Positions 1 through 64,000 of a stretch of 64,000 nt of DNA are shown piece after piece (position 1 is the first letter of the stretch; each line of letters starts with the position of its first letter). The translations under genes were made by a program, and so were the position numbers. The DNA is taken from the NCBI RefSeq assembly GCF_000143415.4, contig NW_003314264.1:1869710-1933709 (forward strand), in the 5' to 3' direction. The DNA is from Selaginella moellendorffii (lineage: Eukaryota; Plantae; Lycopodiophyta). Below the pieces are notes generated by a model that made no database searches, was not told where the DNA came from, and saw only the letters and a list, made by a program, of their open reading frames with translations.

Positions 1-366
1 GTTTGTTCATTGAGCGTGTGGTGAGCTTTCCAAGATGAACATCATTCCTATTAGCCAGACATATAACTTAATGGTGAGAACATTTAGATATTATTCAATG
101 TTATCTTTTTCTAACGAATCTAATTGTGAAGGTGTAGCAAGAGGCATTGCTAGTCTGGAGAAGTCATTTAACTCATTTGACCCTTAGTGTATTTTCATGA
201 AACTAAATAACATTCATATTATTAAGGAATTTCTCTAGTACCTTTTTTTTACGACATAGAGGCTTGCATTTCTTTCAAAGGTGATTTAGTAAAAGGCCTG
301 AGGGCACATGCCATTCTATTTCTCAGACCAGTATTAAGATATACTAGTGCAAAGGGCCACATGCCA

Positions 367-3300
367 TCACGCCTCCTCTGATTCAGATTCGGATTGTTCA
401 CCTTGAAATAAAATACATTAGAAACTTAGTAAAGGAATATTAAATCTCACCTTGAACCCGGGTTATGAATGCTCTTGCTGCATCTCTTGCATGGTCTGGC
501 AAGGTGATGGTGGCACTCTGCTTCCGCATCCAACCATGCACAACATTATCCACCGATATGCTCATGCTGGGATCCCTTGGATTCAGCACCCATCTCTTTT
601 CTAGGCAATCCTTCGTATATCCGTAACTTGGCTTGAACCACTCCACAGTTACATTAAAGGAGTTAGTTTCCGCGTCCTCCTCTGCATCAGTGATGCAGCG
701 CCCCACCCATATCATTTGTTTTTTATTACTGGGTCTGACAAGCACGACCATTCCTTTGCAGACTTGTACTGGATTGAATGCTGAATCCGGCTTCTTGTTC
801 CTCGGCCCACAATAGTGATCCTCAACATCGTTATCTGTCACTGCATTTCCAGAGGACATTGTTCCGCTACTATCTGGTGCTCTGGGTTCTGGCCAAAAGG
901 ACTCTTCCAATTCTTCATATACAACCGGCCCATTTTGGATAGCAGATATAATCTTCTCCCAGTATTCGAGCAAAGGCTTGCACCTCTTAAAATAGGATTC
1001 TCCACCAAACAGCAACCCCCTCTTCCAGAAGGCAATATGCTGTCTAATCCCGGCCACTATACTTTCCTGATCTTTGAGTCCATCCGGGTGCATCGGCCGT
1101 GGGGAACCCTGAGGAATCATAGGTTCCCCAGTTATGGGATCTCTCTTGAAGAGTTCAATGCCGTCCACTGGCAGCCACACTGTGTCCCATTCTCTCATCT
1201 TGTACCTCATCACTGGAGCACCGTCACGCATGCTGAAATGAAACTGAAGAGGCTTGGAGTGGCCAATCAGCGTTTCGGATCCGTCCCTGATGTAGCCTCT
1301 TACAAACCCCTTAAAGTCTGGAACCTCTGTCACAAGTGCAGCTTCAACAGTGCCTTTGATGCAATTTTGGAATTCATCGTAGAGTTGTGGGAGGGTGAGG
1401 ACATTGGATCGCCGGAGGGACTTTGCCAGGTGACTGAACATGGCATCGACGTCTTCATGAGTGTGCCCAACCATGAGAAAGCCAAGTGTAACCGTTTCAA
1501 ATATGCCTTTGGCAACAAGCATTGCCAAGTACGCGAAGACGTACATGTTTTTGTTCTCACTGCCAGCATTGTCTGTTTGGAGCAGAAGATGGGGTGGAAG
1601 GCCACATCGGCCGCAAGAACTTCCTTGAGATTCTGCTTCGTTTGGATGAGGCTGTGCATTCACCGGGCGACCAGCCTCGTCGGAATGGCATGAGGCCTCA
1701 CGTGATAACCCTACAATCTGACGGCCAACATATTCACTGGGATGGCATGGGGCCCCACGCGATACTGCAAGCCTTTGCTCCTCCTCCAGCTGAACCCTGT
1801 ATGGGGTTCGATCGACAAGGGCCTTATGCAAGGGTTGGCCGTTCAGCTCAGTCTGCACACTTTGCAGAGACCTTAAGTGTTTTGCTAGGGACGCAATCAT
1901 CATGTTTGCACCCCCACCACCCCATAGAGGTACAAAGAAGTTCCCATAGTTCTGGGCACCATGCCCATGAGCGATTATGCCAAACAGAGACACAGGCAGC
2001 TGCATGGATGAAGAGATTGCCTTGGGGGCAGGATTGAGTCGAGGTAAGCACGTCTTTTTCTGGTCCATTTTGTCGTGGATGATGCAGAGGTAAGAGTCAG
2101 GTCTCTCCATGGAGAGAATCCTGTTATGATAATATGCAGTCCTGCAGCTTCTCTGCTCGATGTTGTGGTCGAGCCACCTTCTAACCAACGTCTCTCGCTC
2201 TTGAGCGCTGCAAGAATTCTTCGACAAAGCCATTTTGATAGCAGTGCACTCGTCACACTTTGAAAAGCTGGAGTACTTTCCTATACTCACATCCCTGAAC
2301 CTGTTGCTCCACAATCTACTAAATCTAGATTGGCTCAGCTTCCTGTAGCCATTACTCTGGAGTTCCCGATTCACATCTTCCAATATGGCCCCCTTGGTAT
2401 ACATGGAAGGGAGAATTCGTTGGGTGTCTCGTGTTCCATCTTCCAAGAGGCGGGTTTTATGTGGTTGCTGCTCGCTACATGTCTCGACAAACCTCTTGAA
2501 GATTGCCTCTCCATATACAACATGACCCCTGGTTTTGTGCGTACCGTCGTTCCCATGGACTGCCTGTTGAACCCTTTATTCCTCGAACTCAGTTTTGATT
2601 CTGTAGAATGTGGTTCGAGGGACTCCATAAATGATTCTCCATGCCTTCATGCAGACCAAACCCCTCTGGAAGACCATGCCCCCCACCTGATGTTCTGAAG
2701 CATCAACAGATGACCGTAATGCCTCATACACAAAATTGCGAGCTGCCTTCCAGGACAATGTCTTGTATCTTGCTCTCTCCTCTTCAATAGCATCCCAATC
2801 AGCATGTTGACAGCACCTCCTCTTGCAACAAGCAACTGTCGAGACCATTCGAACCTCCATCGCCATTTTCTGCCTTTTCGGTTCGTTGCTTAGATCCCTT
2901 TGGCTGCGCTGTAGGAAGGTGTACTTTCTTTTCCCATGAAGAGATGTTCTGTCATCAGTTGTAGTGGTGTTTGATTGTGAATCCTTCACATTCTCAAACA
3001 CTAAATGCCTCTATTTCCACCGCACAATGCTTCCAATAGTCAGACTGTTTTCTTCTGTGTCCACAACCTCTAAAATCGCAACTCCAATATCATCCCAGCC
3101 CAATTCTTGATTAGCAACCGCATCTCTTGGATCGACAACTGTGGCTAAGCCCTCAGCTACCACCTCCCCCTCGGGGTTGTTTAGAAACACCTTTGCCTGA
3201 ATCCATGTAGCACGGTTCTTAAGATCCACGGAGGGAACATGCGTCGCACTTGCGCTGTCCCCAACATCTGCTTTCTTCTGCAGATTTTTCAAGGCAACAA

Positions 3301-3505
3301 CAACATTTACCCCGATGACCATCTCTCCTCGTTCAATAGCGACCACATTCCCATCGAAGACAGTCTCTACTGATACAGCAGCATTGCCTTCCCCAAGCCT
3401 TTGACAGTGTATAACAAAGTTCCGATCCATAGACACAAGGGTCCCTTTTGCAACTCTCTTCCCACCATTCAAAATGTAAACCTTTTCCCCAACCCTGAAG
3501 GCCAT
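367..3505 (-). pseudogene. DDE/D-type transposase-like gene (DUF7869/Sola-like catalytic region) with two in-frame stops
   Basis: ORFs 3011-3505, 2576-3001 and 440-2446 are one reading frame broken only by TAG (3011-3013) and TAA (2576-2578). Motifs: CCxxxC and YGV-x-R-TFY..HGN; CDEC; IIHDKMDQ-K--LP; LQTDNAGSENKN; FLMVGHTHEDVDAMFS. The N-terminus has two V-x-L..VA-x-G..LG..V repeats resembling the Tnp1/En-Spm-associated beta domain. A GT-AG intron at 450-402 gives a last exon GEQSESESEEA* ending at 367. Confidence 0.8.
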
Positions 3506-3657
3506 TCTGAAAGTGCAGAAAAGAAGTTAAGACCATACAAAAAATGATTGGAGAATGGCCTAAATCATAACATACCAAACAACCTCAATAGCATGAGGCC
3601 ACATGCCATTATTCAAACATGCTATTGACACCCACGTGAAATTTCGCATTCACAAAA

Positions 3658-3849
3658 TTGGCATGAGGCCTCACGCTATCTTTGGCCCCTGCTAGCCTAT
3701 TGCTATATTCCTTTTGCCTTGTTGCAACTGTATATATTTTTGTGTGCGTGACTAGTCACCCATACAAAAATATATACAGTTGCAGCAAGGCAAAAGGAAT
3801 ATGGCAATAGGCTAGCAGGGGCCAAAGATGGCATGAGGCCTCATGCCAT
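3658..3849. repeat. 192-bp near-perfect inverted repeat with no loop
   Basis: Arms pair as position p with 7507-p around the centre GTGACTAGTCAC (3748-3759). Each end is one 22-bp palindrome (3658-3679, 3828-3849). Confidence 0.95.
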
Positions 3850-4041
3850 CTTGATATACACACAGCTGCAGGCAAGTAAAAACATACATGACAATACGCT
3901 AGCCATGAAATTGCAAGGGCCCAAGATGGCATGTGGCCTTATGCCATTTCTAAATGTGGTCCTAAACCATTCCATGGTGAACATACCAGGAAGCACAAGT
4001 GCCGAATATCAAGAGGAAGCGGTAGCCACACCAAAGACAGT

Positions 4042-4170
4042 GCCGCTCGCAACACCGCAACTACTCGTAGCGCCGCTCGCAACACCGCAACTGCTCGTAG
4101 CGCCGCTCGCACAAACTGCCACTCGCATAAAATGCCGCTCGCAATGGCGCTCGCAATGCCGCAACCGCTT
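4042..4170. repeat. GC-rich tandem repeat, 30-bp unit GCCGCTCGCAACACCGCAACT(A/G)CTCGTAGC, decaying rightwards
   Basis: Two full units plus degenerate GCCGCTCGCA repeats seen directly. Confidence 0.85.
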
Positions 4171-4537
4171 GTAGACGCATAAACCACAGCTCACAACGCC
4201 GCTTACACAAGCAGCGCTCACTGCGCTCAGCAGAACCAAGAACACGGCGCACAAAAATGATAGACCTAGGAATGAGTTCAAGAATTCAAAAATAACACAC
4301 GCTTGAACGTCACATCAAATCCTCTGACAAACCAGATCTTATGATTCCTCTGACAAATTTCAAACTGAGTAGCTTCTAGACTTTGCTGTCGGAGGTTGAA
4401 CTTTGTCACATCATGTCCTTGCCTCGATCCAGCTGTGCCATGTCAGTGATTCGAACTTTGCCATGCCATGTCAGCGATCCGCGCCAAGATTATTCGCCAT
4501 GTAAAGGAATAATTATGCTGTGTGTGTACGTCCATTT

Positions 4538-5471
4538 ATGGCAATATAAGGCCACACGCCATTCAAAGAATAATGCTAGTCGAGCATTTTTTGGTGCATT
4601 TTTGGGTTCAAAATTGCATGAGCCCACATGCTATAAAGTTTACCTGTACCAAAAATAGAAACAGCTTTATTTACTTGGGAATTTAAGTGGTTGAGGCATT
4701 TTTAAACTTACAAACACATGCCCTACTTACATTCCTTTGGTTGCTTACATTCCTTTGGTTGCTAGCTTTCGTTTGTCCCCTTCACTAGCCTGAGATACAT
4801 TTGCTCGGCATCTGCCTCTTACAGCATTTGCCCAGAAAGGGCATCTTTCTTCACGCAGCATTTGCCACATGTTTAGGGTTTAGGGTTTAGGGTTTAGCAA
4901 TTCAGTAGCTTGATAAACATGCAAATACAGAACTTGATGCAAAATCCTTGGATATGTCACAATGCCCCTAGGACCATAAACACATTTCAATAGAGAGGGT
5001 CCTTTCATTTCATAACTCTTTACGTAGATCTTGGTGAAACCAGAGTTAGTGAAGTTGGTTTCTTGTGATCCCGCATCTGATTGTGATGTCCCTTTGCAGT
5101 GTCGATGGAAAGGTCAATGCACACCAAACTGTAGAATCTTGGAGCAAAATAACGGTCGGATCTCTAGCAAATGCCCCTGAAACATTGTAAGGCTCGTGTG
5201 GTCTCATGTGGTGTCCGATCGAGATGCTTCTTTGCAGGGTCATCAAGAAGGACATTGTATACCATTCTGTAAAATTTAGTTGCGATCTAACGGTTAGATC
5301 TCCAGGAAACTCAAAACAATCTCGCACGTGTCAGAATATTCTAGGAATATACTCCTATGTGCTCCTGAAAATGGCATGCGGCCCCACGCCATTCAAGAGA
5401 TAACGCCAGATGACGCCGAGCATTTTTTGGTGCATTTTTTGGGATCAAAATTGCATGAGCCCACATGCTTG
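4538..5471 (+). repeat. Pair of ~95-100-bp direct repeats (4538-4634 and 5371-5471), each bounded by two palindromes
   Basis: Shared core CACGCCATTCAA...CGAGCATTTTTTGGTGCATTTTTGGG(T/A)TCAAAATTGCATGAGCCCACATGCT. Confidence 0.85.
4872..4897 (+). repeat. Interstitial plant telomeric repeat (TTTAGGG)3 TTTAG
   Basis: Read directly from the sequence. Confidence 0.95.
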
Positions 5472-5789
5472 AACATCATCCTCTGACAATTTATTTAGCT
5501 GAACATCTGGCATTTTTGGAAATACAAGATGCTTTGGAATATCCAATCATGCATGGTATAAATATAGCGAGGGTATTAAATGATATCCCAATCATGATCT
5601 TTCTTTTGGATTTCGCGTGCATGCAGTCCGAGGAATGATGACGTTGCGGATTTCTTTTGGATTTCACGCATGCGCGCGCCGATCCAGAAATTAATGGTGG
5701 CGCCCAAGTCCGAGAAATGATGACGTGGCGGGATTACCAACCGTCGTGACATTTCGCGCGTGTGAGGTTAGGTTTTGCATTTTGCTTCG

Positions 5790-5990
5790 TACTCGCGCTC
5801 GCATCGCGCTCCCACTCGCGCTCCCACTTCTCTACAGGTTTCTCGTGTGCATCGGCGTCCACTCGCGCTTGCATCACACTCGCGCTCGCATCGCGCTTGC
5901 ATCGCGCTCGTGTGCATCGGCGTCCACTTCAAGACACACCCAGTTTGTAACTTCGCCGCCAACTCCGCCGCCCACTCCGCCACCCACACG
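5790..5990. repeat. GC-rich low-complexity repeats (CTCGCGCTCGCATCGCGCT, GTGCATCGGCGTCCACT x2, ACTCCGCC) upstream of the plus-strand gene
   Basis: Repeated units visible directly; probable promoter or 5' UTR region. Confidence 0.7.
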
Positions 5991-6452
5991 CAGCCCACTT
6001 GGCGTCCCGAGAGATTTCAGCGCCACTCTCCAACTGTAAGTGGCAGAGTAGCCTTGCTGCTACGATCCGCTGCACACACAGTGCACATTCGCCAGCGAGT
6101 CCGGTTGTCACGCCTCCATTCGGCTTCAAATGGTAAGTCTTTTAGGCCAAGTAGAAAATGGCATGAGGCCACATGCCATTCAGTAGCAACATTGGCATGC
6201 ACCGATTGGGCTCTCGAGTGCAGTCCGGTTACAGATGGCGTGTAGCCTCACGCTATCTTAGGATGCAGCCTCAAGACATCTGATGCAGTGGTGAATGGCG
6301 TGTGGCCTCACGTTATTTCCAGCTACTAGCTTTTCATCTGTCAGCTCTAATTGTTGTGCATTTCTGAACAGGCGAGGAATTGCGTTCTTCTTCCAGCCAC
6401 TGTCAATGTGGATGCAGAGAAGGGGGAGGAGCTCACCAGTTGGACTTTCGGG

Positions 6453-9400
6453 ATGGAAGGCGAGGATCTGAGGCTGTACAACACAGATGCTGGGAGAAAA
6501 GAATGCATGGGGATCCTCATCCAAGTGACAGACACTCCATGCAGTTCCATGCAAGAATATGGACTGGCACTTGTGGTAGAGACAGCGTCTGCCTTCAAGA
6601 TCCACCTTGCACATCCTAGCGGCTTCCCGGAGGGGGGTAGCGGCTATGAGGAATTCCTAGAGGGAGCTAGGGAGAGGTTGTCCAGGAGGCCCACAATTTT
6701 AAAGACGCTGCGGGTCTATGAAGATCACATGGAATCCACGGACCTCACCTACGGCGATGTTCAAAAACTATATTCCAACATTGAGCCGTTGAGAGTGACT
6801 CCAGTTCGCGAAGCAAAGGGGAAGGGGGTCGATCTGGAAACTACCTCGAAGTAGAAAAGGGTGGTCAAGCTCAAGCCGATGTCCGACTCTCCTGCTCCAA
6901 AAAAGAAGCTACTCAGTGATGCCATTGCCTCGGGTTCGAACACTACACCCACCAAAAAGAAGAGCCGCAAAGAGCAGAAAGAGCAAGAAGAGGCAGCAAA
7001 AATCGTCGCAGATAATAGTACTTGTTACTATTCCAACAAAGTATATACAATCGACGTGAGCCGTATCGACATCCAAAGCAAATACAACCACAGGCTAGTA
7101 TCTGATGAGTGGGTGGAGAAATTGAAGCAGAAGATGCTGGCAAGTCCAGTAACACCCGACATCGCAGACGTGATCCCCTACTACCAAAAAATGAAGGGCG
7201 AGATGAGGTTTCCAGACTTGATCAATAGGAAGGTGTTGGATGATCAGAACATCCGGTTCTATGCCGTCTCCGGGCAGCATTCTAGCTTGGCGATGCAAGA
7301 GATAGTTGTGGATATTATGGTGGGCGAGGAGGTGAAGAAAGTCTTCAAGACAAGAGTTGTCCGCCTGATAAAAGGCAACTCGCCCCTCCGATCTATCATA
7401 TACATCTCCCACGCGCAGAATGTCAAGCAAGAAACGTGCTACAAATCGGGTCTGCACGAGACATTGGCACGAACACGGAAGCTCTGGGTTCAACTGAAGA
7501 AGCCACAAAAACCAGGACAAGGACGTGCACTAGCAACTAGCGCCTGGCAGGTAAGCCTCGTTGTATGTGGCATAGCATGTGGCCTCACGCCATTTCCATT
7601 GCAGGAATTCTCGAGTCTTCTCTCGAAAACACTGGGGGTCAATGACACACTCAGCATCCATAACATTCTACTCGCGACAAAAGTTGTTTTTGACAAATGG
7701 GTAGATGTGCTGAGGAGGTACCATGACGGGGAGTTGCCAAAGTCAATGGGTGTGGAGGACGGCCGGAAGCCCAATGATTTGAAGCTCAACGCCTTGCGTT
7801 TCTCGCGGTCTCTAGACGACGACGACCTTCTGACAGTGGCTAATGCTCTTCTACGTGGTGAGGTTGTCTTCAACAAGACCAAAATGACTCCCGGCCATAT
7901 TGTGACATACGAGGACTTGTGCACGACTCTGAGAGCTCGTGCGCTATTGAAGGATTGGATCTTCGAGCAAGTGGCCGTGGAGAGGGTGAGCATCGACACC
8001 ACGCAAGAGATGATGGAAGCGCTGGAGTTGTCAAATGAAGACATCGACAAGTACGTGAAGGGGGCCCCCAAGTTCATCGATCTGATGCGGGATGCCACGA
8101 AAAGTAAAGCTGAGAAGTTGGATCAGTATCCAAATTTCATTAAGATTGATGTCGACCGCCGGCTTCAGAAACAGCTCGACCCCGCAGCAGAGGCCTATCG
8201 AGAACCTTACCGGGTATACTTGAATTCGGATGAGGATCAAAGGTGGAGGAGCATCGTTTCCCGCGGAGATGAGCAGGTCAAGAACATCTTTTGTGTGATG
8301 GACTTCACAAACGAGGAGATCACTCATGCAGACGAAGTCAGCTCCATCATTGACTTAATGGTGGGACTTGCGGAGGTGGAATCTTCAGTCCACTATATGA
8401 TCTACGACTCCGAATCCTATCACAAGTTCTGGAAGGCCTTGAACGAGGTGAAGGCTCGGTTGAAAGGCAAGGAGATGCGGGAGATCCATGGGATAATGGC
8501 TAAGAAGAAGATACCGACGAATGTCCGCATCTTCACACTCGCCCTTGTTATTGGTCCTGCAGCAAAGTGGGACTGGAGTGACTTCCCAGCTTCGTTCGAC
8601 AAGGCCAATCGAATTGATCTGAGGGAGGTCAATTTACCTGTGCCTGAGGAACTGAAGACGGCTATGGAGCTTTCGAATCCAAAGAAAGCTCCAGGTGCAG
8701 CATGGGAAATGCTCAGCTGGGTCTTCAACGCAATAGCGGGTGGGTCACCTGCTTCCGACTCCAAGGGCAAATGCGTTGTCGAGTACAACTGCGGCGGACT
8801 ATTCTTTCGAGCCGCACTACTCAAGGGTGTCCCGTGTGTTGCGGTGACAAACTCCATTGAAGAGGTGACTTCAATGGAGCATATAATTACAGTTGCCAAA
8901 GAAAAACAGTATCTTCTCTGCGAACCTGGTGAGTACGCACTTTAAGTTTAAATGTTATCTCACAAGCTCTGTATGCAGGAGCGTGGCCACCCCCAGATGC
9001 TGAAACGGCGTTAACAGCTACTGTTGAAGATAACCATGTTGGGCCGAGCTCACAACCTGCACAAGGTAAGGTCACGTGAGGCCTCACGCCATTTTGATTA
9101 TAGATCGTTGTGAATATTCAGACACGAGGACTGAAAAGCGCACTGGTGGCGCATCGAAGAAGGACAAACAGAAAAGCAATAGGAAAAAAGGAGGTACAAA
9201 TTATATTTGCAATGGCGTGTGGTCTCATGCCATTCCTTGCAGGAGAAACTTCTTCAAAGGCAAAACAGGCAAGCACCAGCCAAGCTCAAACTGACAGTGG
9301 TCATAAAAAGCGAAAGCACGTTGGACAGTCGTCGAGATCAGAGGCGTTTGATTCGAAAAGGAAGAAGGGCAACGAAAAGATGATAGGTAATGCCTCGCGG

Positions 9401-11752
9401 TTATGGCGTGTGTGCTCATGCCATTCATTGCAGATCAAGGGCTGAGTGAAAGCAGGCAGTCACCACCTCATGACTCAGATTCCTATGGCGGACTCCCCTT
9501 CCCCAATCTCAATGGAGAGGTACAATGGATGAGGGAAGCTTTTCAAGGCAGGGCCACGTTTTTCTCATCTCGTCGTCTTCGAAGGGTGCAAGAACGTGCA
9601 GAAACCATGTTAAGACAGTCGGGTGAGGATACGGTCCTAGGTCACGCACTAAAACAGGCTATGGATGTCTTGTATTTTGAGATGGAGACTCGGCCAGATG
9701 ATTTTCCCAAGATGGTCCTGGAAGAACAAGCCATCCAGCCTGAGCAGCCTATGGAAGAAATGCAGGAGGGGGATGAGGAGCCAGAGAAAGATAATGAGCA
9801 GGAAGAGCAGAAGGACGAAGAGGAGGACAAAGAAGAGGAGGACGAAGAAGAGGAGGACGAAGAGGACTTGGATGGTCCTCACAGTGGTGACGATCACAAT
9901 AACGACGACGACGATGATGACGACGATGGCCAGCCTGAGGTGGCCAAAGAGCGGCGGAGGAAGGTCATACAAGACAAACCATCAGGTAAATAATAATACA
10001 TCCATTCCTAACCTTTTACCATTTCTAACATTGTCCATGTAGGTCGCAGAGCAAATGGTAAGTAGAGATTATTCAGTTGAATTTACAAACTCTAGCCTTT
10101 AGTGTCGAGGAAGGATAGTGCCAAGCAAGGGTCGAAACGTATGTCCAATCCTTCAGAATCAGCAGTGCGCTCAAGTGATATCGGTCCTAGTTCCTCAATA
10201 GCAGTTGATGGTAAATACAGTATAGTCGATTCAATGTGCTAATGAGTTTGTTTTTAGTAGCACGGGAGGATACCATCTCAATCGAAGGGAGATATTTGGA
10301 CATGCATATGGATCCGCCAGTGGACTCTACTTGGCTGCAAGAGTCATCAGAGCTGGTGGAGGCTACTATCCATATCAACGCCAAGCAAGCTGACCACGCT
10401 CCACTTGATGCTGCCCATACCACTGAGTCAATCTTGTCCACGTATCCAACTGACGGTGACCAGGCGCCATTGGACCCACATGAGGCCGCCCCAGCCGCCG
10501 AGCCGGTTGTATCCTCATTTCCAACGGACTCAACGTGTGCCCAATCGTCTGACTACGCGCCGTTGGAACCTCCCTACACCGCCCCTGCTGCCTGTTCGGT
10601 CATGTCCACTTTGCCAACGGAGGCACCAGCTGAAATGGCGTGTGATCACACGCCATCGGAACCACCCCATGCCACTGTTGAGCCAGTTGTACCAGAGTCT
10701 ACAGCTGAAATGGCATGTGCCCACACGCCATCGGATGCGATTGACCCCACATTGCAGAGGAGAGTATTTCCGCCCTTCACGTTTCCTCGACCAAAACCCT
10801 CTCAACGACCATCGGGAGCAACATTCACTAATATTGTAGATGGTAAAATTGACTTGTACCATTTTTTATGCTGACGCATTTTATTTCAGAGTTACGGCGA
10901 AGGTACTGTATCGTTTTTGATCTGAACGGTGTCCTTTTCTCCCATGAGCGTGGCTCGTCCTCGAATGTCATTGCACCCTCCAAAGCCTGCGGTCGCAAGT
11001 TGGTCAAAAGAGACAGATTCACATTAATCACACGGGAGAAACTGCGGGATCTAATAATGACCATGCGACACTTAAAACAGAGGGCCGGGTTCAATTTGCA
11101 ATTGGGAGTTTGGACATCCATGATGCGCCACAATGCATTAATGTTGCTACAGATGATGCACGATCAGACGCGAGTAATATTACCATTTGACTTTCTCCTA
11201 ACGCAGGAGGATTGCTTGACTATGGTCCATGTGAGGGGTAGCAAGCCCATCTTCGTCAAGCCAGAGGCTGTAGTGATGAACCGGACTGCTAGCTCAAGTG
11301 AAATCCTCATCATCGATGACTCGCCGATTAAAACTGCAGCGAACACGCACACATATGCAGTGCACCCCATCTCTTGCAGTATGGAAACTAGGGAGAAGAA
11401 ACCGTATGTTCTGGGGGACCTTGCAAAACGGCTTGGAGCGATGGTGATAGAGAACCGGCCAGTCCAGGAGGTGGCTGCAGAAATCAACCAAATGGCAGAT
11501 GGAACGGTATATCAGAAGCCATTTGATCGGACAGACACCAGTCATCATTTATGGCATGTATATTGTCTAGCCAAGCACTATCCGCATCTCCATAATCTGC
11601 TCAACCGGATGGGTTCTTCGACCACTGAACATGAGCGTGGACGTATTAGAGAAGAGATGGCATTACTATTGGGTTTAAATCCTGATAGTGTGGAGAGTGA
11701 TGAAATTCCAAGATTATTGTATAGGCGTTGGAGGCAAAAAATAACAGTCTGA
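6453..11752 (+). pseudogene. Multi-exon element gene: ParB-like domain, degenerate DNA amino-methyltransferase-like region, acidic linker, FCP1/NIF-type HAD phosphatase domain; one in-frame TAG at 6852-6854
   Basis: ORFs 6351-6854 and 6861-8945 are the same frame. GT-AG introns at 7551-7604, 8929-8978, 9066-9121 (or -9103), 9194-9242, 9387-9433, ~9986-10042, ~10058-10102, ~10211-10257 and ~10843-10889 join the downstream ORFs in frame. Motifs: HRLVSDEWVEKLKQKM...FYAVSGQHSSLAM (ParB/Srx-like); CIVFDLNGVL, GVWTS, ILIIDDSPIK (FCP1-like). Start codon uncertain. Confidence 0.75.
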
Positions 11753-12139
11753 GATGGCATGTATTTATTTAAAAATGTAACTTATTATGGCATGGGGTTC
11801 CATGCCATTGTATTAATATTAAAAGACAATTCTTTGAGAGGATTTGCATTATACTAGAAGTGTTACAGCATGTTATTGGAAGTCTACGAAGTTGTTTTAT
11901 TAATAATGGGAAAGTAAAGATTGAATGGGGACTTGGGCTCCACCTAGACTCGGAGCAACTGAGCCAATATTAAAAGGATGGAAAGAAATTAGACGACGAT
12001 GACAAGGAGAAGAGAGAGGTGAAGCAGTGGCAGGGGGAGAAGAAGTGATTGAGTAGACATTTCCTTGTTTAAAATAAAATGGCATGTGCCTCAATGCAGT
12101 TGAATTTTGTTATATTTATATACTATATAAAGGTTTGGA

Positions 12140-15100
12140 AACCTTATTTTACAAGTGGGATAATGACAATTCCCACTTTAACGAAATAGAGCTTTGAGTA
12201 TAACTTTGTTACGCTTGGCTTTTGGATTGATGCAGAAATGCTCTTCATTAGCTTTGGCATTATGGAGTTTGGCTTATAGATGTGTTGAAAAAGACATTGT
12301 GGGTTGCACCATGATTTCTTCTTTAGCATTGAAGTTAGTTTCTATGAGATTCATGATCATTAGTAGGAAAGACTTAGCTATAGGCTTCTTCGAGCTTTTG
12401 GTTCCTTGAGTTTTGTGCTCATTGTTCCATTTGTTAAAAGTTGTTAGGGGAAAGCATTTTTGGCTCTTTAACTTCGATGTTGAAGTTAGTGTTTGCATCT
12501 GGCAATCATTGGTGATGATTGACTATCATCTTGGATAGTTGATTATCCTTGTCAAGAGTTTTGCTTGATTATTGTTGTTGATATAAACTGAGTTGCTGTT
12601 CTTCAGGATGGTAGATTCTTTCTTCAACAATGATTATGCATCTCTTTATTGATGGATGATTGATGATCTTTCATGATGGTTAGTTATTCTCTTTGATGGC
12701 TTATGGCTTTTCGCATTATCACATGTTCTTTGTGGTTTGCCTTGGATTGGTCTATTGGGTTTAAGACATCAATAGGATATTGCAGATGCTTGCTTGAGCA
12801 ACTCTAGTTCCTTAGTATTGTTGACTGAGATCTATTCAAATTGGCTAGTGCAATGGTTGATATGAACAAGTGTTTGTTTTCTTTGCAACATTCATTTTGT
12901 TTAGTTGATTATTGCTTGAGTTAGTCTTATAGATTCGGATGATATGGCCTTCGGGTGATACATTCGCGAGCATTGTGTTTGTTAGTTAATGATACTTTGT
13001 GTTCTTTGAGTTGTGTTTTGTGAGTTGTTTAGCATGCTATCTGCCATTTTTGATAGTTAAGTTTCATCATTGAGTTTCCTTAATGATCTACTTGCTATTG
13101 AATTTTGTTGAATGGTGATTCCTATGTTTACCACTTATGATGATCTTGATGGTTCCTATACTCAACTACTAGTTTATCGGATGATAACTTACTTGGAATA
13201 CTTTTGTGTTCTCATCTAAGCTTTATTCACTGATAATTAAATCTCTAAGATATCATTGTCTATGACATTGATATTGTCCATCTATTGATCTTTGAGTTTG
13301 GGCTAGTTTAGGCAAACTGGCTTCGGCACTTCATGTGCATATTGAAATCTCTAGTCATGGGGTAGCTACTGTCGACTGGTCACATCACCCGCCTCTCTGT
13401 CGATGTTCCTTATTCCTTTCAAAGGGCGTGACCGTGTAAACAACTCTAACTGCCTGTTTACAGTAGTCTATCTAAACCTTACCGACGGGTTTGGTTTCTT
13501 TGCTCAGGAGGGTTGGGGCCTCTGGCTTCTCTCTCTATGTCTCTGCGGGCAGGGGCGTATCACACTTTTGTAGCTGGGTGACACCCAGAGCAGCAAGGGT
13601 GGCTGACTCTGTTGGTCATTTCCTTGTTGGCGACGGTCGGAAGGTGTCTGAGCTAGTAGCGCATCTGTGTTAAACAAAGAGGTTGCCTCCTAACTCATTT
13701 AAGTTGGTGCATTTCTCACATAGTGTGAGTACCATAAACTTTTTCTGGAGTTGTTTCCTTGGCGGTATTCTAGACTCGAGTATGCATCGACGAGGACGTC
13801 GATCTTTCCCAAGGGGGGGAAAGTGTCGCAAATGTGACTTCGAGTATCGAAAGTTACCTGTCGACCAGTCCTTACGGACACTCTTTCCTTACTACCACGA
13901 TGGCAGAAGGTCGGTATTACTGGACCCTTTGTCAGCCCCTCTTGTTCAAGTGTTAGTAAACTGAACTTTGCATTTGTACTTGGCCAGATGAGCATAAGGA
14001 CGGAATTCCTAAATGTCTATTCAGCCAAGTATACTTGACTTGGCTTTTTAGTTTTCTTTTGCTCTGCATTTGGCATATCTATGGAATGTAGAGATTGGCC
14101 TAAACACAATGGTATTCGTCCCGTGTCCAAATTCGCATTCTAGCGCCATTCCATATTTAGTAAGTTTCGAGCTTGTCCCAGAGACTAACTCCTGATACTA
14201 AGGGCGGCTTAGGGTGAAAGCCCAAAACATGTGTTCCTCAAGGGGGGGGGGGAGGGGTATAGGGGGTTCCAAAGGTATAGTAGGGATAGTGGGTAGGTCG
14301 GGCATGGCCAACCAACCTGAGGCATAGTCTAGCTCCCTCTTGCGTGCCTGTCCTTGTTTTGCATCTGGCTTAGGTCTAAGCCCAAGCTCCATTAGCTGGT
14401 GGAGTACCCATATCCTCACGTTAGGCCACTAGTATGCCGAAATAGCACCAAACTTCGTTTGGCTCTATTTTGCATGTTGGTCCTGGCATTAGGATGCTGG
14501 TTGCTTCAAGACTGTTCCAAGTCGCTCCGGGCTCCTGTCCCTTCACTCATTGGGCTGTATGCTTAAGAGTTGCTCTGTGGTCCGGTTCCATCACTCCTTG
14601 GCTCCACGCTTGGGAGTTTAGCACCATTCCTTCGTTTAGTGGCCGAAGGCCCTGAACCTCAGGTTTCACACCACATTCCTTTGGACACGTGGCATAAAGG
14701 GGGTTTAGGTTCCGCTTTGTGGTGTTATCCTATGGTAAATCACCATAGGATAAAGGGTAAAAACCACGTGCGCTACACTTGTGAAGGAAAATTGAAAAGT
14801 GATTGTTAGTTGTTTTATGACTTGTAAATTTTATTGAAGACTTTTGACATTTGCTTTGCTTGATGATGATTTAGTAGTGATGGGCTTACTTTATTAGATG
14901 GTGTTGTAAAGGATTGTGCCATTATTATTGCATGGTTTTTCTATATTAGTATCTCAATTCCATCTCCAATTATATCATTTGGTTGCGTTTAGTCTATGGT
15001 GTTAGAATATATTGAGTCTTGGATGTAGTGATTGACTCTTTGATGGTGTGTTATTTGTAGTTGAGTATTGTTGAAGGATTAATCTTGGATACTGAGTAAG

Positions 15101-17900
15101 GTATTTTCAACCTTGGTTAGTTTGGTTAGTTTGGTTACTAAAGAGTTTTGAGTGGTGATTTACTTTTGTTTTCTTCTAGCTTTGTTTTAGTATTGATAGC
15201 ATTGAAGTGATGTCTTGACATTGACATTATTAACATTGAGATTAGAGTGAGATGAAATGTTTCCCCATAAAATTGATATTAAGTTTCATTAGTCTCAATG
15301 CAGATAGTGTTGATGATTTGGTTATAGCTTTATATTGTTAGCATTTGTGTATTTACTAGTTAGCAACTATATTAGCTTTTAAATGAGTTGAGTGACAAGT
15401 TTGAGTTAGTTTTGTTTTAGATGAGAATGCTTAGTAGAAGTTAAGCTTTGGTTTTTCCTCTAAAAGTGATTTAGTTATAGATTATGCTAGTTTTATGAGA
15501 GGAAGAATTAGTGATCAATATTAAAGTTATTAGTTCCTTATTGGATTTAAGTTGAGGATATATTAATCATTGATAACTTTTTTTATGCTTATTATAAAGT
15601 GAATTATGTTTAACTATAGATAGATTCATGAGCATAACTTTGTTGTGCTTGGTTTTGGATTGATACAAACATATTATTCATTAGATTTGGTTTTATAAAA
15701 TTTAACTTATGGATGTGTTGAGAAGGATATTATAGGTTGTACCATGATTATACTATAATATTGTATAATGTTCTTAATATTATACCATGATTCTTTTTTG
15801 GCATTGATATTAGTTCATATGAAACTTGTAATCATTGTTGGACAAAACTTAACTATAAACTTTTTTGAGCTTTCAGTTTTTTGAGTTTATACTCATTATT
15901 CTCTTTGTTATGAGCTATTGAGGAAGCGATATTGAAGTTAAATTTTACATTTAGTAATCATTAGTAATGATTGACTATCTTCTAGAATATTTAATTATCC
16001 TTGTCAAAGGTTTTGCTAAACTATTGTTTGTGTTAAATGATTTGCCTTTTTTTGGGATGGTAGATTATTTCTTCGATGATCTCTTTATTAATAGAATGAT
16101 TTATGATCTTTTATGCTGGTTAGTTATTCTTTTTAATAACTTTTTACTTTTGGTATTACTACATATTATTTATGGTTTATTCTAGATTGATCTTTTGAGT
16201 TTGAGATATCAATAGGATGTTGCTAGTGCTTGCTTGAGCAACTATAATTTCTTAATATTGTTGACTAGGATCTATTTGAATTGGCTGATGCAATAGTTAG
16301 TATGAATAAGTGTTTATTGACCCTCGTGACATTCATTATATTCTATTGATTGTTATTCAAGTTGGTTCTATTAGAGTAAGATGTTATTTTCTTCGGGTGA
16401 TACATTCATAAACATTTTTTAACCAGTCAATAATACTTTGTGTTTTTTGAGGTGTGTTTCATTGTTTAGTATGTTATTTAAAATTTTTGGTAATTAAGCT
16501 TTATCATTGAGTTTTCTTGATGATACATTTGTTATTGAATTTTGTTGGATGGTTAACCTATGACTTTAACCTTTAATAATCTTGGTGGTTCTTATAATGC
16601 TAATTTATCATATGATAACTATATTGGAATACTTTTATATTTTAATTTAACATTTATTCACTGATAATTTGGTCTCTAAGATATTATTGTCTTTGACTTT
16701 GATATTGTCCATCTGTTGATCTTTGGGTTTGGGCTAGTATAAGCAGACTAGTTTCAATACTTTGTATATATGGTGAAATCTTTAGTTATGGGGTAGTTAC
16801 TATTGACTAATTACATCACCTGTCTCTCTGTCGATATTCCTTATTCTGTTAAAAAAACATAACTATGTAACAACTCTAATTACTTGTTTACAATAGTTTA
16901 TTTAAACTTTACCGACAGGTTTTGCTCAAGAGGGTTGGGGCCTCTAATGTTTCTCTTTATATCACATGTAGCTAGGGGTATATCATATTTTATAAACTAG
17001 GTGACCCCTAAAGCAATAAGGGTGGTTAACTCCATTAATCATTTCCTTATCGGTAATGGCTGGAAGGTGTCTAAGTTGTAGCACATTTGCATTAGATAGA
17101 GAGGTTACTCCTTAACTCATTTAATTTAGTGCATTTCCCACAAAGTATGAACACCATAAATTTTTCTAAAGTTGTTTATTTGACAATGGTCTAGACTAAA
17201 ATATACATCAATAAGGATGTCAATATTTCCTAAGAAGGGGAGAGTGTCATGAATGTTACTTTGAGGTATCAAAAGTTATTTGTCGACTAGTTCTTTCAAA
17301 TATTATTTCCTTACTTCCACGATGGCATGAGGTTGATTTTGCTAAACCCTTTATCAGTCCCTCTTATACTTGTAGAATTAAATAGGCATTTTGAGTGTAC
17401 TTAGATTGGACGAAGACAAAATTCCTATTAATTAAGTAAATTTAGCCCAGTAAAGAGTTTTTATCTTATTGTGTCTTGCATTGGCTAGTGACAAATCCCT
17501 CAAGACTATATTAAGACTAATCCCTCAATATGGTTAGATGATAGTTTACCATATTTACCAAACACTCTTACTTTCATACTTTTTGTGTTGGTTCCATTCT
17601 AGTGCCATTGGTTATTTATGAAAAGTTTCTAGATCTGTTAATTAGGTATATCTATGGAATGTAGAGACTGTTTTGAACACAATTGTGTTGTTTTTGTTTC
17701 CAGATTCACAATCTAATGTCATTCCATGTTTAATAAGTTTTTATGATTTGAGGAGGGGGGGTTTAGTGGATATTAGGTAGGTCAGTAGGTCGGGCATGGT
17801 TGAGCAATCTAAAGCATAGTGTAATTCTCACTTACGTGCTTATCTTTATTTTGCATCTAACTTGGGTTTAAGCCCAAGCTCCATACCATGCTAGCTAATG
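12140..17900 (-). mobile_element. Two successive decayed copies of an LTR-retrotransposon internal region (gag/protease-like, probably Ty3/gypsy)
   Basis: 12180-14400 aligns by eye with 15630-17890 (e.g. TTCGGGTGATACATTC, CACCYGYCTCTCTGTCGATRTTCCTTATTC). No intact ORFs, AT-shifted. Minus-strand remnants resemble a zinc knuckle and an aspartic protease IDxG motif, but weakly. Confidence 0.55.
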
Positions 17901-19149
17901 AAGTATGTATATCCTTGCATTTCAATCTTTTTTATGAAACTTTTTGCTCCTTATAGCAACCTCTTCCATCTCTTCCCAGTTGCCATAAGAACTTTTTTTC
18001 CACCTATTTTAACCTTAGGAATTTCTTTGTTTGCATCTCTTATACCAGCTTCATTAAATTCAACATCTAAATCCATTTAAGGGAAAATCTCTACATGATT
18101 TTATACTCAATTTTATAATTTAAAAACTTTTTCTTGTTTTAGGAAGGGATATTCAAATGCACTAAACATTTGAGAACCTTGCAAACACTTTATAAATTGC
18201 CCCTCAAACCCTTAAAGACTTCGTGAAAAGGTAACAACATTTCCTTTATAAAAGATATAAAATTATTAATTTGTAAAATACTTGAAGACAGAAAAAGATA
18301 AATAGCTACCTCTATTACCAGCTGTAAATACACACCAAGACTTTGGAAACACAAGTGTACAATCCATGATTTCAAATTATTTTGCAGTGAAAAAAATTTT
18401 GAAGCCCATAAACTACAAAATCACAGTGTTTGAAAATGGCAAAAAGGATCTTGACATAACCCTTTTGGTTTTATTCTATTTTTTTTCTTCAATAAGGAAA
18501 CACTAAGCATTTGTGAGAGTATTATACTATTTTAGTACTTTTTCTTTGTTTCTATCGTAATTTACATTCACCAAGATATATGAAATTACAACTCTTGGAA
18601 TTCTATGAGGAATGTCAAGGGGTAGTATAACTATTTCTCATCTTAATAGGCAATCCTTATGAAACCTAATATTCATATGATAATAAAGATTAATATGAAC
18701 TTTTCAAAATAACTAAATAGTGGAATGTACCCAGCAAAGCTGGGACTTTTACTAGTATTCTTTAAATGGTATATATGTTCCATTAGAATATTCTTTAGTC
18801 AACCGTCTTGGCTCTCCTAACTCCCCATTGATGAAAAGTTTATATTAATTTTAATATGCATAACAAACCTAATATAAAAATGTATATTAGAAATGTTTAG
18901 CATCTTTAGTAGTCTAGGCAAGTCTGCCAATCTGGGATATACTATCATCTGTCAAAAAAGTACAATGAATATTTGAAATGCAATATGAAATATTGGAATG
19001 GAGATATAAATGTTAATATGAATGCTGGCTTTTTTGCAAGTAGAACTTTGCTAGAAAAAACTCTTCTAAAGAAGTTTTGAGCCTGGAGAAGGTAATAAAT
19101 TTACCTCATATAGAAGGTGTGAAAAATACATTTGTACCCTAGGCACTAT

Positions 19150-20345
19150 ATGAAAGATTATCACCCTTTATCCTATAGTGATTTACTATAGGATAACCAT
19201 GAAATGGAACTTAAACCCTATATATGTCATATGTCACATGCCATATGCCCAAGTACAATGGTGCGAAACTTAAGTTTCAGGGCTTTAGACCACTAAATGA
19301 AAAACTAGAGCCAAACTCCCAAACTTATAACTAAAGAGCAAAAGAACTAGAACATGAAATGACTCTTGAGCATTCAACCTAATGAGTGAAGGGGCAAAAG
19401 TATGAAGCAATATAAAAATAATACTAGACCATCCAACTTCCAAATGCCAGGACCAGCATGCAAAATAAAGCCAAACTAAGTTTAGCACTATTTTAGTATA
19501 TTAATGGTTTAATGTGAGGATATAAATACTCCATCAACTAGCATGGTATGGAACTCTGACTTAGACTTAAACCAAATGCAAAACAATAATATAGGTGGGA
19601 GTTAGATTATGCCTCAGATTGGTCAACCATACTTAACTTATCCACTATCCCTACTATACATTTGGAACTCCCTATAGCCCCCTACCCTCTTATGAGAAAT
19701 GCATGCTTTAGGCTTTCACCCTTAGTCACCCTTAGTACTAAGAGTTAGTTTTTGGGATTAACTCAAAACGTACTAAATATGGAATAACATTAGATTGTGA
19801 ATTTGGACACAAAATCAACATTATTGTGTTTAAGACAATTTTTACATTCTGTAAATATGCTAAATTAACAAATCTCTAGAGGGAGTGCTTTATCATCATT
19901 TTTGCACTATGAAGATCCCCCAAAAACCCATGCTTAGAGCAACTAGCAGTCTACACACTTTCCATAAATAACAATTGGGATCAAACATGACTAATATAAG
20001 GTGCATGATAGCAAAGGTGTTTAGCAAACATGGTAAGTATTATCTAATAAATATTAAGGGACTAAGCTCAATATTGTGAGCATTCCTAACACTAACAAGT
20101 GCAAGTCAATGAATGAGTATCTCTAACCAGGTCAAGTATGCTTAACTAATAGCACTTAAGAATTTTGTCCTTATGCTCATCTGATCAAATGCACACATAA
20201 AAACTAGTTTCTCAATTAACTTATGTGGAGATTGATAAAGGGTCCAACAATATCAACCTCCCGACATCGTGGTAGTAAGGAAAGAATATTGGAAATAACT
20301 AACCAACATATAACTTTCAATACTTGCAATCACATTCATGACAAC
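19150..20345 (+). mobile_element. Decayed copy of the same retroelement family, inverted relative to 13830-14790
   Basis: 19640-19860 is the approximate reverse complement of 14065-14295; 19160-19200 matches the small hairpin region at 14725-14760. Confidence 0.7.
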
Positions 20346-21218
20346 CTTAATCTAGATCAACAAACTCCCCATGCCTCAATTAGTGAAATCCCAAAGGGTT
20401 GTTTAGACTCTTTCTTCTTTGTCTCTTTTTCTAAAGAGCTCTTGGTATCATCAAAATATAAACTCATTTTCTTTGGGAAAAAAGTATATGGTCACAGCAG
20501 CTCCTAGGATCATGTTAAATCTAATATTCAAACAATATTCAAGATTGATTCTGTTGTTGAAAGTTCTAAGCAACTATTACTACATAAGACTTACTACTAG
20601 CAAATGTTCTTCAAGTTTATGCTACAATATATGAATTGTCATATGTAAATGCCACTTTATTTTCCAAGCTTTATGAACCTCACACAATTCTAAAACAAGA
20701 ATTGATAACTTGTAATGTCAAATACAGAATAAAAGTCTTAGCTCCCTTTTACAAGCCCCACAAATTGCTTTCTCCAAATTGCTATAGTTGATCTTAGGCT
20801 ATTTCTTGATAATTTTCTTTGTAAAATATTTCAATCATTATTGAGTAACCCTCTCACAAAGTATGTTAGTGTCATGGACCCTTCCCTTGCCAAAACAATC
20901 TCTTTTTGCTTTAAAGGAAAAGAAGAGGTAAACTCTTATTAATTAGTGGAAGTTCTAGATAGGATTGAGTTTCTCCCACATGGAGCTGCAAGAGATTCAA
21001 TTTCACTCTCTACCACCTCCCACACTATTATACTCTCTTGGAGAGAAATGATTGTGCCAAACCATCTAGGACATCTTGAGGGGGTAGTTTAAGAAAAGTA
21101 GATATGCCATTATTGAGAATTTAAAAAGTTAAATTCTTAGTTGATGGGATAATTATATAGGGGAATATGCTCATCCAGTATAAAACTTGGGTTATAAATT
21201 ACATAATTTCACCATAGA

Positions 21219-21239
21219 ATATATATATATATATATATA
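21219..21239. repeat. (AT)n microsatellite
   Basis: About ten AT units read directly. Confidence 0.9.
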
Positions 21240-21647
21240 CTTTTTTCTTACCTCACTGCAATGCCCTCTCAACTCAAAATCGCAAATGAAATAGCCCTTA
21301 CACACCTTGTGACACCATGTACAGCAGCCAGGTAGTTGAGCTGACTGACAGTAGTTATTGAATCTAACAGCCCCGCCAACAAATTGCCATTGATGAATTA
21401 ATAATCAATCAATCAACACAATTGATCAATCTATAGCTTATCACACTTGCTTGTAGTGAGCAACTTCATCATCATACAACAAAGAAGAGATAAAGGGTCG
21501 GCACTCTTAAGTTTCTACTCCATCTATAAAGCTTCAAAAAACATCAAGGAACCCTAAAAACCAAGATCCCTACAAGCACATTAATAATTTAATTTTTTTT
21601 TAATAACTATCAATTAAATATAAAGCCTTCATGTAATTTTAATGATT

Positions 21648-21810
21648 GTATCCAACCATGCACAACATTATTCACCAATATTGTCATGTTTGGATCCATT
21701 AGATTTATCACCCATCTCTTTTCTAGGCAATCCTTATTACAGCATTATTATAGTAGGAATTTAGTTTGAACCACTCTACTATCATATTAATAGAATTAGT
21801 TTCCTTGTCC
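21648..21810 (-). pseudogene. Decayed fragment of the 3' end of the transposase-like gene
   Basis: ATCCAACCATGCACAACATTAT...ACCCATCTCTTTT(T)CTAGGCAATCCTT...TTGAACCACTC matches 528-670 of this window. Confidence 0.85.
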
Positions 21811-23604
21811 TAGTGATAACTAAGAGCATAAATAGGAATATTTCTAACCTTATACTAGTAATGTATATGCTCAAATATTGTAAGTTGACTAATCACATAG
21901 TAGCATCAATATTGTACAGGTTGTAGGTGAGGATTCCTAGTGCCTTAGTCACTATATTAGATTATTTCATATTATTACATAAGAATTAAATATAGAAACT
22001 AAGGTTCTTACAGCTTCAATTCGTAAATCTTAATCCATCCTAACCTAGAGATGAGTCTTATGATTCTCACCCTTGTATCCTGGTTGGTTGAGATTCTTCC
22101 TCATTCCACCACTATCTTTTTTCTCTTGGCTTGTGGCACCTTGCCACTACTCTTGTTTATATTACATATATAAAACAAATTTGTAAGTATGTCAAAGAAG
22201 GGAGCACAATACTAGTGATAAATTTGAGAATGGAAACAATTTAGAAGATTTCATATGGGGCCTATGGAAGGGAAAGATGAGTCTGGGAGGAGGAGGCAGC
22301 TGCTATACTAATCTTTGATTCCATGTTAGTTCAATGTAAATTTCTAATTATATAAAAGCATTTTCCTTATCTTTAGAGTTTTCTCATTAGTGGAGATGCC
22401 AAATCCTTTGATTGTTTTGTAAGTTGTAATGAAAAGGACCGATGATGGTCTTCTTCAATAGCTAACTAGCAAATAAGTCATAGCATATATATGTTTGTGC
22501 ATGGGGTATGATAGTAGATGAGGTTGTGCACAAAGATATAATAAAGAACATGATGGTGGACTGTAATGTTTTGCATGTCAAAATTAGAATAACATAAAAT
22601 ATTCTTTTCCTGTATTCTTTAGCCTTGACAATATGCACTTCCAGTGTTATAGATATGAGTTAGTGGAATACAAGTAATTCATGTTTGTCTTCTTGGTATA
22701 AATCAACAGCATTAGGTGGACTTTAACTTTGCAATTTTTCCCATTTGTTGATTAGTGGTGTGTTCACATTAGTTCTATTAAGACTTTACACTCTTCACAT
22801 GTTCCATCCTTCTGTTATTTGGTTTGATGCCAACAACTCCATACCATCCAAATTTTGGAGTATGATTTAGATTGTGTTTTGTAGCATTACAATATACATA
22901 TGTTTTGAATCTTTTATATAGGCACAAAAACGTTCAACAATCAGATCTAAGTCATTTCAACTACAAATTTTATCTTTCTCAATGATAATTCTGCACATCT
23001 ATATGCTGATGCTGGTATAGGGCTGAATTGCCCTTGCCAGACCACCAAAGTGATCTAGTGTTAGTGAAATTTCTTTGTCTTTAAGTGTGGCTAATCTATT
23101 GACTTGATCAATGGATTGCACCATACCAAGTACTATTATTATTATATGTTTATAGGGTCATTAGCACCCAGATGGAGACCACAAACTTCAATAATGGTAA
23201 TCTGCCCTAACCTCAACTGAGTGAGTTGGAGTTTCAAGTAAGTTTCAATTTTACCTATAGTTGTCACAATATTAACTTTTAATCAGTTAAAATAACTATA
23301 AGTCTCAAGATTTCTTATAAATAATATTAAACAAGATTAAAAACTACTTAATTTATTTCTTCACATAGACATAATCTCTATTAATAAAAATATAATTAGG
23401 ATTTAATCTAAACTTTGTATTGTATCTATAATATGTAAGATATATATGTATTTTCAAATCTCTCATATTTATTTGTATTGTGCAGTTTCTTTATAGGATA
23501 TAATATCAGGAAAACTTTACTGTATTATGGACATATTTATAATAAAAACCAAAATATCTTGGTTTAGAATCTTCAATTATTTTTGTCTTTAACCTCTCCT
23601 TTTT

Positions 23605-24090
23605 TTATCTACCACAAAAAACCATGTTCCCATTGATATTAGAAAGGTAAGGATTAAGGTCCACTCTATTATTGTTCCAAGAACCGTCTTCTCTCTTGCA
23701 CGACACAATCAAAACTCCTGAAGGTGTGATATAAGTCCCAGAACAGGTTCTCAGAAAGAGTGCTCCTGGAACAATTGTCCCATCCTTGTTGCCAAGGTAC
23801 GGGTTGAGTGAAATGCAGCCTGAAGAATCAAGGCCCGAGTCGGTCTTGCAAATATACTGAAGTTGCCTTGGGAGATTGTGCCACTCCAGCTTAGTACATG
23901 AAGTAGTAATGCCGCCACACTGTTCTTGAAGGATTCTCACACTTGTTTTCTGATGGTGTAAGATCTCATTGTCTGCTGCTACCTAGATCACACCAAGGAA
24001 AATGTAAATATGTTTTGCAAACCATAGGAATTGCTGTCTTACTAAAAATTGTATGAAATTCAGGAGGACTATTGTTGTGATAATTGACAT
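23605..24090 (-). CDS. Secreted cyanovirin-N homolog (CVNH) lectin, 141 aa, two exons
   Basis: Exon 1 24090-24043 (MSIITTIVLLNFIQFL), GT-AG intron 24042-23983, exon 2 to the stop at 23605. Two CVNH half-repeats: SC..L..C...G....ISLNPYLGNKDG and FLRTC...L..SC...DG....VDLNPYLSNINGNMVF. Confidence 0.9.
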
Positions 24091-24260
24091 GCTCAGAGTT
24101 TTACAAGAGCAATAGCACAATACTTATAATAGGAAAACTCGAAACTTCTTATGCGAAGCGAAAGATTGTATTAAACGTTAAAGACACGGCTTGATCATTC
24201 TTTTGTCAAGGTTCAAATCTCGTGCGCATTTGTTTTTTCGGGTTAGGGTTTATGGTAGAG

Positions 24261-27200
24261 ATGGAGGTCGCCGAGGCGCCCGAAGAGAATGTAGATATAG
24301 CGTTCAGGGCGATCGGTGGAGGCGTGTCGCTCCTGCCGCCTGGCGCGAAGGCTAGCTCTGATTATCATCCAGCGCGAGCGCTTGCAGTGTCCAATCACTT
24401 CGGCTTGACGTTCTTCGCCGCACCAGCAGGTACGGTCGATCATTCTCGCGAAATCTAAATATTTCCACTGTAGGTTTTGGAGTCGTGAGGACGGCGGACG
24501 TTCTGGAGCTCTCAAGCGGACCCAAGCCTGCTTCTGTGAGTGAGAAATGCTTGGCGAGCGTGGAGCTGGAGAAAGTTTCGATTTTGGAGCTTTCAAAGGA
24601 TGAGCTCACGCTTGCTGTGTGTGCCGGCTTCGCTGTTCGATTCTATCGAGTCCCTTCTCTGGCACTCAAGGTTCGGTTTACATTGTCATTTTATTGTAGA
24701 TTGTATGCTTTTCTTTCTAGGCCGACACTAGACCGTTCGAGATCCGCGACATCGGCAACGATGCGTTGATCAAGGATTTTCAGTGGTGTGGTTGAACCAA
24801 GACAAAAACAAAATCNNNNNNNNNNNNNNNNNNNNNNNNNNNNNNNNNNNNNNNNNNNNNNNNNNNNNNNNNNNNNNNNNNNNNNNNNNNNNNNNNNNNN
24901 NNNNNNNNNNNNNNNNNNNNNNNNNNNNNNNNNNNNNNNNNNNNNNNNNNNNNNNNNNNNNNNNNNNNNNNNNNNNNNNNNNNNNNNNNNNNNNNNNNNN
25001 NNNNNNNNNNNNNNNNNNNNNNNNNNNNNNNNNNNNNNNNNNNNNNNNNNNNNNNNNNNNNNNNNNNNNNNNNNNNNNNNNNNNNNNNNNNNNNNNNNNN
25101 NNNNNNNNNNNNNNNNNNNNNNNNNNNNNNNNNNNNNNNNNNNNNNNNNNNNNNNNNNNNNNNNNNNNNNNNNNNNNNNNNNNNNNNNNNNNNNNNNNNN
25201 NNNNNNNNNNNNNNNNNNNNNNNNNNNNNNNNNNNNNNNNNNNNNNNNNNNNNNNNNNNNNNNNNNNNNGACAATGTTTCTGCTGGTGCGTAGATTTATC
25301 TTCGTTCATGTTATTGCATTTCACTTATTCTTTCTGCAGCTTGTTGGAGTCAGTTTGGCAAACAGATCATGTATGCTACAAGCACGAAGCTAACGATTGC
25401 GTCGTCTGATTTTGCCAAGAGTTTTGTCATCAATCTCCCAGTTGAATTTCCTGGGTGCGAGGAAGGACTGGAAACTCATGGTACGCGTCTTATCAAAAAC
25501 TCGTCTGCTGCTGATGCTTTTATGCTCGTTCTAGTTGATGCTTTACGCTGGATTTCGCCACAAAGCATAGTAATTAGCTACGTCCAGTCGGAGGACGATG
25601 AAGAAATTGCCTGTCCGCTGCTTGTGCTTTCAGCGTCCCATGGGCAACAACTAGATGAGGTTGTTATTTCAATTAGCGGGCTTCGAATACTGACTTGTTT
25701 ATGTGGACGATTTGCAGGCATGCACGGAGTGTTCTGCTTTAGCGGTTACTCGAAGATTTCCTGCGATTGAATCTACTATTATTCCACCCATGAACAGTCC
25801 GTATATGCTTGTGCAGAACCTAGAACCATGGTATGATATACATATTCTCGGTGTTTTCATTAAGTCTTTTTTTCCAGGAAAATCGTGTTGACAACTTGTA
25901 GAAGGTCCATCGATGCACATGTTGGCCTTCTAGGCTGGCGGTCCGAAGGTGTTTGCAGTCTTGATTTGTCAGATGATTTGTGGAGAGCTGACATACCCAT
26001 GTTTGGTAAGTAGACATGTTTAGTATAGACAGTTCTTATGGTGTATATCTTTGTAGATTCTTCGAGTGACAATGCCTTAACTGGACTGGCGATTGATCNN
26101 NNNNNNNNNNNNNNNNNNNNNNNNNNNNNNNNNNNNNNNNNNNNNNNNNNNNNNNNNNNNNNNNNNNNNNNNNNNNNNNNNNNNNNNNNNNNNNNNNNNN
26201 NNNNNNNNNNNNNNNNNNNNNNNNNNNNNNNNNNNNNNNNNNNNNNNNNNNNNNNNNNNNNNNNNNNNNNNNNNNNNNNNNNNNNNNNNNNNNNNNNNNN
26301 NNNNNNNNNNNNNNNNNNNNNNNNNNNNNNNNNNNNNNNNNNNNNNNNNNNNNNNNNNNNNNNNTTTTTTGGGAATGAATGTGTAAGGCCGATTTATGTT
26401 TTAGGTGGATGCCGAAAAAAAGACTGTAACACCAGCTCCGGCAACAGTTGTACGTGTGGAGCCTAAGGTTACGAAAACTGTTACCACCATGAATGGCATT
26501 CAACCAAGGACGTTTTCTGCATCAAAAACTGTGAACGAGCAGTTGCGTAAAACTCAGCTGGATCTTAATCAAAAGGAGAAAGAACCGTCTTTACCTCAAG
26601 ATGGAGCATCAAAAATTCCTGTCCAGAGTCAGCCATTATCGTTTAAAAGGGAAGACGCTCCTTCTCATGAGGTTGAGAAACGTTCCTCACGATCACAAGG
26701 AGTTTCCGAAATAGAAGCAGGGTTTTTGGCAGAAATGGATAAGGTACTTGAACTTGTGCCTTTTATACTTTAATGTTTGTTTCTGCAGGTGAAGAAAATC
26801 GCTGATGATATTGATGGATTTATGCATATTATCGAGATAGATTCTCTTGGATCCGGTTTAACAAGGTCTGGAGTAGACAAGCTGGAAAGCGAAATTATAG
26901 CCGTTTCAGCGCGATGCCGTAGTTTTAAGGTAACCTTCCATGTTCGGTGTGATGCTTACATTCTTTAAACTCCAGCAAAAACTGCAAGAGCATTGTGAGT
27001 TTGTTGAAGAGCTTCGGGATCAAAGCCTTGATGGTATTACTGTCCTTCATTACAAGTAACAATTTGAGCTGGAAATTTTAGTTGACGCATGGAGAATTTA
27101 CGTGGAAAGCCGAGTGGAACAAGCATCTGATAGCCGATATCAGGACCTCTGGGTTCACCGCAAGCTTCACCCGGAAATGGACATCAAGCGAAAGCACGTT

Positions 27201-29653
27201 ATCAATGCAGATGAGGTACATACTACTCGTTCCCATGCCTCTTCCTAACCATGGTTTGTTTAGACATTGAAAAGACAAATTTCTGATCTCGAGTCTCATC
27301 TTCATACACTTGAAATAAGTCGACGCCAGAATATGTCTTCAAAACAGCGGTCTACTGCTGGGTATGAATGAATTTGTCAAGAAATATGGATCTAATTTTT
27401 TGTATGTGGCACAGAGACTTCCAATCTGTTCAAAATCTCTACAGCACAGTAAACTTTCAAATGGAAGCAGCTGATAAGCTATGTGTGCATCTCGCGGACT
27501 TGATGGAATCGATGAATATATCGTCAAGCGTTACTTCCTTAAGGCCACGGAAAATGCAGTCGTCTTTATTGCAGACAAAGCCACCGCAGACTAAAACCGA
27601 GAGTGTTTTTTCTACGCCATCCAAGTCTATCTTGAGTGATGACTTCGCGCCGGCGGAAAGCACAAGAAGGCGAAGAGATTCCTTGGATAGCGTAAGCATT
27701 ATTCCGTTTCTTTCGTTTCCTACTCTTTTGCTCCTTACACTTTACAGGGTATTGGAGCAACGAAAACCACGATCAAAAGGATGGTTGGGGTGGTCAATAA
27801 CCGGAAGGCTAAACTGCTTGAATCAACCTCCAATGCTCTTCAAACGATGAAGCCGCAGTCAACTTTGAAGCAGCCAAGTGTTACAGAAGAGAAAATTCTC
27901 GTACTAGCACCTGCAGCGACATCTTTGGATACGACCAGGCCTTCGTTTTCTTCCAGGACGGATATCGTTTCACAGAGTTCTTCGCCTCCTTTTGGTGACG
28001 GGGGTTTAAGATCGCAGCCGTTACCGCCGTCCTCTAGTGCTTTAGCACTCAAGGTTCCCGACATGTCAAGAGCTTCTACGAATGTTATTCGTCCCGCGTC
28101 AGCTTTTATCGCCCCGGCCTCAATCACGAAAACGTCAAGCATGACCACTCAAGCGACACCACCATCAGCGTGGCTACCATCTTTGGAGTTGAAGGCTGCA
28201 CCGGCTGTTGTGTCCTTCGGACCTTTGGAAGTGAAAGCTACATCTTCCACAGTGCAGGCTACACCAGCAACTTCCACATCTTTGGAGCTGAAGCGTACCA
28301 CATCTCCCACATCTTCGGATCTGAAAGCAACATCGATCACATCATCTCCGACGTTCAGTGTTTCTACAAGGTTAGGCGCTCCGTTACCGTCATTATTCCA
28401 GCAGTTGGAGTCGAAGCCATCGACCAGTGAACAAGCGCAGTCACAACCGAAGATTTCCACTGCACCTATAGCAGCGACATGTAGCGTCTCCAGCGGTTCC
28501 TCCCAGTTGGTTGTAAGCTCGTCGACCTCGGCTACTCTTCTACCTGCAGCTCCACGTACTACATCATTAGTGAAGCCCTTAGCTTTCAGCTTCCCGGTAT
28601 CATCGTCTCCCGCTACTGCATTATCGTTTGCATCGTCCTCAGCCGCTACGTCCACGCTGAGCATGATGTCGGCCACAACAAAAGTCCCTTCCAGCGGTTA
28701 CAGCAGCTCGCCGCCACAATCTACTAGTCAGCTGACTGTTTCCTCTAGTCCGCCATCTACGACTTCGAAGCCCGATATATTCGCGTCACCTTTTCCAAAC
28801 GTTCCGGCGGCCAGCGGCCCTTCTCCAGTTTCTTCGCCTTTTCCGGCTTTGCTTCAATCGCAGCAGCAGCAGACTACTCAAGCCGTGCGACCACCACCGG
28901 ATGAAGATGACATGGACGAAGAGGCCCCCTCGAGTGCATTCTCGGGCTTTGGTAATCTCGGCCTGGGCTCGGCGTTGCCTTCAGCGCCAACCGGGAATCC
29001 ATTTGGCGTAACGCCGAGTCCGCAGGCCACCCCGTTCGGAGGACTGAGCGCACCACCACCTGGTCAGCTGTTCAGGCCGGCTGCATTTTCCTTGAGCTCT
29101 CCGGGAACAGGCTTTACGTCATCGCCAGAAGGCGGTGCGTTCTCCAACCGGCCTGCCGCGGCTCCTAGTGGATTTGGTCAGGCTCCTTCGAGCGGTTTCG
29201 GACAGCCTGCTGGGAGCGCGCTGGGCAGTGCACTGGGTGCATTCGGACAGACGAGACAAGTGGGATTTGGTGGTCCAGTGTCGGGTGCAGCTGGTTTCGC
29301 AAGTGCTTCGCCGGGTGGTGGTTTCGCTTCTGCGGCAACCGGTGGTGGTTTTGCCAGTGCTACGTCGGGTGCTGGTTTTGCGGCCGCGGCATCGGGTGGT
29401 GGCTTTGCCGGTGCAGCAACAGGTAAATGTCTTCTACTGTTTTTTATTTATTTTGGAAGCAATTGACTGAATGGGCATTACAGGTAGTGGATTTCAAGCG
29501 CTTGGTCAGAACATTAGCAGCGGAGGCTTTGGGGGCTTTGCTGGAAGTAATGCGGCGACACCTGGATTTGGCTCTGTACAACCGCCTGGTGGATTTCTCC
29601 CGGGTGCTGCGCAACCGCCGAATAATCCACTTTTCACAGCGATGAGAAAGTGA
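24261..29653 (+). CDS. NUP214: Nuclear pore complex protein NUP214 (multi-exon, partly in assembly gaps)
   Basis: N-terminal beta-propeller-like exons (LAVSNHFGLTFFA, LELSKDELTLAV), coiled-coil exons, long S/T/P-rich exon, DEDDMDEEAP motif, FG/GGF repeats, C-terminus LFTAMRK typical of plant NUP214. Confidence 0.9.
24816..25269. other. Assembly gap (N run)
   Basis: Run of N. Confidence 1.
26099..26363. other. Assembly gap (N run)
   Basis: Run of N. Confidence 1.
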
Positions 29654-29959
29654 TGTCGTTAAGCAAGGTTTGGGTGTTAAGTTTTGTTTTTCGATCGGAA
29701 GTAAGAATCTTTGATCTTGACAGGTTGTAGCTTTTGTTTTTACGAGCATTCGTTGGAGATTTTCCAGCTGACACAAGGTATATTCCTCTTTTTTCTTCCG
29801 TAACGCACACTAGCCAGTCGAAAGAGGTTCCTTTTGTTTGTTTTCTCCTCTAGTCGCTTGAAGAAATGTGTTAGCGATTTTTTTTAAACATGCAGGAAAT
29901 GGTATTTGTGTGATCCACAAATTTTAGCTGCAAGTCGATCTGGTTTCGTGGCGTTCAAG

Positions 29960-30483
29960 ATGAGCTCGGAGCAGAGGGAGGAGCATGGTTGCCGTGCTGC
30001 TGCATCAGATTCACAGCCAGTGTCAGCCGAGTACATTCTTCAAGTAAGAATTCCGCAGCCCCGTTCGTGTGATTTGTCTCGGCTCTTCCTTCCTGCAGGT
30101 GCAAAGTTTGATAGAGCAGTGTCTATTGCTCAACATGAACTGCGACGAATGCGTAGACGCGCTGTCCACGCACTCCAACGTGAAGCCCGTTGTCACACTC
30201 ACAGGCAAGCAAATCTTCTTTTTTTTTAACTAGCAGTTGCCTCGAGCTGTTTGTCATTTTTGTTTAAATTCGTTTTCAGTCCCGACTTAAAAGGAAGTTT
30301 GTGATCCCTGCAGTGTGGAACGAGCTCAAGAAAGAGAACAAGAGCTTCTTCACGGCCTACGAGAAGCACCAAGAGACCGGCAAGCACTGCCGAGCGCTGA
30401 TGGAGGAAATGAGAAAGCTGCTTGTGATTTCAAAGCCAAATATGATGACGAGCAAGCGAACAAAAGAACAAAAGGGCTCTTGA
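29960..30483 (+). CDS. Plant-specific TIGR01589 (A_thal_3526) family protein, three exons
   Basis: Spliced reading YILQ|VQSLIEQCLLLNMNCDECVDALSTHSNVKPVVTLT|VWNELKKENKSFFTAY matches the family pattern. The second intron appears to use a GC donor (ag|GCAAGC). Confidence 0.85.
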
Positions 30484-31377
30484 AACGTAGCGGAAGAGAA
30501 GAAGAATGGCAGGCTATATGTACTACAACGCTGGAGAGGAGCTCTTGTCCCTCTCATACAACGCACACAGACACACAGAAGGTTTGTCGAAACTCTTGCC
30601 TTGTCTTGGCTTGGCCGTTCTACTTAATTGCGTGGATGTTTGAGTATTTCATTGTCTCGGCAAGGACGAAAGGCCTATCTCTTCATGCTTCGCCTCGCCT
30701 TTGCCACCACAAATATCTTACCACCACACGTTTGTCTCTGCTTTTTTTTTTTTTTTTTTTTTGCCTCTTTCTCTTTTTCAGCTCGTCTTTCGCTGTGACG
30801 CTTGCTTGTACACAAAGTGTAAGAGGCTGGGTTCACTGAATTGTCCGCCAAGTCTTTTCGCAGCACTACGAAATAGAGCCAGAGAGTTCTTCTCGGATTG
30901 TGACTTGAAGTTTTATTTGCGTTTGAGTTTGTGGAGTTGATGATGTTACCTTAAGACAAAGCGTGGATTTTGAGAGAGAAAACTTGGCAGGTGTTTCTGA
31001 GCACTCGAAAACAAAAAGGATTTTGTTTTGTTTCATTGTTCGCGCTCAGCAGAAGATTGTCCTGTATAGATACAAAGGGGTGGTGAATTATCAAAGACAC
31101 TTTTGAGTGGTCAGGTTTGGAGCAACTGGTAGGCTCATACGAATGAGTTGATTGATTGGTACTCCACACCCAAATGAAAGGATGGGTATCTTTCACATTT
31201 TTGCACGCCGACATAAACTGAAAATATGAGTTTAAAAGGCTACCGAGCTTATTTAACGTTAACCATTAGTTTAGTGCATCTAAAACGTGCTATTTCGAGT
31301 TAATCATCAGTTTAGCGTATCTAAAAGGTTCCAGACTATAAATAAGCTCCATCCCTTTAGGGTTATCCGAGCGACAT

Positions 31378-32082
31378 ATGGCGAAGAAAAGTGGCTCAGG
31401 TAATGGTGCGGTAGTGGTGAAGAAGCGGCGCGCGAGAAACGAGAGGGCTTGCCAGCTCACGGCACAGCAAGTGAGGGAGCAAAACTTGGACAAGATGTGG
31501 GAGCCTCACGAGCTTCCGGACAACGTGTACCAGTGCCCACGCTGCCAATCTTACAACACGCGGTTTGATTACTACAACAACGAGAAGCGTGACCAGCCGC
31601 GCTTCGCTTGTAGGGCATGCAAGAAACAGTGGACCCAGGGCGGCAAGATAAGGGCGGCATCCAGTGGTGGACGTAAAAGGAAAGGCAAAGCTTCGAGCAG
31701 CAGCAGCGATGGAGGAGGCAGCATGGATAAGAAGAGAGCCGAGCAGAGTCTGGTGGGCAAATTCGCTGGAGAACCATCTCAAACTCCGTGGCAACTAGAT
31801 GGTGAAGATATGCAAACGATTTGCTACTGGGGGCAACCTCAAGAGCTTGGTGGTAATACTAGTGCGCCAGTAGTTGGCGGAGACGAGCAAAACAACTTCT
31901 GGTTGCAACCTGGTGGTGGCGGAGACAACTTCTGGAGGCAACCTCAAGAGATTGGTGGTGCGCTGCAAGTTGGCGGAGATGTGCAAAAAAACTTGGAGCA
32001 GCTTGGTGGTGATTCGACTGTGCACGGATATGTGGAAGACAACTTCTGGGACAACTTCAAGAGTTTGATGACGTCGATATAG
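31378..32082 (+). CDS. Dof-type C2C2 zinc-finger transcription factor, divergent
   Basis: CPRCQSYNTRFDYYNNEKRDQPRFACRACKKQWTQGGKIR; single-exon 234-aa ORF; TATAAATA about 40 bp upstream. Confidence 0.85.
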   Translation: MAKKSGSGNGAVVVKKRRARNERACQLTAQQVREQNLDKMWEPHELPDNVYQCPRCQSYNTRFDYYNNEKRDQPRFACRACKKQWTQGGKIRAASSGGRKRKGKASSSSSDGGGSMDKKRAEQSLVGKFAGEPSQTPWQLDGEDMQTICYWGQPQELGGNTSAPVVGGDEQNNFWLQPGGGGDNFWRQPQEIGGALQVGGDVQKNLEQLGGDSTVHGYVEDNFWDNFKSLMTSI

Positions 32083-32187
32083 ACATTGAGAGCTTGCCAG
32101 GGATACTATCTTGCTAATTCATCGAAAAGGAGAAAATCCTTAGACCTTTTTGCCATGAAAAATGCTTGTACAAAACTAGTCATTGTA

Positions 32188-33537
32188 CTAAACTAAACAT
32201 GACGAGTGGATTGGCAATGGAGGCTGTGGGATATAAGCGCCCTCAAACAGTTTAGCCAGGTTATATGGCTCCACAACGTTGTCATCCCCATACCACATAT
32301 ACCGAAAGTAGAGCCAGTATGACTTCTCAGTTGGATGTATAGAATCCCAAAACATAGACTTGGAGGGCGTGGGGCACAAATAAGGTTGGAATTGCTTGGT
32401 TCTGGCATCGTTTTTTAAATAAGAATCCCCACAGAAAACTGCTGCATTGAAGGGTCCGGCTCCGCAACAAGCACTCTTCACATCTTCGTAGCCTACAAGT
32501 GATACCACAAGTTATATTAGCAAACTGTACAAACGATTCTGATCCTCTTACCAAATGCCTGTGGGAATTTGATGGCGCTCATGGTCAGATCATATGTTTT
32601 GGCAAGAACGATCTTCGTGTCCTTGAGTTCTTCGCTCAGTGACTTCACTGTTTGTGCAAGTCCCTCGTTAAAGGCCAAAGCAAGATCGTTAGCGGGCTTG
32701 AAACATCCATTAGTATCACCATTCCCATTCGTAGTTGCAACTAACAATCTGGCTCTTGGTATACATCCCAGTGGCGGCAGCCCAAGTGTTATAATCCTCC
32801 TTGCTCCATCGCTATACAACGCCTTTAAAATTTATCATGAAAAGCTTACCATGGTCTTACTAAAATATACTATCATAGTTACCTTGATCGCAGAGATATA
32901 AGCTCCCAGCATTCTACCGATAAATTCTTGCGGGGTAACTTGCGTTTGCAAGGTAGAATCCGCGAGGTAATTCCCCATGATATCATTCGCCCCCATAGAG
33001 AAGATAAACACCGATTCTTTGTAAAACTCTGGGTTTGGCCTGGCCAACGTGAGATTATGGAACTGCGCTAGCTGAGTGTTCAAGCTCATCAATCCCTGGA
33101 AGTAAAAAAACGATCACGTACAAATTGAAAGTTATGAACGAGACTATCTACATTACCTCTCCAGCGTTTGTAGATTCCAGCAGCCCAGCTCCTCCCGACG
33201 CAAAGTTTACCCCTTGGGCGATCCATTTATCGGGCTTGAGATAAGGATCTGGAAAACGCAATCCAAGTGAAGTAGCCAAGAAATCTGGGAGTGTTCTTCC
33301 ATTAGTGTATCGCCCCGTGGGGTGGCCAAAGTAAGTGTCACCATAGGGTGGCACCGAGACCTCGACGATGGGGTTTGAGATATATAAATTGTTGCCAGCG
33401 TCCACGGTAGAATCGCCTAGCACAAACAAGCCTGGGACTTTCCTGGTACTTAGATTTGGGAAGTATTGGAGAGCTGAGGCATATGCTACTAGATTCGCCA
33501 CGCAGAGAAGCAAGAGAGTAGAGGAGTGAGAGCCCAT
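32188..33537 (-). CDS. GDSL esterase/lipase, four exons
   Basis: Signal peptide, LFVLGDSTVDAGNN, PTGRYTNG, GVNFASGGAG, MGANDI, GLPPLGCIP, FWDSIHPTE. Confidence 0.95.
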
Positions 33538-33759
33538 GGTAAAATCTCTGCGTTAGGACGAGTAGAAATCCATTTTTATTATGGATCTTTTCCTGTTATG
33601 GACGTTTTGTGTTTCCCATTTCGGGCTAGGGTTTAAATTAAAAACTAAACTAATTTCCTAGTAAAATTTTTCTAGGGAGATCGTTCTGGAGATAACATGA
33701 GCGAACACCTTCCATGCCGATAATGAATTGGGGATGAATCTCACTAGTCCTCCAGCCTC

Positions 33760-35320
33760 AGCAGTGGACTCGTAGTGATCCCGTGGCGGATCGATGCCGT
33801 GATCCGCTGTCAAGGAGTGGAAATGCTTGCGTCCCCGGCGTACCTACAGGTCGAGAACAAGGCCTCGAAAGTGATCTCCCCCGGCTTGAGGCCCTGCTGC
33901 TGCATCTCCTGGAAGCGACGAGGCATCGCTCGAATCGAAGATTGCTTTCTGGCGTGTTTAAAATTTCCCTCCCTAATCCTGACCGTCCACGTGGACGCAT
34001 CGTGGCCGGGCATTTTGTGAAATAGGTCGCGCGGTCGCAATCGATCAAACAGGGCCTTGGCTTCGTCTGGAAGTCCCGCGGCGCCATATGCGCGGATCAT
34101 TGCCGTCACGGTGATGAGGTTGTCTTGGAGCAAGGGGAATCGCTGGAAAACTTCTCTGGCTTCTTGGAGGCGGTTATGGAGTGCATAGCCATGGTCCATG
34201 GATGCGGAGGATGTGTCTTTCATCGGCATCAAGGAGCACAGGTCGGATGCTTCTTCCAGAAACTCATTCAGGGCGTAGGCCCTGATCATCGTGCTCCTTG
34301 TCACTTGGTTCTTTGCACGGCGCTCTGTCGAACAGTGCTCTTGCTTTGGTCGCTTGTCCACCACTGTTCTTGAATGTCCAGGAGATCACATCCTGCTCCG
34401 GCATTTCATCGGCTACTGCCTCCTCGGCATGGCCGCCGCTTGCGAATGCCTGGATCATCGCACATTTCTCCCGGGCATTCGAGCGAAAACATCGGCCGCG
34501 AAGCTTGTTCCGTCCGCCGCTGTGATCATGCTGTTCCAGGAGACGACGTTCCTGCCATCCATGGCATCGAACAGATCTTTGGCCTCGGCGCAGTGGTCGG
34601 CTTGTCCATAGGCAGCAATCATGGTATTGACCACGAACATGTCACAGTGTGGAAGTCCATCGAAGAAGATCTTCATTTGTTACAGATCTCCACACCTCAT
34701 CATCGAGTTCCAGGAGATATTGTCACTCACTGGCATCCTCACGAACAGCTCCCATCTGGAAGAATCCTCGTTCAAGCCATCGAGCATCGTGTTCCAAGAT
34801 AAGATGTCTTTCTTGCCCATTGCGAAGAACAGAGCCTGGCATTGGGAGACGTGCCAATCCGCGGAGCATGGTGTTCCAGGACACGAGATTTTGCCCGGGA
34901 TCTGCTGGAAGAGATCGAGAGCTTGCTGGAGCTCCCCACATTCCACATAGCTCAAGAGCATCGCGTTCCAGGACAAGGTGTTTGCTGCGCCATGCGATCA
35001 AACACGTCCCGGGCTTGCAGGGAATCCCCAGTCAGTGCCTTGATCATTGTCGTCCAGGTGATCATGTTTCTGCGAGCCATCTCGCCAAAGAGCTTCCACG
35101 CTTCTTGGATCTCTCCATTGACGACATTTGCATGGCGGTGTCCTTGTGCGGCATATTGGAGAACAGAACCCTCGCCTCCGCCAGCCGTCCGATTTCGGAG
35201 TAGAGTCCAACCAGGGCCGTCGCCGTGACGCAATTGTGTTCCGGAATGCGCTCGAGCAGCATTGCCGCGCCCTGCAGATGGTCGTTTCTGGAATATACCG
35301 ACGCCATGATGCTCCATCTT
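33760..35320 (-). pseudogene. Decayed tandem copy of the adjacent PLS-class PPR gene
   Basis: Colinear nucleotide similarity to 35570-37640 with many deletions and frameshifts (e.g. FQRFPLLQD-LI-VT-MIRAYGAAG-PDE-KALFDRL in both). Confidence 0.9.
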
Positions 35321-35340
35321 AAGTACATGGAGTATTAAAG

Positions 35341-37893
35341 TCACTTATAATTACTGAAAATTGCGCTAGAACAAATGTTGGCGAGCAGGATATAGGGACC
35401 GGATTTCCTGGCGTCAAGCGCAAACTCGGCAGCTCTCGCGGATCTAGCGCGATCGTTTTGGAGCCAGCATGCGCCAAGGATCTTCATCCACGCCGATGAA
35501 TCGGGGATGGATCTCGCTAACTCTTCGGCCTCCTCCAGCCTCCCAGACCGCGCCAGCAGATCGACGATGCACTCGTAGTGATCCCTTCCCGGATCGATGC
35601 CGTAATCCGCCGCCATGGACTGGAAATGCTCGCATCCCTCCTCCAGCCGCCCGCCGTGGCTACTGCTCGCGATCAAGGCCCCGAAAGTGATCTCCCCCGC
35701 CTTGACGCCCTGCTGCTGCATCTCCCGGAAGAGATCCACCGCATCGTCGAAGAGCCCCTTCTTCCCCAGCGCCGCGATCATCGTGCTCCAAGGCGAGGAA
35801 TCCCTTGCAGCGGAGCTCTGGAACACAATTCGCGCCTCGTTGAGGTAGCCGCCGTGCGCGTAGCCTCCGATCATCGAATTCAAACCCGGCGCCGACAGGG
35901 ATTCGATCGAATCGAAGACGCGCTTCGCGTCGCCCAGCTGCCCTAGCCGGGAATACGCCGCGATTGCAATCGCTCTAGAGGCTTCGTTCTGGGAGGGCAT
36001 CTTCTCGAACAAGGCAGTGGCATATTTTAGATTCCCTTGCTGGCAATAGGCCGCGAGCATTGCGTTGAGCGACACAACACTGACCTCCTTGGTGGTGTCA
36101 AAGAAGAGCTTGGCCTGTTTGAAATTGCCCGCCTGCGTGTAAGCCGTGATCATGGCCGTCCACGTGGCCGCATCGTGGCCGGGCATTTTGTGGAACAGGG
36201 CTTCTGCCCTATCCATGCACTCGCCCTGGGCGAGGGCGCCGAGCATGGTGATCCAGCACAAGAGGTCGCGCTGCCGCAATCGATCGAACAGGGCCTTGGA
36301 TTCGTCTGGAAATCCCGCGGCGCCATACGCGCGGATCATCGAGGTCACGGCGATGAGGTCGTCTTGGAGCAAGGGGAATCGCTGGAAGACTTCTGTGGCT
36401 TCTTTGAGGCGGTTGTGGAGCGCATACCCCTGGATGAGCGCCGTGAGGGAGGATGCTTCTTTCATCGGCACCAAGGAGCACAGGCCGGATGCTTCTTCCA
36501 GAAATCCATTCATGGCGTAGGCGCTGATCATCGCGCTCCATGTCACTTCGTTCTTGCGCGGCAATCTGTCGAACAGCGCCCTTGCTTCGGTCACTAGGCC
36601 GCTGTCCTTGAATGCCGCGATGGCCGAGTTCCAGGAGATGAGATTTTGCTCCGGCATTTCATCCAGGATCGCTGTTGCCTTCTCGGCATGGCCACCGCTG
36701 GCAAATGCCTGGATCATCGAGTTCCAAGACACCAGATTTCTTCCGGGCATTCGAGCGAAAGCATCGGCCGCAAAGCTTGTTCCTTCCGCCGCTGTGATCA
36801 TGCTGTTCCAGGAGACGACGTTCTTGCGATCCATGGCATCGAACAGATCTTTGGCCTCGGCGTAGAGGCCGGCTTGGACATAGGCAGCAATCAAGGTATT
36901 TCTCGAGATTTCGTCGCGGTGTGGGAGTAGATCGAAGAAGAGCTTCGCTTGTTCCAGATTTCCAGACCCAAACGCTTTGACCATCGAGTTGAAGGAGATC
37001 TGGTTCCACACCGGCATCCTCGAGAAGAGCTCGTTCGATCTGGAAGAATCCCCCACCGTGGCAGCGAGCATCGTGTTCCAAGACACAATGTTCCTCTCGG
37101 GCATTTCGGTGAAGAACAGAGCTTGGCAGTGGGAGACGTCGCCCGCCTGTGCCAATCCTGCGAGCATGGCGTTCCAAGACACGAGATCTCGCTCGGGAAT
37201 TTGTTGGAAGAGATCGACAGCTGGCTGGAGCTCCCCAGATTCGACATAGCCCGAGATCATCGCGTTCCAGGAGGTGGTGTTGTGCTGTGCCATGCGATCA
37301 AACACGGCCCGGGCTCGCAGGGAATCTCCATCCGCGGCAATTGCCGAGATCATCGTCGTCCAAGTGATCACGTTCCTGGCAGCCATCTCGTCGAAGATCT
37401 TCCAGGCTTCTTGGATCTCTCCATTCACGGCATTTGCTTGGAGCATCGCGTTCCAGGCCACGGGGTCCTTGGACGGCATACTCCAGAACAGCCGCCGCGC
37501 CTCTTCCAGCCGTCCGATTTGGGAGTAGAGCGTGATCATGACCGTCATCGCGGGGGCATTGCGTTCCGGAATGCGGTCGAGCAGCATTGCCGCCTCCTGC
37601 AGATGCCCGTTTTGGGCATATGCTGCCGCCATGGTTTTCCAGGTGAAAAGGTTCCTCTGGCTATGGTGGGCGAAGCACTCGTGGGCCTCCTCGACGCTAC
37701 CGCACTTCCCGTACATGTCGATGACGAGATTTTGGAGGAAAGTGCTGGAGTGCAGAAGATCGTCATGTATGAGTCGCTGGTGGATCCAGCGTCCTTGGGA
37801 CAGATTCCTGGTGCTAGCGGTGGTCTTGAGCTGCGCGACGATATCATTCTCGGCCCATCTCTTCATCCGAATTGGCAGTCGCACATCGTCCAA
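35341..37893 (-). CDS. PLS-class pentatricopeptide repeat protein with E domain, 850 aa
   Basis: MYGKCGSVEEA, many ~31-aa MPERNxVSWNxM repeats, ITFGALIASSSHGG..HYECIVDLLARSGRLEEA, E-domain-like end, no DYW. Confidence 0.95.
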   Translation of the reverse strand: MDDVRLPIRMKRWAENDIVAQLKTTASTRNLSQGRWIHQRLIHDDLLHSSTFLQNLVIDMYGKCGSVEEAHECFAHHSQRNLFTWKTMAAAYAQNGHLQEAAMLLDRIPERNAPAMTVMITLYSQIGRLEEARRLFWSMPSKDPVAWNAMLQANAVNGEIQEAWKIFDEMAARNVITWTTMISAIAADGDSLRARAVFDRMAQHNTTSWNAMISGYVESGELQPAVDLFQQIPERDLVSWNAMLAGLAQAGDVSHCQALFFTEMPERNIVSWNTMLAATVGDSSRSNELFSRMPVWNQISFNSMVKAFGSGNLEQAKLFFDLLPHRDEISRNTLIAAYVQAGLYAEAKDLFDAMDRKNVVSWNSMITAAEGTSFAADAFARMPGRNLVSWNSMIQAFASGGHAEKATAILDEMPEQNLISWNSAIAAFKDSGLVTEARALFDRLPRKNEVTWSAMISAYAMNGFLEEASGLCSLVPMKEASSLTALIQGYALHNRLKEATEVFQRFPLLQDDLIAVTSMIRAYGAAGFPDESKALFDRLRQRDLLCWITMLGALAQGECMDRAEALFHKMPGHDAATWTAMITAYTQAGNFKQAKLFFDTTKEVSVVSLNAMLAAYCQQGNLKYATALFEKMPSQNEASRAIAIAAYSRLGQLGDAKRVFDSIESLSAPGLNSMIGGYAHGGYLNEARIVFQSSAARDSSPWSTMIAALGKKGLFDDAVDLFREMQQQGVKAGEITFGALIASSSHGGRLEEGCEHFQSMAADYGIDPGRDHYECIVDLLARSGRLEEAEELARSIPDSSAWMKILGACWLQNDRARSARAAEFALDARKSGPYILLANICSSAIFSNYK

Positions 37894-38133
37894 GCCAAGA
37901 GATCCATATCGTGGTCAGTGCCAAGAAAAAGGATCTCCTCGTTTCAATGATTCACGGGGGCAAAGGGACATTAAGAGTGACGAGCCGGATCGATAAAACT
38001 GGGACGTGATCGCTCACAGGTAAGAGATCCTTGTGTTCTCTAGGTAGCAATGCCTTCGTTTTAGGGTCCCAGGAATGCATTGGTGCTTGGTGGTAAGGCG
38101 CGGTTCCTCTTCGCCTTCTTCTTTGATTCATAG

Positions 38134-39162
38134 ATTCACGTTTTTATCTCCGCGACGATCTAGCAGCAACAATGCTGGTTCTCGCAGCAGAAGAAAGCGC
38201 CGCAGGTACTACGCCGCAGATTTCTTCTTTTGATCTCTTGGGGCTCTTAGTGTTCAGCAATCTCGCGCTTGTGAGAATGTGGTTCCGGAAGAGCAGCCGC
38301 GCATCAATCCCTGGAAGGAGAGGCGCAAACTCCAGGATTTGCAAGTCGGACGCAAGTTCTTGTCTGAGGACGTGGCGACTGCCGAGAATTTGCGGGAGAT
38401 GCTCAAGAAGGTAAGCTTTTTCTTTTCTTGGATCATTTTCTGAAACTAGCAAAAAACTTACGAAAAACTTTTCTCAGACTTACGAACGTATCGAGCTCAA
38501 GAAAAAGATCCTCCAGGAATACGACTTTCCAGAGGACAAGCCGGTCCACGACCCCGAGTACCTGAGCCCGGAGTTTATGACTGCCTTGAAGGAGAGAAAC
38601 CGCTGCATCGACGATTTCCTCACCATCGGCAAGAGAGGCGTCTGGGAAGGTTTCATCAGAGACATATACTCTCACTGGATCAACCACGAGACGCTCCGGA
38701 TCTACTGCGAAGGCTATCCGCTGCGAAAGCTTCGGCCCATGGCCGAGAAAGTGGCGAGAATGAGTGGAGCTGTGGTTATCGCGGTGACCGAGGAGACCAT
38801 GTCGTTTATACTCTACCGAGGCAGGAATTTCAGCCATGGTTACCAGCCACCCTCGCGGATTGAAAATATGCTCAACAAGGGAAAGGTGCGTCGTAGTTTT
38901 TTCTTTCTTGCAAGCTTTTCTTATCTTCCATGTTCTGATTTCTCCAAGCTTTGTGCAGGCGCTAAAGAAGGCGCTCTTGCTCAAGTCCCTGCAGCACCTC
39001 TATCGCAATGTGCGCGAGCTCACAGAAAGGATTCACAAGCATCGGTTGCGAGCCGTCTACACTGAGAAGCAGCGAAAGGCGATTGTAGAGGCCGAAGAGA
39101 GAGGGGAGGATTTACAAGCAGACGCTTCCCAGTCGGACGATGACGAGGAATTCCAATGGTGA
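38134..39162 (+). CDS. CRM (CRS1/YhbY) domain organellar RNA-binding protein; 5' exons uncertain
   Basis: HDPEYLSPE..LTIGKRGVWEG..HWINHETLRIYC..VARMSGAVVI..FILYRGRNF, then ALKKALLLKSL after a GT-AG intron. Confidence 0.85.
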
Positions 39163-39891
39163 ATTCACCATGGAACGCAGCGAGGAGTTTTTCCTCTGGT
39201 AAGCATCAGTTTAGTTTACATGGAGTTTAATATCCTACTGCTTTAACTATGCAATGCAGATATTATAGAAACAAAGAGAAACTAGGTATGTTCTTACCCA
39301 AGCTCACACTCCATAGGTTGAAGCAAATTGGTAGTTATCATCAAGATTACTTTTCTTCGTCACTTTTGTTTTGCAAAGTCTAGACTCCACCACCAATAAG
39401 GGAACCAAGAATGGAGATGGACCTTTGCAAGCAAGCTCTCCGCTCGAAAGGACATCCAATAGTGAAGGAAGCATAAGTTTCAAATGAAGGAAGCATAAAT
39501 TTCAAATAGTCAGTAGTTGACATATCGAGATATTCGGTAGTTAACATATCGGATCAAAATGTTACGATGAGAAAGGTTAGTTCTGTGTATGGCGTGGTTT
39601 AATTTGCTTGTTACTCACAATCGTTTACCACGTGTACAGTGTCTTTGTACATTGGGCACAAAAAGCTTGGAGATGGACATTTTGGCGGGTGTGAGACCAT
39701 GTAAATAGTACACGAATGAATGAAGTTGCTTTGGTCTCTTGTAAATTTTTCTGCTGTACAAATTACTTCAATGGAGACAAATTACAGTGTTCAAAGAAAT
39801 AAGAAAATACAAGAGGTATACAGCGTATTTATATGGCACTCTTCCTCTGGGACGAATCACATTGTCTTTCTCGAATCTAAATTCTTGCTTC

Positions 39892-40777
39892 ATGGCCATC
39901 ACCGCCAGCATTGCCGCTCCTTACCCTTCCCGCCTCGGCGCGACGACGACGCGTTTGCCTGCGGAGGTGGATCCTTTGCGGCTCCCGAACCACGTTGCGA
40001 TAATCATGGACGGGAATTCGCGGTGGGCGAAGGCGCGAGGGATCGCCAAGGAGCGCCAGCTGCGAGCAGCGGCGGAGGCGTGCTATTCCAACGCCCGGGA
40101 GATCGTGAGGTTGTCCAGCGACTGGGGGATCAAAGCGCTCACGCTCTTTGCCTTCTCCACCGAGAATTTCTTGCGGCCCAGGGAAGAAGTGGATCAGTGG
40201 ATGCAGCAATTTGACAGAGTTCTCAGCCTCGATGATCCTGCCACCATTTTGCTGTGCGTGGAATATCTCGAATGCTTTTCATTCAGTGAATGGAAATGGA
40301 TTGACTGAGTGATGATTTTTGGTCAGGGATGGGATCCAATTCCGCTGCATTGGTGACACTGCCAGGCTCCCGCGCCCGCTCCAGGCCAAGATCTCGGATG
40401 CCCAATCCATCACCAGCGGCAACACGGGCATGAAACTCGTCATGGCGATTGGCTACGGCGGGCACAACGATCTGGTCCAGGCGTGCCAGGCGCTGGCGCG
40501 CGAGGTGGAGCAGGGGAAAATGGCTGTGGAGGAGATTGACCAGATCAACCTGGCAAAGAGATTGATGCTGGGCGAGCGGTGCGAGGATGTTGGCGCGCCC
40601 GAGCTGCTCGTTCGCACCAGCGGCGAGCAGCGGCTGAGCAATTTCATGCTGTGGCATCTCGCGTACTCGGAGCTCGTGTTTGAGAAGAAGCTATGGCCGG
40701 ATTTTGGAAAAGAGGAGTACAAGAATGCCCTGGTGGAATTCCAGGGGCGTATGAGGACCTTCGGAGTAAGACACTAG
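39892..40777 (+). CDS. cis-prenyltransferase (UPP synthase family), copy 1, two exons
   Basis: PNHVAIIMDGNSRWA, FAFSTENFLRPREEV, intron 40254-40326, IGYGG, PELLVRTSGEQRLSNFMLW, LWPDF, RTFG. Confidence 0.92.
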
Positions 40778-42179
40778 AGTTAATGGCATAAAGTAAGATA
40801 GAAAAACTGTTGGACAATAAAAGGAGTAAAAGGAGCAATAGTAATCACAAAATCTTTTATAAATATATCTTAGGTGTATCAAGATGGTTAGTCATATACT
40901 TTAAGAAAGAAAGCACAAAACTACATGTGTCAATAACACTAACACTGGGGATTTCATAGATAACTAGAGTGGAACATGGACATGATGCATACATCAACCA
41001 TTAGTCAACAGGCAAAAGGCAATAGTGCCGCAAGAGACCCACACCCCAGAAGTGGGTGACACTAAGCACACTAGAGATGGAGATAGTAGAAGATTCCTTG
41101 GTCTCATGTTTCTTGGTGGGCACCATGAGATTATGTAAACAAAATAAGAATGAATGAATGAATATCCTTACTTGTTTAGAGCATTTACCAACATGTGTGA
41201 GGTTACAGTTTGTTTATCAGGGTTTTACAGTTAGCTGTCCATGGTTGTTAGTAACTACTCTAGTGTTGTTGAAATTTAGAGTTCTTGTGGCAGTAGAAGC
41301 ATAAATACATGGACATATATACATGTATAATGTTACATGGTAACAATATTAATTGGACCTTCTGATTGAGATCGTGGTAAATTAATTCAGATATTATAGA
41401 AGTTACCTAAACTCGAATTTGCAATTATAATGAAGACACCACAGAGAATCAGAAGAGTGAATCAAATTTCCCTTGCAAGGTTCCATTCACGCCACCACAG
41501 CAACTCATCAGCTCCAACTCAAATGCTCTGGTCATGTTCATTTTGGGTGAGTACTTCAATCACCAGATTCGTTGATTGATTGCCAACGTTGGTGAGACTT
41601 ATCTTCTCTAGACGTCATTATGGTGCTGCAATCGAGTATAATAGCATCAGAACCACCATGGATGTAAGGACTTTCAATTCGAGAAGAACAATGGTGGACA
41701 CAATCCTCCATATCAATTGACATGAAGACTTGCTCCTCCAGTTCAATTGGATGTGCGTTGGAAGCAAACCTACCCTTTACAGACAAGACTTAGTATGCAT
41801 GTGATTCTTTGAGTTACCAGAGAAAAATGTAATATAGCTCTATGGAGCAAGAGTTTCTCTGTACATGCGAGGCACACAAAGTGATTCTAAGCCTGGGCAT
41901 AAGAATCAAGCAGTAAGTCCTAAATGCGAGAAACTATTGCCTGGAAGAATTTTGGAGGAACAATTGGTGGCCTGATTGGCAGTTCTCTACATAACAAAAA
42001 AAGTTGTCTTTAGAACTTTGCAACAAGAGGAATTAGAAAGTCATAGCTCTTGGTCTCAAACATCAATATAGTGAGACACTCACCCCCTCTATTTACAACT
42101 CCTTGGGACACCTACTTGTCTGATATCACCTTATACTGAAGTTAATAAGCCAAAATGCCTTTTTTTTAATCAATTTCAA

Positions 42180-44770
42180 ACAAATAAATCACAAGCATGA
42201 AAACTCAAGCAATTAAAAGCTCAAAGAAGCTTATAGCTAAGTCTTGCTTAACAATAATCACGAGTCTCGCATGAACTAATTTCAATGCTAAAGAAGAAAT
42301 CATAGTATAACCATTAATATCATCCTTAACACATCTATAAGCTAAACTTCATAATGCGAAGCTAATGAAGAGCATTTTTACATCAATCCAAAAATTAATC
42401 ATAACAAAGTGATGCTCAACAAGTGATCATTTAATTGATCCTCTATAAATCTATCTATAGCCAGACATAACTCACTGCATAATAAGCATAAGAAAAAACT
42501 CAAATCTAACAAAGATTCAAATATTTCAATATTAATCATTAACTCTTCTCTCTTAAAGCTAGTAAAGTCTATAATTGAATCATTTTTCAAAGAAAAGCTC
42601 AAAATTCAACCCCTATTAAAAAAATTTATCTAGAACACAACTAATTCAACTTGCCACTTACCTTGTTTGAATACCAACGTAGTTGTTAATTAGTAAATGC
42701 ACAAATGCCAATAACATAAAGTTACAACCCAAACATTAACACTATATTCATCAAGACTAATGAAACGTAATATCAATCCTACGGAAAGACATCTCATCTC
42801 AATTGAATCTCAATATCAGCAATGTCAATGATAAGGCATCACTTCAATGCCATCAACTCTAAAACAAAGTTAAAAGAAAGCAAGAGTGAATCACCATTCA
42901 AAACTCTCCAAAAACTAAGTTAACCAAAGTTAAAAATACCTTAGTCAATATCTAAGACCAATCCTCCAACAATACTTAGTTATAGATAACACATTATCAA
43001 GGAGTGAATCACCACATCCAAGATTCAATGAAATCCAACACCACAGACTAAACATAACCAAATGACATTGTCAAAGGTAGAATCAATATGCTAATATGGA
43101 AAAACCATGTAAGTCTAATAATATAATCCTTCGGAACACCATTGTAAGCTCCTGAGTTTGGACTTCGCGGGAGGTCACTCAGCCCAATACTATTCAAACC
43201 CAAGGACACTTAACCCCAAATATCCCAAGACCCTTAACCAATTGGAAAAGGGGGTGCACTCTTATTCATGGGCCCTTTCCCTCTATATTTGAACCCCATG
43301 GATCATCTCTCAAGTCGTAATCTTTGGTTGCTTACAACCATCTAGTAAAGCAAGCCCATCACTGCTAAATCATTATCAAGTAAAGCAAATGTCAAACAAT
43401 CCTCAACAAAATTTACAAGTAATCATTAATCGTAGAGCAACTAACAATCACTCTTCAACTTGTCTTCATAAGACCCAAACATTAAACTCACATCATCAAG
43501 TCATATGTTTATCCAATATAAATGTAATACCTTAGGTATGAGATATTGGCTCATGGATAAACACGAACTAAATGACCACTTGAATTCAACTCAACTACAA
43601 TAAGCTTACTAATGCATTTAGCTAACAACTCTGAGTAAACCTTGAAAAGGCTAGCTATGCATGATTAATACTTAGCCAAAACTAAAGTGAAAACTACGAG
43701 ATGGACTCATGTTGGTACACAACCTCTTCATAAACAAAGCAATAGTATGGGTACTAACATCTCAACCTCAAACAACTAAATTAGACATTACCATCATCAG
43801 CCAAAGCACAGAGCCACCAAGACCAAATCTAGATTAATAAGAGTTCATTATTTTTATAGAGTATAACAAAATGCAAGATACAACCTGCCACTTAGCATAA
43901 TATTACAAAAGAAAAGCATAAAGGTCATCTTTTCGAAAAAGCATAATATCCACTTTTGTACACCAACTTTAGACTCTATCCAACTCAATTGCTTTAACCC
44001 CAAAGATTAACATCCTTTTTGGGTTACATCATACAAACTACCTATTAATGTTTAAGCCAACTGAAGTCAATTTTAACCCCTTCATTAGTTTGTACTAGCT
44101 TATGAAAATAAAATGGTTTTCAAACAAAGTGATTGACAGATTAGCCATTGAAAAAACCTAAGAAAATTTGTGGAAAATTTTCCATCCTAAAGAAAGAATG
44201 ACTCTTAATCTAGAAATGCAAACTTTTAAGACTCAACCAACTTCCTCCTTCCTTAGTATCAAGAGTTAATCTCTAGGATAAATTTGAAACTTACTAAATA
44301 TGGAATGTCCTTAGATTGAGAATTTGGATATGGGACGAACACCATTGTGTTCAGGACAATCTCTACATGGTAAATATGCCAAATGAGCAAATCTAGACAC
44401 TTTCCATAAATAGCATTTAGGACTGGAATGAAACTAATATAAAGGGTATAATAGCGAGGGTGTTTGGCAGACACGGTAAGCTATCATCTAGTGAATATTA
44501 AAGGACCAATATCAATATTGCAGAGATTTTTTATACTAGCAAGTGCAAGCCAATAATATATGTTTCTCAATGCTCAGCAAGAAACACATAAGGTTCTTAT
44601 CTTATGTTTATCCAATTTAAATGCATGGTCATTGACCAATTTCTCAACTAGTTCAAGTGGGAATTGATAATGCGTGTAACAATGCCGACCTCCTAGTATT
44701 ATAGCAGTAAGGAAAGAATATCCAAAAGGATTAGCTGACAAATAACTAAGTCACATTCGTGACATCACCT
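42180..44770 (+). mobile_element. Decayed LTR-retrotransposon pieces, same family as 12140-17900
   Basis: 42190-42420 is the approximate reverse complement of 12190-12430; 42560-43460 corresponds to 14790-15510. Confidence 0.65.
43143..43336 (-). mobile_element. 194-bp solo LTR carrying a 5S rRNA-like internal promoter (Cassandra-type TRIM)
   Basis: TGTAAGC...GCTTACA ends, 5-bp TSD ACCAT (43138-43142, 43337-43341), empty site in the paralogous spacer (~50385). 43160-43215 minus strand resembles plant 5S rRNA from A box to C box. Confidence 0.85.
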
Positions 44771-44799
44771 CATACTAACTATCCTACCCCACAACTATA

Positions 44800-45529
44800 G
44801 GAATGATAAAGGCAAGGTTGAAAGATGACAGATTTGTAGCAAAGATATCATCCACCATGTTTTGGGATTTTCCTAGGAAATGGTGGTAGATGATGGTTGG
44901 ATTGCAATCTTCTATATGGATGGTCAACATCCATGTTTAGGGAGATTCAACGGCGGGTGATGATAATCGAGAGAACATACACCATATTTAGTGTTTACCC
45001 ATTTGGCTTTAGACTTAATTGGCTGGGTAAAATAAAGGTAATTAATCACAAATAATTATCTTTCTAATTAACTGTATTACTATGCAGAAATTGACACTTT
45101 GAATGTCCCTAGTGAACCTAAAGGAAACCACTCCAATGCTCATGGCAACAGCAGTGGGACCTTCATAATGAGCACTTCGAGTTTGAAGAAGAAGACATCA
45201 AGCCATTATATGATGATGACTCAAACATGATAAGAAGGTCTGAGATCTATGTGAACTTTCTGGATTTCATCATGCGTTCTATGACACCAAATGCTGGCAC
45301 GGTTGTAAACCTTTTTGCAGGCACAAGGAACTCCCTCCAAGCATATCAAAATGATAAGAGACAAGTGATGGTGATGGAGGAGAACTCAGATGTAGTTGCT
45401 TATATAAAAAAAATCAAGCTCAAGGATACATCACCATCAACAGCAGTAGGAAAATTAAAACAGCCTAAAATGAGTCATGGAATTGATGTCAATGAAATAA
45501 TTATAGACTTGTTGGAGGACTCTAACTAG
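44800..45529 (+). pseudogene. Relic encoding the C-terminal part of a DNA amino-methyltransferase-like domain
   Basis: FLDFIMRSMTPNAGTVVNLFAGTRNSLQAYQNDKRQVMVMEEN resembles the motif X-I region (li..s.t.g..VlD.FaGsG..a.....r.....E) of N6/N4 methyltransferases; preceded by a GT-AG intron near 45028-45087. Confidence 0.5.
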
Positions 45530-47183
45530 ATATACACTAAGGTTCACAATTATTATGTAATATTGTATTACTATTAAGTTTTACATAAGTAAAGTAGCTT
45601 AATCCAATTTAACTATCAAGACCAAGTATTGACAAAGTTACTTTACATAAAAAAAACCTAAGAACTATTAGCATAAAAAATTAATTAATAATAACATTAT
45701 AGTATAGATAAAGAACTAGTTGACCCCAAATAGAAGCCTATATATGCTATTAAAACATATTCAAGCACACACTTGCTATTTGAAAGGAAATTCTAGCCAA
45801 TGTCAGACTCGCTAGTAAACTTTACTCCACCTTCAGCTAGATGGTTTTTCTTGGGATGAAGACCATATGGTGGTGTCACAACCTCTTCACATTCAGAATC
45901 AGATGAAATGTTAATGATGGGCAGTCTCTTCAACAGATGGTTCTTACTCTAAATTCATTTGTGCACCAAGTTGATGAAATGGGCAATCTTTAGCATGATT
46001 GGGTGAGTCTAGGCACTAGAACAAGTATTCCTCACTTGTTTTATAAGGATATAACTCCACTTTTTAGTGCTCATCACCATGCATTTGTGAAGAAAGTTTT
46101 GATGAAGCGTTTGGTTTTTGATCTTTGGAAGAAGCATTTGGTTCCTCATCTTTGGAAGAAGTAGATCCCCAGATGAAAACATTAGAAGCCCTAGTAGATG
46201 GAGCAAAAGGCCATTCAGGACTAGAAGGAGGAGGAGTCCAACTTGACATTGCCATAGAAATTATACAAGACTTTTGATATATACACTACTAGGCAAAAAT
46301 CTGTGGCCATTAACAATTAAGCCCTCTTTATATACTAAGGTATACATAAAGTCCAAATCAAATAAAGTTTCAAATTCACCAATGCATAAACAGTCAAACA
46401 AGTAAATATAAAATAGCTACAAGACAGTGGATCTATAAAAATAAGACAAGTAGGCTATCATTTAGCCTGGAGCCTAAGAAATAGCTCAGAAGTCTACAAT
46501 AAAGAATTAATAGGCTAACTTTTAAACAACACATGGCAGTATAGGTTGACAAGTTAAAATACAAAAGGTATTGTAATAATTTGCTGTGCATTACATGCAA
46601 CAATGCTTGGTTTGCTTAATAGTAGTGTCATTGAGTAATTAAATTGATCAATAATTATAAATACGTTTATAATTTATAAATCAAGATTAATCTTATTGCA
46701 TGTTAACCATTAGATGGTACAATAAAAAGAATATACTAGGAAGTGTTTAGGAAAGTTTATAAATTATAAACATGTTTATAAATTATAAGATTAATTTAAA
46801 TGAATAACAACCGTTATATAGTAAAATATTCTAAAATATCCAAATATATTTTAAATATATTCACTACCAACAGGTTTAACTAAAAAGACACTATGATATA
46901 GTTGTGTATAGCCTAACTAAATAGAATATACTTTAAATATCTACTGATGTGGCTGCTGGATAACCTTTAAATTGCACCCCAGTTGGCAGGCACTTGAGGA
47001 AGGTTAGTTCTGTTTGCTTATTAATTGTTTATCATGTGTAGGCACAAAAAGCCTGGGGATGAACTTTTTTGGCGGGAGTGAGACCATGTAAATAGAAATA
47101 CAAGAGGTATACAGCGTATTTATATGGCCCTCTTCCTCTGGGATCGAATCACATTCTCTTTCTCGAATCTAACTTCTTGTTTC

Positions 47184-48021
47184 ATGGCCATCACCGCCAG
47201 CATTGCCGCTCCTTGCCCTTCCCGCCTCGGCGCGGCGACGATGCGTTTGCCTGCGGAGGTGGATCCTTTGCGGCTCCCGAACCACGGTGCGATGATCATG
47301 GACGGGAATTCGCGGTGGGCGCAGGTGCGAGGGATCGCCAAGGAGCGCCAGCTGCGAGCAGCGGCGGAGGCGTGCTATTCCAACGCCCGGGAGATTGTCC
47401 AGCGACTGGGGGATCAAAGCGCTCACGCTCTTTGCCTTCTCCACCGAGAATTTCTTGCGGCCCAGGGAAGAAGTGGATCAGTGGATGCAGCAACTTGACA
47501 GAGTTCTCAGCCTCGATGATCCTGCCACCATTTTGCTGTGCGTAGAATTTCTCGATATGGTTTTCAGCGAATGGAAATGGATTGACTGAGTGATGATTTT
47601 TGGTCAGGGATGGGATCCAATTCCGCTGCATTGGTGACACTGCCAGGCTCCCGCGCCCGCTCCAGGCCAAGATCTCGGATGCCCAATCCATCACCAGCGG
47701 CAACACGGGCATGAAACTCGTCATGGCGATTGGCTACAGCGGGCACAACGATCTGGTCCAGGCGTGCCAGGCGCTGGCGCGCGAGGTGGAGCAGGCGAAA
47801 CTGGCTGTGGAGGAGATTGACCAGATCAACCTGGCAAAGAGATTGATGCTGGGCGAGCGGTGCGAGGATGTTGGCGCGCCGGAGCTGCTCGTTCGCACCA
47901 GCGGCAAGCAGCGGCTGAGCAATTTCATGCTGTGGCATCTCGCATACTCGGAGCTCGTGTTTGAGAAGATGCCCTGGTGGAATTCCAGGGGCGTATGAGG
48001 ACCTTCGGAGTAAGACACTAG
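47184..48021 (+). pseudogene. cis-prenyltransferase copy 2, frameshifted
   Basis: 8-nt deletion near 47395 and ~37-nt deletion near 47969 (removes LWPDF) relative to copies 1 and 3. Confidence 0.92.
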
Positions 48022-49399
48022 AGTTAATGGCATAAAGTAAGATAGAAAAACTGTTGGACAATAAAAGGAGTAAAAGGAGCAATAGTAATCACAAAATCTT
48101 TTATAAAGATATCTTAGGTGTATCAAGATGGTTAGTCATATACTTTAAGAAAGAAAGCACAAAACTACATGTGTCAATAACACTAACACTGGGGATTTCA
48201 TAGATAACTAGAGTGGAATATGGACATGATGCATACATCAACCATTAGTCAATAGGCAAAAGGCAATAGTGCCGCAAGAGACCCACACCCCAGGAGTGGG
48301 TGACACTAAGCACACTAGAGATGGAGATAGTAGAAGATTCCTTGGTCTCATGTTTCTTGGTGGGCACCATGAGATTATGTAAACAAAATAAGAATGAATG
48401 AATGAATATCTTTACTTGTTTAGAGCATTTACCAACATGTGTGAGGTTACAGTTTGTTTATCAGGGTTTTACAGTTAGCTGTCCATGGTTGTTAGTAACT
48501 ACTCTAGTGTTGTTGAAATTTAGAGTTCTTGTGGCAGTAGAAGCATAAATATATGGACATATATACATGTATAATGTTACATGGTGACAATATTAATTGG
48601 ACCTTCTGATTGAGATCCTGGTAAATACCTAAACTCGAATTTGCAATTATAATGAAGACAGAATCAGAAGAGTGAATCAAATTTCCCTTGCAAGGTTCCA
48701 TTCACTCCACCAAAACTGGTGGACAGCAACTCATCAGCTCCAACTCAAATGCTCTGGTCATGTTCATTTTGGGTGAGTACTTCAATCACCAGATTCGTTG
48801 ATTGATTGCCAACGTCGGTGAGACTTATCTTCTCTAGACGTCATTATGGCACTGCAATCGAGTATAATAGCATCGGAACCACCATGGATGTAAGAACTTT
48901 CAATTCGAGAAGAACAATGGTGGACACAATCCTCCATATCAATTGACATGAAGACTTGCTCCTCCAGTTCAATTGGATGTGCGTTGGAAGCAAAGCTACC
49001 CTTTACAGACAAGAGTTAGTACGCATGTGATTCTTTGAGTTACCAGAGAAAAATGTAATATGGCTCTATGGAGCAAGAGTTTCTCTGTACATGCGAGGCA
49101 CACAAAGTGATTCTAAGCCTGGGCATAAGAATCAAGCAGTAAGTCCTAAATGCGAGAAACTATTGCCTGGAAGAATTTTGGAGGAACAATTGGTGGCCTG
49201 ATTGGCAGTTCTCTACATAACAAAAAAAGTTGTCTTTAGAACTTTGCAACAAGAGGAATTAGAAAGTCATAGCTCTTGGTCTCAAATATCAATATAGTGA
49301 GACACTCAGCCCCTCTATTTACAACTCCTTGGGACACCTACTTGTCTGATATCACCTTATATTGAAGTTAATAGCCAAAATGCCTTTTTTTTAACAATT

Positions 49400-51810
49400 T
49401 CAAACAAATAAATCACAAGCATGAAAACTCAAGCAATTAAAAGCTCAAAGAAGCTTATAGCTAAGTCTTGCTTAACAATAATCATGAGTCTCGCATAAAC
49501 TAATTTCAATGCTAAAGAAGAAATCATAGTATAACCATTAATATCATCCTTAACACATCTATAAGCTAAACTTCATAATGCGAAGCTAATGAAGAGCATT
49601 TTTACATCAATCCAAAAATTAATCATAACAAAGTGATGCTCAACAAGTGATCATTTAATTGATCCTCTATAAATCTATCTATAGCCAGACATAACTCACT
49701 GCATAATAAGCATAAGAAAAATCATCACCAATCAATATATTTCAACTTAAATCTAACAAAGATTTAAATATTTTAATATTAATCATTAACTCTTCTCTCT
49801 TAAAACTAATAAAATCTATGATTGAATCATTTTTCAAAGAAAAGCTCAAAATTCAACCCTTATTAAACAATTTTATCTAGAACACAACTAACTCAACTTG
49901 CTACTTACCTCGTTTGAACACTAATATATTTATTAATTAGTAAATGCACAAATGCCAATAATATAAAGTTATAACCCAAACATTAACACTATATTCATCA
50001 AGACTAATGAAACGTAATATCAATCATACGGAAAGACATCTCATCTCAATTGAATCTCAATATCAACAATGTTAATGATAAGGGATTAGTTCAATACCAT
50101 CAACATTAAAACAAAGTTAGAAGAAAACAAGAGTGAATCACCACTCAAAACTCTCCAAAAACTAAGTTAACCAAAGTCAAAAATACCTTACTCAATATCT
50201 GAGACCAATTCTCTAACAATACTCAGTTATAGATAACACATTATCAAGGAGTGAATCATCACATCCAAGATTCAATGAAATCCAACACCACAGACTAAAC
50301 GTAACTAAATGACATTATCAAAAGTAGAATCAATATGCTATTATGGAAAAACCATATAAGTCTAACGATATGATCATTCGCAACACCATCTGGTAAAGTA
50401 AGCCCATCACTACTAAATCATCATCAAATAAAGCAAGTGTCAAACAATCCTAAACAAAGTTTACAAGTAATCACTAATCGCAGAGCAACTAACAATCACT
50501 CTTCAACTTGTCTTCATAATACCCAAATATTAAACTCACATCATCAAGTCATATGCTTGTCCAATATGAATGTAATACCCTAAGTACAAGATATTAGCTC
50601 ATAGATAACCATGAACTAAATGACCACTTGAATTCAACTCAACTACAATAAGCTTACTAATGCATTTAGCTAACAACGCTGAGTAGACCTTGAAAAGGCT
50701 AGCTATGCATGATTAATATTTAGCTAAAACTAAAGTGAAGACTATGAGATGGACTCATATTGGTACACAACCTCTTCATAAACAAAGCAATAGTATGGGT
50801 ATCAACATCTCAACCTCAAACAACTAAATTAGACATTACCATCATCAGCCAAAGCACAGAGCCACCAAGACCAAGTCAAGATCAATGAGAGTTCATTATT
50901 TTTATAGAGTATAACAAAATGCAAGGTGCAATCTACCACTTAGCATAATATTACAAAAGAAAAGCATAAAGGTCACCTTTCTAAAAAGTGTAATATCCAC
51001 TTTTGTACACCAACTCTAGACTCTATCCAACTCAATTGCTTTAACCCCAAAGATTAGCATCCCTTTTGGGTTACATCATACAAACTACCTACTAATGTTT
51101 AAGCCAACTGAAGTCAATTTTAACCCCTTCACTAATTTGTACTGACTTATGAAAACAGAATGGTTTTTAAATAAAGTGATTGACAGATTAGCCATTGAAA
51201 AAGCTTAAGAAAATTTGTGGAAAATTTTCCATCTTAGAAAAAAAATGACTCTTAGTCTAGGAATGCAAACTTTTAAGACTCAACCAACTTCCTCCTTCCT
51301 TAGTATCAAAAGTTAATCTCTAGGACAAATTTGAAACTTGACATGGGACGAACACCATTGTGTTCAGGACAATCTCTACATGGTAAATATGCCAAATGAG
51401 CAAATCTAAACACTTTTTATAAATAGCATTTAGGACCAGAATGAAACTAATATAAAGGGTATAATAGCGAGGGTGTTTGGCAGACACGGTAAACTATCAT
51501 TTAGTGAATATTAAGGGACCAATATCAATATCGCAAAGGTTTTTGATACTAGCAAGTGCAAGTCAATAATATATGTTTCTCAAACTAAGTTGAGTATGCT
51601 CAGCAAGAAACACATAGGGTTCTTACTTTATGTTTATCTAATTTAAGTGCATGGTCATTGACTAGTTTCTCAACTAGTTCAAGTGGGAATTGATAATGAG
51701 TGTAGCAATGCCGACCTTTTAGTATCATAGTAGTAAAGAAAGAATATTCGAAAGGATTAGCCGACAAATAACTTTCGATACCTAAAGTCACATTCATGAC
51801 ATCATCTCAT
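49400..51810 (+). mobile_element. Duplicate of the decayed retroelement pieces, lacking the solo LTR
   Basis: Colinear with 42180-44770. Confidence 0.65.
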
Positions 51811-51849
51811 ACTAACTATCCTACCCCACAACTATAGAAATGATAAAGG

Positions 51850-52571
51850 CAAGGTTGAAAGATGACAAGTTTGTAACGAAAACATCATCCATCATATTTT
51901 GGGATTTTCCCAGGAAATGGTGGTAGATGATGGTTGGATTGCAGTTTTCTATATGGAGGAATGGTTAACATCCATGTTTAGGGAGATTCAACGGTGGGTG
52001 ATGATGATCGAGAGAACATACACCATATTTAGTGTTTACCCATTTGGCTTTAAACTTAACTAGCTGGGTAAAATAAAGGTAATTAATCACAAATAATTAT
52101 CTTTCTAATTAACTGTATTACTATACAGAAATTGACACTTTGAATGTCCCTAGTGAAACCAAAGGAAACCACTCCAATGCTCATGGCAACAACAATAGGA
52201 CCTTCATAATGAGCACTTCGAGTTTGAAGAAGAAGACATCAAGCCATTATATGATGATGACTCAAACATGATAAGAAGGTCTGAGATCTATGTGAACTTT
52301 CTGGATTTCATAATGCATTCTATGACACCAACTGCTGACACGATTGTAAACCTTTTTGCAGGCACAAGGAACTCCCTCCAAGCATATCAAAATGATAAGA
52401 GACAAGTGATGGTGATGGAGGAGAACTCGGATGTAGTTGCTTATATAAAAAAAAATTAAGCTTAAGGATACATCACCATCAACAGCAGTAGGAAAATTAA
52501 AACAACCTAAAACGAGTCATGGAATTGATGTCAACGAAATAATTATAGACTTGTTGGAGGACTCTAACTAG
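51850..52571 (+). pseudogene. Second copy of the methyltransferase-like relic, with a +1 A-run frameshift
   Basis: Colinear with 44800-45529; A9 instead of A8 near 52447-52455. Confidence 0.5.
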
Positions 52572-54268
52572 ATATACACTAAAGTTCACAATTATTATGT
52601 AATATTGTATTACTATTAAGTTTTAGATAAGTAAAGTAGCTTAATCCAATTTAACTATCAGTACCAAAATAAAAAGCAAGAATTGACAAAGTTACTTTAC
52701 ATAAAAAAACCCTAAGAACTATTAGCATAAAAAATTAATTAATAATAACATTATAGTATAGATAAAGAACTATTTAACCCCAAATAGAAGCCTATATATG
52801 CTATTAAAACATATTCAAGCACACACTTGCTATTTGAAAGGAAATTCTAGTCCATGTCAGACTCGCTAGGAAACTTTACTCCACCTTCATCTAGATGGTT
52901 TTTCTTGGGATGAAGACCATATGGTGGTGTCACAACCTCTTCACATTCAGAATCAGATGAAATGTTAATGATGGGCAGTCTCTTCAATAGATGGTTCTTA
53001 CTCTAAATTCATTTGTGCACCAAGTTGATGAAATGGGCAATCTTTAGCATGATAGGGTGAGTCTAGGCACTAGAACAAGTATTCCTCACTTGTTTTATAA
53101 GGATATAACTCCACTTTTTAGTGCTCATCACCATGCATTTGTGAAGAAAGTTTTGATGAAGCGTTTGGTTTTTGATCTTTGGAAGAAGCATTTGGTTCCT
53201 CATCTTTGGAAGAAGTAGATCCCCAGATGAAAACATTAGAAGCCCTAGTAGATGGAGCAAAAGGCCATTCAGGACTAGAAGGAGGAGTCCAACTTGACAT
53301 TGCCATAGAAATTATACAAGACTTTTGATATATACACTACTAGGCAAAAGTCTGTGGCCATTAACAATTAAGCCCTCTTTATATACTAAGGTATACATAA
53401 AGTCCAAATCAAATAAAGTTTCAAATTCACCAATGCATAAACAGTCAAACAAGTAAATATAAAATAGCTACAAGACAGTGGATCTATAAAAATAAGACAA
53501 GTAGGCTATCATTTAGCCTGGAGCCTAAGAAATAGCTCAGAAGTCTACAATAAAGAATTAATAGGCTAACTTTTAAACAACACATGGCAGTATAGGTTGA
53601 CAAGTTAAAATACAAAAGGTATTGTAATAATTTGCTGTGCATTACATGCAACAATGCTTGGTTTGCTCAATAGTAGTGTCATTGAGTAATTAAATTGATC
53701 AATAATTATAAATACGTTTATAATTTATAAATCAAGATTAATCTTATTGCATATTAACCATTAGATGGTACAATAAAAAGAATATACTAGGAAGTGTTTA
53801 GGAAAGTTTATAAATTATAAACATGTTTATAAATTATAAGATTAATTTAAATGAATAACAACCGTTATATAGTAAAATATTCTAAAATATCCAAATATAT
53901 TTTAAATATATTCACTACTAACAGGTTTTGTTTAAGCAAACTAAAAAGACACTATGATATAGTTGTGTATAGCCTAACTAAATAGAATATACTTTAAATA
54001 TCTACTGATGTGGCTGCTGGATAACCCTTAAATTGCACCCCAGTTGGCAGGCACTTTCATGATGAGGAAGGTTAGTTCTGTTTTCTTGTTAATTGTTTAT
54101 CATGTGTACAGGTCTTTGTACAATGGGCACAAAAAGCCTGGGGATGAACTTTTTTGGCGGGAGTGAGACCATGTAAATAGAAATACAAGAGGTATACAGC
54201 GTATTTATATGGCCCTCTTCCTCTGGGATCGAATCACATTCTCTTTCTCGAATCTAAATTCTTGTTTC

Positions 54269-55157
54269 ATGGCCATCACCGCCAGCATTGCCGCTCCTTG
54301 CGCTTCCCGCCTCGGCGCGGCGACGATGCGTTTGCCTGCGGAGGTGGATCCTTTGCGGCTCCCGAACCACGTTGCAATGATCATGGACGGGAATTCGCGG
54401 TGGGCGCAGGTGCGAGGGATCGCCAAGGAGCGCCAGCTGCGAGCAGCGGCGGAGGCGTGCTATTCCAACGCCCGGGAGATCGTGAGGTTGTCCAGCGACT
54501 GGGGGATCAAAGCGCTCACGCTCTTTGCCTTCTCCACCGAGAATTTCTTGCGGCCCAGGGAAGAAGTGGATCAGTGGATGCAGCAACTTGACAGAGTTCT
54601 CAGCCTCGATGATCCTGCCACCATTTTGCTGTGCGTGGAATTTCTCGATATGGTTTTCAGCGAATGGAAATGGATTGACTGAGTGATGATTTTTGGTCAG
54701 GGATGGGATCCAATTCCACTGCATTGGTGACACTGCCAGGCTCCCGCGCCCGCTCCAGGCCAAGATCTCGGATGCCCAATCCATCACCAGCGGCAACACG
54801 GGCATGAAACTCGTCATGGCGATTGGCTACGGCGGGCACAGCGATCTGGTCCAGACGTGCCAGGCGCTGGCGCGCGAGGTGGAGCAGGGGAAAATGGCTG
54901 TGGAGGAGATTGACCAGATCAACCTGGCAAAGAGATTGATGCTAGGCGAGCGGTGCGAGGATGTTGGCGCGCCGGAGCTGCTCGTTCGCACCAGCGGCGA
55001 GCAGCGGCTGAGCAATTTCATGCTGTGGCATCTCGCATACTCGGAGCTCGTGTTTGAGAAGAAGCTATGGCCGGATTTTGGAGAAGAGGAGTACAAGAAT
55101 GCCCTGGTGGAATTCCAGGGGCGTATGAGGACCTTTGGAGTAAAACATCACAGTTAA
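54269..55157 (+). CDS. cis-prenyltransferase copy 3, two exons, intact
   Basis: Same motifs as copy 1; ends RTFGVKHHS*. An in-frame upstream ATG exists at 54209. Confidence 0.92.
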
Positions 55158-55499
55158 TGGCATAAAGTAAACCATTCAAAGATATAAAAATTGTGCAAAA
55201 AACACAAATTTATTACAGATTTTACAGAGTAAAAGGAGCAACAGTAACCACAAAATCTTTTATAAAGATATCTTAGGTGTATCAAGATGGTTAATCATAT
55301 ACTTTAAGAAAGAAAACACAAAACTACATGTGTCAATAACACCAACAATGACATGATTTCATAGATAACTAGAGTGGTTCAACCATTAGTCAAAAGGCAA
55401 AAGGCAATAGCAAAACACAGGCCGCAAGAGACCCAGAAGACAGCAGAAGACCCAAACCGCAGAGACAATCATCTGAGCAGCTTATTTAAATTCCTCGGT

Positions 55500-57135
55500 C
55501 TCATGTTTCTTGGTGGGCACCATGAACAAAATATGAATGAATGAATTAGAGCGTGAGGTTACAGTTTGTTTATTAGGGTTTTATAGTTAGCTGTTCATGG
55601 TTGTTAGTAACTACTCTGGTGTTGTTGAAATTTGGAGTTCTTGTGGCAGTAGAAGCTCTAGATGTTTCATCAGTCTTATTTCATAAATAATTTTCAGAAA
55701 GGTTCATGGACATATGTACATGTATAATGTTACATGGTAACAGGACCAGAAGTTATCTAAACTCGAATTTGCAATTGTAATGAAGACACTACAGAGAATC
55801 AGAAGAGTGAATCAAATTTCCCTTGCAAGGTTCCATTCACGCCACCAAAATTGGTTGACTGCAACTCATCAGCTCCAACTCAAATGCTCTGGCCATGTTC
55901 AGTTTGGGTGAGTATTTCAATCACTGGATTCGTTGATTGATTGCCAACGTTGGTGAGATCTTCTCCAGACCTCATTATGGCGCTGTCATCGAGTATGATA
56001 GCGTGTGGAGAAGAACAATGGTGGACACAATCCTCCATATCAATTGACTTGAAGACTTGTTCCTTCAGTTCGGTTGGATGTGCGTTGGAAGCAAACCCAC
56101 TCTTGTCTATACACGTGACAGACAAGAGTTAGTACGCAGGTGATTCTTTGAGTTACCAGAGAAAAATGTAACATGGCTCCATGGAGCAAGAGTTTCGTAT
56201 AGAGCCTGTACATGCGAGGCACACAAAGTGATTCTAAGCCTGGGCATAAGAATCAAGCAGTGAGTCCTAGATGCAAGAAACTGTTACCTGGAAGAATTTT
56301 GGAGGAACAACTGGTGGCCTGATTGGCAGTTCCCTACATAACGAAAAAAGTTGTAAACAAAGCCTTTAGAACTTTGCAACAAGAGAACTTAGAAAGTCAC
56401 AGTTCTTGGTCTCAAACGTCAATACAGTGAGAGAGCTTGGCCCCTCTATCTACAACTCCCTGGGACACCTACTTGTTCAATATCACACCGGCATGCACAA
56501 CCTTTTCTGCCAACATAAACATCAAATTTTCTTTTGATGTTATAAGATTCAGCCACTCCACCTCCATTTTCACCATAGACTGAAGTTCTGTAGGCTTGCA
56601 AGTTCACTCCAATTTTAAAGGCTATCTGGAGATTGTTGATAACCAGAAGGAAGTTACATTTATTCCACAGTTGTACTAGCTTGTCCAGGGGGTGAAAACC
56701 TGAAAAGAGTGGTTGAGAGTTCAGATTGATCGTAAAGTGGAGATACCTGTCAATCACCACAACTTTCCTCTCACCTTTGTAGGAAGACAAAAGAACATGT
56801 CAATGCACAAACTCATGGCTCATGGCTAAATACCTCTTAGGCCGGTGAGCTCCATGAGCAAGATAGTTTTAAACTATAGACACCTCTTGTTAAGAAAGCC
56901 TGGACTGTGACAAGAATAAAGGAAAAGAAAGACTGTAAGCAATTAACAGAATTTGGGATGACTTTTCTCGAGCCACATCCACAATTATTACATGTTTTTG
57001 GGTGGTCATGGGTGCCCAGATGGAGGCATAAGACCACAGGGAATCCATGCTAACCTCACAAGGCTTATCCCCATAAACCACCTTGGGTTTCAAAGCGTCA
57101 TGGATATATGTCAGCGGTAGCTCCATAAATTTCAT
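55500..57135 (-). pseudogene. Decayed coding-like sequence, possibly a Mutator-like transposase remnant; its 3' part is duplicated in the other two blocks
   Basis: Fragmented minus-strand ORFs; FDVYVGRKGCACRCDIEQVGVPGS loosely resembles a SWIM zinc-finger start. Weak. Confidence 0.3.
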
Positions 57136-57451
57136 TTAAATATATAAGGATATTTTCTTGCACTTTATTTTATTAATGAATGCGAAAATGCAAGGCAGAT
57201 TAGTGTTTGCGCATTGATTTTCTCCCACCGCCTCTGTTGGTGTCGCTATAGCTACGATTTTGGGCGTGTAGCCGCAAAATGCCAAATGAAAAGGAGGGAG
57301 CTTGCTGAGTTAGTGGTTTGCTACCGCGGGCAGGAAGGTTTGGCCGCTTGGGTGTGACATGGTTGCTCTGTTGTGTCTACCAAGAATAGAACTTCATAGG
57401 TGAAATACAAATCTTCTCTAGTCAATGTCATTGAATATTTACCAGATTTTG

Positions 57452-59734
57452 CTAAGTACTAGGATGTTTATAAGCTTGCAAGTTGAGAATTTCCAAGCTA
57501 GCCCTCTTGGCTCGTTCTTTGTCTCCAAAAAGCTTGGAAGCTCCTAGCAAAACCATCCACGATGCCACATCCGGGAGAAATGGCATGCTATGTAAAAGCT
57601 CCTCCGCCCTCTTAAGGCGTTTGGACCTGGCCAGCATCTCAACCACAGCGTTGTAATGACATAGCTCCGGAACAAGACCGAAACTTCCGACCATCCAATG
57701 GAACGCATGCCACGTGTCACTCCACATGCCAGCGTGGCAGTAGCCCACCAGCAGCGCCAGGAATGTGATGCCATCCGGCATCGCCCCCTCAAGCACCATG
57801 GCGCCAAAGCAGTGCCCGAGGATATTCCCATGCCCGTGGTGGGCATATCCCGCCAGGAGGATATTCCACGGCACCGCGTCGCCACTGCACGTCGCCGCGG
57901 CGACGAGCTCCTCAACCTGCGGCAGCCGCCCCGCGGCGGAATATGCCGCTGCGATGGCGTTGCGGGATGCCGCGCTCCACGCCGGCATCCGATCAAACGC
58001 GAGCCTGGCGTCGTGGAGGCGATCCGCGAGGAAGTAGGCGGTGATCATCGCGTTCCAGGAGATGGCGTTCCTCTCGGGCGCCTCGTCGTGGATCCTCCGC
58101 GCCTCTAGGGCATTGCCCACGGATCCCTCGGCGGCGATCATCGCGTTCCAGGCGACGGTGTCCCACTGCGGCATCTTGTGGAAGGCGGCCCTGGCCTGGC
58201 GGAGGGAGAGCTGCGCGTGGGCGGCGATCAGGGTTGTCCAGGATACCACATTCTTGTGGATTTGGGGCAGGGAATCGAACGCGCGCAACGCCTCCGCTGC
58301 CCGCCCGGCGTGGATCAGCCCCAGCAAGAGAATGTTCCAAGATACCACGTCCCAGTGAGGGAATCTCCCAAACAGGGCGTTTGCTCCGTCCGTGAGGCCC
58401 CTCTCCACGGCCAAGATTCCCAGCAGCGCGTTCCAGGCAATGGCGCTCCTTTGCGGCATATTCTCGAACACCGCGAGAGATTCCTCCAGATGCCCGCGCT
58501 GGGCATTTGCCTGGAGAAGAGCTGTCCAGGATGCCCCGTCCCAGGCGGGCATGGCGTGGAGCATATTCCACGCCCGCTCCAGATGCCCGGCCTGCGCATA
58601 TCCCGTGACCATGGCCGTCCACGAGAGGGAATCCCTGTGGGACATTGCGTCGTGGAGCTTGCGCGCTTCTTCCACGAGCGATGCCTGCGCTAGGGCTTGG
58701 ATCAGGGACGTGATCGCGATCACGCTTGTCAGCGGCATTCTGTCAAGGAATTCCTTGGCCAGATCGAAGCGATTGCTCTGGGCGCACGCCAGGATCATGG
58801 AGTTCCAGCTGATGGAGTTTCGCTCGGGCATTCCCAGGAATTCCGCGCTGGCTAGCTCGATCTCGCCGATCCGGCCATAGGCCACCACCGCCGCCGTCGC
58901 AGACACCACGTCCCACTGTGGCATCCTGTTCTTCACCTCCATCGCCGCCTCGATCTGGCCGTGCTGCCCGAATCCCCCAAGCGCCGCGTTCCAGGAGAAG
59001 ACGTCCCTCTCCGGCATCGCGGTGAACGTCTCCAGGAGCTCGTCCAGGAGCCCTTGTTGTGCGAGCGCCTGGATTGCAATGTTCCAGGCCACAGCATCGC
59101 GCATCGGCATCAACTGGAAGATCGCGGACGCCTCCTCGACGAATCCCAGCTGCGCGTAGGCAGTGAGGATGCTGTTCCAGCTCAAGCCATCTCGCTTCTC
59201 CATCCGATCATAGATCTCTTTGGCTTGCAGCAAATGCCCATTCGCGGCATTCACGCGAATCATCGCGTTCCAGGCCACAACATCGGGCTTTCTAATCTTC
59301 CAGAAAATCTCCATCGCTTCTTTGACAAGGCCGTGCTCTCCGTACGCAGCCAACACCGCCGTGTACGACACAACGTCCGGCCGCGGCATCTTCTCGAGGT
59401 TGGCCCGGGCATGGTGAATATGCCCATTGTGGGCATATGCCGCGATGAGGATATTCCACGAGTATGTATTGGGCGAGTGTATGGCATCAAAGACTCTTTG
59501 CGCCTCGCCAACGCTGCCGCACTTCCCATACATTTCGAGCAGCGCATTGGCCAGGAATCTGTCCGTGGAGAGTTGGTCGCTGGCGAGAATATCCGCGTGG
59601 ATTTGCCGGCCCCTGGCGAGGTCGCGCAAGCTCCCACACGCTCGGACGATCCGGGCGAGCGCTAAAACCTCTTGTTGGTCGCCCAAAATTCGCGTTTGAT
59701 CCTCTCTCGCCAGCCGCAATAGCGACACCCTCAT
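57452..59734 (-). CDS. PLS-class pentatricopeptide repeat protein with partial E domain, 760 aa
   Basis: RACGSLRDLARGRQIH, MYGKCGSV, MPxxDVVxWN repeats, PDGITFLALL..CHAG, HYNAVVEMLARS..MPFLPD..SW..LLGA. Confidence 0.95.
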   Translation of the reverse strand: MRVSLLRLAREDQTRILGDQQEVLALARIVRACGSLRDLARGRQIHADILASDQLSTDRFLANALLEMYGKCGSVGEAQRVFDAIHSPNTYSWNILIAAYAHNGHIHHARANLEKMPRPDVVSYTAVLAAYGEHGLVKEAMEIFWKIRKPDVVAWNAMIRVNAANGHLLQAKEIYDRMEKRDGLSWNSILTAYAQLGFVEEASAIFQLMPMRDAVAWNIAIQALAQQGLLDELLETFTAMPERDVFSWNAALGGFGQHGQIEAAMEVKNRMPQWDVVSATAAVVAYGRIGEIELASAEFLGMPERNSISWNSMILACAQSNRFDLAKEFLDRMPLTSVIAITSLIQALAQASLVEEARKLHDAMSHRDSLSWTAMVTGYAQAGHLERAWNMLHAMPAWDGASWTALLQANAQRGHLEESLAVFENMPQRSAIAWNALLGILAVERGLTDGANALFGRFPHWDVVSWNILLLGLIHAGRAAEALRAFDSLPQIHKNVVSWTTLIAAHAQLSLRQARAAFHKMPQWDTVAWNAMIAAEGSVGNALEARRIHDEAPERNAISWNAMITAYFLADRLHDARLAFDRMPAWSAASRNAIAAAYSAAGRLPQVEELVAAATCSGDAVPWNILLAGYAHHGHGNILGHCFGAMVLEGAMPDGITFLALLVGYCHAGMWSDTWHAFHWMVGSFGLVPELCHYNAVVEMLARSKRLKRAEELLHSMPFLPDVASWMVLLGASKLFGDKERAKRASLEILNLQAYKHPST

Positions 59735-59982
59735 GAATCTGGCATTGTTCTAAGTTTTTGCGAAAGCGAGAGTTAGCGTGGAGAGGTCTTTCAAATGACT
59801 TGACTTTGAATGGAAGTTCTCGTTCTTTTCTCCCGCATTGAAAATCTTTGGCGTGTTGGAAGAAGTTTTCCATCGAAACTTCACTCCCTGTATGAACCCC
59901 TCTCTCTCAAACGTTCTCTTTTCTAGCTAGCGTATGGAATGGAATTCCTTTCCTTCGTTTCTATATCTTCGTCTTCTTCTTC

Positions 59983-61272
59983 CTAGAGGCGATGGCGATG
60001 GCGGTACATGGACGCAAACTCCATGCACAGCTTCTGATCCCTGCGATCTCCCCATCCCCCCCACCCGGTGAACTTGTGGGGATAGTTATAAACATGCCGC
60101 GAGACCTCCCAGCTCGGATCGATGTTCATGATCCGGTCCTCCGGATCCACTTGCGGCCCCTCCTGCGTGAAATCCTGGCACTCGGGTTTGCCATCCTGGT
60201 GCCCCTGGTGTAAGCCACACCGCCCGAAGTGTAGCGCGCTCGTCCTCGGCCCCCGGAGAGTGTAAGCCTTCTCGTCCCAGGACGGATACACCGACGACCA
60301 CAGCGTGATGTCCCAGTTGTAATCGTCGAAGTGGCAGAAGGTGGCGGCGCTCGAGTGGAGCTTGTTCCACATCGTCCGGTTGAATCCATATCCCATGTTT
60401 CCGATCTTCTCGGCGACGAGAAAGTCCCCCCGCTCGCCCCGGTTCTTGACGTCCCAGGGGGCCAAGTTCACGGCCCAGCAATCCGGGCACCTCTCGCTGG
60501 TGATCCTGGCCAGCGTCTGGATGTTCCGGTACGCGTTTGGGAATAAGTAGTGATCCTCCTCTATGAAAACTATGTGCCTGTTGTAACCCCGAGTCTCCGG
60601 AAGCCCGTCCCAGATGGTGTTCATCATCCACCACCAGTGGTGCTTGAGCGAGACGATCCTCGGGCTGCGGTGGTTTCCATACTGATCCGCCTGCCCCTCG
60701 CACTTCTTGGCCACTGGATCGTCCTTGTTCTTGCAATCGCCGGGAGAGGTCCCCGGGAAGGACGAGGGGAAGAGGTGTGGCGAGTAGGCCGCGAAAAGCT
60801 GCTTTACCTGGCAGAAGTCGATCTTCTCGACGAGCTCCGCCATCTCGGGATAGAACCCATCGTGGCTGACGATGAGGAGTGTCTCGTTGATCCCGTCCAC
60901 GCGCGAGAGGCCCTCGATCACCACCCGGAGGTACTGTGGCCGGTTGTGGACGTAGAGCACGACGATGATGTGATCCCTGGCGAGCGCTGGGAAGAGTTCC
61001 CTGTTGCGAGGCGGCAGCGCGTTTCTTCCCTGGGCCCAAAGGGAGGAATTGGTGGGCTCACGGACAATGGCCGGCTCCTGGATCTCTACGCCCTCCTGGA
61101 CGAGCGCCTCCTTGAGGACGATGATGGGACCTAAGGCTCGCCCGCCGCCGGGGGTGGTGTCGAATCTGGCGAAGCCCGAGCTGCTGAGCAAGATCCCCAC
61201 CACGGAGATGAGAATCAAGAAGGCGAGCAGCAGATGCTGGAGATTGGGGCGCGCCCTGCCGCTGCTCACCAT
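59983..61272 (-). CDS. GNT2: Alpha-1,6-mannosyl-glycoprotein 2-beta-N-acetylglucosaminyltransferase (GnTII/MGAT2), intronless
   Basis: Type II membrane anchor, VLYVHNRPQYL, LLIVSHDG, FCQVKQLF, SLKHHWWWMMN, FIEEDHY, DDYNWD, GWGGWGD-RD. Start placed at MVSSGRARPN just before the TM segment. Confidence 0.95.
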   Translation of the reverse strand: MVSSGRARPNLQHLLLAFLILISVVGILLSSSGFARFDTTPGGGRALGPIIVLKEALVQEGVEIQEPAIVREPTNSSLWAQGRNALPPRNRELFPALARDHIIVVLYVHNRPQYLRVVIEGLSRVDGINETLLIVSHDGFYPEMAELVEKIDFCQVKQLFAAYSPHLFPSSFPGTSPGDCKNKDDPVAKKCEGQADQYGNHRSPRIVSLKHHWWWMMNTIWDGLPETRGYNRHIVFIEEDHYLFPNAYRNIQTLARITSERCPDCWAVNLAPWDVKNRGERGDFLVAEKIGNMGYGFNRTMWNKLHSSAATFCHFDDYNWDITLWSSVYPSWDEKAYTLRGPRTSALHFGRCGLHQGHQDGKPECQDFTQEGPQVDPEDRIMNIDPSWEVSRHVYNYPHKFTGWGGWGDRRDQKLCMEFASMYRHRHRL

Positions 61273-61542
61273 TTCCGCTGGATCATGCCAAGAGCTCAAG
61301 CGGATCTTTCTTTTAGGTTGAACTACCAAGAAAGCGTGGCGCCAACGGCAGCGCGGAGAATTTCGCCAATACCTGTTCCGATCGATCGACCCTGGCGATC
61401 TTGCTCCGAAATTCGCCGCTTGGCGCCGCCATTGTATCGTTCCTGGGGAGGAGGAACAGACAAAGCCCCCTTTAACGAACACAGTTTATCGAGCCTTATC
61501 CAACGGCCGGTGATGCCCATTTCCTATAAACCGTTGGATCTT

Positions 61543-61552
61543 TAAACCCTAA
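61543..61552 (+). promoter_or_regulatory. Telo-box (AAACCCTAA) between the divergent GnTII and PPR genes
   Basis: TAAACCCTAA, with an opposite-strand TTAGGGTT about 15 bp downstream. Confidence 0.55.
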
Positions 61553-61917
61553 GCCCTTCGTCGATTAGGGTTCATGATCCGGTTCGCGAGGGAGGCGCGG
61601 CTGATCGAGAAGGGCACGGCTTATAACGAGAAATTGAGGGGCAAGGACAGGAAGCTGGGGCGGGAGGATCTCGTAAGGATTGCTCTTGATCGAGAGGGCG
61701 CCATTGAGGAACTGGCAAGAGCGGCCGGGTTCTTTCCAGGCGGCAGAAGCGGAAGATGTCGAGAGGCCGAGGAATGCGATGGACGATGAGGCATTGCGCG
61801 CACTGATCGCGAGGTGCCTAAGCTTTCTTCTTGGCGATGGAGCCGAGCAGGTTTGCTTTTCTTCTCTCTCGATTGATCCAGGGAAATGCGGCAGGAATCG
61901 GCGGATGATCGCTCGCG

Positions 61918-63789
61918 ATGAATCGGTATTTCCCGAGAGTGCTGCTCGCGCGGCAGCGGCGATTGTCCCTCCTCCAGCAGCACATTCACGCCGCGAGGGC
62001 TCCAGCGGTCAGGGATGCCTCCTCGGATAGCTCCTCGGATGAGGAGGCGGAGGATCGTCCACCCAGGGGTAGCAACAGGAATATTACGAGCGCAAGGAGC
62101 GATCTCGCTGTTGTGAATCCCTCTGCGGCGGGTTCGTCGCTGGATCTCCCCGCAGCAGCGGCGGAATCCAGCCTCGCCGCCGCCGAGAGCTCCGAGAGCT
62201 CCAAATCCCTCTCGCTCGTCGCTCGCAACGTCCTCCTGATCGCCAGCGACGAGGACCACGACTGGGCGAGCAAGGCCGAGTACTTGCAGCCGTGGAGCGG
62301 CATGGCCACCGAGGACGACGTGATCCACGTCCTGGAGAACATCAAATCTCCCAAGCTCGCCTCCCGCGTCTTCAAATGGGCAGCTCGCCAGGAGGATTTC
62401 GAGCACACGGTCTTCACCTACAACGCCTATCTCAACGCTCTCGTCAAGGGCGGCCATGGCTCCAAGGCGCGCAAGATCTTCGACGACATGCTCTACAAGG
62501 AGTGCCTCCCAAACATCTACACTTATGGGATCGTTCTCCGCGGCCTCTGCGACGATGCCAAGACCGACGCGGCGCTGGAGCTCCTCCAGGACATGGAATC
62601 CAAGATGCTCACCCCGACCACCTTCATCGTCAACATGCTCGTCAGCTGCCTCTGCAAGAACGGGAAAGTTGACGCGGCCTACGAGCTCTACAAGCGGCTC
62701 AGCGACGAGTGCTCGCTGGACAGGATCTCCTACAACATGCTGACTTACGGGCTGTGCAAGGCGGACCAGATCGACCGTGCGCTGGCGGTGTTCGGAGAGA
62801 TGGAGGAGAATGCCGTGGTTCCATCGCTGCTCACGTACAACGGGCTGCTGTATGGGTACTGCAGAGCCGGCAGGATGGAGCAAGCGATGACTTTGCTGGA
62901 AGAGATGATCGAAGGGAAGAAAGGCAGCGACGTTGTCCCGGACATGTACTCGTACAACACGGTGATCAGCGGGTTTTGCAAGGCCAGGCAGCTGCCTACC
63001 GCGCGGTACGTGCTGCGGAGGATGATCAAGAGTGGATGCAGCCCGAATGTGGTAACTTTCAACACGCTGCTCGACGGGCTGTGCCTGACCGGGAAGCTGG
63101 ACGAGGCCAACGCCATGTTTGAGTACATGGTGGAGAGGAACTGCGAGCCGACGGCTGTGACTTACACCGTGCTCATAACCGGGCACGCCAGAGCTCTCCG
63201 CATCGACAAAGCCAACGATTACTTCGTGGACATGCTTCGCCGGGGAGTGGAGCCGAATGTTTACACGTACACCGCGCTGATCGGGGGGCTGTGCGACGCC
63301 AACAAAGTCGAGGACGCGCTGGAGATCCTGAAGCGGATGTCGAGCACCGGGAGGGAGCCGAATGTGGTTACGTACACGAGAGTGATCGGTGCTCTCTGCA
63401 AGGGCGGACAGATCGAGCGAGCGACGAAGCTGTTCAATGACGCGATGGGGAGTAGGACGGCCAAGTGCAAGCCGGACTCGTACGCGTACAGCACGATCAT
63501 CTACTGGCTGTGCCGGCAGAGCAAGTTCCTGGAGGCGTACGAGTATTTCCTCCGGATGGTGGAGTCCAAGCTCGTGGCCAAGCCGCACATATACAAAGCT
63601 ATGGCGGACGGGCTGGAGCTGGTTCAGGAAACGGAGAAGGTGGAACGCGTCTGCCTGGAAGCAAGTGCTCACGGCATTGAGCTTCAGCAGAAGGACGCGC
63701 CGCAGCCGCTGAATCCACATTTACCACGGAGGAAGGCCAGGAAGGAGGTCTTTCTTCACAAGTGGGAGATAACCAAGAGAGCTCTGTAG
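61918..63789 (+). CDS. P-class pentatricopeptide repeat protein, 623 aa, likely organelle-targeted
   Basis: Arg-rich N-terminus, FKWAARQEDFEHTVFTYN, 35-aa repeats PNVVTFNTLLDGLC / PNVYTYTALIGGLC. Confidence 0.95.
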   Translation: MNRYFPRVLLARQRRLSLLQQHIHAARAPAVRDASSDSSSDEEAEDRPPRGSNRNITSARSDLAVVNPSAAGSSLDLPAAAAESSLAAAESSESSKSLSLVARNVLLIASDEDHDWASKAEYLQPWSGMATEDDVIHVLENIKSPKLASRVFKWAARQEDFEHTVFTYNAYLNALVKGGHGSKARKIFDDMLYKECLPNIYTYGIVLRGLCDDAKTDAALELLQDMESKMLTPTTFIVNMLVSCLCKNGKVDAAYELYKRLSDECSLDRISYNMLTYGLCKADQIDRALAVFGEMEENAVVPSLLTYNGLLYGYCRAGRMEQAMTLLEEMIEGKKGSDVVPDMYSYNTVISGFCKARQLPTARYVLRRMIKSGCSPNVVTFNTLLDGLCLTGKLDEANAMFEYMVERNCEPTAVTYTVLITGHARALRIDKANDYFVDMLRRGVEPNVYTYTALIGGLCDANKVEDALEILKRMSSTGREPNVVTYTRVIGALCKGGQIERATKLFNDAMGSRTAKCKPDSYAYSTIIYWLCRQSKFLEAYEYFLRMVESKLVAKPHIYKAMADGLELVQETEKVERVCLEASAHGIELQQKDAPQPLNPHLPRRKARKEVFLHKWEITKRAL

Positions 63790-64000
63790 CTCCTTTGGTC
63801 GAGGTAAGCTATCAATCATTCTCCAGGAGGGGCCATGGACGGAGCTCAAATTCGCTCCAAGGGACTGTGCCATGAACCGGAAGGCCTGAAGCCCGACCTC
63901 GAGAGGTACCTGTTTTGAGATTTTCACCTCGCTTCTGCGGGACTTAGCGCATTGTGATTGCGGCAGAGATGTGGGTGCGAGTTCTCTCCCGGAGAGAAAA

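What the first reader, a model, noticed from the sequence alone, without database searches (positions are those of the whole stretch)
6133..9433. Palindromes sit at the branch-point position of the element's short introns
Seen: introns 6133-6183, 7551-7604, 9066-9103/9121, 9194-9242 and 9387-9433 each contain one palindrome. In most it ends 4-11 nt before an AG. Copies at 6235 and 6295 are also followed within 5-6 nt by YAG. The right arm often reads CTCAC or CTCAT, matching the YUNAY branch-point consensus. Inference: the binding sites are hidden in, or gave rise to, ~50-nt introns. As RNA hairpins they would mask the branch point and could make splicing of the gene regulatable.
Basis: partly seen in the sequence, partly recalled or inferred. 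Interest (0 to 1): 0.85.

Follow-up and report, generated by a model that had tools for sequence, protein, structure and literature searches.

The report
Transposon binding sites double as branch-points
A plant jumping gene is dotted with 21 copies of a 22-base palindrome, likely docking sites for its own ParB-like protein; three or four copies sit inside predicted ~50-base introns where the palindrome likely also supplies the splicing branch point, most likely because such small introns leave no other room, and I found no sign that this regulates splicing.

Summary
The window holds a broken copy of an abundant plant DNA transposon: a DUF7869 transposase head-to-head with a gene for a predicted ParB-fold plus methyltransferase-like protein. 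The palindrome occurs 21 times across the element and nowhere else in 64 kb. Intron 6133-6183 is not supported; the acceptor is likely 6371. ~50 nt is the host's normal intron size. 'Gave rise to' fails for intron 7551, whose position is shared with distant homologues, one lacking a palindrome there; the downstream introns look like copied exon-intron units. Hairpin control is weak: only 2 of 4 fold over the branch point, there is no strand bias, and relatives' palindromes lack a branch motif. No RNA data cover the four introns. Best reading: DNA binding sites that double as branch points by space constraint. The scan noted this element type in two other genomes, without the branch-point overlap.

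The parts
443..3505 (-). DUF7869 DDD-type transposase gene; two premature stops in this copy (near 3011 and 2576)
   Evidence: Pfam PF25273 E 8e-43; 129 homologues; P0001, 97% identical, reads through the region
3588..3947 (.). Four palindromes upstream of the transposase start, inside a predicted 5' intron (about 3512-3987, minus strand); includes a 190-nt near-perfect hairpin 3659-3848
   Evidence: intron inferred from splice motifs only
4613..5471 (.). Three intergenic palindromes (4613, 5371, 5450); 4550-4632 and 5380-5469 are an 83% identical duplication that carries them
6130..11752 (+). Predicted accessory gene, 11 exons, 1,649 codons: ParB/Srx-fold domain, helical region, methyltransferase-like domain, long low-complexity linker, NIF/HAD-like C-terminal part; one stop (6852) that other copies lack
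6133..6371 (+). Predicted intron 1 (239 nt) with palindromes at 6158, 6235, 6295 and a separate CTAAT branch motif at -22
   Evidence: acceptor 6371 also used in one short contig of run X20
6300..6371 (+). 72-nt GT..AG join whose donor lies in the left arm of palindrome 6295; would give an out-of-frame 34-codon ORF
   Evidence: X20 record 28, depth 4, 29 and 30 letters on the two sides, below the tool's 31-letter bar
7551..7604 (+). 54-nt phase-0 intron, position conserved in distant homologues; palindrome 7572-7593, CTCAC A at -18
8929..8978 (+). 50-nt predicted intron without palindrome, CTCAC A at -17
9066..9103 (+). Predicted intron, 38 nt (or 56 nt to 9121); palindrome 9071-9092, CTCAC A at -18 only with acceptor 9103
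9194..9242 (+). 49-nt predicted intron; palindrome 9212-9233, CTCAT A at -16; predicted 8-bp RNA stem over the A
9387..9433 (+). 47-nt predicted intron; palindrome 9403-9424, CTCAT A at -16; predicted 8-bp RNA stem; resembles intron 7551 at both ends
9986..10889 (+). Four further predicted introns without palindrome (9986-10042, 10058-10102, 10211-10257, 10843-10889), YTNAY A at -15 to -18
1685..1763 (.). Two palindromes inside the transposase reading frame
10635..10731 (.). Two palindromes inside a predicted coding exon of the accessory gene
293..367 (.). Two degenerate palindromes downstream of the transposase
11787..11808 (.). Palindrome downstream of the accessory gene
12194..12194 (.). 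Point where this copy is cut by another repeat; other copies continue for at least 546 nt
   Evidence: loose ends and X2 record 23

Best explanation
The 22-bp palindrome is likely a double-stranded DNA site for the transposon's own predicted ParB-fold protein, and in three (possibly four) predicted short introns its CTCAY half likely also serves as the branch point. Sites spread through the element by local copying. Host-type introns of about 50 nt cannot hold 22 bp beside a donor, branch point and acceptor, so an intronic copy is tolerated mainly when its own CTCAY faces the sense strand and lands at -16 to -18. One such cassette entered or overwrote an old intron (7551); others multiplied with exon-intron units in the low-complexity linker. 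Splicing of these introns is likely constitutive; the RNA stems at 9194 and 9387 would at most slow it. Shown: copy number and positions, motif spacing, frame continuity, homologue gaps, relatives' palindromes. Inferred: protein binding, use as branch point, the copying route, constitutive splicing.
For: 21 copies in 293-11808, none in the other 52 kb; 14 lie outside this gene's introns, 4 in reading frames. The model's N-terminal domain matches PadC (Z 9.8, rmsd 2.9, 98 aligned), KorB (Z 9.2) and pNOB8 ParB (Z 8.4); the ten best Foldseek rows are Noc/ParB chains, best E 1.3e-3. 20 of 80 transposase loci (partly redundant; no shuffle control) hold 4 or more copies of their own palindrome, at least four different motifs, none with YTNAY by inspection. 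Host introns are 44-73 nt, median 52 (17 hand-picked). Placements that leave the -24..-13 zone free: 0 of 9, 0 of 20, 0 of 18 and 4 of 25. Sense-strand arm matches YTNAY in 4 of 4 intronic copies against 13 of 34 arm readings of the other 17 copies (tally). Loose ends of two X9 contigs show a longer variant with a further palindrome intron, A again at -16. Introns 7551 and 9387 are alike at both ends (each similarity reached by 4 of 231 background pairs). Precedents: VANC motifs gather in introns and other non-coding parts by tandem repeat formation (PMC5735166, passages); ParB-like PAG3 lies next to inverted-repeat arrays (10.1101/2025.02.11.637652, section 8).
Against: No binding data and no lariat data. 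No transcript shows splicing of the four introns; X19 contigs, of guessed RNA status, run unspliced into 7551 and across 6133, 6371 and 10843-10889. No Foldseek match reached E 0.001 and the model is middling (pLDDT 68, pTM 0.46). The transposase could be the binder instead. The positional excess over chance is modest (P 0.025-0.057) and the introns are not independent. All three copies in intron 1 are followed by YAG within 4-6 nt (background 0.20 for 4-11 nt), which my reading does not explain. Two introns do have stable predicted stems over the branch A (z -2.5 and -1.7).
Confidence: 0.62

Rival explanations
1. Regulated splicing: the palindromes fold as RNA stems that hide the branch point, or the protein bound to its DNA sites alters co-transcriptional splicing, giving the element a feedback switch on its own accessory gene.
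For: Branch A predicted fully paired in 9194 and 9387 (1.0, 1.0), stems of -10.5 kcal/mol. Retaining either breaks the frame. One X20 contig uses a donor inside palindrome 6295 for a non-productive join, beside unspliced contigs. YAGs follow all three intron-1 copies.
Against: Branch A pairing is 0.07 in 7551 and 0.42 in 9066; it is 0.97 in palindrome-free 8929 and 0.6 or more in 7 of 11 host introns. Sense-strand folding is stronger in 8, weaker in 6, tied in 4 of 18 transcribed copies, and 2 vs 2 among the four. Relatives' palindromes lack YTNAY and L048's matching intron has none.
Confidence: 0.13
2. The palindrome cassette creates new introns: it brings a branch point, a nearby AG and an upstream GT are recruited, and the unit spreads as a small introner within the element.
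For: All of 9066, 9194, 9387 and 7551 follow an exonic AG; 3' tails are alike (8 of 9 nt in two pairs) and 7551/9387 resemble each other end to end; a longer variant carries another unit; palindrome 6295 supplies a donor in one contig.
Against: Intron 7551 predates this palindrome. 5' parts of 9066, 9194 and 9387 are unlike each other. No palindrome in any of 17 host introns or elsewhere in the window. No intron-less DNA join among the joints shown (15 of 42, 4 of 4).
Confidence: 0.15
3. Pure coincidence: CTCAY is just part of the site's consensus; true branch points lie elsewhere or some of these introns are not spliced.
For: 13 of 34 arm readings outside these introns also match YTNAY; 6 of 17 host introns lack a YTNAY in the slot; placement P is only 0.025-0.057; 9066 has an alternative acceptor.
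Against: In each intron the palindrome's A is the only YTNAY in the slot used by 6 of 6 palindrome-free intron ends of the same gene; a fifth unit in another copy repeats the -16 spacing; frame continuity needs 9066, 9194 and 9387 removed.
Confidence: 0.1

Closest known systems
VANDAL/VANC anti-silencing system of Arabidopsis (PMC5735166; passages read)
   Same: Transposon-encoded accessory protein; short motif accumulated in introns, intergenic and terminal non-coding parts; motifs and exon/intron layout evolve by tandem repeat formation; each family has its own motif.
   Different: VANC motifs are 9-nt and asymmetric, the transposase is Mutator-type, binding and demethylation are shown. Here the site is a 22-bp palindrome, the protein has a predicted ParB fold, binding is untested, and the site overlaps the branch-point slot.
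Red-algal Plavaka elements with PAG2/PAG3 (bioRxiv 10.1101/2025.02.11.637652; section 8 and passages read)
   Same: DNA transposon with an accessory ParB-like protein, arrays of inverted repeats proposed as its sites, and a PF01555-type methylase gene.
   Different: There ParB is fused to a 2OG oxygenase, the methylase is a separate gene and repeats form tandem arrays beside the gene; here ParB-like and methylase-like domains are in one gene, the transposase is DUF7869, and sites are dispersed into introns and exons.
Bacterial ParB-parS and Noc-NBS (PDB matches; palindromic sites recalled)
   Same: Predicted ParB/Srx fold with following helical domain; dispersed palindromic DNA sites near the gene.
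   Different: No ParA, eukaryotic intron-containing gene, 8-17% identity; CTP binding and sliding not tested.
Introners (PMC9860276; passages read)
   Same: Introns similar to each other up to both boundaries (7551 and 9387), AG before the donor.
   Different: Confined to one gene of one element; one of them sits at an ancestral position; similarity is mostly the internal palindrome, a case that paper filters out as secondary insertion or duplication.
Sola-type DDD transposons (name from earlier scan notes and recall)
   Same: DDD-type core with motifs DKMDQ, QTDN and GHTHEDVD in the transposase.
   Different: Ends and target duplication could not be seen; no Sola profile was available to test.

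Membership tests
U2-type spliceosomal introns | GT..AG ends and removal restores the reading frame | tested here: met
   Met for 9066, 9194, 9387 and, through homologue gaps, 7551; not met for 6133-6183 (ATG joined to a stop)
U2-type spliceosomal introns | Branch motif at the host's usual distance from the acceptor | tested here: met
   A at -16 to -18 versus -15 to -22 in 6 of 6 palindrome-free ends and 11 of 17 host introns; 9066 only with acceptor 9103
U2-type spliceosomal introns | Junction seen in RNA; lariat branch mapped | tested here: inconclusive
   No listed run is on record as RNA; only the 6299|6372 join seen, below the tool's bar; lariats not testable
Introner (intron-generating element) | End-to-end similar introns at unrelated sites | tested here: inconclusive
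   1 of 6 pairs (7551/9387) is alike at both ends; other pairs share the palindrome and at most the 3' tail
Introner (intron-generating element) | New intron positions, absent from homologues | tested here: not met
   7551 position is conserved; no homologous sequence available for the linker introns
Introner (intron-generating element) | Copies spread into many host genes | tested here: not met
   No palindrome outside the element in this 64-kb window; the whole genome was not available
ParB/Srx superfamily | ParB/Srx N-terminal fold | tested here: met
   Z 9.8 PadC, 9.2 KorB, 8.4 pNOB8 ParB on residues 57-195 of the model; Foldseek best E 1.3e-3; no Pfam hit
ParB/Srx superfamily | Sequence-specific binding to a palindromic DNA site; CTP use | not testable with these tools
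   Needs EMSA/ChIP and nucleotide assays
N6/N4 DNA methyltransferase (PF01555) | Permuted Rossmann methyltransferase fold | tested here: inconclusive
   Homologue P0121 resembles PF01555 clusters at TM 0.36-0.41 by query, feature scores under 0.9; the window model gives Z 5.1-6.0 to methyltransferases
N6/N4 DNA methyltransferase (PF01555) | Catalytic (D/N/S)PP(Y/F/W) motif (recalled) | tested here: not met
   No such motif in the translated domain; the likely position reads DFTN, DLRR in P0121 and DFAR in P0132; position inferred from secondary structure
DUF7869 transposase | Pfam PF25273 above cut-off | tested here: met
   146.7 bits versus 26
Sola superfamily | Terminal inverted repeats and 4-bp target duplication (from earlier notes and recall) | not testable with these tools
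   Right end cut at 12194, left end not located, no genome
VANC-type anti-silencing system | Accessory protein binds the motif and removes silencing marks | not testable with these tools
   Only the layout resembles it; no VANC homology was seen in Pfam
RNA-structure-regulated splicing | Conserved stem over the branch point, favoured on the transcribed strand | tested here: not met
   2 of 4 introns; no strand bias; no Rfam match in 1-12500

The most novel reading that the evidence does not exclude
The element uses one 22-nt word as both the DNA loading site of its ParB-like protein and the branch point of several introns of that protein's own gene, so that site occupancy or RNA stem folding sets how much full-length protein is made; copying of the word with its acceptor also seeds new introns in the gene. 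This would be a splicing feedback loop built from a bacterial-type centromere site.
Probability: 0.12. Interest if true: 0.82.

Novelty: new variant of a known kind. Interest (0 to 1): 0.47.

Why it matters
Transposons that carry proteins to bind their own DNA are known from few cases (VANC shown; PAG3 proposed). This family adds a land-plant case with a ParB fold and long palindromic sites, and shows how such sites can be packed into a gene when introns are minimal: by sharing letters with the branch point. That dual use constrains how the site and its protein can co-evolve and gives a small, testable system for overlap of DNA and splicing codes and for intron multiplication. If regulation were shown it would be a new kind of transposon self-control; present evidence does not show it.

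Tried and rejected
No whole genome was held, so copies, ends and host introns could not be surveyed genome-wide. Run search: no RNA holder listed; X20 had no contig on 8880-9480; neither is evidence on expression. X17 depth peaks over the four introns of 8880-9480 and 15 of 16 listed variants are exonic: rejected as evidence, since the tool warns that dips are no finding and low exon depth inflates variant shares; in X1 alone 0 of 6 variants at 1% or more are intronic, too few to judge. Word-index searches for the accessory protein found nothing; PDB sequence searches found nothing; tblastn of accessory-gene pieces against the 80 loci found nothing, a profile found weak remains in L042, L048 and L076. 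Of 20 phmmer hits I retrieved 18; P0124 and P0125 look like repeat-driven hits and were left out of alignment A2; P0138 was aligned but not read. The C-terminal alignment A3 was misaligned and not folded. Element ends could not be defined from relatives. Rfam: no match. Acceptors 6183, 6186, 6261 and 6322 were rejected as productive (stops after 1-25 codons) but cannot be excluded as minor forms. Literature: 'DUF7869' 0 papers; searches on transposon + intron gain + branch point + palindrome (4 papers) and branch point + hairpin + intron retention + transposase (2 papers) listed nothing on this overlap, judged from listings only; subscription journals and Repbase Reports are not covered, and bioRxiv supplements were not seen. 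Iyer et al. (PMC4738411, passages) and Kojima (PMC12730594, passages) do not describe this gene type in the passages seen.
Full report
Setting. The window is land-plant DNA (PPR, Dof and MGAT2 genes) with very short host introns: 17 picked by eye from splice motifs are 44-73 nt, median 52. Earlier scan notes on this genome compare its elements with Selaginella ones; I did not test the species. No whole genome was held. Positions 1-12194 hold one element: a DUF7869 transposase on the minus strand (PF25273, E 8e-43) head-to-head with a plus-strand gene. Contigs of DNA runs cover it very deeply and with many variants, so it is an abundant family, though depth is not a copy number. This copy is broken: two stops in the transposase that a 97% identical protein lacks, one stop at 6852 that other copies lack, and a cut at 12194 where other copies go on.

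The palindrome. A self-complementary 22-nt consensus (ATGGCRTGWGGCCWCAYGCCAT) matches 21 places with up to 5 mismatches, all between 293 and 11808, none in the remaining 52 kb. Seven lie in predicted introns of the plus-strand gene, four in reading frames, four upstream of the transposase, three between the genes and three downstream of them. It is therefore an element-wide mark, not an intron feature.

Gene model. Ten introns chosen from splice motifs give one 1,649-codon frame whose only internal stop is 6852; retaining 8929, 9066, 9194 or 9387 breaks it. Five of the ten have no palindrome. Acceptor 6371 has CTAAT at -22 and is in frame with ATG 6130 (a one-in-three chance by itself). One 59-nt contig of run X20 (RNA status guessed, depth 4, 29 and 30 letters either side, under the tool's 31-letter bar) joins 6299 to 6372, a GT..AG skip whose donor lies in palindrome 6295; other X20 contigs read 6138-6401 unspliced. 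X19 contigs are unspliced wherever they meet an intron and may be DNA.

Branch-point position. In 7551-7604, 9066-9103, 9194-9242 and 9387-9433 the palindrome's CTCAY adenine lies at -18, -18, -16 and -16 and is the only YTNAY in that slot. Palindrome-free intron ends of the gene have theirs at -15 to -22 (6 of 6), host introns in 11 of 17, arbitrary YAGs in 39 of 330. 9066 is uncertain, because 38 nt is below the host range and acceptor 9121 is also in frame. Random placement would hit the slot with P 0.025 for four introns, 0.057 for three; more telling, almost no placement leaves the branch zone free (0 of 9, 0 of 20, 0 of 18, 4 of 25). The site is often asymmetric, and the sense arm matches YTNAY in 4 of 4 of these copies against 13 of 34 arm readings of the other 17 copies (tally). 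Loose ends of two X9 contigs at 9281-9284 show a longer variant with another donor and another palindrome-acceptor unit, A again at -16 (that both ends belong to one variant is inferred).

Origin of the introns. A full HMMER search gave 20 hits; of 18 retrieved, four run through the 7551 site without the 18 inserted residues (gaps of 15-19), nine end shortly after a valine at that site, as expected of unspliced gene calls reading into a phase-0 GT (inference), two start after it, two end before it and one is spurious. In locus L048 a decayed homologue resumes after an AG in exact register with 7605 (score 62, best of 300 shuffles 44), and the intron before it has none of L048's own palindromes. 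So intron 7551 is older than this palindrome. Introns 7551 and 9387 are alike at both ends (each level reached by 4 of 231 background pairs), and 9194 and 9387 share 8 of the last 9 nt; with the longer variant this points to copying of site-plus-acceptor cassettes or exon-intron units. Creation of the linker introns by the cassette is not excluded. No intron-less DNA join appeared among the joints shown.

What binds the site. A model of 6855-8927 (pLDDT 68) matches ParB-family folds (PadC Z 9.8, KorB 9.2, pNOB8 ParB 8.4; Noc and ParB fill the first ten Foldseek rows, best E 1.3e-3). The C-terminal part resembles PF01555 methyltransferases weakly and lacks the recalled catalytic PP-aromatic motif, so it is likely inactive here. 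Among 80 loci with related transposases, 20 hold four or more copies of their own palindrome, at least four distinct motifs, in non-coding flanks (loci partly redundant, no shuffle control). None of the four motifs inspected contains YTNAY, so branch-point ability is not a family trait, whereas palindromic sites are.

Hairpin control. Predicted pairing of the branch A is 1.0 in 9194 and 9387, 0.42 in 9066 and 0.07 in 7551; it is 0.97 in palindrome-free 8929 and 0.6 or more in 7 of 11 host introns. Folding z-scores are -2.5, -1.7, -1.2 and +0.1. Of 18 copies in predicted transcripts, the sense strand folds better in 8, worse in 6, equally in 4. This is what a DNA site gives, not a selected RNA stem. 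Against my reading: two stems are stable, retention would truncate the protein, and all three intron-1 copies are followed by YAG within 4-6 nt, which remains unexplained.

Comparison and verdict. The layout works like VANDAL/VANC (motifs in introns and other non-coding parts, spread by tandem repeats; PMC5735166, passages) and like Plavaka PAG3 (ParB-like protein beside inverted repeats; 10.1101/2025.02.11.637652, section 8), but belongs to neither. It fails two introner tests (PMC9860276, passages). Two earlier scan notes describe the same element type in other genomes; they are unchecked leads, they led me to the Plavaka paper, and they do not mention a branch-point overlap. My searches (listings only) found no paper on it. 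Verdict: observation partly confirmed; a real and neat overlap of a likely DNA binding site with the branch-point slot in three or four minimal introns, best explained by space constraint and copying; regulated splicing is possible but unsupported. New variant of a known kind; interest 0.47.

Noticed in passing
window 3659-3848: A 190-nt, 94% perfect hairpin with no spacer, capped by two palindromes, inside the predicted 5' intron of the transposase; could be a small-RNA source or a foldback. No Rfam match.
   Followed up: partly
window 1685-1706 and 9071-9092: The coding copy in the transposase and the intronic copy share the same two non-consensus letters in one arm, which suggests copying between distant sites.
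   Followed up: no
window 9400-9458: A minor set of copies (depth about 1% in X1) lacks 59 nt including palindrome 9403 and acceptor 9433.
   Followed up: no
window 10853-11752: The last exon encodes a NIF/HAD-like domain (PF03031, E 9e-6), in frame with the ParB-fold part in my model; it may be a fusion or a separate gene.
   Followed up: partly
window 6138: An X20 contig carries other sequence upstream of 6138, suggesting a truncated copy read from a foreign promoter or a rearranged copy.
   Followed up: no
window 8880-9480: Contig depth in run X17 peaks over the four introns; unexplained and not used as evidence.
   Followed up: partly
window 4875-4897: Short run of plant telomere repeats between the two genes; a telomere-repeat insertion also appears in an X1 joint near 6505.
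   Followed up: no
window 21650-21811: Old 75% identical fragment of the transposase 3' region.
   Followed up: no
window 12194-20000: AT-rich repeat family in two tandem copies about 3.4 kb apart plus an inverted copy; it cuts the element at 12194.
   Followed up: no
window 24256-29654: Host gene with many 44-61-nt introns and a C-terminal FG/GG-rich region, likely a nucleoporin (no Pfam hit for the long exon); two assembly gaps inside.
   Followed up: partly
L008 5967-6989; L005 50-333; L001 526-1708: Related elements carry tandem arrays of their own palindromes with periods of about 24, 47 and 140 nt upstream of the transposase.
   Followed up: partly
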